From contig CAWJAB010000054.1 in the NCBI GenBank assembly GCA_963840675.1, forward strand, positions 85,196 to 149,195: a stretch of 64,000 nt of DNA, read 5' to 3'. The notes under the pieces are model-generated. The model saw nothing but the letters and a program-made list of their open reading frames with translations. It searched no databases and was not told where the DNA came from. The stretch is from an uncultured Acidobacteriaceae bacterium (GTDB lineage: Bacteria > Acidobacteriota > Terriglobia > Terriglobales > Acidobacteriaceae). Shown here in pieces: positions 1-64,000 of this stretch. The position numbers and the translations under genes were made by a program. Position 1 is the stretch's first letter. Every line of letters starts with the position of its first letter.

Positions 1-914
1 TTGCGGTCAAAGGAGACCAGAGTGTCGGCATCGTCGACTCCGGGACGAACGAAAAGGTGGCCGAGGTCCCGGAGGGTGGCGTAACCGGCCACGAGCTCAC
101 GGTTTCGCCGGACGGCCGCACCGCTTACGTGCCAATCTACGGGAACGCCGGGGTCGGCGAACCAGGAACGGACGGGCACAACATGGTGGTGATCGATCTT
201 GTCTCCCGCAAAGTGACTGGCAATGTCGATTTCGGCAAAGGCGTCAGGCCGCACTGCCCGGTTTTCGGGCCGAAGAACGGTTTGCTCTATGTCACTACGG
301 AGCTTAATCGTTCGGTCACCATCATCGACCCTAAAACTTTGCGCATCATCGGCTCCGTTCCCACCGATCAGGACCAGTCACACATGCTGGTTATTTCTCG
401 CGATGGGCACCGCGGATACACAGCCAATGTTGGGCCTGGGACCGTCTCAGTCCTGGACCTTGACGCGCGCAAGACAATCGCCGTCATCCCTGTCTCTGGC
501 CAGGTTCAGCGCATCGCAATGTCCGTCGACGGCAGCAAGGTGTTCACCTCAGACCAGACAAAACCTCAGCTGGCGGTGATCGACACCGCCACCAATAAAG
601 TGGGCCAGTGGGTGCCCCTCCCCGATCTTGGGTACGGAACGGCGGTGACCCCCGACGGCAAGTGGCTGATCATCGCGAATCCCTTGATCCACAAAGTGTC
701 TGCACTGAACCTCAGCACCATGAAGGTTGAGCACATCATCGATGTGCCCGTCAGGCCGCAGGCGATCCTGGTGAACCCCAACAACCAGGTCGCCTACGCC
801 TCGTGCGACAAGAGCCGCAAGGTTGCGGTCATCAACCTCTCCGATTGGACCGTCAAGGATCTTATCGACGTAGGCCCCGGCGCGGATGGCATGGCGTGGG
901 CAAAAGCAGAGTAA
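1..914 (+). CDS. YVTN / lactonase-type 7-bladed beta-propeller repeat protein (5' end outside window)
   Basis: The frame is open from base 3 (AVKGDQSVGIVDSGTNEKV precedes the first Met of ORF 57..914). Repeating ~40-aa blades: TVSPDGRTAYV, GPKNGLLYVT, VISRDGHRGYT, MSVDGSKVFT, AVTPDGKWLII, NPNNQVAYAS. Confidence 0.6.
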   Translation, partial: AVKGDQSVGIVDSGTNEKVAEVPEGGVTGHELTVSPDGRTAYVPIYGNAGVGEPGTDGHNMVVIDLVSRKVTGNVDFGKGVRPHCPVFGPKNGLLYVTTELNRSVTIIDPKTLRIIGSVPTDQDQSHMLVISRDGHRGYTANVGPGTVSVLDLDARKTIAVIPVSGQVQRIAMSVDGSKVFTSDQTKPQLAVIDTATNKVGQWVPLPDLGYGTAVTPDGKWLIIANPLIHKVSALNLSTMKVEHIIDVPVRPQAILVNPNNQVAYASCDKSRKVAVINLSDWTVKDLIDVGPGADGMAWAKAE

Positions 915-916
915 AG

Positions 917-1991
917 CTACTTTCCAATGGTGTAGTAGTCGTAAGTGTATTTCCAGGTAAAGTCTTTTCCGGGCTCAATCGACATATGGATAAAGGGCTC
1001 CATGGCAAGGATGGATCGAATGGACCATAACTCTTCGCTTTCGAGAGGCCGGTCGCCGGTGATCTTCATGCCGGCGCCGACGTGCTTGTTCTCGATCGTG
1101 ATCTGATAATCGGCAGCGGTCTTGCCGAATCCTTCGATGCCCATTGCGAACTGGTCGTGCCCCTCAAGCTTCTTTACGTAAGAAATAGTTTTTCCATTCA
1201 CCGCGCCGAGTGTGGCGTTCACCGGCTTGGCGGGGCGAATCTCAAAAGGCAGGGTGATGGTGAAGTCAGGCCCGATCCCCTGATTGTCGAGAACCAGGAA
1301 ATTATGGTCGTAAACACTGCTCACGATCGTCCGCTTGCCAATATTGGTCAGGCGATGCTCGATCACCATCTGCGGCTTGCCGGGAACCAGGCGCACTAGC
1401 TTTTTCGTAAAGATAGCCGTAGCCCGAGGAAGGATCGGTGACTCTCTGCGAAAAGGCAACCGAGTCCGGCTTCGCCTGCACCGACCATTCGCCGTGATCG
1501 ACAATGTCATAGAGGCGGAACATACTGTATTTCTCATCGTCGGGCTTGCGCAGAACGCCTACACCGATTTTGAGGAACGTCCCGCCAGACTTAGCCTCAC
1601 TGAAGCCGAGGCCTTCCCCGTTGGTGGAGAATTCTTCCACTGGTCCGGTAATCGCGCTGCAGGGACCGGCGACAATATCCTCGCCCTGATAGATATAGTC
1701 CACGACAGCCGGATCGGTCTTTGTAAACCACGGACCGTAGTAATTATGGCCGGCATACGTCAGGCTCCCGATCACGCCGGACCAGTCAAAGCGCGTTCCC
1801 TGATAGAAGCCGCTGATCGGATCGGGAGGATGAATCGTTGCCTGGATCATGCCGTTGGTGATCTGCAGGTCGTGGGTTTCAGCCGAGCTCATGCAGGAGA
1901 ACCCCAGCAGGGCTGCGAGAAGAATGCGCACTGGAAAACCTGTCGCGATTGGTTGAGATTGCGCAACCATTTTCCTGCAGAGGGTAGACAT
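917..1991 (-). pseudogene. Secreted protein of unknown function (possibly galactose-mutarotase-like fold), frame-disrupted paralogue of 15709..16800
   Basis: ORFs 1302..2099 and 917..1537 are the two halves of one protein when aligned to the intact paralogue (GTRFDWSG/GARFDWSG; GYGYLYEK/GYAYLYEK; LTNIGKRTIVSSVYDHNFLVLDN/LKNIGTKPLHTTVYDHDFYILDN). The frame changes right after YLYEK at the T5 run 1401-1405. ATG 1991 has AAGGAGG 7 nt upstream and gives a signal peptide (..LLGFSCMSSA). Confidence 0.7.
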
Positions 1992-2033
1992 TTGCTGACC
2001 TCCTTTGAAGCGGCGCAGTCGTGAGCCGGCGAC

Positions 2034-2057
2034 GGTGCGAAATATTGCGAAATCGCC
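2034..2057 (-). promoter_or_regulatory. Direct-repeat motif site 1 (GGTGCGAAATATTGCGAAATCGCC), 43 nt upstream of the 1991 start
   Basis: Contains GCGAAA twice with 11-bp phasing. Matches site 3 (23231..23254) at 19 of 24 positions. Lies in the divergent region between the 917..1991 gene and the PQQ dehydrogenase. Confidence 0.4.
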
Positions 2058-2102
2058 GGCAGCAAGGTGAAGAGAAATTGTCTGTGCGCCTGCCAGCATA
2101 AT

Positions 2103-4041
2103 ATGATCGGGCTACAGCTAAGGGGCATCAGTATTTTGAAACCTCGGGTGTTTATCGCGGTCGCTGTCGCGGCTGCCGGTGCAATCCTTCTTACCATATC
2201 ACCGGCATGGTGCCAGTCAGACTGGCCGATGTACGGCCACGATGATAGCCAGCACGCGGTATTCCCCGTTGAAGCAGGTAAACACCAGCAACGTGCAAAA
2301 CCTGACACTGGCGTGGACCTACCATCTTAAAAGGACCGGACCACGGCCGCAGAAGATGGGGGCGGCCAGCAGGGGCGGCGGCAGGCGCTTGTCAGAGGCG
2401 ACGCCGATCGTGGTGAACGATACGTTGTTTATGCCCACTCCCTATAGCACCATCGTCGCGCTCAACCCTGAAACTGGCGACGAGATATGGACCTATAAGT
2501 TCGACAAAAGTCGTCCCGCACCCCGCGGCGTCTCTTACTGGCCGGGAGATAAAGTAACGCCTGCGTCTATCTTGTGCGGAACGGGCGACGGAAGACTTCT
2601 GTCTCTCGATGCGAAGACCGGGAAACCTACGGCCGGCTTCGGTACCGATGGATTTGTGGATTTAAAGGCCGGCGTCGACAATGGTTTCCCGCACGCTCAA
2701 TACAATGTGAACTCGCCACCGATGGTCTACAAAGACCTGGTGATTACCGGGGCCGAAGTTCAGGAGTCACCCGGGGCCGGGGCTTCGGGTGACATTCGTG
2801 CATGGGATCTGCACACCGGCAAGTTAGTCTGGCGGTTTCATTCTGTACCGCTCCCGGGAGAAGTTGGCCACGATACCTGGCCGGGCGATAGCTGGAGGAA
2901 CCGCTCGGGAACCAACGTATGGGGTTTGATGAGTGTGGATCTTAAGCAGGGCTTGGTGTTTCTTCCTTTCGGCTCGCCGAGCTACGATTTCTACGCTCCT
3001 GACAGAAAAGGCAAAGGTCTCTTCGGCAATGCCATCGTCGCGCTCAATGCGGATACGGGCAAACTGGTGTGGTATTACCAGACGGTCCACCACGATATCT
3101 TCGACTACGATCTGGAATCGGCTCCTGTTTTGATCGACATTAAGAAAGGGGGAGCGAAGATTCCCGCGGTCGCCGTCCTGGGAAAGAACGGCCTCCTCTT
3201 TATTTTGGATCGCCGCGACGGTACGCCTATCTTTGGCGTGGAAGAGCGGCCGGTGCCTGCGAGCAAGGCGCCCGATGAGGCGGCGTGGCCAACCCAGCCC
3301 TTCCCTTTGAAGCCTCCTCCTCTGGGGCGGATGAGCTTCACTCCGGATGAGATCGCCACGGTAACCCCGGAACAGAAGAAAGTCTGCGAAGACTTGTACG
3401 CGACCGATGGTGGCATGGAGAACTACGGGGCATACACTCCGTTCGGATTGAAGATGACCATTCAGTTCCCGGGCACCATCGGGGCTGCCAACTGGCCGGG
3501 AATGTCGTTCGATCCAAAGCTGGGATATCTTTTCGTCAACACCAACAACCTGGCCGATGTTGGAAAGCTCATCAAGAATCCTGCTGGCCCGGATCCGCTT
3601 TACGAGCGGAAAAGTCCGTGGGGTGACTATGCCCGTTTTTGGAACAACGAAAAATTCTGGCCGTGCCAGCAACCGCCCTGGGGACAGCTTTGGGCAATCA
3701 ATGCCAACACCGGCGATGTTGCCTGGAAGATTCCTTTTGGAACCATCCCTGAGCTTGACGCGAAGGGGGTTCACGACACAGGAAGCTTGAATTTCGGCGG
3801 CCCGATTTCAACCGCGGGCGGATTGCTGTTTATCACGGCAACCACCGATCATCTCTTCCATGCGTACGAGGCCAAAACCGGCAAACTGTTGTGGCAGACG
3901 ACGATGGAGTCCGGGTCGTATACAACGCCCATGACTTATCTGGGCAAGAACGGCAAACAGTACGTGGTCACGGTCGCCACCGGCGGCAGTTTTTTTGACA
4001 CCACTGCCGGCGATTCGGTATTCGCCTATGCGCTGCCGTAA
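2103..4041 (+). pseudogene. PQQ-dependent (quinoprotein) sugar/alcohol dehydrogenase, 8-bladed propeller; N-terminal signal peptide out of frame
   Basis: ORF 2179..4041 has typical PQQ-propeller features (RYSPLKQVN..NLTLAWTY; repeated W-motif blades; C-terminal KQYVVTVATGG). The signal peptide and the conserved SDWPMYGHDDSQH lie in ORF 2067..2330, another frame. The frames join between 2251 and 2260 (..SQH / RYSPL..). Start is ATG 2103 or TTG 2136. Confidence 0.8.
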
Positions 4042-4052
4042 AGGGGGGTCGA

Positions 4053-4596
4053 ATGATGAGGCTGGTTGCAGTTTTCCTGGTAGTGGGACTGGGCAGCGCA
4101 TCCGCTCAGACGAGTCCTCGCCGCTGCCGCGATGCCGGAGGGCGCGGGCAAACCGATCGTGCAACGAGCATGCAGCGCCTGCCACGCGCTCACCGTGGTC
4201 ACTTCGAAACACGCCTCGCAAAAAGAATGGGATCAAGTGGTAAACCAGATGGTTTCGCGCGGGGCGGATCTTACCGACGATGAGATCGATACGGTGATCG
4301 AGTATCTCGCCAAGAACTATGGCCCTCTCGACCAGAAGACCACGCCATCGACCGATGCCGCAGCTTCTCCTTCCGATACAGCGGCTCCGCCGGATGCCGA
4401 TACGACCCCAGTGAATGTGAACAAGGCGAATGCGCAGGAATTGGAATCCTCTCTTGGCCTGGAAAAGTCAGAGGCGGAAGCGCTGGTGAAGTATCGAGAG
4501 CAAAACGGCAATTTCAAAACCTGGCACGACGTCGCAGCCGTCCCTGGAATTTCGGCCGCCAAAATAGAAGGAATGCAGAAGCGCATCACGTTCTAG
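4053..4596 (+). pseudogene. Exported haem-c domain protein fused to a ComEA-type helix-hairpin-helix domain; signal peptide out of frame
   Basis: ORF 4132..4596 has CSACH plus ..KEWDQVVNQMVSRGADLTDDEIDTVIEYL, which resembles the haem-binding domain of the quinohaemoprotein amine dehydrogenase alpha subunit. A Pro/Ala/Asp linker follows, then NVNKANAQELE..VPGISAAKIEGM (HhH). The signal peptide MMRLVAVFLVVGLGSASAQT is in ORF 4053..4283. The frame change is near 4112-4122. Confidence 0.65.
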
Positions 4597-4612
4597 AGTA
4601 AAGGCTAGTCTC

Positions 4613-5913
4613 ATGCAGACTCCAGACCGCGCGGCTACCCCTCTACGACCTACGCTCGCCCGCCACGTTGTGCTCGCGCTCATTGTTGCCGCTTACATCA
4701 TCACTTACATGGACCGGGTCAACATTTCGTCGGCCATGCCTGTGATCCAGCGTAACCTTGGGCTTTCAGCGATCGCGGTGGGATGGATCTTCAGCTCGTT
4801 CCGCTCGGGATACGCCCTGTTTCAAATTCCGGGAGGTTGGTTTGGCGACAAGGTTGGACCACGGCGCGCCCTCGCCTGCATCGTATGTTGGTGGTCGCTC
4901 TTCACCTCGTTGACCGCGCTTTGTTGGAGTGCCGTTTCGCTCGGCGCCTGCAGATTTCTCTTCGGCGTGGGCGAAGCGGGAGCCTTTCCCATTGCCACCC
5001 GTTCACTTTCTTATTGGATGCCCCCGGAAGAACGTGGCTTCTCGCAGGGGCTACCCCATGCGGCTTCTCGCTTAGGCGCAGCGCTCACTCCGCCGCTGGT
5101 TGTCATCCTTATGATCCACTTCGGCTGGCGTATGCCCTTTTTTCTTTTTGGGTTACTGGGTCTCACCTGGGCGGCCACATGGTATTGGTACTATCGCGAT
5201 CGGCCCGCCGATCATCGCAAGCGTCAACGCCGCGGAAATTGCCGTCATCAACCAGCCCGAAGCTTCCGCCAAAGATTGCTTCGCGCTCCGTGCCATGGCG
5301 GATAATTTTGAGAAACCGCACGGTCTGGATGCTGGCCATGATGTATTTTTGCTACGGCTATAGTATCGATATCTATCTCGACTGGTTCCCTAAATACCTC
5401 TACGATTCGCGCGGGGTGAATCTTAAGCAGATGGGCTTCTATGCCAGCCTTCCATTTATTGCGGGCGCTGCGGGCAACCTGCTAGGCGGTTGGCTTTCAG
5501 ATCTCTGGGCGGCGCGCACTGGCAATCTTACAACCGCGCGCCGAGTGATCGCGGTGCTTGGGTTTCTGATTGCGGCAGCATCGATCCTGCCCGCTACGTT
5601 TACCCGCCACACTACGGCATCTGTTCTCTTTTCGTGCGTCTCGGTCTTCGGGCTGGAGTTGACGGTGGGGGTATCGTGGGCCATTCCGCTCGATATCGGT
5701 GGGGACTTTGCCGGTTCCATCGCATCGATCATGAACACCTTCGGCAATCTGGGTGGCGCCATTTCGCCCGTCCTATTGGGCTATCTCCTGGGGTCGTACG
5801 GCTGGAACGTGCCGTTTATTGTCTCCTCCATCCTGTGCATCGTAGCTATCTTCTTCTGCTTCGGCATTGATCCCTCCCACGCTGTTTTGACGGAAGTTAC
5901 GATCGCCTCATGA
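4613..5913 (+). pseudogene. MFS transporter, ACS (anion:cation symporter, hexuronate/aldonate-type) family; two frame changes
   Basis: N-terminal half in ORF 4613..5305 (YMDRVNISSAMP..FQIPGGWFGDKVGPRR). The middle segment SVNAAEIAVINQPEASAKD is only in ORF 5148..5363. The C-terminal half is in ORF 4783..5913 (SVPWRIILRNRTVWMLAMMYF..). Frame changes are near 5211-5222 and 5274-5278. Confidence 0.8.
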
Positions 5914-6936
5914 ACACTCACACCCTCCCCGATCCCGCTCCGGTGCTTGCGCTTATCGACGCGTTTCGTTCGTCGAAAGCAATGTTTGTCGCTGTTTCGC
6001 TCGGCATATTCGATTCGCTCGAGAGAGAGCCGGCGTCCGCGGAGAAGCTTGCGGCCGAGACTCCCTGTGCAATGCGACCCACTGGAACGGCTGTTGGATG
6101 CATGTGCCGGGCTCGGGCTTCTGCACAAGCAAGACGGCATCTATAAGAACCAGCCAGTGGCCAGCACGTATCTCTGCCGCGGTACGGCGAACACCGTCGC
6201 CGGCTACATTCTCTACTCCGATCGGGTCCTCTTTCAGCTGTGGGCCCACCTGGAAAATGCGATTCGCCATGGCGGCCCGCAATGGAAGCAGGCGTTCCAT
6301 CAAGAGGGCGGCATCTTCGACCACTTCTTCCGCACCGACGAGGCCATGCAGGATTTTCTTCAAGGCATGGATGGTTTCGGAAAGCTGAGTTCTCCGCTGG
6401 TGGTCTCTGCCTTCGATTTATCGCGTTTCAAGAGATTCGTAGATCTTGGCGGCGCCACTGGTCATTTGGCTATCGCCGCCTGCGAGCGATATCCGGCAAT
6501 GAACGCGATACTCTTTGATCTTCCCCGCGTCATCGACGCGGTCGGTCCCCGGATCGCTCTATCCTCCGTCGCCTCACGCATCGAGATGGAAAGGGGCGAC
6601 TTCTTCCACGCGGGAGATCTTCCCCATGGCGACTTGTTTGGCCTGGGAAGAATCTTGCACGACTGGCCGGACGATAAAGTAAGCGGCCTGCTGCGATCCA
6701 TCCACCAGCGCTTGTCTTCCGGCGGTGGAATCCTGTTGGCAGAGAAGCTGTTGCAGGAAGACAAGGCGGGCCCGGTAGCAGCCCAACTGCAATCGTTGAA
6801 CATGCTGGTCTGCACTGAGGGCAAGGAGAGAACGCTGGGCGAATTTCGTGCGCTTCTGGAGTCTGCGGGCTTTACTGATGCACGCGGTTGCGTTACTGGC
6901 GCGCCGCTGGACGCAATCTTTGCCGTGAAAGCGTAA
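5910..6936 (+). pseudogene. Class I SAM-dependent O-methyltransferase (family 2, ASMT/COMT-like); one frame change
   Basis: The dimerisation-domain N-terminus (LIDAFRSSKAMFVAVSLGIFDSL..EKLAAE) is in ORF 5910..6146. The remainder (CDPLERLLDACAGLGLL..VDLGGATGHLAIA..ILHDWPD) is in ORF 5947..6936. The join is near 6050-6075. ATG 5910 overlaps the MFS stop (ATGA). Confidence 0.8.
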
Positions 6937-6955
6937 GAGTAGAAAGGAAAACGTT

Positions 6956-8164
6956 GTGTTCCTTCGACGCCTTACTGTCCTTTACTTCGTTCTGTTCCTC
7001 TTCATAGCTCCTGCGGCCCATGCGCAGTTCGTGCATACGCAAGGAACTGGGATCGTGAACGGTTCCGGCAAGCCGCTCCTGATTCGCGGGATCAGCATTG
7101 GCAATTGGTTAGTGCTCGAAGGCTACTTCTGGCGCTTTGGCGGCCTCAGCCAGGCGCAGACAGAAGTTGAGATGATCTTTACCGACCTGCTGGGATCGAC
7201 ACACGCACAGGAATTCCTTTACAACTGGCGTCAGAACTTCATGTCTGAGGCAGATGTCCATCGCATTAAGCAGGACGGATTCAACACCATCCGCATCCCT
7301 TTGCACAGCAAATATTTCAAGAGCGATGACGACGAGGGCTTCAAACTCATCGATCAGCTGTCTCAGTGGTGCAGCCAGGAACATATTTATATCGTTTTGA
7401 TGTTGGAGTCCGGTATCGGCGGTTTTACCGGCGAGGCTAGTGACGACGGTCCTGGTTATCCGTGGCTGTTGAAGGACGCCGGCATGCAGAATTATGTCTC
7501 GGAAGTCTGGCAGCGGATCGCCAACCACTATAAAGACGATCCCACGATTCTGGGCTACGATCTTCTCAACGAGCCGTTGCTATGGTCTGGGTATCTCGAT
7601 ATGGAGCCTCTTATCGAGCCGGAGTATCGTCGTTTAACCGAGGCCATCCGCAAGGTCGACACCCATCACATGATCATTCTGCAGCCTCCTCTTGGACGCT
7701 TCAGCGCGTTTGGCAAGCCCTTCGACAACAACACTGCGTACAGCTTCCACAGCTACAGCGCCACCCCGCGGGTTGAGTTCTTGCAGCAATACCTCGATTT
7801 CCGCGCCAAGTATCAAGTGCCGATCTTCTATTCTGAGATCTATGCGGAGCGCATGCCGGAGTGGCTGACTGCCCACGTCAACCTGGCCGAGAAGTACAAC
7901 ATCGGCTGGATGATCTGGCCCTATAAAAAGATGGCGGGTGACTCGCCTGGTCCGTATACCTTTCCTTCCCCCGCTGATTGGCCAAAGATCATCACTTTTG
8001 CTCATCAGCCTCGCGACGATCGGGCCGTCAGAGACAGGAATGCATTGCGGCCACCCCAGAAAGACACGGATGCCATGTTTGCAGAGATCCTCGAGAACGA
8101 GAAGAACGAGCATCTCACCGTGCATCCTGAATATCTTGAGCTACCGGGTATTACTGCGCACTAA
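6956..8164 (+). CDS. Glycoside hydrolase family 5 (cellulase/mannanase-like), secreted
   Basis: Signal peptide (LYFVLFLFIAPAAHAQ), FNTIRIPL, the acid/base motif YDLLNEP, and a candidate nucleophile in PIFYSEIY. GTG start. Confidence 0.7.
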   Translation: MFLRRLTVLYFVLFLFIAPAAHAQFVHTQGTGIVNGSGKPLLIRGISIGNWLVLEGYFWRFGGLSQAQTEVEMIFTDLLGSTHAQEFLYNWRQNFMSEADVHRIKQDGFNTIRIPLHSKYFKSDDDEGFKLIDQLSQWCSQEHIYIVLMLESGIGGFTGEASDDGPGYPWLLKDAGMQNYVSEVWQRIANHYKDDPTILGYDLLNEPLLWSGYLDMEPLIEPEYRRLTEAIRKVDTHHMIILQPPLGRFSAFGKPFDNNTAYSFHSYSATPRVEFLQQYLDFRAKYQVPIFYSEIYAERMPEWLTAHVNLAEKYNIGWMIWPYKKMAGDSPGPYTFPSPADWPKIITFAHQPRDDRAVRDRNALRPPQKDTDAMFAEILENEKNEHLTVHPEYLELPGITAH

Positions 8165-8194
8165 GAAATCTAATAAGCTGTTGGAGGGACTCCC

Positions 8195-9197
8195 TTGAGC
8201 AAAGCTAATAACAGAAATGCGCTCTCGACTGTTGCGGCGGTCACGTTGTTCTCCGTTGCGCTCTCCGCCCAAACGCCTTCTGCGGCGCCCGGGGCTATCG
8301 TCCCGCCGGGAAAGGCACCCCACATTGGCGGCAACAGCTTCGAGGGGCCAAAGGATGTCGTCTATCTACCCACCCGTCCGTTGGAAGATACCCGCGTGAA
8401 CATGTACTTCGGGGACTGGCGCAACTCTGAGCCACGCGTCATGTTCGGTTCGCTTGTGGTGCGCGACATTCTGACTCCAGGGGACAACCTCAGCCCGCCT
8501 TACCCCGGCGCGGTACTCGAGCGGGCAAAATTCCTATCCCTCGGCAAGCTTGAGCCGGGGGCACGGACGGTTCCCTCCACGCTTCAAGGGGTGCAGGTTT
8601 TCTTCTACGTGAGCTGCGGGCGAGGGTGAGGTGTCGGGCGGCGGCAAGACTGAGTCAATCCACAAAGGCAGCGCCATCCTTATACCAGAGGGCCTGGAAT
8701 TTACCCTGCACAACACGGGAGAGACGCAGCTCGAGACTTACATGATCGGCGACCCTACGTTTCCCGGATTCCAGCCGCTTACTTCCTTCCAGGTCAAAGA
8801 CGAAGATAAACTGCCGCATAGCAAGCCGGCCGAAGAGTCACCTTTTACCAACCCTGGCGCGGGCGGGCACTGGGCTCACATCACCCACGGTTTCTACAAC
8901 AACAAGAATGGCCTGGCCACGGTGGGGGCCATCATCACCGTGCAGATCCTGCCCCTGCAACTGGGTGAGCCGCACCCACACTTCCCTGGTCATGAAGAGA
9001 TCTGGTGCGAAGTGGAGGGCAAGAGCCTCGCCTTTTATGGGTCTCAGCTGCGCATGCAGCACCCCGGGGAGGCCTATATGTTGCGTCCGGATAACCTCAC
9101 AACGCATTCCAATATCAATTTTGAGGAACGCGGAGACGCGCCGATCAAGTTCCTGTGGTTCAGCACCAGCAATCATGTTTCTACAACGCCGCACTGA
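8195..9197 (+). pseudogene. Secreted bicupin-like protein, frame-disrupted paralogue of 9521..10360
   Basis: ORF 8195..8629 ends at TGA 8627-8629 and ORF 8631..9197 continues in the +1 frame. Removing one nt gives ..FFYVSCGRGEVSGGGKTESI.., colinear with the paralogue ..YYFTSGIGVISAAGDSI... The C-terminal cupin motifs are intact (PHPHFPGHEEIW; PGEAYMLRPDNLTTHSNIN). TTG start with GGAGGGA 5 nt upstream. Confidence 0.7.
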
Positions 9198-9207
9198 CTG
9201 ACTTGAG

Positions 9208-9506
9208 AAACTGCAGATCCCTCGGCTTCGCTCGGGATGACAAAGGAGATGGCGACGCTTCCATGGAGAGCGGTCGCCAGATTGAGATAACCGCAGGTCC
9301 CTACGCTGCGCTCCGGTCGGGATGACAAGTTTGTTTTGAAATCGACGATTTTTCGGGAAAGATTCGCTTCAGCAATCGCTCTCGATGGAAGCGCCACGCT
9401 CCCCTTTGTCATCCCGAGGAGCGTAGCCGAGGGATCTGCAGTTCCGCGGACGATTCCTGGAAATGTTTTTCGACAGAGCGCAGCGTAGTGGAGGGACCTG
9501 CGGTTC
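9208..9506. repeat. Cluster of family-A palindromic repeat units (CTGCAGATCCCTCGGCTWCGCTCGGGATGACAAAGG type)
   Basis: The unit at 9209-9246 recurs inverted at 9403-9443, and the arms extend through GGCGACGCTTCCATGGA / TCGATGGAAGCGCCAC. A second unit, AACCGCAGGTCCCT, at 9289-9304 recurs inverted at 9491-9506. The same element occurs at 28430..28526 and 44313..44565. Confidence 0.85.
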
Positions 9507-9520
9507 TTTTCCTTTTCGAA

Positions 9521-10360
9521 TTACTTGTCCTCGGTGGCCACGAGAAGAAGCTTAATCTGGCTGTCTTCTGAGTAGTTGACGTTGGAGGTGGGAGCGAGAT
9601 TGTCGGGCGGGTGCTCGTAGGCCATGCCAGGGGGTTGACGGCGAAGGTAGGGACCGATGAAAGCAATGCTGGTGCCGGAGAGCTCCATCCATAGATGCTC
9701 GGTGTTTGGCTTGGTGCCCAGAAAGGGCCGGGTGATCGTCAGGTTATCGAGGGTCACCGTCTCGACGCTGCTGATCGTCGCCAGACCGTCGCTCGCAGTG
9801 AAGAGCGGCCTCACCAGGCGAGACCACTCCTGCTCCGCCGTGCTGATCGGCGTGATCTTCTCATCCTTAACCACGAGCTTGCCGCCCGGCTGAAAGCCGC
9901 CGCGGGTGGGCTCGGTAATGACGTATGCGCCCAGAGGGACCGTCCCCGTGTTCTTGATGGTGAACGCCAGATTGGCGGGAACCAGCACCGCGATGTTGAC
10001 CGAAACCGGAATTGAATCACCAGCGGCCGAGATCACGCCTATGCCGGAAGTAAAGTAATACACCCGCTGTTTGCCCGAAAGAGTAACGGACGGCGAGGAA
10101 GCACCCGGAGCCAGCGTGGCATACACATAGGAGTCAACATAGCGGAGGATGGCTCCCTTGGTGGTGGGCTTGATTGGGTCTCCCTTGGTGAAGACGGTGT
10201 ACTCCGTTACTGGACCCGTGGTTTGACCCTTCGATGCGTGCCAGTCGGCAAAATACATGTCGACATAGGCGTTGCTGCCTACCTGAAGCTCTTGCGCGGG
10301 CGCCAGAGGCGAAAGCGAGGTCACCGCGAGCAGAGCGGCCGCCAGCATCTTGCCTGTCAT
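9521..10360 (-). CDS. Secreted bicupin-like protein (intact paralogue of 8195..9197)
   Basis: Signal peptide MTGKMLAAALLAVTSLSPLAPAQ. Colinear with the 8195..9197 product. The metal-binding His positions of the cupin motif are largely replaced (PNTEHLW). Confidence 0.6.
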   Translation of the reverse strand: MTGKMLAAALLAVTSLSPLAPAQELQVGSNAYVDMYFADWHASKGQTTGPVTEYTVFTKGDPIKPTTKGAILRYVDSYVYATLAPGASSPSVTLSGKQRVYYFTSGIGVISAAGDSIPVSVNIAVLVPANLAFTIKNTGTVPLGAYVITEPTRGGFQPGGKLVVKDEKITPISTAEQEWSRLVRPLFTASDGLATISSVETVTLDNLTITRPFLGTKPNTEHLWMELSGTSIAFIGPYLRRQPPGMAYEHPPDNLAPTSNVNYSEDSQIKLLLVATEDK

Positions 10361-10412
10361 AGATTCTCCTTGTCTTTCGTCCCCAACATTTAACGTCTTT
10401 GCCTGGCCTTGG

Positions 10413-10436
10413 CAAGCGAAGTAGTGCGAAATCCGC
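10413..10436 (-). promoter_or_regulatory. Direct-repeat motif site 2 (CAAGCGAAGTAGTGCGAAATCCGC) overlapping a putative -35
   Basis: Identical to site 3 at 19 of the first 21 positions. In gene sense it reads TTTCGCACTACTTCGC-TTGCCA, then 17 nt, then TAAATG, then AAGGAG and ATG 10360. The motif therefore abuts a plausible sigma-70-like -35/-10 pair. Confidence 0.45.
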
Positions 10437-13193
10437 TCATTGATTGGGAACTACGTTCCAGCCGTCTACCTCCACCGTCGGCTTGCCCTGCCCGTTCGCC
10501 CAGCTCGGCGTGTCGCCCGATCTGCTTTCCAGCTGCAGGTCAGCCTTACGATAAGTTGCTGTTATCTCTCTTTTTTCGCCGGGCATCAGCGGGAAATAGT
10601 TGTCCTGCCAGATCACTGGAAGAATTTCCAGCTCGTTGTTCTCGGATTCAGGGTCAATGAAACGCGAGGGCTTCATTACCTTCAGATGAACCGCGAAAGC
10701 CAGTTCCTTGTCAGGATTCTCAATCGTGACCCGCGTAATGCCAACGTCGCCGTCGATCTCAGAATCGCTGGTGACGTTCAGCTTGACCTTGGGCAGAGTG
10801 TTGAGCGCTGTAAGGTCGGAAAAGGACTTTGTGGGCGTGGTGTACCAGGTCGACTTATCCCAGTCGAGGACGTCCGGCTTAGTCGAGAGCCAGTAGAAAT
10901 TCGAACTGATCTGCTTACCGGTTGCATCCTGCAACAACAGGTCCACAAAGTACGTCGTCGAGAGGCCGTCGATCTCAGGAATGGTAAAGATCTTCTGCAC
11001 GCCGTCGGCGGGAATATCGACGGTCGTCTCCTGAGAGTTCTTCACCGTCAGATCCAGGTTGTACACCTTGGCGGTTGCCTTCAGACCTTTGAAATCGGTG
11101 TAGTAGGAATTCACGATGGCGATCGAATGATCATCGTAGGAGTACTGAATGTGCAACGTCTCACAACCCTTCTTTGCCCCGAAATACCCGCCGCCGGGAC
11201 GCAGATAGTAATCGTACAAATGCCAGATGGTGGAGGGCCATGCATTGTTGAGCATCCATTGAATCACTCCGGTGGACGTGTACTTGTTGCGGCCAAACGC
11301 CTCGAACATAGCCCGTTCACCCTCGTAGGCCATTACCTGCGCCTTCATCGCATAATCCTCCACGTTGGCCGCTGGCCCGTAGCGGCGGCTCATCGCTTCG
11401 GTAAAGACATTGAGGTTCCTGAATGCGCTGCCGCCGGCGTGGTAATCCCAAAAGGAGTCCATCGGCCAAAGATGGTCGGGGGGCAGCATGCGAACCAGGC
11501 TGTCGACCGGAGGCACGGCCGGACCCGGGCTGGTTTCGGTGTTGAAGCCGTGCGCGCCGCCGTATTGCGTATCCAGCAGCCAGTAGGAGGGCGCAACGTA
11601 TTCGTAGGGCCCGGTCATCTTTACCCCGGTATCACCCGTCACCGTCGTCGGCTTGGCCATGGCGGACGATTCGTACGGGTTGGGCCAGTTCAGCTGCTTC
11701 AGAATGTCGACGTAGCGCTGCTCCACGTCGGGCGGAGGCGGACCATCACTTCCGTTCATCCAGTTGAAGACCGCCGGATGGCTCCTCAGGCGCCGTATCT
11801 GATCTTTCAGCGATTCCCCTGAGATCACGTGATCTTCGTCGTCCCATTTCTCCCACTGCTCCCAGTGGCTGCAGCAGGTCCAGCCCGCCATGATGAGGAT
11901 GCCCTGGTGGTCGGCGAGCTCAAGGAAGTGGTCGCTTACGATCTTGCCTTCCAACCGCACCGCGTTCAGGTTCATGTCTTTGACGTACTTTAGTTCTTGT
12001 TCTTCCCGGAGCGGCGACTCGCGAAGCAACATATCTGGCGTGTACCCGGCGCCGCGAATGAGAATTCTCTTTCCATTAATACTGAAGACCCGATGAGTCT
12101 CCGAGTAACCCTCGTCGTGGCCGCTGAACACCTGCGAAGGATGCGCGGGCTTCTCTACCTCACTGGTTATTTCCCGAATGCCAAAACTCGTTTCACTCTC
12201 GTCCGAATTGGAACCACCGACTTCGAACTGCAACTTTAACTTGTACAGATTCTGCGGTCCCACCTGGGTCGGCCACCATAGCCGAGGATTCGCCAGATTC
12301 AACTCAGCAAATTGATCGGGCGAAAAGATGACCACCTTTGTTTGCTTGCTGTCGAGAGTAACCGGTTGCGAAAATCGAATACCTTCGATCTGCCCGTGCA
12401 AGACTCCCTTCACCGCATGGTTGGTGGTGTTGCTTACCTCGGCGGTGACCGTCAGGCGGGCTTTGTCCACTGCCGGTAGATTCAGCTTGGTCATCACCTG
12501 CGGAAAGCGGACGGTCACCGCACCGCTGGTCGTGAGGTAAACGGGACGCCAAATGCCCAGATTCTTGTCCGGTGGAGTGGGGTTCCAGTCCACCCAACTG
12601 AGGCCAAGGTCTTCCGGCGTTTGCGGAAAGACCTCAACCGCGAGAGCATTCACGGTTCCCGGAACAACAAGATCGGTCACGTCGAATTCAAAGAGCCTCC
12701 AAGTGCCGGCCATCGTTTTCGAATCGGCAACCAGCCGTCCATTCAGCCACACGTTGGCGCGGAAATTAATGCCCTCGAAGTGCAGCTGGACGCTTTTGCC
12801 GCGATAGCCGGCCGGAACGGTGAACTGCGTTCGATACCACCACGACGAACGGAACGGACTTCCTGGCGGCATCGGAATAGAAGAAAAGGTTGTTCCGATG
12901 GTGTAAGTCGTTCCGGGAATCGATCGCAGGTTCATACTGAAGTAGGGGTCGGCATACACCCGCTCGGCTGCCAACGCCGCCACCACCGTGGATGGCATCG
13001 TGGCGCGGTACCACTGTTGCGGCTGATAGCCGGCTGTCGAGAGAACGCTTCCCTTCTCTGCAACATCCTGCGATGGCTGGATTCTCCATCCATCGGCAAG
13101 CACGAGCTTATCGGCCTGACCATGTAATGGGGTCACAAAGCTCAACAACGACAGAATAAGAATGGTCCAACTTGCGCGCTTTTCCAGGGTCAT
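10437..13193 (-). CDS. Glycoside hydrolase family 2, exo-beta-D-glucosaminidase (CsxA)/beta-mannosidase-like, secreted
   Basis: ATG 13193 (MTLEKRASWTILILSLLSFVTPLHGQ) gives a signal peptide. GH2 sugar-binding N-terminus (WWYRTQFTVP). The TIM-barrel motif LNAVRLEGK..GILIMAGWTCCSHWEQWEKW resembles the CsxA acid/base region. Confidence 0.8.
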   Translation of the reverse strand: MTLEKRASWTILILSLLSFVTPLHGQADKLVLADGWRIQPSQDVAEKGSVLSTAGYQPQQWYRATMPSTVVAALAAERVYADPYFSMNLRSIPGTTYTIGTTFSSIPMPPGSPFRSSWWYRTQFTVPAGYRGKSVQLHFEGINFRANVWLNGRLVADSKTMAGTWRLFEFDVTDLVVPGTVNALAVEVFPQTPEDLGLSWVDWNPTPPDKNLGIWRPVYLTTSGAVTVRFPQVMTKLNLPAVDKARLTVTAEVSNTTNHAVKGVLHGQIEGIRFSQPVTLDSKQTKVVIFSPDQFAELNLANPRLWWPTQVGPQNLYKLKLQFEVGGSNSDESETSFGIREITSEVEKPAHPSQVFSGHDEGYSETHRVFSINGKRILIRGAGYTPDMLLRESPLREEQELKYVKDMNLNAVRLEGKIVSDHFLELADHQGILIMAGWTCCSHWEQWEKWDDEDHVISGESLKDQIRRLRSHPAVFNWMNGSDGPPPPDVEQRYVDILKQLNWPNPYESSAMAKPTTVTGDTGVKMTGPYEYVAPSYWLLDTQYGGAHGFNTETSPGPAVPPVDSLVRMLPPDHLWPMDSFWDYHAGGSAFRNLNVFTEAMSRRYGPAANVEDYAMKAQVMAYEGERAMFEAFGRNKYTSTGVIQWMLNNAWPSTIWHLYDYYLRPGGGYFGAKKGCETLHIQYSYDDHSIAIVNSYYTDFKGLKATAKVYNLDLTVKNSQETTVDIPADGVQKIFTIPEIDGLSTTYFVDLLLQDATGKQISSNFYWLSTKPDVLDWDKSTWYTTPTKSFSDLTALNTLPKVKLNVTSDSEIDGDVGITRVTIENPDKELAFAVHLKVMKPSRFIDPESENNELEILPVIWQDNYFPLMPGEKREITATYRKADLQLESRSGDTPSWANGQGKPTVEVDGWNVVPNQ

Positions 13194-13339
13194 TTTCCGA
13201 TCCAATCTATTTTGAAGGGAGTGCGAAGGCGAGGATCGAATCGCCTCCAATCGGACTGTGCTGCAAGCGGGAGCTGGCAACACAGAGCTGCCGTCGCTAC
13301 CCACATCAGGCGATGTCCCAAAGAGTGTTCTCCTCGTAA

Positions 13340-15487
13340 CTACCGGGCAGGGGGATAGCTGTGCAGCAGCGGTCCCACGGTGTTTGAGTAGCGGAAATCT
13401 TCCAGGCGATCATCATCGATCGTCCAGAACATCGCACCGAGGAAGGCGGGATATCCATTCGGCTGCAGCAGCTTGTATTTCACCGGCGTGCTGGACTTGC
13501 CAGTGATCATGTAACTCATCGTCTCCGATACGATCTGGGGCGTGGTATCGCTATTCAGGTAGCCGATCGCGACCTTGCCGGCCGGCAGCGGGTCGAAGTG
13601 GTGCTTTGGATCGCGGCCCACATCGAAGCCGTGCAGCATCAACTCCGTCGCGGCTGCATGGTAAGCCACCGAGCCCGGCATGTAGAACTCGCCATCTAAT
13701 CCTTCGATCGGCGGGCAGTTGTAGTCCTGCGTATCCACAAAGGCCAGAATGTCGCGAATACCTTGAACGATGGGAATATACGAGCCGAATTGGCCACCGT
13801 AGCCCGGATAGGCCGCGGGAATCTGGGTTCCTTCCGGCACCAGGCTGAGCATGAAGTCTTTGCCGAAGTGGTCGTGAATCGCGCGCATTGCCGCGATCAG
13901 ATTGACGGTCGAGGGGGTCGTCGGATGCTTGAAGTCGGTATCACCCGGGTCGAGCTCGAGCGACGAGGTTTCAAAATCGATGTCGATGCCGTCGAAGCCG
14001 AACTCCGCGCAGATGTCCTCGACTGTGCGGATGAAGTTCTGTGTTCCCTCCTGGGTCATCAGCGCAAAGTGCTGGCCGCCTCCGCCCAGCGAGATCATAA
14101 CCTTCTTGCCCTGGCTCTGCTTCTGCTTGATGTCGGCCTTGAATTGCTCGGGTGTGATATCTCCCCGCACCTGGTAGTGCATGGTTCCTTCGGGAGCACC
14201 GGGGACGGGTGTGGCAAAGGCAACGATGATCACATCCCACTGCGGGGAGACATCGCGAATCGGTCCCAGGCCACTCCAGTATCCGATCAGCCAGTGCCCG
14301 TTTGGACCACCGGTGAGCGCAACCGGTGCGACGTTGGCCGGAGGGGTATCGGTCACCGCGCCAAATGGCCCGTGATGATTGCGCACCGGGCAAGGCTTCG
14401 CGGGCTCGCTCAGCACCTGCGCATCCGGGAAGCTATATGGGGCGGCCGAGCCGGCGTACCACGAGACCAAAGCCACGTTCTGCAGGTGATACTGTGTTCC
14501 TCCCACATTCGCAACGTACGCCTTCGACTCCGGAACCCGGTTCTTCCAGTTGATGTCTGTGGGGTCGTTCAGGAACAGGTCGATTGCCACCCCTGTTCCA
14601 CCACAGCTGCTGTTGTCTCTTGGCAACTCGGTCGAGCTCGGGGGCGGGACGCGCAGCCAGCTGGGAAAGATATTCCCCGGGGGAACCATGCCCCGGCGCA
14701 CCTGCAGCACTGGGTCGTGCAGTGGATCGCGGAAAAACTGGGCCAGCTGCTGGGTCAGCGGCTGCACATCGCTCTCCTCGACGGTGCCGGGATCGAGATA
14801 GGTTCCCAGAACGAACGGCTGGCGCGAACCCTGGCTCGTATCCACTCCATGCGTCCCCCACGAGCAGCACTCGGTCGCGTCGGCGCTGGTGTAGTAGGTG
14901 ACATTTCGGGTCATTGCGATCACCAGCTTGCCCAGGCCTATGTCTTCCTTCGGCAGTTGCTTGAAGATCTCCTGCTGCATGAACACGACATCCACCATGG
15001 CAAGCATCCGGCCGGTCTTCTTCGAGGTCAGCACATACCCTTTGCCCACCGGCACGTCGATCTTCAGCGCCACCACCTTCGGTTTACCCAGAAGCGTATG
15101 CCAATCCTTCGCCGCCTCTTTGGAGAAATCGGTCCGCATCATTGCGTCCGTGTACTGGGTCTTCCCCGATGGGAAGGCGTACTTTGCGAAGATCGGCGAA
15201 TGCATCACCCTGGCCACATCCGTGCTTGCATCCAACACTGCCTTTTTGCCGGCCGCGTCCATGGGCGCTTCGATGGTCAGCGTAATAGGCACCAGCACCG
15301 TCGGGATAGTTGTGGTGCCCCCTTTCGCGGGGTCGCCGCCGATCACGGTGTAGGAGTAGTCTTTTCCTGCGGCGTTATAGTTGCGGGTAAACGTGGGCAG
15401 GTAGATTGTTGCCGGGGCGCTATCCTGGGCAAAGGCTATCGATGGCGGCAGAAGAAAGAGCGCGATACACAGCGAACGAAGAGCCAA
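13340..15487 (-). CDS. Secreted two-domain protein: ~400-aa N-terminal domain of unknown function plus C-terminal GH18 chitinase-like domain
   Basis: GH18 catalytic signature FGFDGIDIDFE. Signal peptide LRSLCIALFLLPPSIAFAQ. TTG start 15487 with GGAGG 6 nt upstream. Confidence 0.8.
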   Translation of the reverse strand: MALRSLCIALFLLPPSIAFAQDSAPATIYLPTFTRNYNAAGKDYSYTVIGGDPAKGGTTTIPTVLVPITLTIEAPMDAAGKKAVLDASTDVARVMHSPIFAKYAFPSGKTQYTDAMMRTDFSKEAAKDWHTLLGKPKVVALKIDVPVGKGYVLTSKKTGRMLAMVDVVFMQQEIFKQLPKEDIGLGKLVIAMTRNVTYYTSADATECCSWGTHGVDTSQGSRQPFVLGTYLDPGTVEESDVQPLTQQLAQFFRDPLHDPVLQVRRGMVPPGNIFPSWLRVPPPSSTELPRDNSSCGGTGVAIDLFLNDPTDINWKNRVPESKAYVANVGGTQYHLQNVALVSWYAGSAAPYSFPDAQVLSEPAKPCPVRNHHGPFGAVTDTPPANVAPVALTGGPNGHWLIGYWSGLGPIRDVSPQWDVIIVAFATPVPGAPEGTMHYQVRGDITPEQFKADIKQKQSQGKKVMISLGGGGQHFALMTQEGTQNFIRTVEDICAEFGFDGIDIDFETSSLELDPGDTDFKHPTTPSTVNLIAAMRAIHDHFGKDFMLSLVPEGTQIPAAYPGYGGQFGSYIPIVQGIRDILAFVDTQDYNCPPIEGLDGEFYMPGSVAYHAAATELMLHGFDVGRDPKHHFDPLPAGKVAIGYLNSDTTPQIVSETMSYMITGKSSTPVKYKLLQPNGYPAFLGAMFWTIDDDRLEDFRYSNTVGPLLHSYPPAR

Positions 15488-15708
15488 GAACGACCTCCAA
15501 GAAGCCTGAACGTCTTACCCCCCCATTTAGCCACTGGAGATAAGTGTCAAAAAATACGCACTAAAGCACTAAGTTATCTTTAGTTACCTTTGCTGTTACA
15601 TTGAGATTACTGACTGGTGATGCTCTTGTTTGGAAAAAATGAATTCAGGGTCACACTTGTATAGATTCGGTTTTCCACCATTCTGCGCAGGAAAAACATA
15701 AAGAAACC

Positions 15709-16800
15709 ATGATCAGGCATATTGTTGCACCTATCTTTGCAATCGTCCTCATAAGCGGGATTGCTTTCGCTCAGACGGAGCCGACACCACCGCCGCCCTT
15801 GCCGCCACCGGCTTCGCGGACCTGCGAGAATGTGCCCCACGCCGACCATCCGCGCGCGCGCCTCACCCATGGGCGAATGGATGCCGTGGTGTTTCTCCCG
15901 GATGTGGAGAAGGGCTACTACCGTGGAGCACGCTTCGACTGGTCGGGTCTGGTGGCCTGTGTTTCGCTCAACGGGCATACTTTCTTCGGCGAGTGGTTCA
16001 ATCGTTATGATCCGCTGATCAATGATGCCGTGACCGGACCGGCCGAAGAGTTTCGCGAGCCGATCGGCTACGACAATGCGAAAACCGGGGATCCGTTTGT
16101 CAAGATTGGAGCCGGCGTGCTGAAGCGGATCGACGACCAGCCCTACACGATCGGCGGAGCGTATCCGATTCTGGACCACGGAAAGTGGACCGTAAAGGTT
16201 CATAAGGACTCGATCACTTTCCGCCACGAACTTCACTCCACCATCGGCTACGCCTACCTCTACGAGAAGACGCTCTCGCTGGATAAGAAGACGAATGGTT
16301 TGCAACTAACCCATAGCTTGAAGAACATTGGAACCAAGCCGCTCCATACTACCGTCTACGACCACGACTTCTACATACTGGATAACCTTCCGACGGGACC
16401 GGGCATGCAGGTTCATTTTCCCTTTGTTCCGGCGCCGGCCAAGCCGCTCCCCGAGTCAGTGCAGATCGATGGCACAACCCTGAAATGGGTGGCGCAGATG
16501 GAACCGCACCACGCTCCCAGCGGCGAGATGACGGGCTTTTCCGATAAAGCTTCCGACTTCGACTTCACTTTTGAAGATACCGCGCATGACCTCGGTGTCG
16601 AAGAGACTTCGGATTCGCCGATGGTGAAGCTGTTCTTCTGGTCGACCCCGAAGACAGTATGCCCGGAGGGCTTCATCGCCATTCATGTGGGCCCCGGCGA
16701 AACTCAGAAGTGGAGCATTCACTACCGTTTCTTCACCCATATTCGTCCGGAGACGAAACAGGCTGCGCAAAAAGCCTCAGACGAAGGGCACGGCTTTTAA
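15709..16800 (+). CDS. Secreted protein of unknown function (intact paralogue of 917..1991)
   Basis: Signal peptide MIRHIVAPIFAIVLISGIAFAQ. Shares RFDWSG, GYAYLYEK and NIGxxxxxxxVYDHxF with 917..1991. The last codons (..DEGHGF, stop) are supplied by repeat 16781..16807. Confidence 0.65.
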   Translation: MIRHIVAPIFAIVLISGIAFAQTEPTPPPPLPPPASRTCENVPHADHPRARLTHGRMDAVVFLPDVEKGYYRGARFDWSGLVACVSLNGHTFFGEWFNRYDPLINDAVTGPAEEFREPIGYDNAKTGDPFVKIGAGVLKRIDDQPYTIGGAYPILDHGKWTVKVHKDSITFRHELHSTIGYAYLYEKTLSLDKKTNGLQLTHSLKNIGTKPLHTTVYDHDFYILDNLPTGPGMQVHFPFVPAPAKPLPESVQIDGTTLKWVAQMEPHHAPSGEMTGFSDKASDFDFTFEDTAHDLGVEETSDSPMVKLFFWSTPKTVCPEGFIAIHVGPGETQKWSIHYRFFTHIRPETKQAAQKASDEGHGF

Positions 16801-16964
16801 CCGTGCCGCAGCGAGCCTCGGTCAGTGAGGGCTTTAGCCCCCGAGGTACGCTTTTCCGTGTTTGTACCTGCGCGGAACGACTGTGAAAAACCGTACCCCA
16901 GCGGCTAAAGCCGTCCATCGCGCAGTTTATGTGTTTATGGCACGGCTGAAGCCGTGCCCTTCGT
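16781..16964. repeat. Family-C hairpin repeat pair (GAAGGGCACGGCT..GCCGTGCC) flanking ~130 nt with further small hairpins
   Basis: ACGAAGGGCACGGCTTTTAACCGTGCC (16781-16807) and GGCACGGCTGAAGCCGTGCCCTTCGT (16939-16964) are mutually inverted. Each is itself a GGCACGG/CCGTGCC hairpin. Inner hairpins are GGGCTTTAGCCC and CGGCTAAAGCCG. The pair lies between convergent genes and probably also acts as a terminator. Confidence 0.75.
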
Positions 16965-17004
16965 CAAGCTTTCTCCCTTTGCAACCGCAGCGGAGCGGAC
17001 ACAA

Positions 17005-18063
17005 CTAGATAACCACGATGCTGATTGGCTTGGGAACTGACGCGCGCTTGACCGGGCCGGCGAGCACGCGGCCGGCTTCATCGATCTTCATCCCCAGGAC
17101 CGCATCGTGGCTCAAGGCCAATAAACTTCTGCCGTGCGGCATTACATGCAACCTGCTTACGTTAATGCCTTCTACTCCGGGCAATGCCTCCATCCCACCG
17201 TCGGGTGCAATCTTCCACACCCGCACACCATGGCCGTGCGCGGTATACAGTGTCTCGCCCGAAGGATGCATCGCCAGCCCGGCCACCTCACTCCCAAGGG
17301 AAATGGTTCGCACGTGATCCAGTGTGCCCCCGTCATAGCTGGACAGCGTCCCATTCAATGCGTTCGCCACGTAGAGCCGGTCGCCGTCGGGATGCAGCAC
17401 GATACTACTCGGCCCGGAGCCCGCAGGGACTTCCCGGCGCCCGGTTGCAGTAAGCTGGCCGTTGCTGAGCGAAAACACACTGAGCTTGTCGCTGCCCTCA
17501 TCCGCCGTCAACACACGACCCGCTGCGTCAAAGATCACGGCGGAAGGATGCGCCGCCGACTGCAACACGTGCGGACCCGAACCTGTTTCCTTGAAGATGC
17601 CCGACACCTTTCCCAGGCGCCCGTCCTCCTGGAGTAACAGCACGTTGTACGCGCCACCACCATGGACCGCGACCACAATGCTACGACCATCCGGGGCAAC
17701 TGCCAGGTCTCGCGGCAAGATAGCCGAGAGCGACAACGGCACGCGGTTTTTGAAGTCCAGCCGGCCGGTTGCAGCGTCGATTGCATAGGAATCCACGCTG
17801 CCGCGCGGCAAATTGCCGTACTCAGAGATGCCGTTGGCCACATATAAATGGCCACCGCTGATCGCCATCGCCACGGGATGGGCGCTGGCAATCGTCTGCT
17901 CGTAGATAAAATGCTGGTCTGCGGTGATTGAGTAGACGTGGATCCCGTCCGGTGCCCCGATATAGACAAACCTGGACTGGGGCGACGCCCAGCCAAACCG
18001 GGCTACGCCCAACAATGACGCACTCCCCACCACTTGCAGAAAGCGTCTGCGGTTCATCTCCAT
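17005..18063 (-). CDS. Tat-exported 7-bladed beta-propeller lactonase (Pgl/YbhE-like)
   Basis: Twin-arginine signal MEMNRRRFLQVVGSASLLGVARFGWA. Repeated blades (HPVAMAISGGHLYVAN, PRDLAVAPDGRSIVV, PSSIVLHPDGDRLYVAN, VAGLAMHPSGETLYT). Confidence 0.65.
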   Translation of the reverse strand: MEMNRRRFLQVVGSASLLGVARFGWASPQSRFVYIGAPDGIHVYSITADQHFIYEQTIASAHPVAMAISGGHLYVANGISEYGNLPRGSVDSYAIDAATGRLDFKNRVPLSLSAILPRDLAVAPDGRSIVVAVHGGGAYNVLLLQEDGRLGKVSGIFKETGSGPHVLQSAAHPSAVIFDAAGRVLTADEGSDKLSVFSLSNGQLTATGRREVPAGSGPSSIVLHPDGDRLYVANALNGTLSSYDGGTLDHVRTISLGSEVAGLAMHPSGETLYTAHGHGVRVWKIAPDGGMEALPGVEGINVSRLHVMPHGRSLLALSHDAVLGMKIDEAGRVLAGPVKRASVPKPISIVVI

Positions 18064-18069
18064 CTCTCC

Positions 18070-19539
18070 TCAGGCGCGAATCGACATCGCGTGATGGAAC
18101 ACGTTATTCGGATCATACTTCTTCTTCACCTGCTGCAGGAACTCGTAGTTCGGCCCGTAGTAAAGCCGCGGCCAGTACGCATACCCGATCATGTCCGCGT
18201 CGGGATAATTGATATAGCACCCCTCATAGCGGTCGCCCGGGAAAGGTGCGCTGGCGTACAGCTCCTGGTAGAACTCCCGTATCCATGCGATGTGTCCCTC
18301 GTCCTCCGCCGGGTTAGACCAGTAGGTCTGGAACTGCATCTTCATGACGCTCGATCGCTGGAAGGCCACGGTCTGGTCGAGCATCTCTTTGCGATTCATC
18401 GCGCCACCGTAAGAATCAACCTCCACGACGCTATGCGAAAGGTCGACCCCGGGAATGGCTCGCGTCAAATGCTTATAAAACACCTCGATCTCGCGCGCCG
18501 TATAGTTTTTCTTCATATACACGGACTTGTACTTGGCGCGTGTCGATCCGCGGCGCACGCCTCCCGCAGCTTGCGTGTCAGCCCAGGATACGCGCGTCAT
18601 CATATGCGGCCCAAACCCCTGAACGGCGGGCACAGGCGGAGAAGGCGATTCGGCCAGGGGTTTGCAGGCATCGAACAAGGCGAGAAACTGGTCGAGCACT
18701 TTTGTGTTCTTGCAGGTGCCGTCCGGATTGCAGAACTGCACCGAGATTCGCATATACCCTCTGGCCTGGTGATTGGCCTCGATGATGGAGAACAATCCCC
18801 AGGTCTCAGGATCCTGGCCGCGGGTAGCAAAGTAACCTCCGAAGGTGTCGAAGATCCGACCAAATTTCTCCTGGCTCATCTCCGCCCAGGGAAAGATCAT
18901 ATTCGCGGACATCACCTCCTGCGGTGCGGGGGGCAGATGGTCAAAGAGATAGTCGACGATCACGCCAAAATTTCCCCCACCGCCGCCGCGGCAGGCACGG
19001 AGCAAGTCGGCGTCCTGCTTCGCTGTACAGCTGCGAAGCGCAACCTTGCCCTTCGAATCCACGGTGAGAATGTCCACTCCGCTCACCCAGTCGGCTGTGG
19101 TCCCGTACAACCGGGAAACCAGCCCATAGCCACCGCCGGTGATATGCCCACCCGCGCCGACACTGGGACACGTGCCGCCGGGCAGGGTCACGTTGTAGAG
19201 CTTGTAGAGCTCCTGATAAGCCGGTCCCAACGTTGCACCCGCAGCCACGCGATAGCCCGGATCATGAGACCGGTCGCCAACCTGATTCATCATGGACATG
19301 TCAATGAGTGTGCCGTTGGGATTGTTGGCGTAGAAGTCTTCGTAGCAATGACCACCGGAACGGATGGTCGGCCGCTGCCCTGCGCTGACTACTCGCTGCA
19401 GTGCTTCTGCGGTGTCCTCAGCATTTAAACAGAGGGCTACACTGCTGACACCATCCGCGGGTTTCGCCGGCCAGCGGCCATTCCTTGGCCTCTTCAGGTT
19501 GTCGAAGCGCGGATCATCGCGAGTTACGAAAATCGCCAC
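18070..19539 (-). CDS. BBE-like FAD-linked oxidase (PCMH FAD-binding domain plus BBE C-terminal domain), residues for bicovalent FAD present
   Basis: IRSGGHCYEDF (His site) and, exactly 60 residues later, GGTCPSVGAGGHITGGGYG (Cys site). C-terminal YINYPD..YYGPNYEFLQQVKKKYDPNNVFHHAMSI. GTG start; no signal peptide visible. Confidence 0.8.
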   Translation of the reverse strand: MAIFVTRDDPRFDNLKRPRNGRWPAKPADGVSSVALCLNAEDTAEALQRVVSAGQRPTIRSGGHCYEDFYANNPNGTLIDMSMMNQVGDRSHDPGYRVAAGATLGPAYQELYKLYNVTLPGGTCPSVGAGGHITGGGYGLVSRLYGTTADWVSGVDILTVDSKGKVALRSCTAKQDADLLRACRGGGGGNFGVIVDYLFDHLPPAPQEVMSANMIFPWAEMSQEKFGRIFDTFGGYFATRGQDPETWGLFSIIEANHQARGYMRISVQFCNPDGTCKNTKVLDQFLALFDACKPLAESPSPPVPAVQGFGPHMMTRVSWADTQAAGGVRRGSTRAKYKSVYMKKNYTAREIEVFYKHLTRAIPGVDLSHSVVEVDSYGGAMNRKEMLDQTVAFQRSSVMKMQFQTYWSNPAEDEGHIAWIREFYQELYASAPFPGDRYEGCYINYPDADMIGYAYWPRLYYGPNYEFLQQVKKKYDPNNVFHHAMSIRA

Positions 19540-19578
19540 TGTGGTTGCTCACTTGAAGTTTACAGCTGCAAGCAGAGA

Positions 19579-19602
19579 GGGGATGCGATGGCTCGCATCC
19601 CC
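19579..19602 (-). terminator. Stem-loop between the TonB receptor and the BBE-like oxidase (possible attenuating terminator)
   Basis: GGGGATGCGA-TGGC-TCGCATCCCC, a 10-bp perfect stem 26 nt after the receptor stop. It is followed on the minus strand by TCTCTGCTT, which is only weakly U-rich. Confidence 0.4.
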
Positions 19603-19627
19603 CTGGTGGTTAGGGCCGCGTGTTGGA

Positions 19628-22600
19628 TTAGAAGATAAACTTGCCGCTTATCTGGCCGACTCGAGCCGGTGCGGTGTTCGTGACCTGACCGAACTGGCCG
19701 CTGTTAGCATTGCCCACCGTTGCGTTGGTGAGGAAGTTGGCATGGTTGAAGACATTGAACATCTCGAGGCGGAAATTGAGTTGCATTCTCTCAGTGAGTT
19801 TCGTATCTTTTTCCACGCCAGCGTCGGTGTTGATCGTTCCCGGCCCGTGGAAGAGGAACTGCTTCGCGGTGCCGGTCACCCCACACATTTCGTAGCCACA
19901 GCTGAGGTTACTGGCAAAGGATGATGTATCGAAGTAAGTATGTGCCGGAGCATGCGGATTGAGCTTCTTGAATGGAGCTACCTGGTTAGGATAGTCCAGG
20001 CCGATGTTGGTCAGAGCGAAATCACCGCCGCTCGCCAGGCTCACTGGGGTGCCTGTGTTGAAGCGGCTGATTCCCGTAATCTGCCATCCCTCGCTATATC
20101 GATGGGCGCCCATGAAGCGGTAAAAAGGTATATTCCAGTTGTAACTGGCTACGAAGTTGTGCCGCATGTCGAACCCGGATTGGCCGTAGTTGCTTCCCGG
20201 AGTGCGCGGGTCGTAGATGGCAGAGTAGGTATCCAGCGACTTGGCGTAGGTATAGGAGAGCAGGTAGGTGACGTCGCGAGCGCGCCGTTCCGCCGAGATC
20301 TGCAGCGAGTTGTAGTTAGAGTTTCCCGAGTTCTGGTTATAGCTCGACTCAGCGAAGGCTACAACCGGACCGCCGGCAGAGTTCTTGTAGTTCGGGCTGA
20401 TGGTCTGGTTGTCGATCGGCCCTACGAGCGTACCGTAGACGTTCTGACCATTTTGCTGGTAGACGCCACCCTCACCACCCGGGCCGCAGCCTGCGAGCGA
20501 CTGGCAGAGCGAGGCACTGCCATAGATTATGTTCACGTCATGCTCCACGTGGTGGGCCAGGGTTCCTACGTAAGCCACGGTCAGAACAGTCGCCTTGTCG
20601 AGCTGCCGCTGCATGGAGAAGTTAAAGTGCTGAGCCCCCATGGTTTTATTCTTGTTGTAGTAGCCCGGCACGTAAAGAGGCATGAGGTTTCCGAACTGGA
20701 AGTTCGGAAAGGGCCCAGGGCCCGAGGGGAAGGTAAAGGGGAAGTGCTGTCCCTGGGTAACTCCGTTGGCCCGGGTGATGTAGGGGCTGCCGAACTCCGT
20801 CTGTTGCGGCGATGACCAGTAAAGGCCCCAGGGGGCATCCCCAAGAATGCCGAAGTTCCCGTTATCCGCGACGCCCAGGTAGTAGATACCGTAGGCCGCA
20901 CGGATGCTGGTCTTGCCGGCCGCGCCCCATATGCCGCCGGCGGGCGCATAGGCGACACCAAAACGAGGTCCAAAGTTCCTATAGCGGGTTGGCGAGATCG
21001 TGCTGGGAACGGTCGGATCTCCCGGAACAAGGTTGCCCAGTGGGGAGTTGGGGAACTTGACGGATTGCACTCCCGGAACGGGTGTGGTCAAACGGCCATA
21101 GACATCGCTCCACGGCCTGGCGATATCCCAACGAAGGCCGTAGTTAATGGTCAACTGGGGAGTCGCTTTCCAGGAGTCCTGGCCATAAAAACCACAGTAT
21201 CTAGACCGGTTATCCAGAAGCTGGATAGAGCATTGGACGAATTGGCCGGGCGCGCCGATAAAGTAATCGGAAACGTCCGCACCCGTCTCTTGCCCGCTAA
21301 AGGCGAAATATCCGTTAGGTCCGCAGGTGTTTCGAGCATTCAGCTGGTAGTAGCGGAATTCCGCACCAAAGCTGAGCGAGTGGTTGCCGACGGTCTTGCT
21401 CACGGTGTCGCCTGCGGTGTAGGTGGTATCGGGCTGAAAGAGATTCAACCAGTTGTTGCCGATGGTAAAACTATTGAAGAACAGGCTGGGCACCGACGAG
21501 GGGTATCCTGCAGGGCCGGTGTTGATGAGCCCACCGTTTGCGGGATCGGTGTTGAATCCATATTGAGAATAAGAGGAGATCGTCGAGCTCGCAGACGGTT
21601 GTGCGGTGTGAACGGCGGTGCGGAAAAACGAGATGCGCGCGGTATTCACCGTGGTGGCGCCGATCGTTTTGGTGTTGCTCCCCATGAATAGCTGGTTGCG
21701 TGATGGCACAGTGACGGGAAAGCCCGGCAGATTTTCCTGGCCAAAGTATTGCTGGTTGTAGATGGGATTCAGCGCGGTCGCATCGTCGTAGTGATAGTAG
21801 AACGCCCAATCCCCAGTCTTTTGATTGACGAAATCGATCCGCTCCGCCATGTTGGTGTCGACGAGGTTACCCTTGTGGCTTGAGTCATCGTAGTCGAAGC
21901 CGCCAGCCTGATTTGAGGCCGGAATAAGCGGCAATGTCAACTCGGAAACGGGATCGATATAGGCGGAGATATTGTGGCCGGGCACTTGATTGCCATTGCT
22001 GTCCGTGGTCATGACCGCTGTGCCGAGCTGGTTGTACAAAGTAGGCGTGCAGGCCGGAGGCTGACAAACGCCGCCCGCGCCGTTGATCGTTCCGCCGCCG
22101 CGGGATTCGAGGGTGGCGGCCCAGGCATCACCCTGGACTGGTTTATCCAGGATGGCATCGGTAAAGATACCGTTCCGTTCGTCATTACTAAGAACCTGCA
22201 CCACTCCCGTGCTTTGGCCCGCTACCTGACGGGTTTGCTGAAAGTCGGTAAAGGTGAAGAGCTTGTCTTTGAGGATCGGACCACCCACGACCCCGCCGTA
22301 CTGATGACGCTTTAACTCGGCCTTTGTGCTGTCGAAGTAGTTAATCGCGTCCATCTTCTGGTTGCGGTAGAACTCGAAGAGCGTTCCATGGAAGCTGTTG
22401 GTTCCGGACTTGGTCACGGTGTTCATCACGGAACCGGTGAACTTGCCGTACTCCGCGCTGAAGCTATTGGTGATGAGGCGAAACTCAGCGACCGAGTCAG
22501 CATCTGGAATCAAGCCGGCGCCCATATTCTTGGTTTCGCTCACATCGGCGCCGTTCACCAGGAAAGCGTTGGCAAACTCCGGCATACCGTCGGTGGAGAC

Positions 22601-23161
22601 ATTGCCCGACGAGCTGTAAAGGCCGGAGGCGGGCGAGCGATCGTTGTAGCCGCTGTTGGTATTCGCAGGCGCGACACCCGGTTGCAGTGAGAGCAGATCG
22701 AGGTAGGAACGTCCGTTGAGCGGCATGGCCAGAATCTGCGAAGAGGTGATGGTGGTGCCCATCGACGTGCTCGCGGTCTCAACCTGCAGAGTGCTGGCGT
22801 CGACGGAGACGGTCTGGCTTACGTTGCCCACTTTCAACGCGAAATCGAATTTCAGCGCGTCGTTGACGTTGAGCTCGATATTGTCAACGACTCCATTCTC
22901 GAACCCGGCGTCAGCGGCGGTCAGGCGATAGCTTCCGGGAGGCAAAGCAAGAATGCTGTAGTGACCGGACGAATCCGTCGTGGCCGTACGGGTATAGCCG
23001 GTGGAGGCTTGAATGATGGTCAAGGTCGCGTTTGGAAGCACCGCGCCGGAGCTGTCGCGAACGTAGCCGCCAATCGATCCAGTCACGTCTGCCCGCAGGT
23101 GCAGGGTGCCAAGCAGCACGATCAAACCGAGAAAAAAATAACGACAACGACGAAAGTTCAT
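19628..23161 (-). CDS. TonB-dependent outer-membrane receptor with N-terminal carboxypeptidase-regulatory-like domain
   Basis: Signal peptide, then GSIGGYVRDSSGAVLPNATLTIIQASTGYTRTATTDSSGHYSILALPPGSYRL (CarboxypepD_reg), a plug region, a long Gly/Tyr/Asn-rich beta-barrel, and a C-terminal ..GKFIF aromatic terminus. Confidence 0.85.
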   Translation of the reverse strand: MNFRRCRYFFLGLIVLLGTLHLRADVTGSIGGYVRDSSGAVLPNATLTIIQASTGYTRTATTDSSGHYSILALPPGSYRLTAADAGFENGVVDNIELNVNDALKFDFALKVGNVSQTVSVDASTLQVETASTSMGTTITSSQILAMPLNGRSYLDLLSLQPGVAPANTNSGYNDRSPASGLYSSSGNVSTDGMPEFANAFLVNGADVSETKNMGAGLIPDADSVAEFRLITNSFSAEYGKFTGSVMNTVTKSGTNSFHGTLFEFYRNQKMDAINYFDSTKAELKRHQYGGVVGGPILKDKLFTFTDFQQTRQVAGQSTGVVQVLSNDERNGIFTDAILDKPVQGDAWAATLESRGGGTINGAGGVCQPPACTPTLYNQLGTAVMTTDSNGNQVPGHNISAYIDPVSELTLPLIPASNQAGGFDYDDSSHKGNLVDTNMAERIDFVNQKTGDWAFYYHYDDATALNPIYNQQYFGQENLPGFPVTVPSRNQLFMGSNTKTIGATTVNTARISFFRTAVHTAQPSASSTISSYSQYGFNTDPANGGLINTGPAGYPSSVPSLFFNSFTIGNNWLNLFQPDTTYTAGDTVSKTVGNHSLSFGAEFRYYQLNARNTCGPNGYFAFSGQETGADVSDYFIGAPGQFVQCSIQLLDNRSRYCGFYGQDSWKATPQLTINYGLRWDIARPWSDVYGRLTTPVPGVQSVKFPNSPLGNLVPGDPTVPSTISPTRYRNFGPRFGVAYAPAGGIWGAAGKTSIRAAYGIYYLGVADNGNFGILGDAPWGLYWSSPQQTEFGSPYITRANGVTQGQHFPFTFPSGPGPFPNFQFGNLMPLYVPGYYNKNKTMGAQHFNFSMQRQLDKATVLTVAYVGTLAHHVEHDVNIIYGSASLCQSLAGCGPGGEGGVYQQNGQNVYGTLVGPIDNQTISPNYKNSAGGPVVAFAESSYNQNSGNSNYNSLQISAERRARDVTYLLSYTYAKSLDTYSAIYDPRTPGSNYGQSGFDMRHNFVASYNWNIPFYRFMGAHRYSEGWQITGISRFNTGTPVSLASGGDFALTNIGLDYPNQVAPFKKLNPHAPAHTYFDTSSFASNLSCGYEMCGVTGTAKQFLFHGPGTINTDAGVEKDTKLTERMQLNFRLEMFNVFNHANFLTNATVGNANSGQFGQVTNTAPARVGQISGKFIF

Positions 23162-23230
23162 GTGACACGCCTCCCGAAAAATGCTGCAATTCCGCTGTTT
23201 TTACGACGATACCGATATTTAACAATCCCA

Positions 23231-23254
23231 CAAGCGAAATAGTGCGAAACCGCC
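23231..23254 (-). promoter_or_regulatory. Direct-repeat motif site 3 (CAAGCGAAATAGTGCGAAACCGCC), 70 nt upstream of the TonB receptor start
   Basis: In gene sense it reads TTTCGCACTATTTCGC-TTGTGG, then 16 nt, then TATCGT. Near-identical to site 2. Confidence 0.45.
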
Positions 23255-23375
23255 CTGCCTCGCGTGTCGGTTTCGGCTTCGGAAAAAGTCCCTACCGGGA
23301 ACTGTAGAGCGCGCGCGTCGTGGTAATTAACTAGTCAGGCGCAAGCTTCGCCATAGCCGTAACAGAAAGGCCCAC

Positions 23376-25250
23376 ATGCCGGACGATGCCAGCAAGGAAT
23401 CCTTTGCCCTGGGAATGAAGCAAGACATATCCCGCCGCGATTTCATGAATGCCACGCTGCTCGCTTCCGGCGGCGCGTTGCTCGGCGGACTTACACCGCA
23501 CCAGTTACTGGCCCAGATGGGCAAGGATAACTGGACGGGCTACGGCGGCATCGGCGATTACTCTGAATCGAATGGCAATACCTTCGAGGTGATGTCGGCC
23601 GGTCATCAGATTCGGGATCATGTCTTCGCCGATCCACCGCACGAGGTGGAGGAGACGGGCGAGGTGTTGGATTGCGTGATTGCCGGCGGCGGCCTCAGCG
23701 GCCTGGCAGCCGCGCTTTACCTGCAACAACACGCTCCACAGGCGAAGTGCCTGGTGTTGGAAAACCATCCCATCTTCGGCGGCGAGGCAAAGCGGAACGA
23801 GTTTATGGTGGACGGTCACCGGCTGATGGCGCCGCAGGGCTCCGACCATTTCGATACCCCGCAGCCGGGCAGCCCACTGGCCGCCTTCTATGAATCGATC
23901 GGCGTGGACGCCCGCAAGTTCGAGTATCAGTCGTGGCAAAGCTCGTCGCCGGAGATCCCCGTGGGCCGGAGCTTCGAGCACATTCAGTCCCCCTACGGCA
24001 TCTATTTCGGCGCTAACTCCGGCCAGCCCGGTAAGTGGGTGGTGAATCCCTGGGCTAACAAGCTAGAGGACGCGCCTATGCCGGCAGCGATGCGGGCCGA
24101 GATCCTGAAGTATCGCCGACTAGGCGCGGCGTCCGCGGGCGAAGAGAACCCCCACCAACTGGATGCCATCACCATGGAAGAGTTCATGATGCAGAAGTTT
24201 GGGCTGAGCCAGGAGACGATTCGCAAGTTTCTCATGCCTGGGCCGGCCGATGGCTTCGGCATTGGCCCGGATGTGCTCTCCGCCTACGCCTTCGGCTTTG
24301 GCGGCGACCCCATGAATTACGGGGAGGAAGCTGCGCTGCAATCCTTTCCCGGAGGCAACGGCGGTTTCGCGCGGCACATGGTAAAGACGCTGCTTCCTGC
24401 GTCCATCCCGGGGCCCCGCACGCTTGAGGCGGTGTGCCGCGGCCGGGTGAATTTCACCACCCTCGACCAGCCCGGCGCGCGCACCCGCATTCGCCTGGGC
24501 TCAACCGTGGTGCGGGTGGAACACGAGGGTCCTGCTGCGCAAAGCGAGTTTGTCCGCATCACTTATACCCGCAACGGCAAAGTCTACCGCCTGAAAGCGC
24601 GGGCGGCCGTCATGGCGGGAGGCAGCTGGACCACAAAACATGTGGTGACTGACCTACCTTCGGAACAGCGCGAAGCCTACGCGCAGTTCTTTCGTTCGCC
24701 CTGCATGCTGGTGAATGTTGCTTTGCGGAACTGGCGGTTCCTCTACAAGCGCGGTATCTCCGGAGCGTTCTGGTACGGCGGCCTGGGCATCTATGGCTCG
24801 GTCCGCAAGTCTCCTACCTTCTCCACTAATGACAAAACCATCGGACCGGATTCACCGGTGGTAATGACCATCAAGGTGCTGTTCTGCCGCCCCGGACTGC
24901 CTATGCAGGAGCAGCAGAACGCCGGCCGCGCGGAGCTGCTCTCGACCTCCTTCCGTGACTACGAGCGACGAGTGCGGGAGCAGCTTACTGAGATGTTCGC
25001 GTCTTCGGGATTTGACGCCAGGCGGGATATCGCCGGCATCGTTCTCAATCGCTGGGGGCACGCGTATTGCAGCCCGCAGCCAGGCTTCTTCTTTGGCAAG
25101 GATGGGCAGCCGGCGCCGCGCGAGATTCTGCGACGAGCACCCTTCGGGCGGATTGCTTTCGCCAATACCGATCTTTCGGGAGATCCCGGGCACCACACGG
25201 CGGTGGCAGAGGGCCAGCGCGCCGCCAGCCAGCTGCTTGATCGCATCTAG
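23376..25250 (+). CDS. Tat-exported NAD(P)/FAD-binding oxidoreductase (amine-oxidase / spermidine-dehydrogenase-like)
   Basis: Twin-arginine signal DISRRDFMNATLLASGGALLGG. Dinucleotide fold DCVIAGGGLSGLAAALYL. Size and architecture resemble SpdH-type flavoproteins (weak). Confidence 0.55.
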   Translation: MPDDASKESFALGMKQDISRRDFMNATLLASGGALLGGLTPHQLLAQMGKDNWTGYGGIGDYSESNGNTFEVMSAGHQIRDHVFADPPHEVEETGEVLDCVIAGGGLSGLAAALYLQQHAPQAKCLVLENHPIFGGEAKRNEFMVDGHRLMAPQGSDHFDTPQPGSPLAAFYESIGVDARKFEYQSWQSSSPEIPVGRSFEHIQSPYGIYFGANSGQPGKWVVNPWANKLEDAPMPAAMRAEILKYRRLGAASAGEENPHQLDAITMEEFMMQKFGLSQETIRKFLMPGPADGFGIGPDVLSAYAFGFGGDPMNYGEEAALQSFPGGNGGFARHMVKTLLPASIPGPRTLEAVCRGRVNFTTLDQPGARTRIRLGSTVVRVEHEGPAAQSEFVRITYTRNGKVYRLKARAAVMAGGSWTTKHVVTDLPSEQREAYAQFFRSPCMLVNVALRNWRFLYKRGISGAFWYGGLGIYGSVRKSPTFSTNDKTIGPDSPVVMTIKVLFCRPGLPMQEQQNAGRAELLSTSFRDYERRVREQLTEMFASSGFDARRDIAGIVLNRWGHAYCSPQPGFFFGKDGQPAPREILRRAPFGRIAFANTDLSGDPGHHTAVAEGQRAASQLLDRI

Positions 25251-25401
25251 CCTGCTCTGACACAGCGATGGCGGCCGGCTTGAGGCCGCGGAACCCCACT
25301 CAAGCCAAACCCAGGCTTGCATGGGCCACCCCGGCTTTGCTGGCGGTGCAGAGAGCCACGGCGAGTCAGTCTGGAGACCAGGCGATTTATAATCAACCAC
25401 C

Positions 25402-25644
25402 ATGAAGGCGCATGTTTATGTCACGCTGAAGCGCACTGTCCTCGACCCCCAGGGGCAAACCATCCACGGCGCGCTCAAACGCATGCAGTACACCGGCGTA
25501 GAGGATGTGCGCCAGGGAAAATACTTTCAACTCACCCTGCGCGCCATGGAGACGGCCGATGCGCGTAGCGAAGTGGAACGCATCGCCCGCGAAGTGCTCA
25601 CCAATCCAGTGATCGAAGAATTCACCTACCGCCTCGAAGAGTAA
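25402..25644 (+). CDS. purS: Phosphoribosylformylglycinamidine synthase subunit PurS
   Basis: An 80-aa protein, MKAHVYVTLKRTVLDPQGQTIHGALKRMQYTGVEDVRQGKYFQL, matching the classic PurS pattern. Confidence 0.85.
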   Translation: MKAHVYVTLKRTVLDPQGQTIHGALKRMQYTGVEDVRQGKYFQLTLRAMETADARSEVERIAREVLTNPVIEEFTYRLEE

Positions 25645-25665
25645 CCCCGACCGTACAATGAGCTT

Positions 25666-27546
<1,881 letters not shown>

Positions 27547-27609
27547 ATGCTATTGCCTATAATAATAATGGTAGACAAGGCAAGTTCTATTCCACCGAGG
27601 TGAGGGCTA

Positions 27610-28383
27610 TTGGGACGTCAACTTTATACTGCGCGGCTTCAGCGCAGGCTTCTGCTTTCGGAACGGGCCGCGTGTTTCCATCTTGAATTCACGGTCGACG
27701 GGCTGGAGAAGTTCGATTTCGAGCCCGGGCAGTTCGTCTCCTTTGTCGCCCATGACGACGCGGGAAAGCAACAGACCCGAGCCTACTCCATCGCCTCGGC
27801 GCCTCGGGCCAACCAGTTTGACGTATGCGTCAACCGGGTGGAGGGCGGGTTCTTCTCCAATTTGCTGTGCGATCTCGAGGTGGGACAGACCCTGGAGTTC
27901 CACGGACCGCATGGCTTGTTCCTGCTGCGCGCGCCGCTGACCGACAGCATCTTCATCGCCACCGGGACCGGGATCGCACCCATGCGGGGCTTCGTTGAGC
28001 ACCTCTTTCCCGAGGATGGCGAGGATCGAAGCCAGGGACGAAAGATTTGGCTGGTCTATGGCACACGGTACGCATCCGAGCTTTACTACGAGGAGTATTT
28101 CGAGAGGATCGCCGCCAGCAGGGCGAATTTCTTCTACCACAAGACGCTGAGCCGGGCCCATGAGGAATGGGAAGGCACGCGCGGGTACGTGCAGGACTTA
28201 GTAGGGCAGATCGCCGCAGAGCATGCGCGCGACAGCGTGCAAAATCCGCAGCCCGTGGAAGGAGCCCTTTATAGCGTCCACGCGTACATTTGCGGGTTGA
28301 ACGAAATGGTTGCAGCTAACCGGGACTGCCTGAAGGGTTTGGGTTGGGAGCGCAAGCAAATCATCTTCGAACGCTACGATTGA
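27610..28383 (+). CDS. Ferredoxin-NADP reductase-type FAD/NAD(P)-binding oxidoreductase
   Basis: RAYSIASAP (RxYS FAD motif) and IATGTGIAPMRGF (NAD(P) motif). TTG start with GAGGTGAGGG upstream. Confidence 0.8.
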   Translation: MGRQLYTARLQRRLLLSERAACFHLEFTVDGLEKFDFEPGQFVSFVAHDDAGKQQTRAYSIASAPRANQFDVCVNRVEGGFFSNLLCDLEVGQTLEFHGPHGLFLLRAPLTDSIFIATGTGIAPMRGFVEHLFPEDGEDRSQGRKIWLVYGTRYASELYYEEYFERIAASRANFFYHKTLSRAHEEWEGTRGYVQDLVGQIAAEHARDSVQNPQPVEGALYSVHAYICGLNEMVAANRDCLKGLGWERKQIIFERYD

Positions 28384-28429
28384 TAGGGCAATCCGGGTCT
28401 TTCCTTTGCATCGGATGATGATTTGAGCG

Positions 28430-28526
28430 AACTGCAGATCCCTCGGCTACGCTCGGGATGACAAAGGCAGGGGCGACGCTTCCATTTAGATTGGTTGCTA
28501 CATGAGGGTAACCGCAGGTCCCTCCG
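28430..28526. repeat. Family-A repeat element (single copy)
   Basis: AACTGCAGATCCCTCGGCTACGCTCGGGATGACAAAGG..GGCGACGCTTCCAT..TAACCGCAGGTCCCTCC. Colinear with 9209-9305. Confidence 0.85.
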
Positions 28527-28559
28527 GTTACAGAAAGGCCAGCTTCACGACGGAATCCT

Positions 28560-30736
28560 CTAAGGCAGCGCGAAGGCGACGTATAGACCGCCCGAGGGCT
28601 TTCTGCTGGATTGTCCTCCGCCGGCGGCGATCACTACATATTGCTTCCCGTTCACCATGTAGGTCGAAGGCGTGGCCAGACCGGAGAACGGCAATTGCGT
28701 TTCCCATAGCAGCTTGCCGGTGCTCTTGTCATAAGCGTGGAACTTCTCGTCAAAAACACTGGCGCCGATAAAGAGTAGTCCTCCATCCGTGACCACCGGG
28801 CCGCCGTAATTATCCGATCCGGTGTCAGCCATGCCTTTGGCCACCAGCTCCGGATACTCGCCGAAAGGAATCTTCCACAAATACTTTCCGGTATTCAAGT
28901 CGATCGCGCTGAGTGTGCCCCAGGGCGGAGCGGTGGCAGGATAACCCTCCGGATCGGTAAAGCGGCGAAAGCCAATGGTCTTGTATGGCATGTCGTCATT
29001 GGCATGCCCGCCGGCACCCTCCGCTGCTACGGGCTCCGCAGCGGCCTTGGCTTTCGACCCGTGGCCTTGCCTGCTCTTGTTGCGGCGCCTTGGTCAGGTA
29101 GCGCACCACGGCTTGCACCTCAGCATCGCTTAGGTTGTTGAACGGGCGGCATGCGGCCTCTTCCCTGCCGGATGATGCCTGCGATCTCCTGCTCGGTCAG
29201 AATCCCCTCAATGCCCCACAAAGCGGGGATGGCGGGCGGAGAGCCGGCCCGGTTCATGCCATGGCATCCGCTGCATTGGTTCTGGTAAACACGCTCGCCC
29301 AAACTTCCGGGCGGCGGTGGAACGGTCAAGCCAACCAGCCACGCAGTGTCATTGGCATTGACATACAAGACTCCGGTCGACGGGTCGACCGCGGTGCCAC
29401 CCCACTCTCCGCCGCCGGCAAAACCCGGCAAGTCGATGGTGAGCTTGTCCACGCTGGGCGGAATGAACTGGCCGCCGCCGATCATGGCCTTGAATTGCTT
29501 CACTGCCCACGCATGCGCTTCGGGCGTACGGTTGGTTAGGGTATCTTCCGTGGTGCTCTGCTGGGTGTATGGCGCGGGCGCGGTAGGCAGCGGCTGGGTG
29601 GGCGAAGTAACTTCACCCGGAACGGTGCTGGCAGGATAAGCAGATTCCTGGATGGGGAAGAGCGGCTTGCCGTTCGCGCGGTCGAAGACGTAAAGGAAAC
29701 CGGACTTGGTGGTCTGTGCGATCGCATCCACCCGCTGTCCGTCGCGCGTGACTGTCAGCAGTGCGGGAGGCGCAGGAAAATCGCGGTCCCACAGGTCGTG
29801 GTGCACGCCCTGGAAATGCCAGATGCGCTTGCCGGTCTCCGCATCGAGGGCAATCAGCGAGTCGGCAAACAAATCGTTGCCCACACGGTCCCCGCCATAG
29901 AAGTCGAAGACTGCGGAGCCGGTCGGCACATAGACGATGCCACGGCTGGTATCGATCGTCATCCCGGCCCAGTTATTGGCGGCTCCCGCATTCTTCCAGG
30001 CGTCTTTGGGCCAGGTGTCATAGCCGAACTCTCCCGGCCGGGGAATGGTGTGGAAAGTCCAGCGCAAGGCGCCGGTGTGTACATCGAAGGCGCGAATGTC
30101 TCCCGGAGGCGCCGGATGGGTTTCAGGATTGGCCCCACCGACGATGATCAGATCCTTGTAGATGCTGCCCGGCGAGGTGAGCTCGACGGACTGTGCCTGG
30201 TAGGGCTCGCGCAGACCCTTACGTAAGTCGATGCGCCCGTTCTCTCCGAAGCCGGGAATCGGCTTGCCCGTGGCCGCATCGAGCGCGTAGAGATAGTTGC
30301 GAGCACCGGCAAAGATGCGGCTCTTATGGCCATCGGTCCAGTAGGAAACACCGCGTGACAGCACCCGCCCAGGCAAGTCTGCCTGGAACCGCCACATCAG
30401 CTTGCCCGTGGCGGCATCGAGCGCGATTACGCTGCGGCCCGGGGTGCAGGTGTACAAAACCTTGCCGACAATTATGGGATTCGCTTCCAGGCCGCCTTTT
30501 TCTCCGGTGTCATACATCCATGCCACTTTGAGATTCTTTACGTTGTCGCGATTGATCTGCGACAACGTGGAGTAGTGAGTCCCGTCGTGGCCCCCGTAAG
30601 CCGGCCAATCCTGCGTTGCCTCTTCGTTCGCTGGCCCTGTGCCGTGTGCCGTGAATGACCCGAAAACTAACAAAACTAGTGCCGCTGCCCTGAACCTTCC
30701 CATTCGCCCCCGCCCCATTCGCCCCCTCAACCCCAA
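28560..30736 (-). pseudogene. PQQ-dependent dehydrogenase with a class-I cytochrome c domain inserted before the last propeller blades; two frame changes
   Basis: ORF 29120..30736 has a signal peptide, QDWPAYGGHDGTHYS, propeller blades, then CSGCHGMNRAG..RGRMPP. The cytochrome c C-terminus ([20 protein letters not shown]) is in another frame; the change is at the G3 run 29144-29146. A second change lies within 29041-29095. The last blades are ORF 28560..28991 ([26 protein letters not shown]). Confidence 0.8.
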
Positions 30737-31873
30737 TTACGCTTTCATTTGAGCATTGGCTCGATTGAGCAACGCCTTCATGTACGCGAAGCCATAAGCC
30801 TGCTCGGCGTTGTGACCGCCTTCGAGCGAAGGCGTGTGGTCCAGGATGACGATGCCGTCGAAGTTGACCTCGTGCAGGGCCTCCATGATTTTGTACATGT
30901 CATAGTAGCCGTTATCCATGAACGTCTCGACGAAGTGGGGCAGCGGCGCGCTTACATTGCGAAAGTGGATCTTCCAGATTTTCTCCGGACCAAACGCACG
31001 AATCATCTCCGCCGGATCTTTGTGCATGAGCGCGGGGCCGCCTTCGTTCCAGCAACCGCAACAGAGGCATATGCCGACGTTGGGGCTGTTGGCGATCTCC
31101 ATCGCACGCTTGTAGCCCTCATAGTTGGCAAAGATGCAGCGCGGAACGCCTGCCAGCTCGGGTTCCGGAGGATCATCCGGATGGATGCCGATGCGCACGT
31201 TGACCTCTTCCGCGACCGGCGCAACCTGCTTGATGAAATAGGTGTAGTTCTCCCAAATTTCATCGGTTGAAAATTTCCGGCCGTGAGAGAGCGGCTCGTA
31301 AAACAACTTTCCATCCCAGCTGCCCACTTTGTTGGGGCTTGCCATGTCGAATTCGCGGGCGGAGGATCCGCGGATAACGGCTCTGCCGCTGCTCCAGATA
31401 CCGTTGCCCATGTGCGCGTAAGTGGTGTAGTAAATCCCTGCCTGCCCAAGATTACGAAGGTACTGCTTGTACTCCTCAATCTTCTGGTCGCGTCCCGGCA
31501 GGTTCAGGGTTACCTCGGGCATGTTATGCACGCTGGTGTTGCCAATGTTCCATACCGTGATGCCGGCGTCGGCATAGCGCTTCTTGATTTGCAGAAAGCC
31601 TTCCGCGGTTCTCAGGTCGGGCGTGGAACCCACGCTGACGTACTCGGCGCCAATCTGCTTGAGGAACAGGAGCTCATCATCGGTGGGCTTGGCCGAACTC
31701 TGCGCGCAGAGTTTGATGCCCGGCGCGTTCTTGTGTACAGCCGCCGAGGCCGTACGGCCCGATGACAGGAACGCACGCGCGCCCAGGGCGCCGCCCACAG
31801 CGAGCTTGAAGAATTCTCTCCGGTCAGGGTCTTGATTGCCCACGCTGCATCTCCTCCAAGTTGCAGTGACCAT
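30737..31873 (-). CDS. Tat-exported mannonate-dehydratase (UxuA)-like TIM-barrel protein
   Basis: Twin-arginine motif DRREFFKLAVGGALGARAFL. GIHPDDPP, VGICLCCGC and ILDHTP are UxuA-like. The likely start is GTG 31843 (GGAGGA 9 nt upstream) rather than ATG 31873. Confidence 0.6.
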   Translation of the reverse strand: MVTATWRRCSVGNQDPDRREFFKLAVGGALGARAFLSSGRTASAAVHKNAPGIKLCAQSSAKPTDDELLFLKQIGAEYVSVGSTPDLRTAEGFLQIKKRYADAGITVWNIGNTSVHNMPEVTLNLPGRDQKIEEYKQYLRNLGQAGIYYTTYAHMGNGIWSSGRAVIRGSSAREFDMASPNKVGSWDGKLFYEPLSHGRKFSTDEIWENYTYFIKQVAPVAEEVNVRIGIHPDDPPEPELAGVPRCIFANYEGYKRAMEIANSPNVGICLCCGCWNEGGPALMHKDPAEMIRAFGPEKIWKIHFRNVSAPLPHFVETFMDNGYYDMYKIMEALHEVNFDGIVILDHTPSLEGGHNAEQAYGFAYMKALLNRANAQMKA

Positions 31874-31920
31874 TGTATGCCTGGAGTAAAGTGGATGCGT
31901 GCCGGTCGGGAGGAGAGAGG

Positions 31921-33075
31921 ATGACTACTGATTTTTCAAGAAGAACACTGATCAAGGGGATCTGTTCGAGTGCTGCGTTGTCGGCTGCCGCGGTGTTGCC
32001 TGCTGCCGCCGCAGACGGGGAATACAAGGGCCCACACGGCCCGGGGATGCCGCAGGAAGGGCCCAACACGCCCAAGCTTTGCGCCCCGCTCGGCGGCCCG
32101 ATTAACGATGAACAGATGCGTCGCGTCAAGCAGTTGGGAGTCAACAATGTGCTGATGGGCGGCCCGCAGATGCCCTGGCAAGAGGCCGATCTGCAGGCCA
32201 CGGTGGACAAGCTCAAGACAGGCGGCCTGACCGTGGGCAACATGATGATCTCCGGATTTCCGAACTGCATCTACGGGCGCCCCGGCGCGGCCCGCGATAA
32301 GGAGATTGAAGACTTCAAGAGCTCGGTTCGCGCCGCAGGCAAGGTGGGCCTGCCGGTGGTCGAGTACAACTGGTATGCCCACCGGGCCATCGAGGGCTAC
32401 TACCTGGAAGAGGGACGCGGCGGAGCGGGTCTGACCGGGTTCAACATCAACAAGGTGGAGAACCTGCCTACTGTTCCTGAAGAGGGAGTGCATTCCGATG
32501 AGGAACTGTGGAGGAACATCACTTATTTTTTGCAGGCGGTTATTCCCACCTGCGAGCAGTCGAATGTGCGTTTGGCGCTGCACCCCAATGACCCCCCGAT
32601 CGCGATAACCCGCGGATCGGGACAGATCATGGCTTCTCTTGATGGCTGGAAGAAGCTGATCACGGTTGTGAACAGCCCGGCCAACGGCATCACTTATGAA
32701 TGCGGCGTGTCACGGGAAATGGAGGTCGATCCGGTCGAGGTTTGTAAATACTTTGGCACGCGCGACCGCATCAACCACGTGCACTACCGTAATCCAGTTG
32801 TGCGGGTCCCGCATAACGACTACACCGAGACCTTTATCGACCAGGGTGAAAACAACATGCTGGCCGTGATGCGCGAGCTGATCAAGGTGAAATACACGCG
32901 GCTGATTTATCCCGAGCACGAGCGCGCATTGGATTACGATCGCGCGGTCGGCATCCACAATGGATATCCGGGCGGCGGCGGATATACGGGGATGGTCTTT
33001 GATATCGCCTATGCGCGGGCGATGTTCCAGGCCGCCATCATGCTGGAACAAGGCACCGAGTGGAAGGAGTTCTGA
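31921..33075 (+). CDS. Tat-exported mannonate-dehydratase (UxuA)-like TIM-barrel protein, divergent paralogue
   Basis: ATG 31921 gives MTTDFSRRTLIKGICSSAALSAAAVLPAAAA (Tat signal). LALHPNDPP, INHVHYRN and IYPEHERAL. Confidence 0.6.
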   Translation: MTTDFSRRTLIKGICSSAALSAAAVLPAAAADGEYKGPHGPGMPQEGPNTPKLCAPLGGPINDEQMRRVKQLGVNNVLMGGPQMPWQEADLQATVDKLKTGGLTVGNMMISGFPNCIYGRPGAARDKEIEDFKSSVRAAGKVGLPVVEYNWYAHRAIEGYYLEEGRGGAGLTGFNINKVENLPTVPEEGVHSDEELWRNITYFLQAVIPTCEQSNVRLALHPNDPPIAITRGSGQIMASLDGWKKLITVVNSPANGITYECGVSREMEVDPVEVCKYFGTRDRINHVHYRNPVVRVPHNDYTETFIDQGENNMLAVMRELIKVKYTRLIYPEHERALDYDRAVGIHNGYPGGGGYTGMVFDIAYARAMFQAAIMLEQGTEWKEF

Positions 33076-33078
33076 TTT

Positions 33079-34044
33079 CTAGGGTTCGGGCGCGGGTGCA
33101 GGAGGCGTATGCGGGTGCGGCTTGATCGCGTCCGCCAGCAGCGCGTCGAATTCAGAACGCGGCATCTTCAGCTTCTCAGGATGGGCATCGATGTATTTGC
33201 CAAGCCCTTCAAACTTCGCCGGCGTCCAACCACCTTCGAACTCGGCCCCGTTCTTGCCTTCACGGTTCAATTCGAAGTTGTAGTCATCCATCAGGTTGGT
33301 GAACTCCGCCTTGCTGATTGCGGATTCGGCGAGAATCGCAGGAATGAAGATGACTCCGTCCGTCTTGGCTAAGACCAGGTCTCCGGGCAACACAGTCGCG
33401 CGCCCGATGCGAATAGGGGAATTGATTGCCGTCAAGGTCATCTGCGCCCACGCGGAGGGATCGTAGCCTTTATAGAATCCGTTGAAGTTGGGGATCTCGC
33501 GGTTCTCCTCCTGGTCGCGTATGCCCCCGTAGAACACAAACCCGGTATGGGTGTGCGCGGCAATGCCGTTGCCCAGGTTGGAGCCAATCAACGTACCTTC
33601 AATGATCTTGCCAAAGCCGTCGGCAACGTACACATCGTTGAGCTGCAGTTCGTTGATTGGCCAACTATTGTTTCCGCTAACGCGGCCTTCGGCCTTTCCC
33701 TCCGCGGCAATGGCCCTGGCCATATCCGCCCGCACCGGCATGTATTGCGCGGTGAGCGCCCGGCCGGCAAACGGCTTTTCGATATGCAATGCCTCCCAAT
33801 TCCCTTCAAACTGGTTGGCATAGCCATGCGCTCGCAGGTAATCCCACACGTCTTCAATCGAGACATCCAAAGCACGCTTGAGCAGATCGTCGGGAACCTT
33901 CGGCCGTCCGTCAGGGAAGCGTTCGCCTTTCCAGTCTGACGTGTAGAACATCATCTGTTCCTTCGTCATCTTTACCTGAGAAAAGGCAGCCGAAGCTCCC
34001 AACAAAGTCCAGGTAATCACCACCGCTACAATCAATTTTTTCAT
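33079..34044 (-). CDS. Sec-exported RraA-family protein (HMG/CHA aldolase / oxaloacetate decarboxylase-like)
   Basis: ATG 34044 (AGGAGA upstream) gives MKKLIVAVVITWTLLGASAAFSQ. RraA-like core GSNLGNGIAAHTHTGFVFYGGIRD..PGDLVLAKTDGVIFIP. Confidence 0.6.
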   Translation of the reverse strand: MKKLIVAVVITWTLLGASAAFSQVKMTKEQMMFYTSDWKGERFPDGRPKVPDDLLKRALDVSIEDVWDYLRAHGYANQFEGNWEALHIEKPFAGRALTAQYMPVRADMARAIAAEGKAEGRVSGNNSWPINELQLNDVYVADGFGKIIEGTLIGSNLGNGIAAHTHTGFVFYGGIRDQEENREIPNFNGFYKGYDPSAWAQMTLTAINSPIRIGRATVLPGDLVLAKTDGVIFIPAILAESAISKAEFTNLMDDYNFELNREGKNGAEFEGGWTPAKFEGLGKYIDAHPEKLKMPRSEFDALLADAIKPHPHTPPAPAPEP

Positions 34045-34102
34045 GGGAGTCTCCTGCCTCGAACACCATATCATTGCGGGGAAATTCGCGCCAAACGCAA
34101 GA

Positions 34103-35077
34103 CTAGTACGGAGGCGGCCGGTTGCTGAACTTGCGGCCAATCGCCGCCGTCTCCGGGCTGGCGGGCCCCACCATCACGCCTTCTTTGATCAGGGAAATTA
34201 CGTCTTTGGAGGTGAACGCGTTCAGGAAAAATATATGGTTCGCTTTGCAGGCGGCAAAGACCCTGCTGCGCGCGGCAACCATCCTGGGATCCTGCATCGC
34301 CGCCTCACCGCGTGCAACCACTTCCAACGACATCGCCATATCTCCAGGCCCCCACTCGGCCATGCCGATGCCGGGAACTTTCAGGTTCTGGTCGACATTG
34401 GCAAGCGCGTATTTGTCTTCTTCCTTGACGCCGAGCAGCAGTTCGCCGTTCGGATTCAACGGCCAGGGATCTGCCTTTTCCTCGTATTCCTGCTCCGAGA
34501 CTCCCCAGATCTGCGCGGCAGTAGGAACCCCGTGCACACCCCGGCGCCCTTCAGGGAGCCCATCTTCGCCCACGCCCTGGTGATGAATGGGAAAGCGCAC
34601 CGCTTCTACAAAGGCGCGGATCGCGCCCGGGTCGTCGGCGTGGGTAAGCATAATGCCATGCACGCCCGTCGCCAGCACCTGGCTGAACATCCAGGCATTG
34701 GCATGCACGGCGGCGGCATCCAGGCCATTCACCGGCACATTGACAATCACGGCCGGCGTACGATGGCCGCTGCGGTCAGGACCGCCGGCCACCAGCCCGC
34801 GCATGTACTCCTGCAGCCCCTTTACGTCGTAGGGGGCGTGCTCCATGTCGTAGCTTATGTAGTCCGCGTAGGTTTGCGCGTCCTTGACTCCCTGCTCATA
34901 GGTGCCGGCGGTTCCCGAATGCGACCCGGCGTAGTAGATGGGCTGGCCTTTCGCCAGCAACTCGATGGCCTGGTTGATGCGCTTGGGCTTCGCCGGTTGC
35001 GCCGCGATGGTAATAGTGACCGCGGCCAGCAGAACAGATGCCGATACAAGGAACTTTGCCTTTCCAGTCTTCTTCAC
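34103..35077 (-). CDS. Sec-exported HpcH/HpaI-family class II aldolase (2-keto-3-deoxy-acid aldolase-like)
   Basis: No in-frame ATG lies before the conserved core. GTG 35077 (AGGGGGA upstream) gives VKKTGKAKFLVSASVLLAAVTITIAAQPA. Core motifs YISYDMEHAPYD, GIMLTHADD and GMAEWGPGDMAMSL. Confidence 0.7.
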   Translation of the reverse strand: MKKTGKAKFLVSASVLLAAVTITIAAQPAKPKRINQAIELLAKGQPIYYAGSHSGTAGTYEQGVKDAQTYADYISYDMEHAPYDVKGLQEYMRGLVAGGPDRSGHRTPAVIVNVPVNGLDAAAVHANAWMFSQVLATGVHGIMLTHADDPGAIRAFVEAVRFPIHHQGVGEDGLPEGRRGVHGVPTAAQIWGVSEQEYEEKADPWPLNPNGELLLGVKEEDKYALANVDQNLKVPGIGMAEWGPGDMAMSLEVVARGEAAMQDPRMVAARSRVFAACKANHIFFLNAFTSKDVISLIKEGVMVGPASPETAAIGRKFSNRPPPY

Positions 35078-35204
35078 AAGCCATCCCCCTAACCATTCAG
35101 GCCACGCGAATACTATTGCAGCCGGGCGATCAACACAAGAACTCTTCGGCAGGTGTACCCTTCTTCGAGAGCATTCATCGCCATCATGGCTAAGAAGAGG
35201 GTCC

Positions 35205-36540
35205 GTGAAACGTCGTGAACTATTGAAGTCCATCGGAGGTGTCAGCCTGTGCGGTCTGGCTTCGCCTCTCTTGCGGTCGCAGGAGCAGGTTGCCCGCGCC
35301 ACCCGGGGCATGGCCACGCCTCGCATCAAGGATATTAGCGTGATCGAGTGTGAGCCCGCCGGCACGCGGCTTACCGTAGTCAAAATCACCACCGACCAGG
35401 ATGGCCTCTACGGCTATGGCTGCGCCACCTTCACCCAGCGCGCCGACCTGGTCAAACCGGCAGTCGAGAAATATCTGAAACCGTTCCTGCTTAATAAGAC
35501 CACGGACCGGATCGAAGATATCTGGCAATCGTGTTACGACAGCTCGTACTGGAAGAACGGGCCGGTGCTGAACAACGCCATCAGCGGCGTCGATCAGGCG
35601 CTGTGGGATATCAAGGGCCGGCAGGCGGGCATGCCCGTCTATCAGCTTGCCGGCGGCAAATGCCGGGAAGCCGTCGATGCCTATACCCATGCCGATGGCC
35701 CTGACTTTCAGGCCGTGGTTGAGAGCGCGAAGGGTTTTATCGCCCAGGGATTCCGCAACGTTCGGGTGCAGGTTGGCATTCCCGGCATGGCGGGCTATGG
35801 CTCGAGACGAGGCGGCAGCACCACGCTGAAGGCGCTGCACGATAAACCGCTCTTCGAGCCGGCCTACGATTTTCGCCGCTCCCTGAAGCTGCTTGAAGTC
35901 TGCCGCCAGGAACTAGGCGACGAGGTCGAGCTGCTGCACGATATGCACGAGCGGCTCACACCCAACCAGGCGGTGCAGTTCTGCAAAGAGGCGGAAAAGT
36001 TTCACATGTTCTTTCTCGAAGATCCGCTGTCGCCGGAAGACTTGGCCTACTTCCAGCAGATTCGCCAGAACTGCGCCACGCCCATTGCGATGGGTGAGCT
36101 CTTCAACAACCCACACGAATGGCAGCCTTTAATCGAGGGGCGGCTTATCGATTACATCCGGGTGCATGTTTCGCAGGCAGGCGGCTTCACGCCCGTCACG
36201 CAAGATCGCGATCCTGGCGGAGCAGTACGGGGTCAAGACCGCATGGCACGGTCCAGGCGATGTCTCACCCGTAGGCCATATGGCCAACGTGACCCTGGAT
36301 ATTGTCAGCTATAACTTCGGCATTCAGGAGTACTCGCCCTTCAACGAACAGACCCAGGAGATTTTTCACGGCTGCCCGGTAATGAAGGACGGATACATGT
36401 GGGTGAACGAAACACCGGGCTGGGGAATCGAGATCGACGAGAAAGCCGCGGCCAAGGCGCCGTTTAATCCTGGACAAAACAACCTGAACGGCGGATGGGG
36501 AGAAGTGCGGAAGCGCGACGGCACTGTGATCAAGCAGTAA
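35205..36540 (+). pseudogene. Tat-exported enolase-superfamily D-mannonate/galactonate dehydratase (ManD-like); one frame change
   Basis: GTG 35205 gives VKRRELLKSIGGVSLCGLASPLL (Tat signal). ITTDQDGLYGYGCATF, ISGVDQALWDIKGR, LLHDMHERL, FFLEDP and IDYIRVHVSQAGGFTP are in ORF 34938..36314. RKIAILAEQYGVKTAWHGPGDVSPVG..NFGIQE is in ORF 36166..36540. The join is at 36191-36197. Confidence 0.8.
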
Positions 36541-38580
36541 TCAATGTGCAAGCGCTGTACGCACAGAAACCGGCGCCAGCTGGATCGTAACTACGGTGAT
36601 GTCGTCCGACTGGCCATAAGTCTGCGCGGCCTGAGCGATCGCGGCAGCAGGCAAGACCGACAGCTCTTGTGTGCGCGCGAAGCCGAGAAGTTCGCGTCGC
36701 GCATTCGTTGCTTCCACCACTCCGTCGGAAACAAAGGTAAGCCGAGCCGCTTCGGGCAGCTCCACGGTCTGCTCGGTGTAGTCCGCCGTGCTGCTGATGC
36801 CCAGCGGAAGACCATTTGCCAGGTTCACCTCAGCGCCGTTGAGGTAGGGTGCGAGATGACCCGCGTTGGAGATAGTCATGGTTCCACTAGCGGTAATGCG
36901 GGCGCAGAGACAGGTGACGAAGCCTCCGTCTGTCTGCCCCGTGAGCTGCTGGTTGAGCAGCGTGAGCGAGCGGGCCGGGGATAGTCGTTGAGCCGCGAGC
37001 GCCCGGATGGCGCCTACAATCAGCGTGCCGATCATGGCTGCGCTGAGCCCTTTGCCGCTCACATCTCCAATGTAGAAAAGCAACCCGCCGTCCGGCTCGG
37101 GAAAGGCCTGGTAGAAATCGCCGCCCACTTCCGCGGCCGCGATGTACGCCGCCTCGATGGAAAACCTCCCCAGCGCCGGAAATGTTACCGGCACCAGCCG
37201 GCTCTGCACGCGATGCGCCGCCGCTAGTTCCGCTGCAGAGCGCTCCTGCTCCCGATTGGTGGAAAGGAAACGGTAGCCCAAGATTACGGGAAAGCTCAGC
37301 ATATAAAAGCAGATCGCGATGCTGGAAAAGACGAAGTGCACCGGCCCCAGATGAAGGTCCGGAATGAGGCTATTGGGAGTTTTTGTCCATCCCATTACAT
37401 AGACTACGTAGGAAAAGAAATCCAGCGGCAAGGCAAGGCCGAAGAACACCACAGGCGGCAGGAGGATGGCAGCTTCCCGCTTGCCGCGCAGGTACCAGAC
37501 CACCAACAGCACAAAAGAAAGAACGGCATAGGAGAACGTCACTACCCCTGCTGTTGAATTGAGGGTGACTCCATTGACCAGCCCGTAGTACGCGAGCACT
37601 CCCAGGCTGGCGCATGCCAGCAGCGCCACCTGGTAGAGGCGCACAATCATTCCCGGCCGCTGACCGATGAAGCGGAAAAGGAATTCAATCCCCGCCACGA
37701 TACTGGCGTAACCCAAAGCGATGTAGCTTATCTCGAAGGACCTCAGTGGCAGCACGCCGAGGGCGCCGAGAACGCCGTCGGCATAGTAGAGGCCGATCAA
37801 CGCCAGGCTGATGCCCGCCCACAGATACTCGCGGTGCGGGCGCTCCGCGAGGAAAAGGCAGATAAGGCCGCCGCCGATCAGCATACCCAGCAGCGCAACC
37901 ACGATATCGTCGAACTGGTAGATGACCTGCGTGCTGCGAATCGCTGTCTGCTGAGTATTGATGGCTGTCGAGGGCCCGATCCAAACCGTGCGCGGCCTGA
38001 TCATAGCGATGGGGCGATGTTGCGGCGCCCAGAGGCGAATCGCCAGCACGGCCGCCGTCCCGGTGGCTGTGTCTCCCAAAGGAAACACCAGCGGCGCCGG
38101 CAGGCGATAACCGTAAATCGATCCGAAACTGCCGTAGTTGCCGATCGATTGTCCGTTGGAAAAAACCTGATAACTGTTCCCCACCTGGTCCAGGAGAAGG
38201 CTGAGTGGCCCGCGGGCCAAAGGAAGGCGCAAGTGGATCCGCAGCCACACGAAACCGCGGGAGGTGGCGAAGTTTTGATCGTCGATACCCCTCTGCGGAT
38301 CGAATGGCCGCCAGGCCGCGTCGTCATACGCGAGGCTGGACCATTGGGGATCGTCGCCGGTGTGGAAGCGCCAGCCCTGATCAAGGGCGACCGGCTCGCC
38401 CATACGGGTGGCATCCACCACCGAGGGCTGAGCTAAAGTTTGGCCGGGCGTATCACGGCGAGTCTCGCTTGGGGCTTCGCCGGGAGTATGACCGAAAGCC
38501 GGAAAGGCGGATGCCACCAAGATCGCCAACGCGATGGGCGGGATCGGTAACCAGCTCGTGAGCCTTCGCCGTGCATTCAT
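36541..38580 (-). CDS. 7TM-DISM sensor fused to a PP2C/SpoIIE-type serine phosphatase
   Basis: Signal peptide, then a periplasmic DISMED2-like domain (LDQGWRFHTGDDPQW..WLRIHLRL), seven hydrophobic segments, and a C-terminal PP2C domain (GGDFYQAF..FYIGDVSGKGLSAAM..ISNAGH..FVSDGV). Confidence 0.75.
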   Translation of the reverse strand: MNARRRLTSWLPIPPIALAILVASAFPAFGHTPGEAPSETRRDTPGQTLAQPSVVDATRMGEPVALDQGWRFHTGDDPQWSSLAYDDAAWRPFDPQRGIDDQNFATSRGFVWLRIHLRLPLARGPLSLLLDQVGNSYQVFSNGQSIGNYGSFGSIYGYRLPAPLVFPLGDTATGTAAVLAIRLWAPQHRPIAMIRPRTVWIGPSTAINTQQTAIRSTQVIYQFDDIVVALLGMLIGGGLICLFLAERPHREYLWAGISLALIGLYYADGVLGALGVLPLRSFEISYIALGYASIVAGIEFLFRFIGQRPGMIVRLYQVALLACASLGVLAYYGLVNGVTLNSTAGVVTFSYAVLSFVLLVVWYLRGKREAAILLPPVVFFGLALPLDFFSYVVYVMGWTKTPNSLIPDLHLGPVHFVFSSIAICFYMLSFPVILGYRFLSTNREQERSAAELAAAHRVQSRLVPVTFPALGRFSIEAAYIAAAEVGGDFYQAFPEPDGGLLFYIGDVSGKGLSAAMIGTLIVGAIRALAAQRLSPARSLTLLNQQLTGQTDGGFVTCLCARITASGTMTISNAGHLAPYLNGAEVNLANGLPLGISSTADYTEQTVELPEAARLTFVSDGVVEATNARRELLGFARTQELSVLPAAAIAQAAQTYGQSDDITVVTIQLAPVSVRTALAH

Positions 38581-38606
38581 GGCTGGTGGGTGTCTCTCTG
38601 GCCTGG

Positions 38607-39440
38607 TTACAGCTTGAAGAGCTCGCGGAGGCGGCGGGTCTGCGCCCGGCTGACCGGAATCTCGGTCTGTTTGCGATCATCCATGCGCAGCTGGTAGCTG
38701 CTCTTGAACCAAGGCACCACTTCCTTGATGTGGTTGATGTTCACCACGTAGGAGCGGTGGGCTCGCCAGAACACAGACGGATCGAGTAGCTCCAACAGCT
38801 CTTCAATCGTGCGGCACTTGGAGTGACCTTCGAGGGTAGGCGTCACCACCGAGATGATGCCCTCTTCGATGGCCGCGAAGCAGATATCCTTCTGGTCGGC
38901 CAGAAAGAGCCGGTTATGAGCCTGCAGAATAATCTTTCCGCTGCGTGGGCGAACTCCGGCCTGTTGTTGTTCCATCAGACGGAGCAAGGCATCCAGACGC
39001 GCATCCGACGGCCTGACGTCGGCACCGTTCTCCGGTGCTGGCTCAGAGTCGAGCGGGTGGGCCTCATGCAAGCGGTGGCGGGCTCGCTCCAGAGCCTGCA
39101 ACACCCGGGCGCGGTCAAACGGCTTGAGCAGATAATCGATGGCGTTCACATCGAAGGCGCGCACGGCGTACTGGTCAAAAGCAGTGGCGAAAATAATCTG
39201 AGGCATGCGATCGGCGTGGTCACGCTCCAGCAGCTTTTTCAGCACGGCGAAGCCGTCCAGGCCTGGCATCTGCACGTCCAGAAACACTACATCCGGATGG
39301 TGCGTACGAATCAGGTCCACCGCCTCGATGCCGTTCTGCCCCTGCGCGATCACCTCAACCCCTCCCACCGAGTCCAGAAGGTATTTGAGTTCTTCGCGCG
39401 CGAGCCGTTCATCATCGACGATGAGCGCAGTCATGGGCAT
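38607..39440 (-). CDS. LytTR-family two-component response regulator
   Basis: Receiver domain (ALIVDDERLAREEL..DVVFLDVQMPGLDGF) and LytTR DNA-binding domain (ICFAAIEEGIISV..FWRAHRSYVVNINHIKEV). Confidence 0.85.
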   Translation of the reverse strand: MPMTALIVDDERLAREELKYLLDSVGGVEVIAQGQNGIEAVDLIRTHHPDVVFLDVQMPGLDGFAVLKKLLERDHADRMPQIIFATAFDQYAVRAFDVNAIDYLLKPFDRARVLQALERARHRLHEAHPLDSEPAPENGADVRPSDARLDALLRLMEQQQAGVRPRSGKIILQAHNRLFLADQKDICFAAIEEGIISVVTPTLEGHSKCRTIEELLELLDPSVFWRAHRSYVVNINHIKEVVPWFKSSYQLRMDDRKQTEIPVSRAQTRRLRELFKL

Positions 39441-39493
39441 GGCTTATTAGAGCATCTTTCGCAATGCGATGAAATCTCTGACGGTTGTTACGA

Positions 39494-39518
39494 GCAGCTT
39501 TCCTTGTCGGAAAGCTGC
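39494..39518 (-). terminator. Stem-loop downstream of the zinc-ribbon gene (weak terminator candidate)
   Basis: GCAGCTTTCC-TTGTC-GGAAAGCTGC, a 10-bp stem with no U-tract after it on the minus strand. Confidence 0.3.
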
Positions 39519-39608
39519 GCAAACCTCTGTGGCTTCGGCCTACATCTTTGCGAAAATGCTCTCGGCACTTTCACTACAACTATGTACGGCGGGTCTTCCT
39601 GGGGGGAC

Positions 39609-40154
39609 TCAGGATTGAAAGGCACGCAGGCGAGCGGGCATATTATCCGCGGCCAGTTCGTGGCCGCAGTAGACGCAATAGAGGTCGGTGACGCGAACGC
39701 CACGGTGGCAATTGCCGCAGGACGCGGAGACCTGGTAGGCGCATTGCGGGCAGAAATGGAACTCGGTGTGAATGCTGGTGCCGCACGAGGGGCAGCGCGC
39801 AACCACCGGTTGGCGGAGCAGAAAGTAGAGCACCGGGCCGGGGCCGCCCGGCATGACCAGGCAGATCACCACCCACAAGCGCGTGCTCATGCTGCGCCGC
39901 GGCGCATCCCGGCTCACGTAGCCGACCATGAGCATATACATTGCCGCCAGCGTGCTCCAGGAGAGCGCGAAGTAAAAGCGCAGGCCAAAGGGCGCAGTGG
40001 ACGGCTTCAAACGATGGGCCGGAAGAATGACCCAGAAAAGATACTGCATGAACATGAACGCCAGCGCAGCCGAGGCGATCGACCAGGACGGAATCAGCTT
40101 CATCTCGTCGGTGAGGCAAGAGGCCTTTTCCGCGTTGTGTGAGGGAATAATCAT
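39609..40154 (-). CDS. Membrane protein with C-terminal double zinc-ribbon
   Basis: Three hydrophobic segments, then CPSCGTSIHTEFHFCPQCAYQVSASCGNCHRGVRVTDLYCVYCGHEL. The start overlaps the upstream stop (ATGA). Confidence 0.5.
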   Translation of the reverse strand: MIIPSHNAEKASCLTDEMKLIPSWSIASAALAFMFMQYLFWVILPAHRLKPSTAPFGLRFYFALSWSTLAAMYMLMVGYVSRDAPRRSMSTRLWVVICLVMPGGPGPVLYFLLRQPVVARCPSCGTSIHTEFHFCPQCAYQVSASCGNCHRGVRVTDLYCVYCGHELAADNMPARLRAFQS

Positions 40155-40558
40155 TTTTCTATCGGACGGAAGATCTCAAAGCCACCCCTGTCGTGCTCCA
40201 CGTCCCGCTGCCCTTTCCACACCGCGATCAAAGCAGCCAGCATCGCTAGAAAAAGCATCAGGGCGGAAAAGGCCAGCAGGGTGGGCAAATCGAAGAGACG
40301 TTCTCCGGCCAGAAGATCTTCCATACCGATCCAGAGGGAAGGCCCAAGCATCACCAGCAGGAAGACGAAACCTAAAATAGCGAGGCCCAGACTCCGGCGT
40401 TGGCGTACGCGCCGTTCCTGGGTAGAGATGACCTCATCGCGCACCGCACGGCGGGTCTTTTGCGCCACTACAAGGTTGGCATCGGAGTCCATCCAGGCAA
40501 GCGAGCGAGCGACATCCTTGGGGGGACCCTGAGGGCCCCTTGGTTGCGTTCCACTCAT
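40151..40558 (-). CDS. Small two-TM membrane protein, putative anti-sigma factor partner
   Basis: Translationally coupled (4-nt overlap) to the ECF sigma gene upstream. No recognisable zf-HC2 motif. Confidence 0.4.
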   Translation of the reverse strand: MSGTQPRGPQGPPKDVARSLAWMDSDANLVVAQKTRRAVRDEVISTQERRVRQRRSLGLAILGFVFLLVMLGPSLWIGMEDLLAGERLFDLPTLLAFSALMLFLAMLAALIAVWKGQRDVEHDRGGFEIFRPIEK

Positions 40559-41172
40559 CGCGCCTCTCCCTCCCCCACAGCCTGGGCTGCGGCGATGCGA
40601 GGTTTGAGTGCAGAAAGGCCGCGATACAGCCGTGACTTTACCGTGGAAAGCGGGGAACGGGTAACCTGCGCGATCTCTTCCAAAGAAAGTTCTTCGTGGA
40701 AGCGGAGGACGAGCACCTCACGATGAAGCGGTTCCAACGTCAACAAAGCCTCTGCCACCCGCTGCCCGTTCTCGCTGGTCTGATACGAGTCGAAGGGAGA
40801 GGGCCCATCGGCGGCCACATCGAAGGAGCGGCCATCTTCTCCTGCTTCGCGCATCGCCTCCAGGCTGCTCATGGTTCGCTTGCGCCGAACGTCGATGACC
40901 AGGTTGCGGGCGATGGTAAACAGCCATGTATCGAAACGGGACTTACCGTTGAACTGGTCACCGCGCTTGAGCACCCGCATCCAGGTTTCCTGAAAAATAT
41001 CTTCCGCGGTCTCGCGGTTCCCGGTGAGGTAGAGCAGGTAGCGCAGCAGCCGATGCTGGTACTGCACGATCAGCTGATCGAGCAGCTCCGGATCATGGCG
41101 TTTCAATCCCTGGGCAACGATGCTGTTCTCGTTGCTTGACTGATCCGTGAGGGTAAGCGACGCGATGCGCAT
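40555..41172 (-). CDS. ECF (sigma-24 type) RNA polymerase sigma factor
   Basis: Region 2 (YQHRLLRYLLYLTGNRETAEDIFQETWMRV..FDTWLFTIARNLVIDVRRKR) and region 4 (REVLVLRFHEELSLEEIAQVTRSPLSTVKSRLYRGL). ATG 41172 is preceded by GAGGAG. Confidence 0.85.
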   Translation of the reverse strand: MRIASLTLTDQSSNENSIVAQGLKRHDPELLDQLIVQYQHRLLRYLLYLTGNRETAEDIFQETWMRVLKRGDQFNGKSRFDTWLFTIARNLVIDVRRKRTMSSLEAMREAGEDGRSFDVAADGPSPFDSYQTSENGQRVAEALLTLEPLHREVLVLRFHEELSLEEIAQVTRSPLSTVKSRLYRGLSALKPRIAAAQAVGEGEAR

Positions 41173-41393
41173 ATGCTCCTCTAAGACGTGGACAGGCTGC
41201 CCAAAGACGCCGTTTGCAACTACTTTTTGAGCTGACGGCAAGGACCATGCGACGGCTCCTTTGCCCGGACCAACCCGCTTGCTTGCAAGGATATAAGAAA
41301 CGGCTTCCGTACGCTATCTTGTATGCTTTTGGGGAGGGGTTCGGCCTTTAGGACCCTCATTAGCCGAAGTAACCGTCTAAAGCCCTCAATATC

Positions 41394-41587
41394 CAGTCCC
41401 GCAGGGACGACCTGAAAGTAGTCCAGGACGTCAGTCCTGGGGACACTTCCCGGAATTTGACTAGTCCCGTAGGGACGACTGAGACGGGTGGAATGATTCA
41501 ACCGTCCCTGCGGGACTTCTCCGGACTGGTTACCAAAACCCAGGACTGACCGTCTTGGGCTACTTTCAAGTCGTCCCTGCGGGACTG
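41394..41587. repeat. Family-B nested palindromic element (GTCCCGCAGGGAC units)
   Basis: The outer arms 41394-41440 and 41539-41587 are ~47-nt imperfect inverted copies (AGTCCCGCAGGGACGACCTGAAAGTAGTCCAGGACGTCAGTCCTGGG). The inner inverted pair is 41462-41480 / 41500-41517. Every unit contains the self-complementary core GTCCC-N3-GGGAC. Confidence 0.8.
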
Positions 41588-41603
41588 GACTCCGCACGAG
41601 CGG

Positions 41604-42428
41604 ATGTTCTTACCTAAAGCGTCTAAACTTGAGGATATGGAAATTTTGTTCGGCCTCCATCCCGTGGAGGAGGCTTTGCGCTCCGGGACGCGAAAGTTTG
41701 ACCACATTTGCATCGCCCGGGAGCGGCAGGATGCACGGCTCGAAAAGCTGATTCAGGCCTGCCGTGACGCAGGAGTGAGGCTGCGCATCGACACCCGCGA
41801 CCAACTCACCAAGCTGGCTCGGACCGAGGCGCACCAGGGTGTGGTGGCCATCGTTCGCGCACGCCAGTTCCTGGAGCTGGATGACCTGCTCCAGGGCCCC
41901 AGCCGAAACCGCTTGTTGCTGGCCCTGGATGGGGTGGAAGACCCGCAAAATCTGGGTGCGCTGCTGCGTACCGCCGAAGGCGCGGGGGTGGATGGGGTGG
42001 TGGTGACGGAGCGGCGGTCGGCGCCGCTGAGCCCAGTGGCCGTGAAGGCATCCGCCGGCGCCGCCGAGCACATAAAAATCGCCCGGGTGGTGAACCTGGT
42101 GCGCACCCTGGAAGAGCTGAAGCAACGCGACCTGTGGTGCATCGGGCTCGACGAGCGGGGCACCATGGACTATGACCAGTTCGATTTCTCCGTGGGTTGC
42201 GTGCTGGTGCTGGGCCGGGAAGGCGCCGGCCTGCATGACCTGGTGCGGCGTACCTGCGATCACCTGCTGCGCATTCCGATGGCCGGCCGGGTGCACTCGC
42301 TCAATGTAAGCGCCGCGGGGGCAGTGGTCCTTTACGAGGCGGCGCGGCAACGCCGCAGGGCCGCGCAAGGGGAGTCTTCCCCGCCCGCCCCGGCAAAGTT
42401 GAAGAAGCAGAAGGGTTTGGGTTCATGA
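41604..42428 (+). CDS. rlmB: 23S rRNA (guanosine-2'-O)-methyltransferase RlmB (SpoU/TrmH family)
   Basis: LFGLHPVEEAL, HQGVVA, DGVEDPQNLGALLRTAEGAGVDGVV, LVLGREGAGL, IPMAGRVHSLNVSAAGAVVLYE. An alternative start is at 41637. Confidence 0.85.
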   Translation: MFLPKASKLEDMEILFGLHPVEEALRSGTRKFDHICIARERQDARLEKLIQACRDAGVRLRIDTRDQLTKLARTEAHQGVVAIVRARQFLELDDLLQGPSRNRLLLALDGVEDPQNLGALLRTAEGAGVDGVVVTERRSAPLSPVAVKASAGAAEHIKIARVVNLVRTLEELKQRDLWCIGLDERGTMDYDQFDFSVGCVLVLGREGAGLHDLVRRTCDHLLRIPMAGRVHSLNVSAAGAVVLYEAARQRRRAAQGESSPPAPAKLKKQKGLGS

Positions 42429-44301
42429 GGGTTTTGTGGTTTGCCGCCGTGGCTGCCGTCCTGGCGTTCCCGGCTCCTCGCGCTGGGGCGCAACAAACGC
42501 CCGCGCCAGCCGCGGACCCTGCCGAGCATCCCGGCAAGGTGATTCTTTCCCGCTCCATCGAAGACAGCGGCAGTGGGCCAGTCGCGGCTGCCCCCACGGC
42601 AAAAGAAGCAGCGGCTCGCGACCGATGCCGAAAGGCAGGCGATTACTTTCCTGGCCTACGATCTCGAGGTTCACTTGCACCCCCGAGAGCACAGCATGGC
42701 AGTGCGCGCGCGGGTCCAGGTGCGCAATGACTCGGACCGTCCGCTGCGCCGGCTCCCCTTGCAGATCTCTTCTACCTTGCAGTGGACCGGGGTTCGGGTG
42801 GCCGATGCGCCAGCTGCGTTCTCCCAGCAACTGGTGGACAGCGATATTGACCACACCGGAGCCCTGCGAGAGGTGCTCATCCCACTGGCGCAGCCGCTTG
42901 CTCCCCAGCAGAGCCTGGTCCTCGACCTTAGCTACGAAGGGCCCGTCGCGCTTTCCGCCGACCGGTTGGAACAGATCGGTACCCCGGCGGATGTGGCGGA
43001 AGCATCCGACTGGGATCGCGTCTCCGAAGAGTTTGTCGGGCTGAGAGGCTTCGGCAACGGGGCCTGGTATCCCGTGGCCTCGGTCCCGGTCAGGTTGGGA
43101 GACGGAGCGAAGTTTTTCACCGAAGCGGCCGCGGAACGGCAACGCCAGAGCCAGGCCACGGTGACCATGAGGGTGACCGAGGAGTTTTTTGGCGAGGCGC
43201 CCAACCTGGCGGTTCTCGATGGAGAAACCATCACTCTCACTCCTTCTTCCCTGCCGACGGATCGCCTGGGTGTGCCGGGAATCGTGACCTGTGAGCTGCC
43301 ACCGACCAGGTTGGGCTTTGCTTCCCCCAGCCTGTTTCTGCTTACCCGCTCTCCGCTGGAGGGGAATGGTGTTACCGTCTTCGCACGCACCGAAGATGCC
43401 GGGAATGCGCAGGCCTACATCAGCGCGGCTGCGCTGGTCACCCCACTGATCCATCTTTGGCTGGGCTCGGAGCCCAAGGGCACGCTGAACATCGTCGATC
43501 TGCCGGAGGCGAATGACGCTCCTTTTGAAGATGGCGCCGTGCTCTTTACCGACGTGCGGAGCACCGAGCCGGAGAAGCTGGCCGATGTTCTCGTCCATTC
43601 TTTAACCCATGTTTACTTTCCGCTCGCCCTACGCCTGGCTACAGGAGGGCGTGCCCTCATTCATGGGGTCATTGTGGTTGGAGAAAAATCACGGGCGCGA
43701 CTTTGCCATTCAGCAGTTGGACAATACCCGCGGGGCGCTCTCGCTCGCCGAGCCAGGCGATGTTGCCGGCACTGACCAGCAAGCCTTGCTCATGGCGAGA
43801 GACCCGGTGTACTACCGCATCAAGGCGACTTACGTCCTCTGGATGTTGCGCGAATTGGCCGGGGATGCCGCTCTTGCACGAGCCCTGCGCGCCTATCAGC
43901 CAGGGTCAGACACTGCAGGAACCGGGTTTGAGCAGGTGCTCGAGCGAGAGTCAGGCAAAGACCTGAAGTGGTTCTTTGAGAACTGGGTCAACCACGATCG
44001 CGGTCTTCCTGACCTTTCGATTGCCGGCGTCTATCCCAACAAAGCCAGCGTGCCGGGCTCCTATATTGTCGCAGTCGATGTAGCCAATAACGGGACCGCC
44101 GAGGCTGAGGTTCCCGTGTCCGTTTCCTCGATTACAACCACGGTTACGGAAAGGCTGCGAATCCCCGCAAAATCAAGGATAAGCCACCGCTTTCTGCTGG
44201 AGGGCCAGCCGGCGGAGGTCGCGGTGAACGACGGAACGGTTCCCGAAGTAGAGGCCAGCGTCCACCGGCAGACGGTGGCTGTTCCGGCCACCTCGGAGTA
44301 G
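42425..44301 (+). pseudogene. Secreted M1-aminopeptidase-like protein with a degenerate zinc motif (HSLTH); two probable frame changes
   Basis: The signal peptide MRVLWFAAVAAVLAFPAPRAGAQQ is in ORF 42425..42730 (ATGA overlap with rlmB). The body is in ORF 42573..43775 up to ..VLVHSLTHVYF. It continues as RSPYAWLQEGVPSFMGSLWL.. in ORF 43609..44301. The joins are near 42590-42625 and 43617-43621. Confidence 0.55.
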
Positions 44302-44312
44302 CGGCATCGCCC

Positions 44313-44565
44313 AAACCGCAGATCTCTCCACTCCGCCGCGCTCTGTCGAAAACATATCTAGGAGTGGTCCGCGGAACTGCAGATCCCCGGCTGCCGGGAT
44401 GAAAAGGAAGGGCTGTGCACTTCTACTCGCATGTGAACAAGCGAACAGCGGCTCCCTCCAGCCGCTACGCTACGGTCGGATGACAATCTGTATGCAAATG
44501 GGAGCTGTTGCCAAGAATCATCGATCTCAAAAAATTTGTCATCCCGACCGTAGCGTAGCGACCCA
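44313..44565. repeat. Family-A repeat cluster
   Basis: 44313-44390 (AAACCGCAGATCTCTCCACTCCGCCGCGCTCTGTCGAAAACATATCTAGGAGTGGTCCGCGGAACTGCAGATCC) is the reverse complement of 9430-9506. CGCTACGCTACGGTCGGATGACAA (44462-44485) and TTGTCATCCCGACCGTAGCGTAGCG (44536-44560) form a 24-nt inverted pair. Confidence 0.85.
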
Positions 44566-44636
44566 GGGATATGCCTTGTTGCCTGCGGGTATTGAAAGCC
44601 GGGATTTCCCCGTGGCCATGCACCACGGACCTAAGT

Positions 44637-47135
44637 TCAGTTTTCTACTTCCTCTGCGCTTGCTTTCACTTCGGGGTGCTGCAATGTGCCGGTTACGGTG
44701 AAGGCGTGGGCCGCCGGGCCGCCGGTCATGTCGATCTCGCGGTCGAAAGAGATGGTGCCCGATAGCGGGATAGCCTCCTGGCCGCGGGCCAGCAGGCTAT
44801 GAGTGATTTTGATGGTGCTGTCCGCGACGGTGGCATCCGCGCTCCATTGATCGAAGTGGACAAAGGGCTGCGCGGCGACGGGCAGCGGGTCGTCCGCGGC
44901 CAGTCCCCCCTTGGTCCAGTCCCAGCGCAAAGTACCCGTGGTGGAGCGGGCCAGATCCCGCGCGTCAAAGCCCGACATCCTGAGCTGGGCGGAGAAGTTG
45001 GCCAGGCCGCCACCCCAGCGCTCTTCGAAAATACTCGCCAGCGCGCTGGGCGCGGCGTTGGTGACCTGCACATCGATCCGGTACTCAGGCTGGTCACCGG
45101 ACGCGTCCACCGCGCCGGTCAGGTGAATGGTTCCGTTTGCCAGATGGCCGTTCAGTGAGCGGATCTTGATCAGGTTTCCGCTGATATCGACCGCGCCAAT
45201 GGCGTCATGCACCACCAACTTCCCGGTCGAGAGTGCGCCAATCTGGACGGTACCCGAGAGGTCGGGCCACTGCACGGAATGACGATCGATACGAGCGAGA
45301 ATCTGGCGCAGCAGCTCACCCCCTTCACTGGCGCCCAGCAATGTGGATTGAAGCGCGGCCAGGTCAAGGGCCGGGGAATTGAGCGCGAAGTGGCCCGTGC
45401 ATAGGGTGCTCCCCGTGCACAGCGTCGGGTATTCGAGCGTTCCCTGGGCCTCCAGCTTGCCGTAGCTAAACGACGCATTCGTCCATGCAACCTGGGTGGG
45501 GCTAACGATTCCCTGGGCGGAAGCAATCTTGAGCGGCTGGGACAAATACGACGTAGTAAGCTCGGCGTTCTTGATGGAGATGCTGCCTTCCACAGTGGAT
45601 GAGGCGATGGGATGTTCCGAGTCCGGCACGGGGAGCAACCACTTACCGCGCACGCCCAGGTCGAGCGTCGCGGCCCCCGCACCGCCCAGCACCGCCGCGT
45701 GCGCGCCAAGCAATCCCAGCCCCTTGCTGAAGGCTTGCAACCGAGCCAGGCTGGTGGCGCCGCCGAAGTGGAGGTCGAAGCCGGCGGGTGTGAACCGGCC
45801 GTCCACCGTTACGGGAACGGGAGCGCCCATCGCCAGGCGCACCGGCTGCAACAACAATGCGGGCGATCCCGCCTCGCAGCGCACGCGCACAGGGGCAAAA
45901 AGGAATGGCTTGCCTCCACTGGGAGGAGTGAGGCTCAGCGAATCCACGGCCATTTCGCCGGTGATCAACGGCGCGCGGCCACTCTGGGTTGCGTAGTCGA
46001 AATGCCCGTCGAGGTCTCCCACGACCTGAACCCCCGCGCCCAGGCCGTTGCGCACCTCCTGCAAGCCGGCCAGCACGGCCGAGGCGGGGACGCGATCGAT
46101 CCCCAGCTTGAGCTGGGTTTGCGCCTCCTGCATCGAGCCGGTGAGCTGCAGCCCGCCATCGCCCACAGGGGACGCACACGAGATGTCTTCCAGGGACCTT
46201 GCTTGTTTGCGGAACGACGCCCGGCAAGTGGCAGCCAGATCCAACGGGCGGGCCGGAGTAAATTCAGATCGATGCAGTCCAGCGACCTTCAGCCTGGAGT
46301 TGATCTGGGCCAGCTCGGCGGTGCCGCCTACCTGGGCCTCCACATCAAGGCCACCGCGCCAGCCTGTATCGTCGCCCATGGTCAGCCGGCTTAGCTGGCC
46401 CAACGGCACACCGCTCCACTCCAGCTTGAGATTCAATGGCATCTGGCCCAGCATCGCGGCCCGATGCAGCGTGCCGTCCACCCGCAACACACCGGTGTCG
46501 GCGAGATCAATGTCCAGGTCGGTGCGCACCGGTTGCGCGCGAAAGTGCAGCTCCCACTCATCGCCAGGAGCCAGCGAGAAAGAAAGGTCGGAGTTCAAAA
46601 ACGAGAGCGGCTTCTTCTCGTTGCCTTCTTTGAAATTGATGCGCGAGTTCTCCGCCTCGACATACGGGAACCGCGGAGCACTACCGGCAAAGCGCTGGCC
46701 GGTGGGCGCATTTGGGATATGCGCTGCCTGCAACAGGATCGAAGCAAAGTTCCAGCCCCCTCCCGGTTCGCGGACAAGATTCAAGCTGGCCTCGTCGAAC
46801 TGAATGCGCGAGACCTCAAGCTTGCCCCGCCACAACGACAAGAGCCGCAGGTAGGCGACGACGCTGTTGGCGTGAAGGATAGGCTCGGAGCCGAATTGCG
46901 GATTCTCTTCGACGGAAAAGTCGGAGAACTCAAAGCCGGGCAGGGGCAGCAGCCGCAGCTTGACCGAGGACATATGGACCGGCCGGCCGATGCTGCGGCC
47001 GATGCTGTTGGCAATCCTGTGCTGATAGCGGCTGATGTTGACCAGCGGCGGCAGGACAAAGGCCACGACCGGCAACACCACGGCTGCCAGCAGAATCCAG
47101 CGCCTGGGCGAAGGACGCTTCCCTGCGCCACCCAT
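44637..47135 (-). CDS. AsmA-family outer-membrane biogenesis protein
   Basis: An N-terminal membrane anchor (RRWILLAAVVLPVVAFVLPPLV) followed by SVKLRLLPLPGFEFSDFSVEENP..LEVSRIQFDEASLNLV, typical of the AsmA N-terminal domain. The rest is long and beta-rich. Confidence 0.65.
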   Translation of the reverse strand: MGGAGKRPSPRRWILLAAVVLPVVAFVLPPLVNISRYQHRIANSIGRSIGRPVHMSSVKLRLLPLPGFEFSDFSVEENPQFGSEPILHANSVVAYLRLLSLWRGKLEVSRIQFDEASLNLVREPGGGWNFASILLQAAHIPNAPTGQRFAGSAPRFPYVEAENSRINFKEGNEKKPLSFLNSDLSFSLAPGDEWELHFRAQPVRTDLDIDLADTGVLRVDGTLHRAAMLGQMPLNLKLEWSGVPLGQLSRLTMGDDTGWRGGLDVEAQVGGTAELAQINSRLKVAGLHRSEFTPARPLDLAATCRASFRKQARSLEDISCASPVGDGGLQLTGSMQEAQTQLKLGIDRVPASAVLAGLQEVRNGLGAGVQVVGDLDGHFDYATQSGRAPLITGEMAVDSLSLTPPSGGKPFLFAPVRVRCEAGSPALLLQPVRLAMGAPVPVTVDGRFTPAGFDLHFGGATSLARLQAFSKGLGLLGAHAAVLGGAGAATLDLGVRGKWLLPVPDSEHPIASSTVEGSISIKNAELTTSYLSQPLKIASAQGIVSPTQVAWTNASFSYGKLEAQGTLEYPTLCTGSTLCTGHFALNSPALDLAALQSTLLGASEGGELLRQILARIDRHSVQWPDLSGTVQIGALSTGKLVVHDAIGAVDISGNLIKIRSLNGHLANGTIHLTGAVDASGDQPEYRIDVQVTNAAPSALASIFEERWGGGLANFSAQLRMSGFDARDLARSTTGTLRWDWTKGGLAADDPLPVAAQPFVHFDQWSADATVADSTIKITHSLLARGQEAIPLSGTISFDREIDMTGGPAAHAFTVTGTLQHPEVKASAEEVEN

Positions 47136-47136
47136 C

Positions 47137-47907
47137 CTAACGCACCAGATGAAACGTTCGGCGCCAGCGGGTCTGATCGAAGAAGTGCAGGATCACGTGG
47201 GTATAGAACGAGATTTTGTCGCCCACTCCCTCTTTTTCATACTGGTTGTCGGGCTCGATGAAAGACCAGTAAACGAACAGCGGACGGCCGACGATGTTGG
47301 CGCGCGGGACGAATCCCCAGTAGCGGCCATCGAGACTGACGGTGCGGTTATCTCCCATGGCAAAGTAGCGGCCTTCAGGAACCACCAGGTCTTGCCCCTG
47401 GATGTAATTGGGAAGTTCGAGCGCCCAGGTTGGCGTCACGTCTCCGCTCTGCGAGGGAGGCACCGCGGGAAAATCATCGCGGTAGGGGAAGTAGTTGCCG
47501 TAGTCCGGCATGGCTGCCTGGGGCTCATGTTGCGGCTGTCCATTCAGATAGACCACGCCGTTGCGCAGGTGGATATGGTCGCCAGGGACGCCGATGACCC
47601 GCTTCACCAGGTACAGGTCAGGCTCGCCGGGCTTGAAGAAGACGATGATGTCGCCGCGGCGCACATCGCGGTAGTAGATGAAGGGAGCCCAGTGGGTACG
47701 AGGCGCCAGGGTGATCCGGTCCACCAGCACATGGTCGCCCACCAGCAGCGTCTTCTCCATGGAGGAGGAAGGAATCTCAAAGTTCTGAAAGATGAAAGTC
47801 AGGGCAAAGAGCCCAATGACGAGCACCGTACAGATAGAAGCAAACGCCTCCAGTGGCGTCTCTTCCCTTGCCTGCTCGGTTTTGATCTCGGTTTCCGTGG
47901 CTTCCAT
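47137..47907 (-). CDS. lepB: Signal peptidase I (copy 1)
   Basis: IPSSSMEKTLLVGDHVLV (Ser box), VKRVIGVPGD (Lys box), GDNRTVSLDGRYWGFVPRANIVG. Confidence 0.9.
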   Translation of the reverse strand: MEATETEIKTEQAREETPLEAFASICTVLVIGLFALTFIFQNFEIPSSSMEKTLLVGDHVLVDRITLAPRTHWAPFIYYRDVRRGDIIVFFKPGEPDLYLVKRVIGVPGDHIHLRNGVVYLNGQPQHEPQAAMPDYGNYFPYRDDFPAVPPSQSGDVTPTWALELPNYIQGQDLVVPEGRYFAMGDNRTVSLDGRYWGFVPRANIVGRPLFVYWSFIEPDNQYEKEGVGDKISFYTHVILHFFDQTRWRRTFHLVR

Positions 47908-47922
47908 GGTAGTGGGAAAGTA

Positions 47923-48765
47923 TCAGTGAATGACCCGGAACATGCGGCTCCATCGTGCGAAGTCCATGACTGTGTCGAGCGGGCTCTTCTCGTGTCCGAG
48001 TCTATCATCCGGCAAGGTGCTGACATCGGTGGCCGAGGGCTCGTGCAGGGAGAAGTAAATGACAAAGGGCAAACCCACAACATTGGCGCGCGGAACAAAA
48101 CCCCAGTAGCGGCTATCGCGGCTGTGGTTGCGGTTGTCGCCCAGCACGAAATACAGGCCCGGGGGCACCACTAATTCGCCGTTCTGCACATCGTGGCGCA
48201 TCTGTATCCACCAGTGCGTATCCACTCCCGGGTCGGTGTAGAGCTTGGCAGGAAATTGATCGCGGAAGTTGTCCTGGTATGCACCCTCAAAAATTGCGAA
48301 GGGCTCATTCTGCTTCTGTCCGTTGATGCAGACCACTCCGTTCTGCAGGCGGATCCGGTCGCCGGGCACACCCACCACCCGCTTGACCACGTGGTCGGAT
48401 GGATCGAGCGGGAAATGGAACACAATCACGTCGCCCCGCCGCACCGGCTCGTAAGGCAGCAGCCATTGCCAGACACCCGGCTTGCCGTAGACAGATTTGT
48501 TCACCAGCAGAAAGTCGCCCACCAGCAGAGTGCGCTCCATGGATTCAGAGGGAATGCGAAAGGGCTGCACGATAAAGGTGAGCACAAAGAGCGCCATCAC
48601 GATGATGGACAGCAAAGAGCGAAAGGTGTCGAGCAGGTTGGGAAAGACCAGGTGGGTGTGATGCGCGGCCCCGCGCGGGATCGCAGGCACGGTAACAGCG
48701 GCGGTAACGACCGCCGCTTCTTCCGTGGTGACGCGGAAGAACTCTGCTGGTGGCTGGCCGGTCAA
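47923..48765 (-). CDS. lepB: Signal peptidase I (copy 2)
   Basis: IPSESMERTLLVGDFLLV, VKRVVGVPGD, GDNRNHSRDSRYWGFVPRANVVG. The start overlaps the rnc stop by 4 nt. Confidence 0.9.
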   Translation of the reverse strand: MTGQPPAEFFRVTTEEAAVVTAAVTVPAIPRGAAHHTHLVFPNLLDTFRSLLSIIVMALFVLTFIVQPFRIPSESMERTLLVGDFLLVNKSVYGKPGVWQWLLPYEPVRRGDVIVFHFPLDPSDHVVKRVVGVPGDRIRLQNGVVCINGQKQNEPFAIFEGAYQDNFRDQFPAKLYTDPGVDTHWWIQMRHDVQNGELVVPPGLYFVLGDNRNHSRDSRYWGFVPRANVVGLPFVIYFSLHEPSATDVSTLPDDRLGHEKSPLDTVMDFARWSRMFRVIH

Positions 48766-49553
48766 GAACCGTTACCTTCCGCCAGCGGTTCCCGGGCCTG
48801 CTTTCGCAGCTTGTCAAAGGCCCGCCGCGCCGCCTCCTGCTCTGCTCGTTTCTTGGTGGTGCCCACGCCCCGCGCCAGGGCCTTGGCCAGCCCGCTCCCC
48901 TCCGCAATCCTTACCTCCACCAGGAAGCGCTTGCGGTGGTCCGGCCCGCTTTCCGCCTTCAGCACATAATCCGGCGGTCCGGTCTTCTTGGCCTGCAGCA
49001 GCTCTTGCAATGCGGTCTTGTGGTCACCCAGGGAGACGCCCCGATCCAGCGCCTGGCGCAAGTCGTTCACGTAGGGCGCCACCACCTGCGCGTTGACAAA
49101 GGCTTCGACCGGAACAAGGCCGCCGTCCAGGTAAAGCGCGGCAATGATCGCTTCGACGCAGTTGGCCAGCAGCGTGGACTTCTTGCGCCCGCCGCCCCGT
49201 TCTTCTCCCCGGCCAAGGCGGAGATAACTTCCCAAATCAAGCGACGCAGCCACCTGCGCTAAATGGCGGCGGCTCACCAGGCTGGCGCGCAGGCGTGTCC
49301 ATTCCCCTTCATGGAGATCGGGAAAGCGACGGAACAGGATCTCCGCCACCACCAGGCCCAGAACCGCGTCTCCCAGAAATTCCAGTTGCTCATTGTCTTC
49401 TTCCCGCGTGCAGTTCATCCCCTCGGCCTGGCGGCCTTCCAGGGTCTGCTCGTACGCGAGCGAGCTATGGGTCAGCGCCTTCACCAGCAGTTGCGGCTCG
49501 CGGAAGGTATAACCCAGTGCTGCCTGAAGCGTGTTGGGAGCCGGCTGTGCCAT
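48762..49553 (-). CDS. rnc: Ribonuclease III
   Basis: ATG 49553 gives MAQPAPNTLQAALGYTFREPQLLVKALTHSS. RNase III signature EQLEFLGDAVLGLVVAE and a C-terminal dsRBD (GPDHRKRFLVEVRI..GVGTTKKRAEQEAARRA). Confidence 0.93.
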   Translation of the reverse strand: MAQPAPNTLQAALGYTFREPQLLVKALTHSSLAYEQTLEGRQAEGMNCTREEDNEQLEFLGDAVLGLVVAEILFRRFPDLHEGEWTRLRASLVSRRHLAQVAASLDLGSYLRLGRGEERGGGRKKSTLLANCVEAIIAALYLDGGLVPVEAFVNAQVVAPYVNDLRQALDRGVSLGDHKTALQELLQAKKTGPPDYVLKAESGPDHRKRFLVEVRIAEGSGLAKALARGVGTTKKRAEQEAARRAFDKLRKQAREPLAEGNGS

Positions 49554-49683
49554 AGAAACTTTGGATGCCCTTTCTCCTACTGTATTGCATAGCAGAAGAG
49601 ATTCGCGGGCCGATAACACTATTGCGGTAGGCGGCGTCACCAGGGAATTGGAGCAGGCGGAGCTCAGTCTTGAAGCCTCATAC

Positions 49684-51469
49684 TTAGTTCGGGCTCCCTG
49701 CACTCGGCTGTGCTTCGGGTGCGGCGTCGTCATCACCCTCGGAATGTTCCTGCTTGGGCACAGCGTAGGGCTGCTTCAGGCCCTTTTCCGCCGCCAGCCT
49801 GGTGTCGGACTGGCCATCACGCACGGTCAGCGCAGCCCGGTACTCGTTGACCGCCTGGTCACGCTGATCCTGGATGTCGTAGATGCGTCCCAGGTAGATG
49901 TGCGACCAGGCCAACATACGGGGATCCTTCGAGAGCCGGATCGTCTCTTCAAAATCGTGCTGAGCTACCGGGACATCGCGATGCATAATGGCCACCCTCG
50001 CCAGAATGAAGTTCGCTCTTGCCGGATCCCCGGACTTGTCCGCGACCGACTGTTGCGCCAGCGCGCCGGCGCCATCGGTGTCGCCTTTCATTAATTTCAT
50101 CTCTGCCAGATCCAGACCTCTCAGCTCCTTGGGCGTCCGATGCACGATGTCGGAGGAGCTTTGCTGGGCAAAGGTGATCCCCTTCACATGATTCAGTTGC
50201 GAGCTCACGTCCATTCCATAGACCATCTCGCCGATACTTTCTTTGAAGCTCTGGGGCTGCCTGCTCGAATGCAGCGAAGGCGTAATAGAAGTACTCCGTG
50301 AGCACATAGCCTTCCACCATGGACTGCTGGACGGCGCGACGGCGAGCCATTTCGGCAGCCTCGACCGAGGCATTGTGCTGACGGGTGGCCTCTTCCAGAT
50401 CGCTGCGCCGGATATCGGCGGGAATTTTATAGATCGCGACGCCGGTATCCATGGTGCGGGCCTCAATTGCCCGAATCATGCACTCCACCACCAGGGCCAC
50501 AATGTCGCTGCGATAGGTGTAGTCGAGGGGCGCATCGCGCACGGTTTTGAGAAATGGCAAGAACCTGTCCAGCTCCCCGGCGCGAGCATAGAGCAGCGGC
50601 TCGATCTGGTAATGAAGGTACGCGTGCCGCACCTCCCGCATATGGATGACTCCATTGACGGGCGACGCGACCACCACGTAATCGGATCCATAAACACGGG
50701 CATTGGTCTGCGCCGGGTCCAGCAGGGGCTCGACCACCACCAGAAAGCGCCGGCCGACCGAGGTGCCGGCAGCCGTCTTGAGATAGATGCCGGTATCGCT
50801 GATCATCTTGGTCAGGGAATCGTGCAGCTGGGCTAGCTGCTTGTCGTATTCCGGCCGAACGTGGACCCAGATCACATGCAGGTCGACAAGCCGGCTAAAA
50901 CGGCGCAGCTCAGGCAACATATGTTCCACGCCGCTGGCGTCGGGAGGCAAATCGGCGCCTTCGGCGCTCGGTTCAAGATCAGGAGGGGGCGAGATGAAGA
51001 GGGCAAGGGAGATGTACTGCGCCAGGTCGGCCCCGCTATCGGAAAGCCGATGTTGCTCGATGAAGGTGCACAACTGATCGCGCGCGTCCCGGGCGTCCGA
51101 GGAGCCCTGCAGCGCCTGGTTGACCTGCTCGCGGACCTGCTGGCGCACCGGGTCAGAGGCGGCAAGCCCCTGATCATAACCGCACGCATTCAGCGCAACG
51201 GCAATGTCAAACAACGCCTCGCTATTCTGCAGGGTGATATCAGGGCCAGGGCTGTTCAGCAAAGCCGGCGCGTTAACCGGGGTTGCTCCGCCGGCGGCGG
51301 CTTGCGGATCGGAGGGGGCTTGCGCGCGGACGTAAGGCCCACCCAACGAAATCAAAAGAGCAAACGGGACAAGCGTCAGGAGCGCGGAGAGAAGCCGGTG
51401 CGATTTAGCGGACTGCTGGCCGTGAAACTGCATAGAGCGGGGGGTAAACCCCTCCACAAGTCTATGCAC
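49684..51469 (-). pseudogene. Secreted protein of unknown function with C-terminal TPR repeats; one frame change
   Basis: ORF 49949..51469 reads plausibly to ..EYFYYAFAAFEQ. ORF 49684..50466 continues PQSFKESIGEMVYGMDV.. and ends in TPR-like helices (ARANFILARVAIMHRD..AWSHIYLGRIYDIQDQRDQAVNEYRAAL). The join is near 50252-50268. Confidence 0.55.
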
Positions 51470-51565
51470 TCGTACAAGGCAGGGTCAAACCAGGCTGCGA
51501 AATGGGTTTGCCAGGACTGATCAGGACCAATCGTCGTGGGCAACGTGCGAAAACGCCGGTTGCCT

Positions 51566-52240
51566 CTAACCGGGAACCGACACGCCGGAGAAGGAAAGCA
51601 ATACCGTGCCAGGCACCGGCTTTCCAAAGACCTGCGCCGGGGCGAAAACGCTGAAGAGCAGGGTGTCTTCCACCTGGGCACGCGTCTTCTGGTCCGCGTT
51701 GCCGGAGACGATGGTGTAGTCGTATACCCGGCCCTCTCCGTTTACGAAAGCCTGCACGATGACCGGGGTCTCACCATCTCCAACCGCTCCCGCGGGTTCC
51801 AGCGAGGTGTACAGAAAACGCGGGCTGGTGGCCTTGCCAAGGGGTTCGTCATTGGCCAGCGCGGGTTCCGGATAAACGAACATGCTCATCAGGAACGCCG
51901 CCACACCGGTCAGGGCGACGGTACTGGCGAAACCGGCTGTAATTTGCCATACCAGGGGGCGAAAGTTTTGCCAGCGAACCCACCCGCGGGCGAATTTCTC
52001 CTCGACGGTGTTGGCCGATTGCTGCGACAACGCGACACGAAGGCGAAGGCCGAGGTTGGCCGGCGCCTTCGCCGGCCCGATGGAACTGATCAGCGATTGC
52101 GCCACCCGCCATTGGGCAAACTCAGCCGCACAGCCGGTACAAACTTCAAGGTGCGCGGCGATCTCATGCATGGCTGTGCCGGTCAGGGCGCCATCAAGGT
52201 ATTCAGAGAATTGATCGCGAAAATGTACGCACTCTTTCAC
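51566..52240 (-). CDS. Anti-sigma factor, zf-HC2 type, single-pass membrane protein
   Basis: N-terminal CVHFRDQFSEYLDGAL..HLEVCTGCAAEF (H-x3-C-x2-C), one TM segment, and a 4-nt overlap with the sigma gene. Confidence 0.7.
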   Translation of the reverse strand: MKECVHFRDQFSEYLDGALTGTAMHEIAAHLEVCTGCAAEFAQWRVAQSLISSIGPAKAPANLGLRLRVALSQQSANTVEEKFARGWVRWQNFRPLVWQITAGFASTVALTGVAAFLMSMFVYPEPALANDEPLGKATSPRFLYTSLEPAGAVGDGETPVIVQAFVNGEGRVYDYTIVSGNADQKTRAQVEDTLLFSVFAPAQVFGKPVPGTVLLSFSGVSVPG

Positions 52241-52953
52241 TTGGCCCCCTCGGCGCTGAGCGTTTCCATCGCCAAAATGGCGGAGGACGGGCGCTTCGCA
52301 GCCGCCTCGGCAAATCCCGCCAGCCGAGCCTTGAGATGAGCACGCCCACGCATTAGACGCGACTTGACGGTGCCCAGATTCACACCTAGGATTTCCGCCA
52401 CCTCTTCGTAGGAAAAGCCCTCAATATCGCGCAGCACCACGACCGCATGGAACGGCTCGGGAATCTGACGCAACTCCTCTTCAACCCGGGCCCGTACCTC
52501 TTCGTGGGCGGCCAGGTCGAAGGGCGACTCATGCCCATCGACCAGGGTGTCTTTGAGGCAGAGCGTCTGCCCGTCGTTGCCCTCGCCGAACTCGGTCTCG
52601 ATGGTTACTTCCTGCCGCTTGTGGCGCCTCCACCAACGACGCTGGTTGCTGGCCTCGCGCAGCGCGATGCGGTAGATCCAGGTGCGCAGGCTGGCATCTC
52701 CGTTGAAGCTGCCGATGCCGCGGTAAATCTTGATAAATACGTCCTGGGTCAGGTCGGCGGCGTCCGCGGGGTCGGGGATAGTGCGGGCGATCACGCTGTA
52801 GATGGGCTGGTGATACTTGGCGATCAACCAGGCGAACGCCTCCTCCGAACCGGCTTTCAGTTCAGCGACAATTCCGGCTTCTTCTGAAGGAACGTTAAGG
52901 ACGCTCGCAATATTTCCCAAGGCAATGCCCGCCTGCACGCGAAAGTTGTCCAT
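52237..52953 (-). CDS. ECF RNA polymerase sigma factor
   Basis: ATG 52953. AFAWLIAKYHQPIYSVIARTI..DLTQDVFIKIYRGIGSF..LRTWIYRIALREASNQRR (region 2); VVVLRDIEGFSYEEVAEILGVNLGTVKSRLMRGR (region 4). Confidence 0.85.
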   Translation of the reverse strand: MDNFRVQAGIALGNIASVLNVPSEEAGIVAELKAGSEEAFAWLIAKYHQPIYSVIARTIPDPADAADLTQDVFIKIYRGIGSFNGDASLRTWIYRIALREASNQRRWWRRHKRQEVTIETEFGEGNDGQTLCLKDTLVDGHESPFDLAAHEEVRARVEEELRQIPEPFHAVVVLRDIEGFSYEEVAEILGVNLGTVKSRLMRGRAHLKARLAGFAEAAAKRPSSAILAMETLSAEGAK

Positions 52954-53070
52954 AACATAACAGGAAGCGGTCACTTGCGTCTCCCAATTGCACGCGCAAC
53001 CGGCGAGGAACCGGAAGCTTTCTCTTTACTTTAGACACCGCCGGAAGGACAAGCGGCTCCGGAAAAGAGG

Positions 53071-53758
53071 TTACTGTGGTGCCTGGGTTGGCTTCTTTTT
53101 GCGCGGTTTGGTGGTGTCGGGGCCGTCGTTGACCACAATTTTGGCGGGCGCCGCGGGTGCCGCCGCGACGTGAGGAGCCGGCGCCTGCAGGTGGGCAATC
53201 TGGGCATCCTGGGCGCTTATGGACTGGAGCAGCCAGGCGCCAAGTTTGGCCCTGCCCGTCCTCCAGCCCGGCGCGGGCCTCTTCCAGGGAGCTAGCGTCG
53301 GACTCGGAACCGGCGAGCGCCGCCGTCTCCGTGACCCGAAGCAGCACGTCATAAAGGGCATCGATATTGCGGAAAACGGCAAACGATGGAGAGAGTGCTG
53401 CGCTTGCCCCTTCTGCCTGCGTCATGAGCTCCGGCAGGGTGGCGCTAAGGTCCCGCTGCATCGAGGCAACGTCCTGCTGGGTGGCGGCGCGCGTCGCACT
53501 GGGGGCCTTCCAGTGGGAGATGCTTAGACCCGAGATCGCGTTCTGGACATTGGCCAGTGCGGGGCGCAAGTTCGCAAACGCAAACCCAGCCGGCGCCGGC
53601 GCTGCAGCAGGGGCAGGCCCGGGAGCTGCGGCGGGGGGCGGGTTCCCTTGCGCCGCGGCGGGCCAGACCGCGGCGAGCAACGCCAGGGTGAAAAACGCAA
53701 GTTTGGCGGAGTGGGGGGGCATTGTTTCTCCCGGGGATATCGGTGGAGGAGTCGCCAT
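53071..53758 (-). pseudogene. Secreted Ala/Pro-rich protein of unknown function; one frame change
   Basis: ORF 52895..53758 is plausible up to ..LEEARAGLEDG. ORF 53071..53382 continues RAKLGAWLLQSISAQDAQIAHLQAP.. to a Lys-rich tail. The join is at the C3 run 53255-53257. The signal peptide is KLAFFTLALLAAVWPAAAQ. Confidence 0.5.
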
Positions 53759-53820
53759 GGTGTGCAGCGTTTGACGGATTAGGCATGCTCCAGCAGAATA
53801 AAGGATGTTCTTCCCTTTGT

Positions 53821-53896
53821 GGGCCTGTGGCGCAGCTGGGAGCGCGCTTCCATGGCATGGAAGAGGTCATCGGTTCGATCCCGATCAGGTCCACCA
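53821..53896 (+). tRNA. tRNA-Ala (anticodon GGC)
   Basis: A perfect 76-nt cloverleaf folded by hand. The acceptor stem GGGCCTG/CAGGTCC has the G3:U70 alanine identity pair. D-stem GCGC/GCGC; anticodon stem CTTCC/GGAAG with loop ATGGCAT; T-arm ATCGG-TTCGATC-CCGAT; encoded CCA. Confidence 0.93.
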
Positions 53897-54165
53897 ATCC
53901 ATTCAACAACTTAGACCTCAGCAAACCTTAATGGCTGGAGCGTTTGTGCCACTGTGTTGGGGGCGGGAGCTGAGCTAGTTCTCCGCACTGCATAGGGTGC
54001 AGTTTTGCCGATGGGCCAGCATAAGATAAGCAATTCGAGCTTGAACGGCACGGTGCCCGGTCGGCACAGCACGTCTTTCGGTTGTTGGTGTGACCATTTT
54101 GGCCCGCCGCTCGGCATATTTGTCGCGGCGTATCTGGAGTTCCTTCATTTCCGTACAACACATTT

Positions 54166-56298
54166 TTATGGACTCCGTTGAAAGCAGTTATCTTCTTGAA
54201 TCCAGTTCAGATCGCACACCATGATTGCGGCGGTCGAATGCTCCCGCTTACAGCGCGCAAGCTCCTGGTCCAAATGCATCGACAGGGCCCGCGCATTCGG
54301 CATCCCGGTCAGGAAATCGCTGATGGCCGATTTCTCCGCCTGGCGATACTTCAAGGCATTCTCAATGAAAAGCGCAAGCTTGGAAGTAATCACCTGCAGC
54401 ACGCGCAGGTGGTCGCTGGTGAAGGCATTGGCCTCGGCCTGGTAAAGCGCCAGGACACCTACCGGCCCGTTGATACCTTCCAGTGGCACAGCCAAAGCAG
54501 AGCGGAGTTCGGAGGCCTTTCTCGCGTCCTGCGCGAAGCCGGTTTCGACCGACGGGTTGCCATTCACGATGGGCCTCGCGTTCTGCGCGACCCAGCCGCA
54601 GAGGCCGGTCCCTACCGTGATCTCCAGCGATGAAAGCAGCCTGAAGTTTTCTCCACTTACGAACTCGGGCACCAGCAGATCGCCCTTGCGGATGAAGGCG
54701 ACAATGGAGTCGTAAGGCACCAGCTTGCGCAGCCTCATAGCAAAAAGGGAAAGGGTCTCGTCCAGACTGAGCGAGTTTCCCAAATCCTGGCTTAGTTCGA
54801 AAAGAGTGTGTGCCTCTTGCCGGGCGGATGCGATGGAAGAGAGGAAATCTGTCTGGCTGCCGGGGCGACGGTTGAGGTTAAGTTCAAACCCGGCATCCGG
54901 TTGTTCGCCCCGTTCCACGCTGTAGTTGAAACTGTGTGCATCGGTTTGCGACTCTTGCAGGCTGCGCACCGCCAGGCTCTCCAGTTCAAGGTAACGACGC
55001 TGAAGAATCTCGACCACCTTTGGGTCAAAGGACGTGCCCGCCCCGGCTGCGACCTTCTTCATCGCCTCATCCAGGGGCAGGGCTTTACGATATTGGCGAT
55101 CCGAGGACAGTGCATCCAGACAATCCACCGCCGCCAGGATACGCGCGCCAATGGGGATTTCTTCTCCTTTGAGCCCGTAGGGATAGCCCTGGCCGTTCCA
55201 TTTCTCGTGATGCGCCCTGACAATCGAGGCCACAGGATAGTTGAAGGCGATTTTGTCCAGGATATCCGCGCCGACGGTGGGATGAATCTTCATCTTCTCG
55301 AACTCTTCGGGACTCAGACGGCCGGGCTTGTTAATGATGTGATCGGGCACCGCCAGCTTGCCGATGTCGTGCAGCAGCGTCGCGGCGCGAATCGCTTCCA
55401 TCTCCTGCTCGCTCAGTCCGAGTTCCAGGGCGATCGCTACCGCGTAGGTGCGCACGCGATGCAGATGCTGATGGGTGGTGTGATCCTTGGCGTCAATGGC
55501 GAGGGCCAGGCCCTCAATGGTGCGCTGCAGGACGCCGGAGACCTCCTGCACATGGCGTCTCTCGGCGTGTGCTTGCTGCTCTTCGATCTCTGCGCGCCTC
55601 TTTTCATCCTCCAGGCGGCCCAGGTACATCTGATAAGTCCGGTAGATCCAGTACATGACGGGCAAGATGAAAAGCGCGTTCTGCCAACCGACATAGCGCG
55701 TGGAGAAGTTAACGAAACCCACCATGGCAGCGCCGACCAGGTAATACGGAAACGACCAGAAGAAGGTTTCTGCCCAGATCTTGCGCGCTGAGAGGTTTTC
55801 ACTGAGCGCGATGACGATGGCAACCGTGACGGTGTTGCTGAGGAAATAGGTACAGGCAGCGACCAGCAGCAAGAGAGTGGTACTGTCTTTGATAACCTGG
55901 GCGGATAGGTGATAGGCGAAGTAAGTCAGGCTGACAGCAAAGGGGGTCATGCCCAGGACGTTGAAGATCACCTTCACCGCTTGCGGCCGATGCTTTGTTT
56001 TCCATAAGCTCTGCACCAATGCGGCCGCGCTCCCAATGACCAGGGTCTCGCCCAGTGACAGTTGCAAAACGCCTAAGAGGATTACCAGGAAGTGCACCGA
56101 CATGGTGCTCTCCATGCCCGGCAACCTCACCTTCATGGTCGAGGCGAGCATGGCAATCAGAACGAAGCATCCGAACTGCAGCAGGCTGTTGTCGTGCCAG
56201 TGCAGGAAGGCTGTCCCAAATAGCGCGGCTCCGGCCGCTGTAATTATGGCTATAAATATCTTTGCTCGTATCGGCATGGAAAGCTTTCTCCTGGTCAC
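54166..56298 (-). CDS. Multi-pass membrane HD-GYP phosphodiesterase with GAF domain and a 3'-truncated GGDEF domain
   Basis: Seven or so N-terminal TM segments. HD-GYP domain (HQHLHRV..LLHDIGKLAVPD..HHEKWNGQGYPYGL). GAF domain (..GLCGWVAQNARPIV..). Then only the first ~40 residues of a GGDEF domain (DFLTGMPNARAL..AAIMVCDLN) before the stop. Confidence 0.8.
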   Translation of the reverse strand: MTRRKLSMPIRAKIFIAIITAAGAALFGTAFLHWHDNSLLQFGCFVLIAMLASTMKVRLPGMESTMSVHFLVILLGVLQLSLGETLVIGSAAALVQSLWKTKHRPQAVKVIFNVLGMTPFAVSLTYFAYHLSAQVIKDSTTLLLLVAACTYFLSNTVTVAIVIALSENLSARKIWAETFFWSFPYYLVGAAMVGFVNFSTRYVGWQNALFILPVMYWIYRTYQMYLGRLEDEKRRAEIEEQQAHAERRHVQEVSGVLQRTIEGLALAIDAKDHTTHQHLHRVRTYAVAIALELGLSEQEMEAIRAATLLHDIGKLAVPDHIINKPGRLSPEEFEKMKIHPTVGADILDKIAFNYPVASIVRAHHEKWNGQGYPYGLKGEEIPIGARILAAVDCLDALSSDRQYRKALPLDEAMKKVAAGAGTSFDPKVVEILQRRYLELESLAVRSLQESQTDAHSFNYSVERGEQPDAGFELNLNRRPGSQTDFLSSIASARQEAHTLFELSQDLGNSLSLDETLSLFAMRLRKLVPYDSIVAFIRKGDLLVPEFVSGENFRLLSSLEITVGTGLCGWVAQNARPIVNGNPSVETGFAQDARKASELRSALAVPLEGINGPVGVLALYQAEANAFTSDHLRVLQVITSKLALFIENALKYRQAEKSAISDFLTGMPNARALSMHLDQELARCKREHSTAAIMVCDLNWIQEDNCFQRSP

Positions 56299-56326
56299 CC
56301 GTGTTGCAAGCAGCTATACGTTAGGT

Positions 56327-58185
56327 TCAATTTTGACCGTAGGCGCCGGCCGTGGTCGGGTCCCCGGTAGCTTCCGTGGCGCTGCCCCAAAGCACGCTCG
56401 AATCCCAAAGCTCGTTCGAGCCCCAAAGCACGCTCGAACCCCAAAGCACGCTCGAGCCCCAGAGTACGCTTGAGCCCTGTATCGAGCCCACGATCGAGTT
56501 GCGGCCCCAGCCAGCGTCAAGGCCCCAAAGCAAGGATTGGCCGTTGACAGTCGCGCCACCGAGCACCGCATTCCCCCACACTGCGGAGTTGCTCCAGGTT
56601 GGAGAGCTGCCCCAGATCGCGGAGGAGCCGTCCACCAGCAGAAGGTCTCCGCGCCGATCTATCGTCACCGTGGGTGACAAGGCGCTGCCTGCTTGCCCGG
56701 GAGCCAGGTCGGTGTTACCCAAGGCGGCCTGGATGTCGAGCAAACCGGCGCCCACGGTTAAGATGTCCGCCTCTTCGTTGTAGACGGCGTGGGGGCCGGA
56801 TCGGTGACGGTACTGTAAGGGATGAGATCCTTATAAGCCGTCTTCATGAGCCGCGCTTTGATTTGATCGGGCGCCAGATTGGGGTTTTGTTCGAGCAGGA
56901 TCGCCGCGGCCCCACTTACCACGGCTGTGCTCATGCTCGTGCCGCTCAGGATGAAGTAGGTGCCGGAAGGGTTGCTATTGCCATTCACCTCGTAGAGATA
57001 GTCGGGAATCTCATTCCCGCTGTAAAGCTGATTCAAAGTCTCCGCTGGACTGTACAGGGAAATGATGCGGTTGCCGGGAGCCACGACGTCGGGTTTCACC
57101 ACCCAGTCGAAGATTGCCGGACCTTTGGAGCTGTAACTCGCGATCACATCATGAGCGCGATTGGGCGATCCCATGGTATTCATCGCGCCCACGGTGATCA
57201 CATAAGGGTCGTTGCCGGGAGCGGAGATGGTGTCATAGCCAGAGGTGAGGGCATAGTGGTCGCGGCCGCCGTTGCCCGCTGCCACCACCACGACTATGCC
57301 GGCCTTCCAGGCCTGTTCCACTGCCTGGCAGAGTGGATCACGCTGGTAGCTTTCAAACACCTGCCTGCCCAGGGAAATATTGATGACGCGGATGTTGAAC
57401 TGGTCCTTCAACTGGATGGCAGTGTCAATGGCAGCGATGACCCGGCTATCGGTACCTTCGCCATTCTGGTCGAGCACGCGGAGGTTGATAAGGCTCACGT
57501 TGTCGGCAACACCGAGGAAAGTATAGGAGTAGTTGCTGCCGGTGGACATGGCGCCGGTTCCAGCGATGATGCCGGCGACATGAGTGCCGTGGCCGTACTG
57601 GTCGGTGGCGCTACCCGAAGGGTCGCCGGTGAAGTCCTGGCTATAGGCGACCAGGCTTCCGGCATTGTTGTCCAGGTCGGGGAGATCGGTGATTCCGCTG
57701 TCGATCACCGCCACCCCGATGCCGGCGCCATTCAGGCCCTGGGTCCAGGCCGCGGGTGCATTGACCGTTTCGTTGCGGTAGTCGAGGACGGGGGTAAACG
57801 AATCGTCATTGGCGCCGTGCAGCGGGCGATCGGGGGAGATGTAAACCACATCGGGATCAGCGGCGAGATCGGCCAACGCCGAAGCAGGCAATGAGTAAGC
57901 GCCGCCCTTGACCAGGCCGAGCTCCCGGCGCAGCTTTCCCCCACGGCTCAGGACCTTCTGGTGGTACCGCGCGGTCGGCGCCTGGTTGAACTGCACGATC
58001 ACGTCTACCTGGTCAGCACCGTTCTTCCCGCCCAGGTCTTTGGATATTTTGGCTGAGTCGGCGAAGGCCGTGCCGGCGCTCAGGATCGCCGCGCACACTG
58101 CGAGGAGTGCTCGTTTTTTCCACTTAGCTTTGCGAGGAATGGCTCTTCCCCACATAGCGCTCTTGTAACGTGCAGGTTTGGTCAC
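56327..58185 (-). pseudogene. Secreted subtilisin-like serine protease (S8) with C-terminal xxxxWG hexapeptide-repeat domain; one frame change
   Basis: Catalytic triad motifs VAVIDSGI, HGTHVAGIIAG and GTSMSTAVVSGAAAIL are in ORF 56758..58185. The continuation HAVYNEEADILTVGAGLLDIQAAL is in the frame of ORF 56327..56755. The join is at the G5 run 56791-56795. Confidence 0.85.
56385..56474. repeat. Five tandem 18-nt repeats (CCCCAAAGCACGCTCGAA) encoding (SSVLWG)n on the minus strand
   Basis: Units: CCCCAAAGCACGCTCGAA / TCCCAAAGCTCGTTCGAG / CCCCAAAGCACGCTCGAA / CCCCAAAGCACGCTCGAG / CCCCAGAGTACGCTTGAG. They are in frame within the protease C-terminal domain. Confidence 0.9.
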
Positions 58186-58272
58186 ACTTTCCCCCGATTG
58201 ATCTATTACCTTGCAATCCTGAAGAACAATGCTCAGATCGCAAGTTAAGTTAAGGGGGAGAGCTGTTGTGTG

Positions 58273-59232
58273 TCAGAACGACACAGATGCATTCTCAGGG
58301 TAATGGGGCGTTCCCTCCATTACACGAAGGTGGGAGGTTCGCAGGCTTTCCCATCCGCTGGCGGGAAAGGAAGCCGCGAGTGGCGGCTGGGCGGGGGATG
58401 GTTGCCGCACTGGTTCCTGGGTTTGATTCGCTGCATGGCAATGAGACAACATAACGCCAACCGGGACAGGAAGAGCATGGAGGAGGGAAAGAGTCGCGGG
58501 ATGTTGCGCCTGCTCAACCTGGGCAACCGGCACGCACTCGGCGATGGCGCCCGAGTGCAGCACGGCGAGCCGGTCGCACAACTGCAAGACAGACACCAGG
58601 TCGTGGGAGATGTAGAGCAGAGCGGTCCCGTTGCGACGGTTCAACTGCCGCAACAGCCGGATGATCTCGGCCTGGGTTACGGGGTCCAGGGCGCTGGTCG
58701 GCTCATCCGCGATAAGGATCGAGGGACGATGCAGGAGTGCCAGCGCGATCAGGACCCTCTGCGCCTGGCCAACGCTGATTTGCCCGGGCTTGCTGCGCAG
58801 GAAGTCATTATCACCGGCCGGCAGTTGCACCTCATGCATCAGCTCCCGCAGGCGTGACTCCAGCGCCGTCCGTCCGCTGGTCTCGTGGGCACGCCATGCC
58901 TCCTCAAAATGCGCGCGCAAAGAAACCGCTGCGTTGAGTGCGGTCATGGGACTCTGGGGAACCATGGCAATTTTTTTACCGCGAATGCGCCGCGCTTCAC
59001 GGGCCGGCATGGTCAGCAGATTGCATCCATCGATGAGAACTTCTCCGGAGGCCTTACCGCCGCGCCACGGAAGCAGGCCCAGCAGCGCCATCACCAGCGT
59101 CGTCTTGCCCGCGCCGCTCGTCCCGACCATCCCCAATGCCTCCCCGGCGCACAGGTCGAACTGCACATCCTGCAGCACACAGCGCTTTCCATAATCCGCC
59201 CGTAAGCGAACCTGCATCACCGGTGCGCTCAT
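58273..59232 (-). CDS. ABC transporter ATP-binding protein (Dpp/Opp-type)
   Basis: Walker A GTSGAGKTT, signature-like QISVGQAQR, Walker B ILIADEPTSALD, H-loop YISHDL. Confidence 0.85.
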   Translation of the reverse strand: MSAPVMQVRLRADYGKRCVLQDVQFDLCAGEALGMVGTSGAGKTTLVMALLGLLPWRGGKASGEVLIDGCNLLTMPAREARRIRGKKIAMVPQSPMTALNAAVSLRAHFEEAWRAHETSGRTALESRLRELMHEVQLPAGDNDFLRSKPGQISVGQAQRVLIALALLHRPSILIADEPTSALDPVTQAEIIRLLRQLNRRNGTALLYISHDLVSVLQLCDRLAVLHSGAIAECVPVAQVEQAQHPATLSLLHALPVPVGVMLSHCHAANQTQEPVRQPSPAQPPLAASFPASGWESLRTSHLRVMEGTPHYPENASVSF

Positions 59233-60875
59233 CGCGCACCTCCCTGGCGGCAGATGGAGTCGATGTGCCAGACCGGGCCGGGCGAGAGGGTCGACGCTTG
59301 CACACCTTGCAATTGCGGCGAGATGGCTTGAAGAGCATTGGGATATACCAGGTAAATAAATGGCTGCTGGTCGGCCACGATCTGTTGCACCCGGTCCACG
59401 GCCAGCTTGCGGTCGTGCTGCGAAGAACTGGATGCCTGTAGCTGCATTTGCCTGTCAATCTCCGCTTCCCATTCGGTTGCGGGAGTCTTTTCCGAGGGAT
59501 TCCACTGGTGGTTGGGCGAAGAGCTCAGCCACGTATTCATCATCGAGTTGGGATCTGGCTCAACATCCGATAGCCCAAGTAAACATGCTTCATAGTCCTG
59601 CTTGTGCATCAGCCGCTCGATCAGCGCGGGGAAATCCAGGGGAACGATGGTCACCTGCATTCCGATTGCAGCCAGGTCCTGCTGGATCATCGCGGCCATC
59701 TTCTGCCGCGCTGCATTACCAGAGTTAGTCACGATGGAAAACTTTACCGGGTTGCCGGCCGAGTCATACAGCTGATTTCCGCTACGATGAAATCCTGACG
59801 CGGCCAGCATCCGATTGGCCTCGGCGATGCTTTCATGGGGATACTGCAAATCGTCGTTATGCCATAGCTTGTTGGCCGGCGAGATGAAGCTGTAAGCCGG
59901 CGTGGCGTGGCCGTCGTAAGCGATACGCGCCAGGTCAGCACGATGGATCGCCGCGGAGACGGCAACGCGGAAGCCCTGGTTCTGGAACCACGCTGTCTCG
60001 AAGGCGGGCAGGGGAGCGGCCGAAGATTGGTTGAACCAGAGCTGCTCGGTATTGAGCGAGGCGCCAAGATCGTGGACGGATTGCGGCGACTTTTGCGCCA
60101 GCACGGCGAAGTAGGCCGGAGAGAGTCCATCGATCAGGTCGTACTCCCCGCGCAGGAATAGGGAAATCTCCTGCTCGCGGTTATTGAGAATATCGAGCCG
60201 CACACCCGTCGCGTAAGGTAGTTGCGCCCCGGCGGCGTCGCGGCGCCAGTAGTTCGGATTGCGGCGCAAGCGCACATATTGACCGCGCTGATACTCTGCC
60301 ACCGTGAATGGTCCGGAAGTCACACGGCCTTCGCTGGGACGATCGGCCGGCTCGATGGCGATCTCATCGAAGATCTGGCCAATGCCGATGATCCGTTTCG
60401 GCAGGTGGATCCTCACCGTGAGCTTGTCCGGCGTATCGACGGTGACTTCGCTGGGCGAAAGAAACTCCTGGGCGACCACGGCTTGGGTGGAAGGCGCAAG
60501 CACGCGCCGCAGCGACCACGCGACATCCGCTGAGGTCAACGGGGTGCCGTCGGAAAAGCGCAGCCCATCGCGCAGCTTGAACACAATCAATGTGCCTTGA
60601 GCCGAGACGTGAAAGCTCTCAGCGAGCTGGGGCTCGGGCTCTTGCGTTTGACGGTTGAGCCTTAAGAGCACGCCGCCCGTCAGGTAACGCACGAGTTCGG
60701 ATGCCTGTTCATCCACCTTCGCCGGGTCGAAGGTCTTTGGGTCATAGTGAATCGCCCACGCGAGTTCGCCGGGCTGCCTGGGAGCAGCCTGGCCTGAGGC
60801 AGATATTGGCTCAGAGATCACCAGCAGCGCCATGAGACCAGCAGACACCAACGACGAACGCAGTACGCTACGCAT
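59229..60875 (-). CDS. ABC transporter substrate-binding protein, family 5 (peptide/nickel/oligosaccharide type)
   Basis: ATG 60875 gives MRSVLRSSLVSAGLMALLVISEPISASGQ. FDPAKVDEQASELVRYLTGGVLLRLN, YVRLRRNPNYWR and LLGLSDVEPDPNSMMNTW are typical of SBP_bac_5. Confidence 0.75.
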   Translation of the reverse strand: MRSVLRSSLVSAGLMALLVISEPISASGQAAPRQPGELAWAIHYDPKTFDPAKVDEQASELVRYLTGGVLLRLNRQTQEPEPQLAESFHVSAQGTLIVFKLRDGLRFSDGTPLTSADVAWSLRRVLAPSTQAVVAQEFLSPSEVTVDTPDKLTVRIHLPKRIIGIGQIFDEIAIEPADRPSEGRVTSGPFTVAEYQRGQYVRLRRNPNYWRRDAAGAQLPYATGVRLDILNNREQEISLFLRGEYDLIDGLSPAYFAVLAQKSPQSVHDLGASLNTEQLWFNQSSAAPLPAFETAWFQNQGFRVAVSAAIHRADLARIAYDGHATPAYSFISPANKLWHNDDLQYPHESIAEANRMLAASGFHRSGNQLYDSAGNPVKFSIVTNSGNAARQKMAAMIQQDLAAIGMQVTIVPLDFPALIERLMHKQDYEACLLGLSDVEPDPNSMMNTWLSSSPNHQWNPSEKTPATEWEAEIDRQMQLQASSSSQHDRKLAVDRVQQIVADQQPFIYLVYPNALQAISPQLQGVQASTLSPGPVWHIDSICRQGGAR

Positions 60876-62523
60876 GCGTTTCGGCCTCGGTGGTGAAGGA
60901 CTCAAGAAGCAGCAGTACTGCGACGAGAAGGGCAATCGGCAGGTAGACCCAATGGGACCGGGCCAGCAGGGCGGAGTTGTCGAGTTCCAGCAGCATCGCA
61001 CCCCAGGAGGGCATCGGCTCCGCCACACCCAGTCCGAGCGCGCCCAGGTTTGCCTCTGCCATGATGAACGCCGGGATGCATATCAGAAACTGTGGCAGGA
61101 ACAGTGGACGGAGATGGGGCACGAGGTGCAGACGCATAAGTTGCCGGGTCTTGAGACCGCACGCGCGGCCCTGAATCATCCAATCGGCCGAACGAAGGAC
61201 CAGCGCGCCACGATAGATGGCTCGGGCGCAAGCCGGCCAGCCGAGGGCGGCGAGAACAAGGAAGGTGGTTACGGCCGTCTGCAGCGGCGAGGCGGTCAGC
61301 GGTAAGACAGAGCGAACCATCATCAACAGGAAGAGCCAGGGCAGAGACAGAAAGGCGTCGCTCAGGAACATAAGGATGGCAGCAACCCATCGGGGACTAA
61401 AGGCCGCAAGCAAGCCGAAAGACGCAGCCATGGTGGTGGTGACGGCTGCAGCGACGGTGGCGCCGGTCAAATCAATGAGGAGCGCTGCGGCGACGCGAAC
61501 CGTGCGGTCGCGGCCGAGTTCGTCGGTCCCCGTCCAGTGGCGGACGGTCGACGGAGCCATGGTCGCATCGCGGTCCTGGAAGGCGTAGTCATAGCGCGAT
61601 AACCGGAGTGCAACCACGCCACCAAGCATGAGCAGCAAAAGAATGGCAGCAGGCAGCCGCTTCTTCATGCCGCCTCCAACGTCACCGTGCGGGTCGAGAG
61701 CATCCCGGCAAAGTCCTACGACGCACGCCATCAGCAAACTGACCGCAACCAGCACCGGAAGGTCGCGGTTCATCACCGCGGACCACGCCAGCTGGCCCAG
61801 GCCGGGAACGGTGAAGATCACCTCAATGGGAACCAGGGCTCCCAGCGCGGTTACGATGGACAGCGTCGTGAGTGCGCACAATTGCGGGGTTACATTGGGA
61901 AGTATGTGCATCCTCAGCAAAGCCCGCGCCGGCAGGCCCTGCGCTCTGCCCTGCAGAAGATGGGGCGAGCGCCACGCGCGGTGCAACATGCTGCGAAGAA
62001 ACTTGAAGTCCCGCGCGGCGATGAGGAGCGAAAGCACCAGCACCGGGCCGCCCGCATCCGAAAGAATGCAGGCCGTCGCCATGGCCGCGGTTGGAATGGA
62101 CAGGAGCAGGGTGAAGGGCGCACCCCACAGAAGTCCGCCCTGTGACAGACGGCTGATCGGTAAGGCAGTGCAGGCCGCCAGCAGCCATCCAAGAAAAATG
62201 CCCTGGGCGAGAAGCACGGCCGAGACCCTCGCACGAGCGCCGATCAGTTGCACGACCGGCACGTTATATTGACGTGATTGGCCCAGGTCGCCGTGGAGCC
62301 AGCTCTTCACCTGGTGAATGGCGATCAGGGGAACGGCTTGTTGCTGGTTGTTTTGCGCCTGCATTTCCGATCGGGCCGCGGTGGCATATTTGGCATCCAT
62401 TTCACGGGAATCGGAGAAGAAGCCGGGAGCGAAGCGCACCAGCAGGATGGTTCCTGCGCCGGCGAAAAGCATGAGGAGCAGGGTACGCCCAGCTCGTGTC
62501 ACGATGGTCATCCGTAGACCCAT
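60868..62523 (-). CDS. Fused ABC permease (DppB-like and DppC-like halves in one ORF)
   Basis: The first half ends ..LCRDALDPH, as DppB-type permeases do. The second half begins MKKRLPAAILLLL..GTDELGRDRTV, as DppC-type permeases do. There is no stop codon or frame change between them. Confidence 0.7.
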   Translation of the reverse strand: MGLRMTIVTRAGRTLLLMLFAGAGTILLVRFAPGFFSDSREMDAKYATAARSEMQAQNNQQQAVPLIAIHQVKSWLHGDLGQSRQYNVPVVQLIGARARVSAVLLAQGIFLGWLLAACTALPISRLSQGGLLWGAPFTLLLSIPTAAMATACILSDAGGPVLVLSLLIAARDFKFLRSMLHRAWRSPHLLQGRAQGLPARALLRMHILPNVTPQLCALTTLSIVTALGALVPIEVIFTVPGLGQLAWSAVMNRDLPVLVAVSLLMACVVGLCRDALDPHGDVGGGMKKRLPAAILLLLMLGGVVALRLSRYDYAFQDRDATMAPSTVRHWTGTDELGRDRTVRVAAALLIDLTGATVAAAVTTTMAASFGLLAAFSPRWVAAILMFLSDAFLSLPWLFLLMMVRSVLPLTASPLQTAVTTFLVLAALGWPACARAIYRGALVLRSADWMIQGRACGLKTRQLMRLHLVPHLRPLFLPQFLICIPAFIMAEANLGALGLGVAEPMPSWGAMLLELDNSALLARSHWVYLPIALLVAVLLLLESFTTEAETHA

Positions 62524-62731
62524 GACACCTCAGTGAGCAAATAGGCTAACGGGTCGCCCCTTCCCGAGGTATCCCACGTTTAGGGACGCATATCGTCAGG
62601 CCCCCCCCGCACAAGCAAACCGTTAGGGAATTCGGAGGGCCGAAAATTGAAAAGCGGCGGGCAGACTGCCGATAGGGAGACCACAGCATGCCCGCGCTTG
62701 TGTCGGTTTTTGGGGCAGAAAGGCTGCTATT

Positions 62732-63145
62732 GTGATCCTTCAGCCCACCGGTGAACCCGAAGAAGGAGTGACCTTCGCAAGCAGGGAGCGCAGGCTAAGC
62801 CGTCGTGTCGGTTGCAAAGGATTCGCCGACGCCTTTGTTATTGAGACGGGGTATCTGTTTCGCGGGGAGATTCGGGACATCAGCGAAACCGGATGCTACA
62901 TCATGACCGATGCCCGGATGCGATTGGAACTCCTCACCGAGGTGGACCTTCTCTTCGTGTTGAACAATCGTAAGTATCAGACTCTTGCGCGCGTCATGAA
63001 GATCCGGCCTGGAAAGGGTGTGGGTCTTGAGTTCCTTTTTTCCGATCAGTCGGCAGAAGAGTCGTTCAAGGAGTTGAATCGCGGTTTGGGGGGCCGGTAC
63101 TTTCCTGTTAAGTCCGGATGTTTATCAGACGGTGCTGCGGGTTAA
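62732..63145 (+). CDS. PilZ-domain protein (putative c-di-GMP receptor)
   Basis: RERRLSRRV (RxxxR-type motif), then GEIRDISETGCYI (DxSxxG motif). GTG start. Confidence 0.6.
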   Translation: MILQPTGEPEEGVTFASRERRLSRRVGCKGFADAFVIETGYLFRGEIRDISETGCYIMTDARMRLELLTEVDLLFVLNNRKYQTLARVMKIRPGKGVGLEFLFSDQSAEESFKELNRGLGGRYFPVKSGCLSDGAAG

Positions 63146-63167
63146 CGCTAACTCATTCGCACGCTTC

Positions 63168-64000
63168 CTACGGCCGCCGGCGAATCCAGCCTGCTTCCAT
63201 ATCGCGCCCAATGGCGATCGGTTGATATACGAACTCATGTGGAATCTGCTCGACCAGACTTCTATCCAGCAGAAGGATGCGGGGCTCCGAGACTACCTCC
63301 GTATCCAGCGCCACGGGCGCAAAGGTATATCGGTCGAAGGGCGCATCCCCGGGAGGCTTGCCGGGTAAAACCTGCTGCACCTGGCGGCCGGAATAGAACA
63401 CGCTGGTGGCGATGGACCGGTCAGTCCCCTCCCACCAGGTGAGCACAGGGCCGGGCGGCCCCTGCCCGCCGTGGAAAATCCCGCGCAGAAGCGTGGCTGG
63501 CTCTCGACCGTCAGGGACTACCCTTCCATTCGCTTCCAGGGGGCTATGCAGCCGCTTTCGGCCTCCGCCGGTAAGCAGCACGCCGGCGACGTACAGCGAG
63601 ATGGCCATCCCGGCAAACACCATCCAGACCCGCAAGGAGTGTCGCCTGGTCAGCCACGCCCCGTTTGCATGCGCCAAATAAAGTCCCGTCAGCACGGCGA
63701 ACGCCGGATAAGAGGGCGCGATGTAGTGCGGGAGCCGCGTCTGCACCAGGGTGAAAAAGCCGACTACGACCAGCGCGAAGACCGCCCAGACGCGCAACTC
63801 CGCCCTGCGCACAGCGGCGGCAAGGGCAAACGGATACAGAAGAACGAACGGCGGTGCGGAGACCAGAAGCACCCAAAGGTAGTACCAGCCATGCGTGATG
63901 TGCCCTTCGAGCGGGGCACTCGCGCGCGCCAGCACATGAAACCCTACATACTCTCTCAGAAATCCCTGGCCAAAGCGCACCACCATGTACAGATGCCAGG
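63168..64000 (-). CDS. Glycosyltransferase family 39 (ArnT/PMT-like) membrane protein, C-terminal part (5' end outside window)
   Basis: The frame stays open to base 64000 (..WHLYMVVRF..). Several TM segments (WYYLWVLLVSAPPFVLLYPFAL; VFALVVVGFFTLVQTRLPHYIAPSYPAFAVL), then a soluble C-terminal domain. Confidence 0.5.
   Translation of the reverse strand, partial: WHLYMVVRFGQGFLREYVGFHVLARASAPLEGHITHGWYYLWVLLVSAPPFVLLYPFALAAAVRRAELRVWAVFALVVVGFFTLVQTRLPHYIAPSYPAFAVLTGLYLAHANGAWLTRRHSLRVWMVFAGMAISLYVAGVLLTGGGRKRLHSPLEANGRVVPDGREPATLLRGIFHGGQGPPGPVLTWWEGTDRSIATSVFYSGRQVQQVLPGKPPGDAPFDRYTFAPVALDTEVVSEPRILLLDRSLVEQIPHEFVYQPIAIGRDMEAGWIRRRP

Follow-up and report, generated by a model that had tools for sequence, protein, structure and literature searches.

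Acid-sugar dehydratases and pyruvate-aldolase-type enzymes of the families considered here are normally cytoplasmic. Among exported proteins, those with haem c must use the Sec route, while Tat serves Mn/Mg enzymes folded in the cytoplasm, MncA being the precedent. A sugar pathway known to be periplasmic is that for 3-keto-glycosides, where Sec, lipoprotein and Tat leaders occur on a TIM-barrel lyase, a DUF1080 protein acting as 3-keto-glycoside lyase/hydratase, and an oxidoreductase (10.1101/2024.03.25.586180). For the cleavage of sugar acids, the DHDPS/NAL family includes KDG and 2-keto-3-deoxy-pentonate aldolases (PMC9795676). No published description of an exported sugar-acid cluster was found in the literature.

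The window analysed here is a stretch of 64,000 nucleotides from an uncultured soil bacterium of the Acidobacteriaceae. By Pfam HMM search, all six enzyme families that the initial annotation had claimed for positions 28560-36540 are present there, namely a PQQ dehydrogenase into which a cytochrome c domain is inserted, a pair of UxuA-like dehydratases (UxuA_A and UxuA_B), a dehydratase of the ManD subgroup, and proteins resembling HpcH/HpaI and RraA (Table 1). Each of the six genes carries a Tat or Sec leader, and the flanking glmS and FNR-like genes carry none. The leader strings quoted earlier all occur in the sequence, and their division holds as proposed, with Tat for the UxuA-like and ManD-like proteins and the lactonase and Sec for the haem c protein; one of them, NRRRFLQVVGS, belongs to the lactonase outside the 8-kb cluster. 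None of the cluster proteins reached an NCBIfam equivalog cut-off.

Table 1. Coordinates of the cluster genes, their predicted leaders and two further features of the window
Feature	Position	Strand	Details
Quinohaemoprotein dehydrogenase (PQQ)	28560..30703	-	8-bladed PQQ propeller + cytochrome c domain
PQQ predicted Sec leader	about 30641-30703	-	MGRFRAAALVLLVFGSFTAHG
UxuA-like dehydratase A (UxuA_A)	30737..31873	-	Pfam UxuA 158.7 bits; start likely GTG 31843 or ATG 31873
UxuA_A predicted Tat-type leader	about 31739-31873	-	...DPDRREFFKLAVGGALGARAFLSSGRTASAA
UxuA-like dehydratase B (UxuA_B)	ORF 31873-33075, gene 31921..33075	+	Pfam UxuA 135.9 bits
UxuA_B predicted Tat leader	31921-32013	+	MTTDFSRRTLIKGICSSAALSAAAVLPAAAA
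RraA-like protein	ORF 33079-34140, gene 33079..34044	-	Pfam RraA-like 61.2 bits
RraA-like predicted Sec leader	33979-34044	-	MKKLIVAVVITWTLLGASAAFS
HpcH/HpaI-like class II (metal) pyruvate-aldolase-fold protein	ORF 34103-35392, gene 34103..35077	-	GTG start
HpcH-like predicted Sec leader	35000-35077	-	VKKTGKAKFLVSASVLLAAVTITIAA
ManD-subgroup enolase-superfamily acid-sugar dehydratase	35205..36540	+	MR_MLE_N/C; GTG start
ManD predicted Tat leader	35205-35306	+	VKRRELLKSIGGVSLCGLASPLLRSQEQVARATRG
7-bladed beta-propeller lactonase	17005..18063	-	Pfam Lactonase 102.9 bits; predicted Tat leader MEMNRRRFLQVVGSASLLGVA
Acidobacterial TonB-type outer-membrane receptor (CarboxypepD_reg + OMP_b-brl_4)	19628..23161	-	Pfam 550 bits

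The PQQ propeller is recognised with 518 bits, together with Cytochrome_CBB3 and Cytochrom_C, in 29120-30736(-) and its remainder with 128 bits in 28560-28991(-), and the cytochrome c domain (CSGCH) interrupts the propeller profile between positions 446 and 481. Two 1-nt insertions, at 29143 and 29055, break the frame relative to the related L003, which has an intact 719-aa PQQ-cytochrome c ORF; intact orthologues are 719-732 aa long. The best NCBIfam model, below its cut-off, is the glucose/quinate/shikimate membrane-bound PQQ dehydrogenase family. No close solved structure was found in the PDB, and the nearest PQQ structures are alcohol dehydrogenases. For UxuA_A, the only PDB sequence matches were UxuA (1tz9, 3ban, 4eac), and the printed alignments with 1tz9 and 3ban match the IHPDDPP, C-x-G, H-x-RNV, DH and YG motifs. 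Foldseek likewise placed UxuA first (1e-18), ahead of other xylose-isomerase-like barrels (1e-12) and the 3-keto-glucal hydratase 8ro4 (7e-10); residues 1-48 are disordered in the AF2 model. The UxuA-like proteins also match the xylose-isomerase-like TIM barrel family in Pfam. The MR_MLE_N/C matches are split over ORFs 34938-36314 and 36166-36540 (+), with one frameshift near 36190-36198, and the repaired ManD protein aligns with the ManD-family structure 3t6c at 438.9 bits and, over the alignment as printed, about 60% identity, with the HDxH, LEDP and GEL metal/acid motifs present.

The two aldolase-type proteins lie very far from all characterised aldolases. The HpcH_HpaI profile scored 29.8 bits where 25 is the cut-off, and the L036 orthologue reached 38.8 bits; PDB sequence matches were weak, while the top Foldseek matches of the AF2 model (pLDDT 75) were all HpcH/HpaI/GarL/YfaU (1e-12 to 1e-10); the assignment, weak by sequence, is supported by the predicted fold. 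Conservation is complete or almost complete at the DMEH motif, E220 and D246, and the HpaI catalytic Arg is aligned with Asn in the one alignment covering that residue. The RraA-like gene follows on the same strand, 58 nt further downstream. The RraA-like protein matched 5x15 (1.7e-11) and the HMG/CHA aldolase 3noj (5e-5), its I-R-D motif aligns with V-R-D of 1j3l, and it scored 42 bits with the NCBIfam LigK model (cut-off 304); it is a candidate metal-dependent 4-hydroxy-2-oxoacid aldolase or oxaloacetate decarboxylase. In one Bryobacteraceae genome the HpcH-like gene was seen 4 nt after a cytoplasmic PEPCK gene, a context that counts against a periplasmic role.

Tat and Sec calls were made with home-made rules. 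The Tat rule was passed by 46 of 48 distinct UxuA_B orthologue N-termini and by 38 of 39 ManD orthologues, and the Sec rule by 114 of 116 distinct RraA N-termini. HpcH-like leaders were found in 41/41 locus orthologues and in 50/51 motif-matched database homologues; the other homologues listed nearly all have one by eye, save a few N-truncated entries. The remaining counts were 21/21 for HpcH2, 15/15 for UxuA_C and 32/34 for DUF1080. The rules are not promiscuous, because the DHDPS-like proteins of related loci, taken as a negative control, scored 0/27. UxuA_A contains RREFFK, but an Arg within the hydrophobic region makes it fail the strict Tat rule; its RREF motif is kept in 9/9 locus orthologues, and the strict pattern RR[DEQ]F.K in 91 of 120 database homologues, where the exceptions among those listed are mostly close variants such as RREFGK or RREFFR. 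Dozens of orthologues in genomes of Acidobacteriaceae and Bryobacteraceae have the leaders as well, whereas nothing can be aligned ahead of the proposed starts, as in UxuA_B, where the leader is conserved as MSSDFSRRxLMKG.... A Sec leader on the haem c protein is expected for periplasmic haem attachment. These patterns support export signals that are genuine and evolutionarily conserved, and the cluster products are very probably exported proteins.

Among 46 full loci with the PQQ gene, UxuA_B is present in 44, HpcH in 39 and ManD in 35, which supports the view that Terriglobia conserve the cluster as a unit. Paracidobacterium acidisoli shows this arrangement too, and its locus includes an IclR regulator. 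The larger loci of relatives include another enolase-family gene and an HpcH paralogue with a Tat leader; they also bring in DUF1080, a Tat lactonase, a regulator of the GntR/FCD type and a receptor of the TonB type. DUF1080 genes occur in 32 of the 46, and a DHDPS-like gene, never with a leader, in 27. The proposal of a complete set in which every member is exported is too strong in view of the fuller locus of these 27 relatives. Of the two lactonases proposed to open the lactone, that at 17005..18063, about 10 kb from the cluster, is a candidate for the lactone-to-aldonate step; ORF 1-914 has a weak lactonase match (32 bits), its N-terminus cut by the window edge. Some relatives, L017 among them, have a different, Tat-bearing lactonase inside the locus. 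The TonB-type receptor of the window is a possible entry route for substrate into the periplasm; homologous receptors are inserted within the cluster in 16 related loci. Sugar-acid regulons use regulators of the GntR/FCD type, which together with the Tat lactonase and the receptor would fit an aldose to lactone to aldonate theme. Glycoside hydrolases were also observed in the neighbourhood of the cluster. Families, conserved leaders and synteny are directly supported at the sequence level. The best, if tentative, explanation is that the window contains a reduced version of a cluster which Terriglobia (Acidobacteriaceae, partly Bryobacteraceae) have conserved, and whose products would be exported to the periplasm to work there on sugars and sugar acids.

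It is extremely improbable that the leaders are annotation artefacts or vestiges, with downstream starts and cytoplasmic enzymes, or that the window copy is a decaying pseudogene cluster. Three frameshifts do fall inside 8 kb, affecting two of the six genes, and the UxuA_A leader is atypical; yet no start codon of UxuA_A would give a complete barrel without the leader, and leaders are kept in dozens of species with coding-type substitutions. ManD has a canonical internal ATG (MATPRIKD) whose use would drop the leader. This start was rejected on the coding-type third-position variation of the leader (codon-position entropy 0.44/0.16/0.95, against 1.6/1.6/1.6 upstream) and on the Met, kept in only 73 and absent in 47 of 120 database homologues, 119 of the 120 having the RR leader; at sequence level these patterns show that the leader is translated. 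The statement that the HpcH gene lacks an alternative start was incorrect, as a TTG exists at codon 40, though this codon lacks conservation and the protein sequence preceding it is invariant. Since an MFS gene (4613-5913) is also split, and the essential glmS gives split matches in several related long-read MAGs, assembly indels are the likeliest cause; the PQQ and ManD frameshifts are probably long-read assembly errors, and the PQQ gene is intact in L003. Quite improbable, too, is periplasmic degradation of non-sugar hydroxy- or oxo-acids, such as products of ring fission from lignin or humic matter. Aromatic meta-cleavage pathways do include RraA of the LigK type and aldolases of the HpaI type, and alcohols are oxidised by PQQ quinohaemoproteins, in keeping with the nearest solved PQQ structures and with the best NCBIfam names, LigK/PcmE for the RraA-like and HpaI for the HpcH-like protein, both far below cut-off. 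Three to five UxuA-type or ManD-type acid-sugar dehydratases per locus argue against it, as do the lactonase, glycoside hydrolases and GntR/FCD regulator nearby, and ring-cleavage dioxygenase or hydratase genes are not present.

The frequency of DUF1080 raises an alternative closer to the 3-keto-glycoside pathway, that the PQQ/haem c enzyme oxidises a ring carbon of glycosides or sugars and acid-sugar dehydration is not the core. DUF1080 is a 3-keto-glycoside lyase/hydratase elsewhere, and therefore part of the cluster might handle keto-sugars, the UxuA-like barrels and DUF1080 being metal-dependent lyases/hydratases like AL1/AL2/AL3 of gut Bacteroidota. In Bryobacteraceae, DUF1080 adjoins HpcH-like, MR_MLE and AP_endonuc_2 genes, the xylose-isomerase-like match of the UxuA-like proteins would suit such lyases, and the known counterpart is periplasmic with leaders. 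We consider this unlikely, as the window lacks a DUF1080 gene, UxuA-like proteins are far closer to UxuA than to other barrels by sequence and by fold, and no Gfo/Idh/MocA oxidoreductase was found in the cluster; moreover, the substrates of enolase-superfamily and class II aldolase reactions have to be carboxylates or 2-oxo acids, and the ManD-subgroup, HpcH-like and RraA-like enzymes would need them. Somewhat unlikely, in turn, is a division in which only oxidation, lactone opening and dehydration are periplasmic, the keto-deoxy acid being imported and cleaved by a cytoplasmic DHDPS/NAL-family enzyme; the exported HpcH-like and RraA-like proteins would then do otherwise, such as decarboxylating or tautomerising oxo-acids or acting on other 4-hydroxy-2-oxo acids. 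The DHDPS/NAL family holds KDG aldolases, so that cytoplasmic cleavage of 2-keto-3-deoxy acids after import may occur, and the distance of the HpcH-like and RraA-like proteins from characterised aldolases agrees with this. KdgR is IclR-type, and the IclR regulator of P. acidisoli and the signal-less DHDPS-like gene hint at keto-deoxy acids reaching the cytoplasm. Nevertheless, the window keeps the HpcH-RraA tandem pair beside the dehydratases and has no DHDPS-like gene, the metal ligands of the HpcH-like protein are conserved along with the R-D motif of the RraA-like one, and most loci have duplicates of both families in tight linkage with the dehydratases.

For the conserved cluster of exported sugar-acid enzymes, we infer compartment, substrates, order of steps and end products as follows. 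The PQQ/haem c dehydrogenase, exported by Sec and a relative of the membrane glucose/quinate dehydrogenases, would oxidise an aldose, with its own haem c relaying the electrons to the respiratory chain, and the Tat-exported lactonase would open the lactone. The Tat-exported UxuA-like and ManD-like dehydratases, needing only a divalent metal, would convert aldonate to 2-keto-3-deoxy acid, which the exported HpcH-like and RraA-like metal enzymes would cleave or decarboxylate to pyruvate and aldehyde. No exported member is predicted to need ATP or freely exchanging NAD(P), matching the demands of periplasmic chemistry. Relatives probably import part of the keto-deoxy acid and cut it with the signal-less DHDPS-like enzyme, whose gene suggests that the last step may be partly cytoplasmic. 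Periplasmic sugar-acid dehydration by the cluster is rather probable, and a full periplasmic route to pyruvate plausible but doubtful. Sugar-acid dehydratases and pyruvate-aldolase-type enzymes with export signals beside a PQQ/haem c dehydrogenase suggest that much of one sugar-oxidation pathway may be extracytoplasmic in these bacteria.

Pfam searches place six genes within an 8-kb stretch of the window (Table), and the families that the initial annotation had proposed, UxuA, MR_MLE, HpcH_HpaI and RraA-like, were all matched by their profiles. Existing pipelines already name such proteins 'mannonate dehydratase', 'enolase C-terminal domain-like protein' or 'aldolase/citrate lyase family protein', and the genes themselves are therefore not new. 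On one side of the cluster lie glmS and a gene for an FNR-like reductase, on the other side genes encoding a sensor phosphatase of SpoIIE type and a response regulator of LytTR type. The rest of the window is an acidobacterial carbohydrate neighbourhood with GH2, GH5 and GH18 enzymes and a lactonase, and it also encodes a TonB-type receptor of the CarboxypepD_reg/OMP_b-brl_4 kind. Rfam and tRNA scans gave no match within the cluster, and the two divergent intergenic regions, 31844-31920 and 35078-35204, which were compared for shared operator motifs, have no k-mer of 8 or more nucleotides in common. Elsewhere in the window an Acido-Lenti-1 small RNA was detected, which agrees with an acidobacterial origin.

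Table. Genes of the cluster, additional members of the locus in relatives, and other features discussed. Locations refer to the window unless a locus of a related genome (L001, L017, L036, L080/L081, L084) is named; frequencies were counted over 46 full-length loci with the PQQ gene.
Feature	Location	Strand	Profile evidence	Leader	Loci
PQQ beta-propeller dehydrogenase with c-type cytochrome domain	28560-30736; L036 12376-14574; L001 (Paracidobacterium acidisoli) 11234-13429	-	PQQ 518 + 128 bits, Cytochrome_CBB3, Cytochrom_C		
UxuA-like A (UxuA_A)	30737-31873	-	Pfam UxuA 158.7 bits	Tat: PDRREF[FV]KLAVGG...	6/46
UxuA-like B (UxuA_B)	31873-33075	+	Pfam UxuA 135.9 bits	Tat: MSSDFSRRxLMKGICSTAALSAA...	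44/46
RraA-like	33079-34140	-	Pfam PF03737 61.2 bits, cut-off 24.5	Sec: MKKxIVAAV...AF[AS]Q/VK	
HpcH/HpaI-like (HpcH1)	34103-35392	-	Pfam PF03328 29.8 bits, cut-off 25	Sec: [VM]KRxGKQ, hydrophobic stretch, IVA/QTAKPK	39/46
MR_MLE enolase-superfamily (ManD-like)	34938-36540	+	Pfam MR_MLE_N and MR_MLE_C	Tat: M[KN]RRxLLKS, hydrophobic stretch, QEQVARATRG	35/46
QEQVARATRG segment of the ManD-like protein	35271-35306				
DUF1080					32/46
Second MR_MLE (MR_MLE2)					28/46
DHDPS-like (DHDPS/NAL family)	L036 4528-5472		Pfam 26.5 bits	none	27/46
HpcH2	L036 7062-8156			Tat: MKIKRRDLLTAGVSIGVGMAATGVMAQ	20/46
UxuA_C					18/46
PEP carboxykinase and HpcH-like pair (Bryobacteraceae)	L080/L081 8102-10954				
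Divergent ManD-like gene and its surroundings	L084 10001-14446			Tat	
Second PQQ dehydrogenase	2179-4596		640 bits		
MFS transporter gene, split	4613-5913				
Cupin-domain proteins	9521-10360; L017 857-1795			Sec	
BBE/FAD oxidase	18070-19539				
Flavin amine-oxidase-like protein	23376-25250			Tat: DISRRDFMNATLLASGGALLGG	
Acido-Lenti-1 small RNA	41395-41441	-	Rfam RF01687 39.1 bits, gathering score 37		
HD-GYP/GAF signalling protein	54166-56298	-			

The proteins of the cluster are very probably exported, as the comparison of their N-termini across relatives indicates. A genome scan anchored on the RraA-like protein collected 77 loci, mostly from Acidobacteriaceae and some from Bryobacteraceae, and the in-frame sequence upstream of each orthologue was examined back to the preceding stop. 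In each family a start codon lies just ahead of a conserved leader, and the sequence 5' of that start cannot be aligned. The ManD-like gene is the only one in the cluster with a canonical internal ATG. Over 39 distinct orthologues the codon-position entropy of its leader is 0.44/0.16/0.95 compared with 1.6/1.6/1.6 upstream, and the RR leader is found in 119 of 120 database homologues, whereas the internal Met is kept in only 73 of the 120; by this pattern the leader is translated and the internal Met dispensable. Leaders were also scored by rule, a twin-arginine motif followed by an uncharged hydrophobic stretch being counted as Tat and a basic n-region followed by a hydrophobic core as Sec. 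Tat signals were thus assigned to 38/39 ManD-like and 46/48 UxuA_B proteins, and Sec signals to 41/41 HpcH1 and 114/116 RraA-like proteins. Classical Sec leaders are likewise present in 50 of 51 motif-matched homologues of the HpcH-like protein and, by eye, in nearly all others among the matches listed. The DHDPS-like gene of the same loci scored 0/27, which argues that the rule is not promiscuous. The weakest leader is that of UxuA_A, where RREFFK is present and an Arg falls within the hydrophobic stretch in 5 of 9 copies, including that of the window. The leaders quoted in the initial annotation all occur in the window sequence, and conservation of Tat or Sec leaders at the true N-terminus of orthologues is borne out, with the exception that the UxuA_A leader has the motif but breaks the uncharged-stretch rule in those 5 copies. 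The further claim that every member carries a leader stands for the six window genes and fails for the DHDPS-like gene of the relatives.

Two frame corrections in the PQQ gene and one in the enolase-family gene were needed to read the cluster. The nearest relative, L003 (~93% DNA identity), served as the reference for locating indels, and single-base insertions relative to it lie at 29143, at 29055 and near 36190-36198, where the ManD-like frame is interrupted. The PQQ-cytochrome c ORF of L003 is unbroken (719 aa), and orthologues are intact at 719-732 aa for this protein and at 443-454 aa for the ManD-like protein. Pseudogene decay specific to the cluster was considered for these breaks and rejected, since similar splits occur in genes outside it: an MFS transporter gene of the window is divided between two overlapping frames (profile positions 2-194 and 154-347), apparently by one more single-base indel, and glmS, an essential gene, gives split matches in several sister genomes of the same long-read MAG series. 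The cluster frameshifts are therefore read as probable assembly indels. The GGDEF domain of an HD-GYP/GAF signalling protein in the window breaks off 41 positions into a profile of 161, where the ORF ends, and a further frameshift is the probable cause.

On the PQQ enzyme, Pfam places a propeller and a CxxCH haem c motif (CSGCH) on one polypeptide, as expected of a quinohaemoprotein. The cytochrome c domain sits within the propeller, between Pfam PQQ positions 446 and 481, unlike the type II quinohaemoprotein alcohol dehydrogenases, in which the haem domain is appended C-terminally. The closest NCBIfam model of the propeller is TIGR03074, the glucose/quinate/shikimate membrane dehydrogenase family, and no close solved structure was found, the best PDB match scoring 158 bits. 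A low-complexity linker follows the inserted domain, for example in L036. The second PQQ dehydrogenase of the window was called as an ORF with no recognisable leader, its N-terminus having possibly been lost to an indel; the gene that follows encodes a small protein in which a cytochrome c motif is combined with a helix-hairpin-helix domain and which could accept electrons.

Both UxuA-like proteins exceed the Pfam gathering threshold of 23.7 bits, with the match falling mainly on the C-terminal half. They are only ~25% identical to characterised UxuA, and against NCBIfam they score 96.6/129 and 73.4/110.6 bits, missing the equivalog/subfamily cut-offs of 199.55/191. A search of the PDB with the UxuA_A sequence returned UxuA structures only, and when it is aligned with 1tz9 and 3ban the positions of the metal ligands and of DH/YG (IHPDDPP, C-x-G, H-x-RNV, D-H, Y-G) are retained; the catalytic residues of UxuA we take to be His311 and Tyr325 of the S. 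suis enzyme. An exact look-up of the window UxuA_A protein found no record, and structure models were made from database homologues of the cluster proteins. With the AlphaFold model of UxuA_A (pLDDT 70.5, residues 1-48 disordered), Foldseek ranked the UxuA structures 3ban, 4eac and 1tz9 on top (1e-18 to 1e-17, TM ~0.7), followed by other xylose-isomerase-like barrels at ~1e-12 and 3-keto-glucal hydratase at 7e-10. Model and alignment together thus predict a UxuA-type TIM-barrel fold with conserved metal ligands and the catalytic His/Tyr.

The frame-repaired ManD-like protein matches the ManD-subgroup structures 3t6c, 4ihc and 3tw9 at 438.9 bits, with ~60% identity over the printed alignment. 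Its MR_MLE N- and C-terminal domains, the Asp/Glu/Glu metal ligands and the HDxH, LEDP and GEL motifs of the subgroup are present, and LLHDMHE, FFLEDP and AMGELF are conserved in the alignment to 3t6c and 4ihc. The intact orthologue of L036 falls below the cut-offs of both the D-mannonate dehydratase ManD equivalog (393 vs 550 bits) and the D-galactonate dehydratase family model (384 vs 430 bits). The two domains and the metal and acid/base motifs are common to the window protein and the ManD subgroup (3t6c, 4ihc, 3tw9, 2qjj); structurally characterised members, however, start at the internal-Met position without a leader, whereas the window protein adds a 34-residue Tat leader. Among the 150 nearest 50%-identity cluster representatives 105 are N-terminally complete, and at least 30 of these have a Tat-type leader and 45 have none. 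Exported ManD-type proteins would therefore seem to form a large and so far unrecognised sub-population, for which no description was found in the literature searched. A profile of diverse Tat-bearing ManD-like proteins retrieved only Acidobacteriota names among its best 120 matches, and cluster look-ups of the representatives had almost no taxonomy attached. The segment QEQVARATRG, present in all ManD-like orthologues after the hydrophobic part of the Tat leader and before the canonical ManD start, is better conserved than the leader proper and may belong to the mature protein or to an unusual cleavage region (ARA/T). L084 contains a ManD-like gene with a Tat leader whose product has diverged from the window protein to 42% identity; a second MR_MLE gene and a gene for a PIG-L deacetylase are close by, which hints at exported enolase-family dehydratases in further genomic contexts.

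The HpcH-like protein is very distant in sequence from characterised aldolases. Its L036 orthologue scores 38.8 bits with the Pfam profile, and the HpaI and RhmA equivalogs are not reached (31.5 vs 368.8 and 30.8 vs 441 bits). Its AF2 model (pLDDT 75) nevertheless has HpcH/HpaI, GarL and YfaU class II aldolases as Foldseek leaders (1e-12 to 1e-10), and profile and model together point to the HpcH/HpaI class II family and fold. The catalytic set of HpaI presumably comprises a DxEH motif, Glu and Asp metal ligands and Arg70. In the HpcH-like protein DMEH, E220 and D246 align with the VQVES and GPADL motifs and vary little or not at all; the Arg70 position is Asn in HpcH1 (IVNVP), at a site that the profile alignment does not reach, and six residues before it comes an HR(T)P that is itself invariant or nearly so. 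In the RraA-like protein GGIRD pairs with GAVRD of 1j3l and the R-D motif is retained, which we take to be the pyruvate/metal motif of the family. This protein is distant from HMG/CHA aldolase (5e-5) and remains below the LigK/PcmE aldolase (42.1 vs 304.5 and 40 vs 179 bits) and RraA (23.9 vs 136 bits) equivalogs. Both proteins are too far from characterised enzymes for a reaction to be assigned, and none of the six cluster proteins attains an NCBIfam equivalog cut-off. In L036 and 20 other loci there is a second copy, HpcH2, ~45% identical to the window HpcH-like protein, with a Tat leader and a Gly/Arg-rich linker; one family would seem to have two export routes within one locus, HpcH1 by Sec and HpcH2 by Tat. 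In a Bryobacteraceae genome (L080/L081) a leader-bearing HpcH-like gene begins 4 nt past the stop of a GTP-dependent PEP carboxykinase gene, which oddly pairs a gluconeogenic enzyme of the cytoplasm with a probably exported homologue of oxo-acid lyases.

Paracidobacterium acidisoli carries RraA-like, UxuA_B, IclR, MR_MLE, UxuA_A and PQQ-cytochrome c genes together, with leaders of the same kinds. In many Acidobacteriaceae MAGs the order is the UxuA-like gene UxuA_C (Tat), ManD (Tat), a second MR_MLE (Tat), DHDPS-like (no signal), HpcH1 (Sec), HpcH2 (Tat, MKIKRRDLLTAGVSIG), RraA1 (Sec), a DUF1080 or 3-keto-disaccharide-hydrolase family gene (Sec), RraA2 (Sec), UxuA_B (Tat), PQQ-cytochrome c (Sec), the FNR-like gene and glmS. 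Some loci also encode a lactonase with a Tat leader (300 bits), a GntR/FCD regulator and a cupin predicted to be exported, and have a TonB-type receptor gene inserted in the cluster, and a Bryobacteraceae contig has MR_MLE, HpcH-like, DUF1080 and AP_endonuc_2 genes together. In the window this locus is present in reduced form, with the rarer UxuA_A in addition. The DHDPS-like gene is a weak Pfam match in L036, recurs in 26 other loci and is missing from the window; the pathway may end with its product in the cytoplasm. Both the window and related loci encode Sec-leader proteins with a cupin domain, possibly periplasmic isomerases of sugar or uronate type. A flavin amine-oxidase-like protein encoded near the TonB-type receptor of the window is predicted to be an additional exported oxidoreductase with a cofactor. 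The BBE/FAD oxidase was considered as a periplasmic source of lactone and dropped, as it has no visible leader.

In the pathway proposed here, substrates would enter through the TonB-type receptor and be trimmed by periplasmic glycosidases, the aldose would be oxidised by the PQQ enzyme with transfer of electrons to its own haem c, the lactone would be hydrolysed, the aldonate would be dehydrated by the UxuA-like and ManD-like enzymes, and the product would be cleaved by the HpcH-like and RraA-like enzymes to pyruvate and an aldehyde. The exported set comprises a PQQ/haem c dehydrogenase, a lactonase and metal-dependent enzymes of the dehydratase and of the aldolase or decarboxylase type, and seems to consist solely of enzymes that use neither ATP nor exchangeable NAD(P), as a periplasmic pathway would require. 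Haem attachment in c-type proteins occurs in the periplasm and needs Sec export, and Tat exports enzymes that fold and load their cofactor or Mn in the cytoplasm, such as cyanobacterial MncA and Zymomonas GFOR. The predicted routes fit this division, with Sec for the haem c protein and mostly Tat for the Mn/Mg enzymes, whose metal would be bound before export. Enolase-superfamily enzymes take a proton adjacent to a carboxylate and aldolases of class II and of RraA type use 2-oxo acids, so the substrates should be sugar acids and their 2-keto-3-deoxy products. These should in turn fit the chemistry of the non-phosphorylative Entner-Doudoroff (npED) and Dahms pathways (PMC9795676).

Of the pathway that had initially been described as complete, the dehydrogenase, dehydratases and candidate aldolases are encoded by adjacent genes; the lactonase is encoded 10 kb away in the window and within the locus in some relatives. 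We consider it fairly probable that sugar-acid dehydration takes place in the periplasm; a route to pyruvate lying wholly outside the cytoplasm is doubtful. The broadest reading, that soil Acidobacteriota run an entire ATP/NAD-independent branch from aldose to pyruvate plus aldehyde in the periplasm, harvest electrons through haem c and import only C2-C3 products, is unlikely. The signal-less DHDPS/NAL gene and the IclR and GntR/FCD regulators suggest that keto-deoxy acids or aldonates also get to the cytoplasm, the DHDPS/NAL family being the one that holds the classical KDG aldolases (PMC9795676). The case for a complete periplasmic pathway is also weakened by the HpcH-like gene that closely follows the PEP carboxykinase gene in one Bryobacteraceae genome. 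Part of the locus may handle keto-sugars, since DUF1080 proteins are 3-keto-glycoside lyases/hydratases in a known periplasmic pathway of gut Bacteroidota.

Non-phosphorylative Entner-Doudoroff, Weimberg and Dahms pathways comprise an aldose dehydrogenase, a lactonase, an aldonate dehydratase and a 2-keto-3-deoxy-aldonate aldolase, and the proposed set resembles them in reaction logic, in enolase-superfamily aldonate dehydratases, in lactonases and in cleavage to pyruvate and an aldehyde (PMC9795676). The enzymes described for these pathways are NAD(P)-dependent dehydrogenases and class I aldolases of the DHDPS/NAL family, and a periplasmic location has no occurrence in the review of them (PMC9795676). 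The window cluster differs in its proposed oxidant, a PQQ/haem c enzyme, in its candidate aldolases, which are metal enzymes of HpcH-like and RraA-like type, and in the export signals that all of them carry. With the membrane PQQ glucose dehydrogenases of Pseudomonas and Gluconobacter the cluster would share sugar oxidation on the periplasmic side into the respiratory chain, and its propeller is nearest to the model of that family, TIGR03074. There the periplasmic part ends at (keto)gluconate, followed by import and phosphorylation, and we know of no periplasmic dehydratase or aldolase in these bacteria. The window enzyme differs in that it is predicted to be soluble: a signal peptide replaces the membrane anchor, and a haem c domain is inserted.

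The periplasmic 3-keto-glycoside pathway of Bacteroidota consists of a TIM-barrel lyase (AL1/BT1), a DUF1080 lyase-hydratase (AL2/BT2) and a Tat-exported Gfo/Idh/MocA oxidoreductase (AL3/BT3), with Sec, lipoprotein and Tat leaders among its members (10.1101/2024.03.25.586180). It is likewise a periplasmic cofactor-sparing oxidative module, and has DUF1080 and xylose-isomerase-clan barrels in common with the fuller acidobacterial locus. The cluster, however, lacks Gfo/Idh/MocA, its barrels are of UxuA type, the window copy has no DUF1080 gene, and the Bacteroidota pathway contains nothing equivalent to the ManD-type, HpcH-like and RraA-like enzymes. Zymomonas GFOR and MncA are single Tat enzymes; in this cluster export signals extend over the full set of enzymes for successive proposed steps.

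The literature searched yielded no description of UxuA, ManD, HpcH or RraA enzymes being exported, nor of dehydratase and aldolase steps forming a branch in the periplasm; a search for Acidobacteria with PQQ and dehydratase gave nothing relevant, and a paper on Thermogutta DUF1080 was uninformative on exported sugar-acid enzymes. Nearest among known systems are periplasmic PQQ glucose oxidation, the periplasmic 3-keto-glycoside pathway and, in the cytoplasm, the npED and Dahms pathways. What would be new here is the compartment and the way in which known chemistry and known families are combined. The bioinformatic evidence for export is strong, and the functions proposed are inferred from the families. 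Terriglobia are among the most abundant soil bacteria, and their processing of plant and microbial sugars is poorly understood. If the dehydratases and aldolase-type enzymes work in the periplasm, the direct-oxidation strategy of Pseudomonas and acetic acid bacteria would be lengthened by several steps, and it would be explained how a metal-only enzyme set can funnel many sugars to few small acids with no need for transporters or kinases specific to each sugar. Large sub-families of ManD, UxuA, HpcH and RraA that bear signals and are so far uncharacterised would thereby be defined, and the cluster would offer a concrete case of Tat delivering metal-loaded catabolic enzymes as a set. A fully periplasmic branch, if true, would mean that central carbohydrate metabolism has been moved to another compartment in very abundant soil bacteria.
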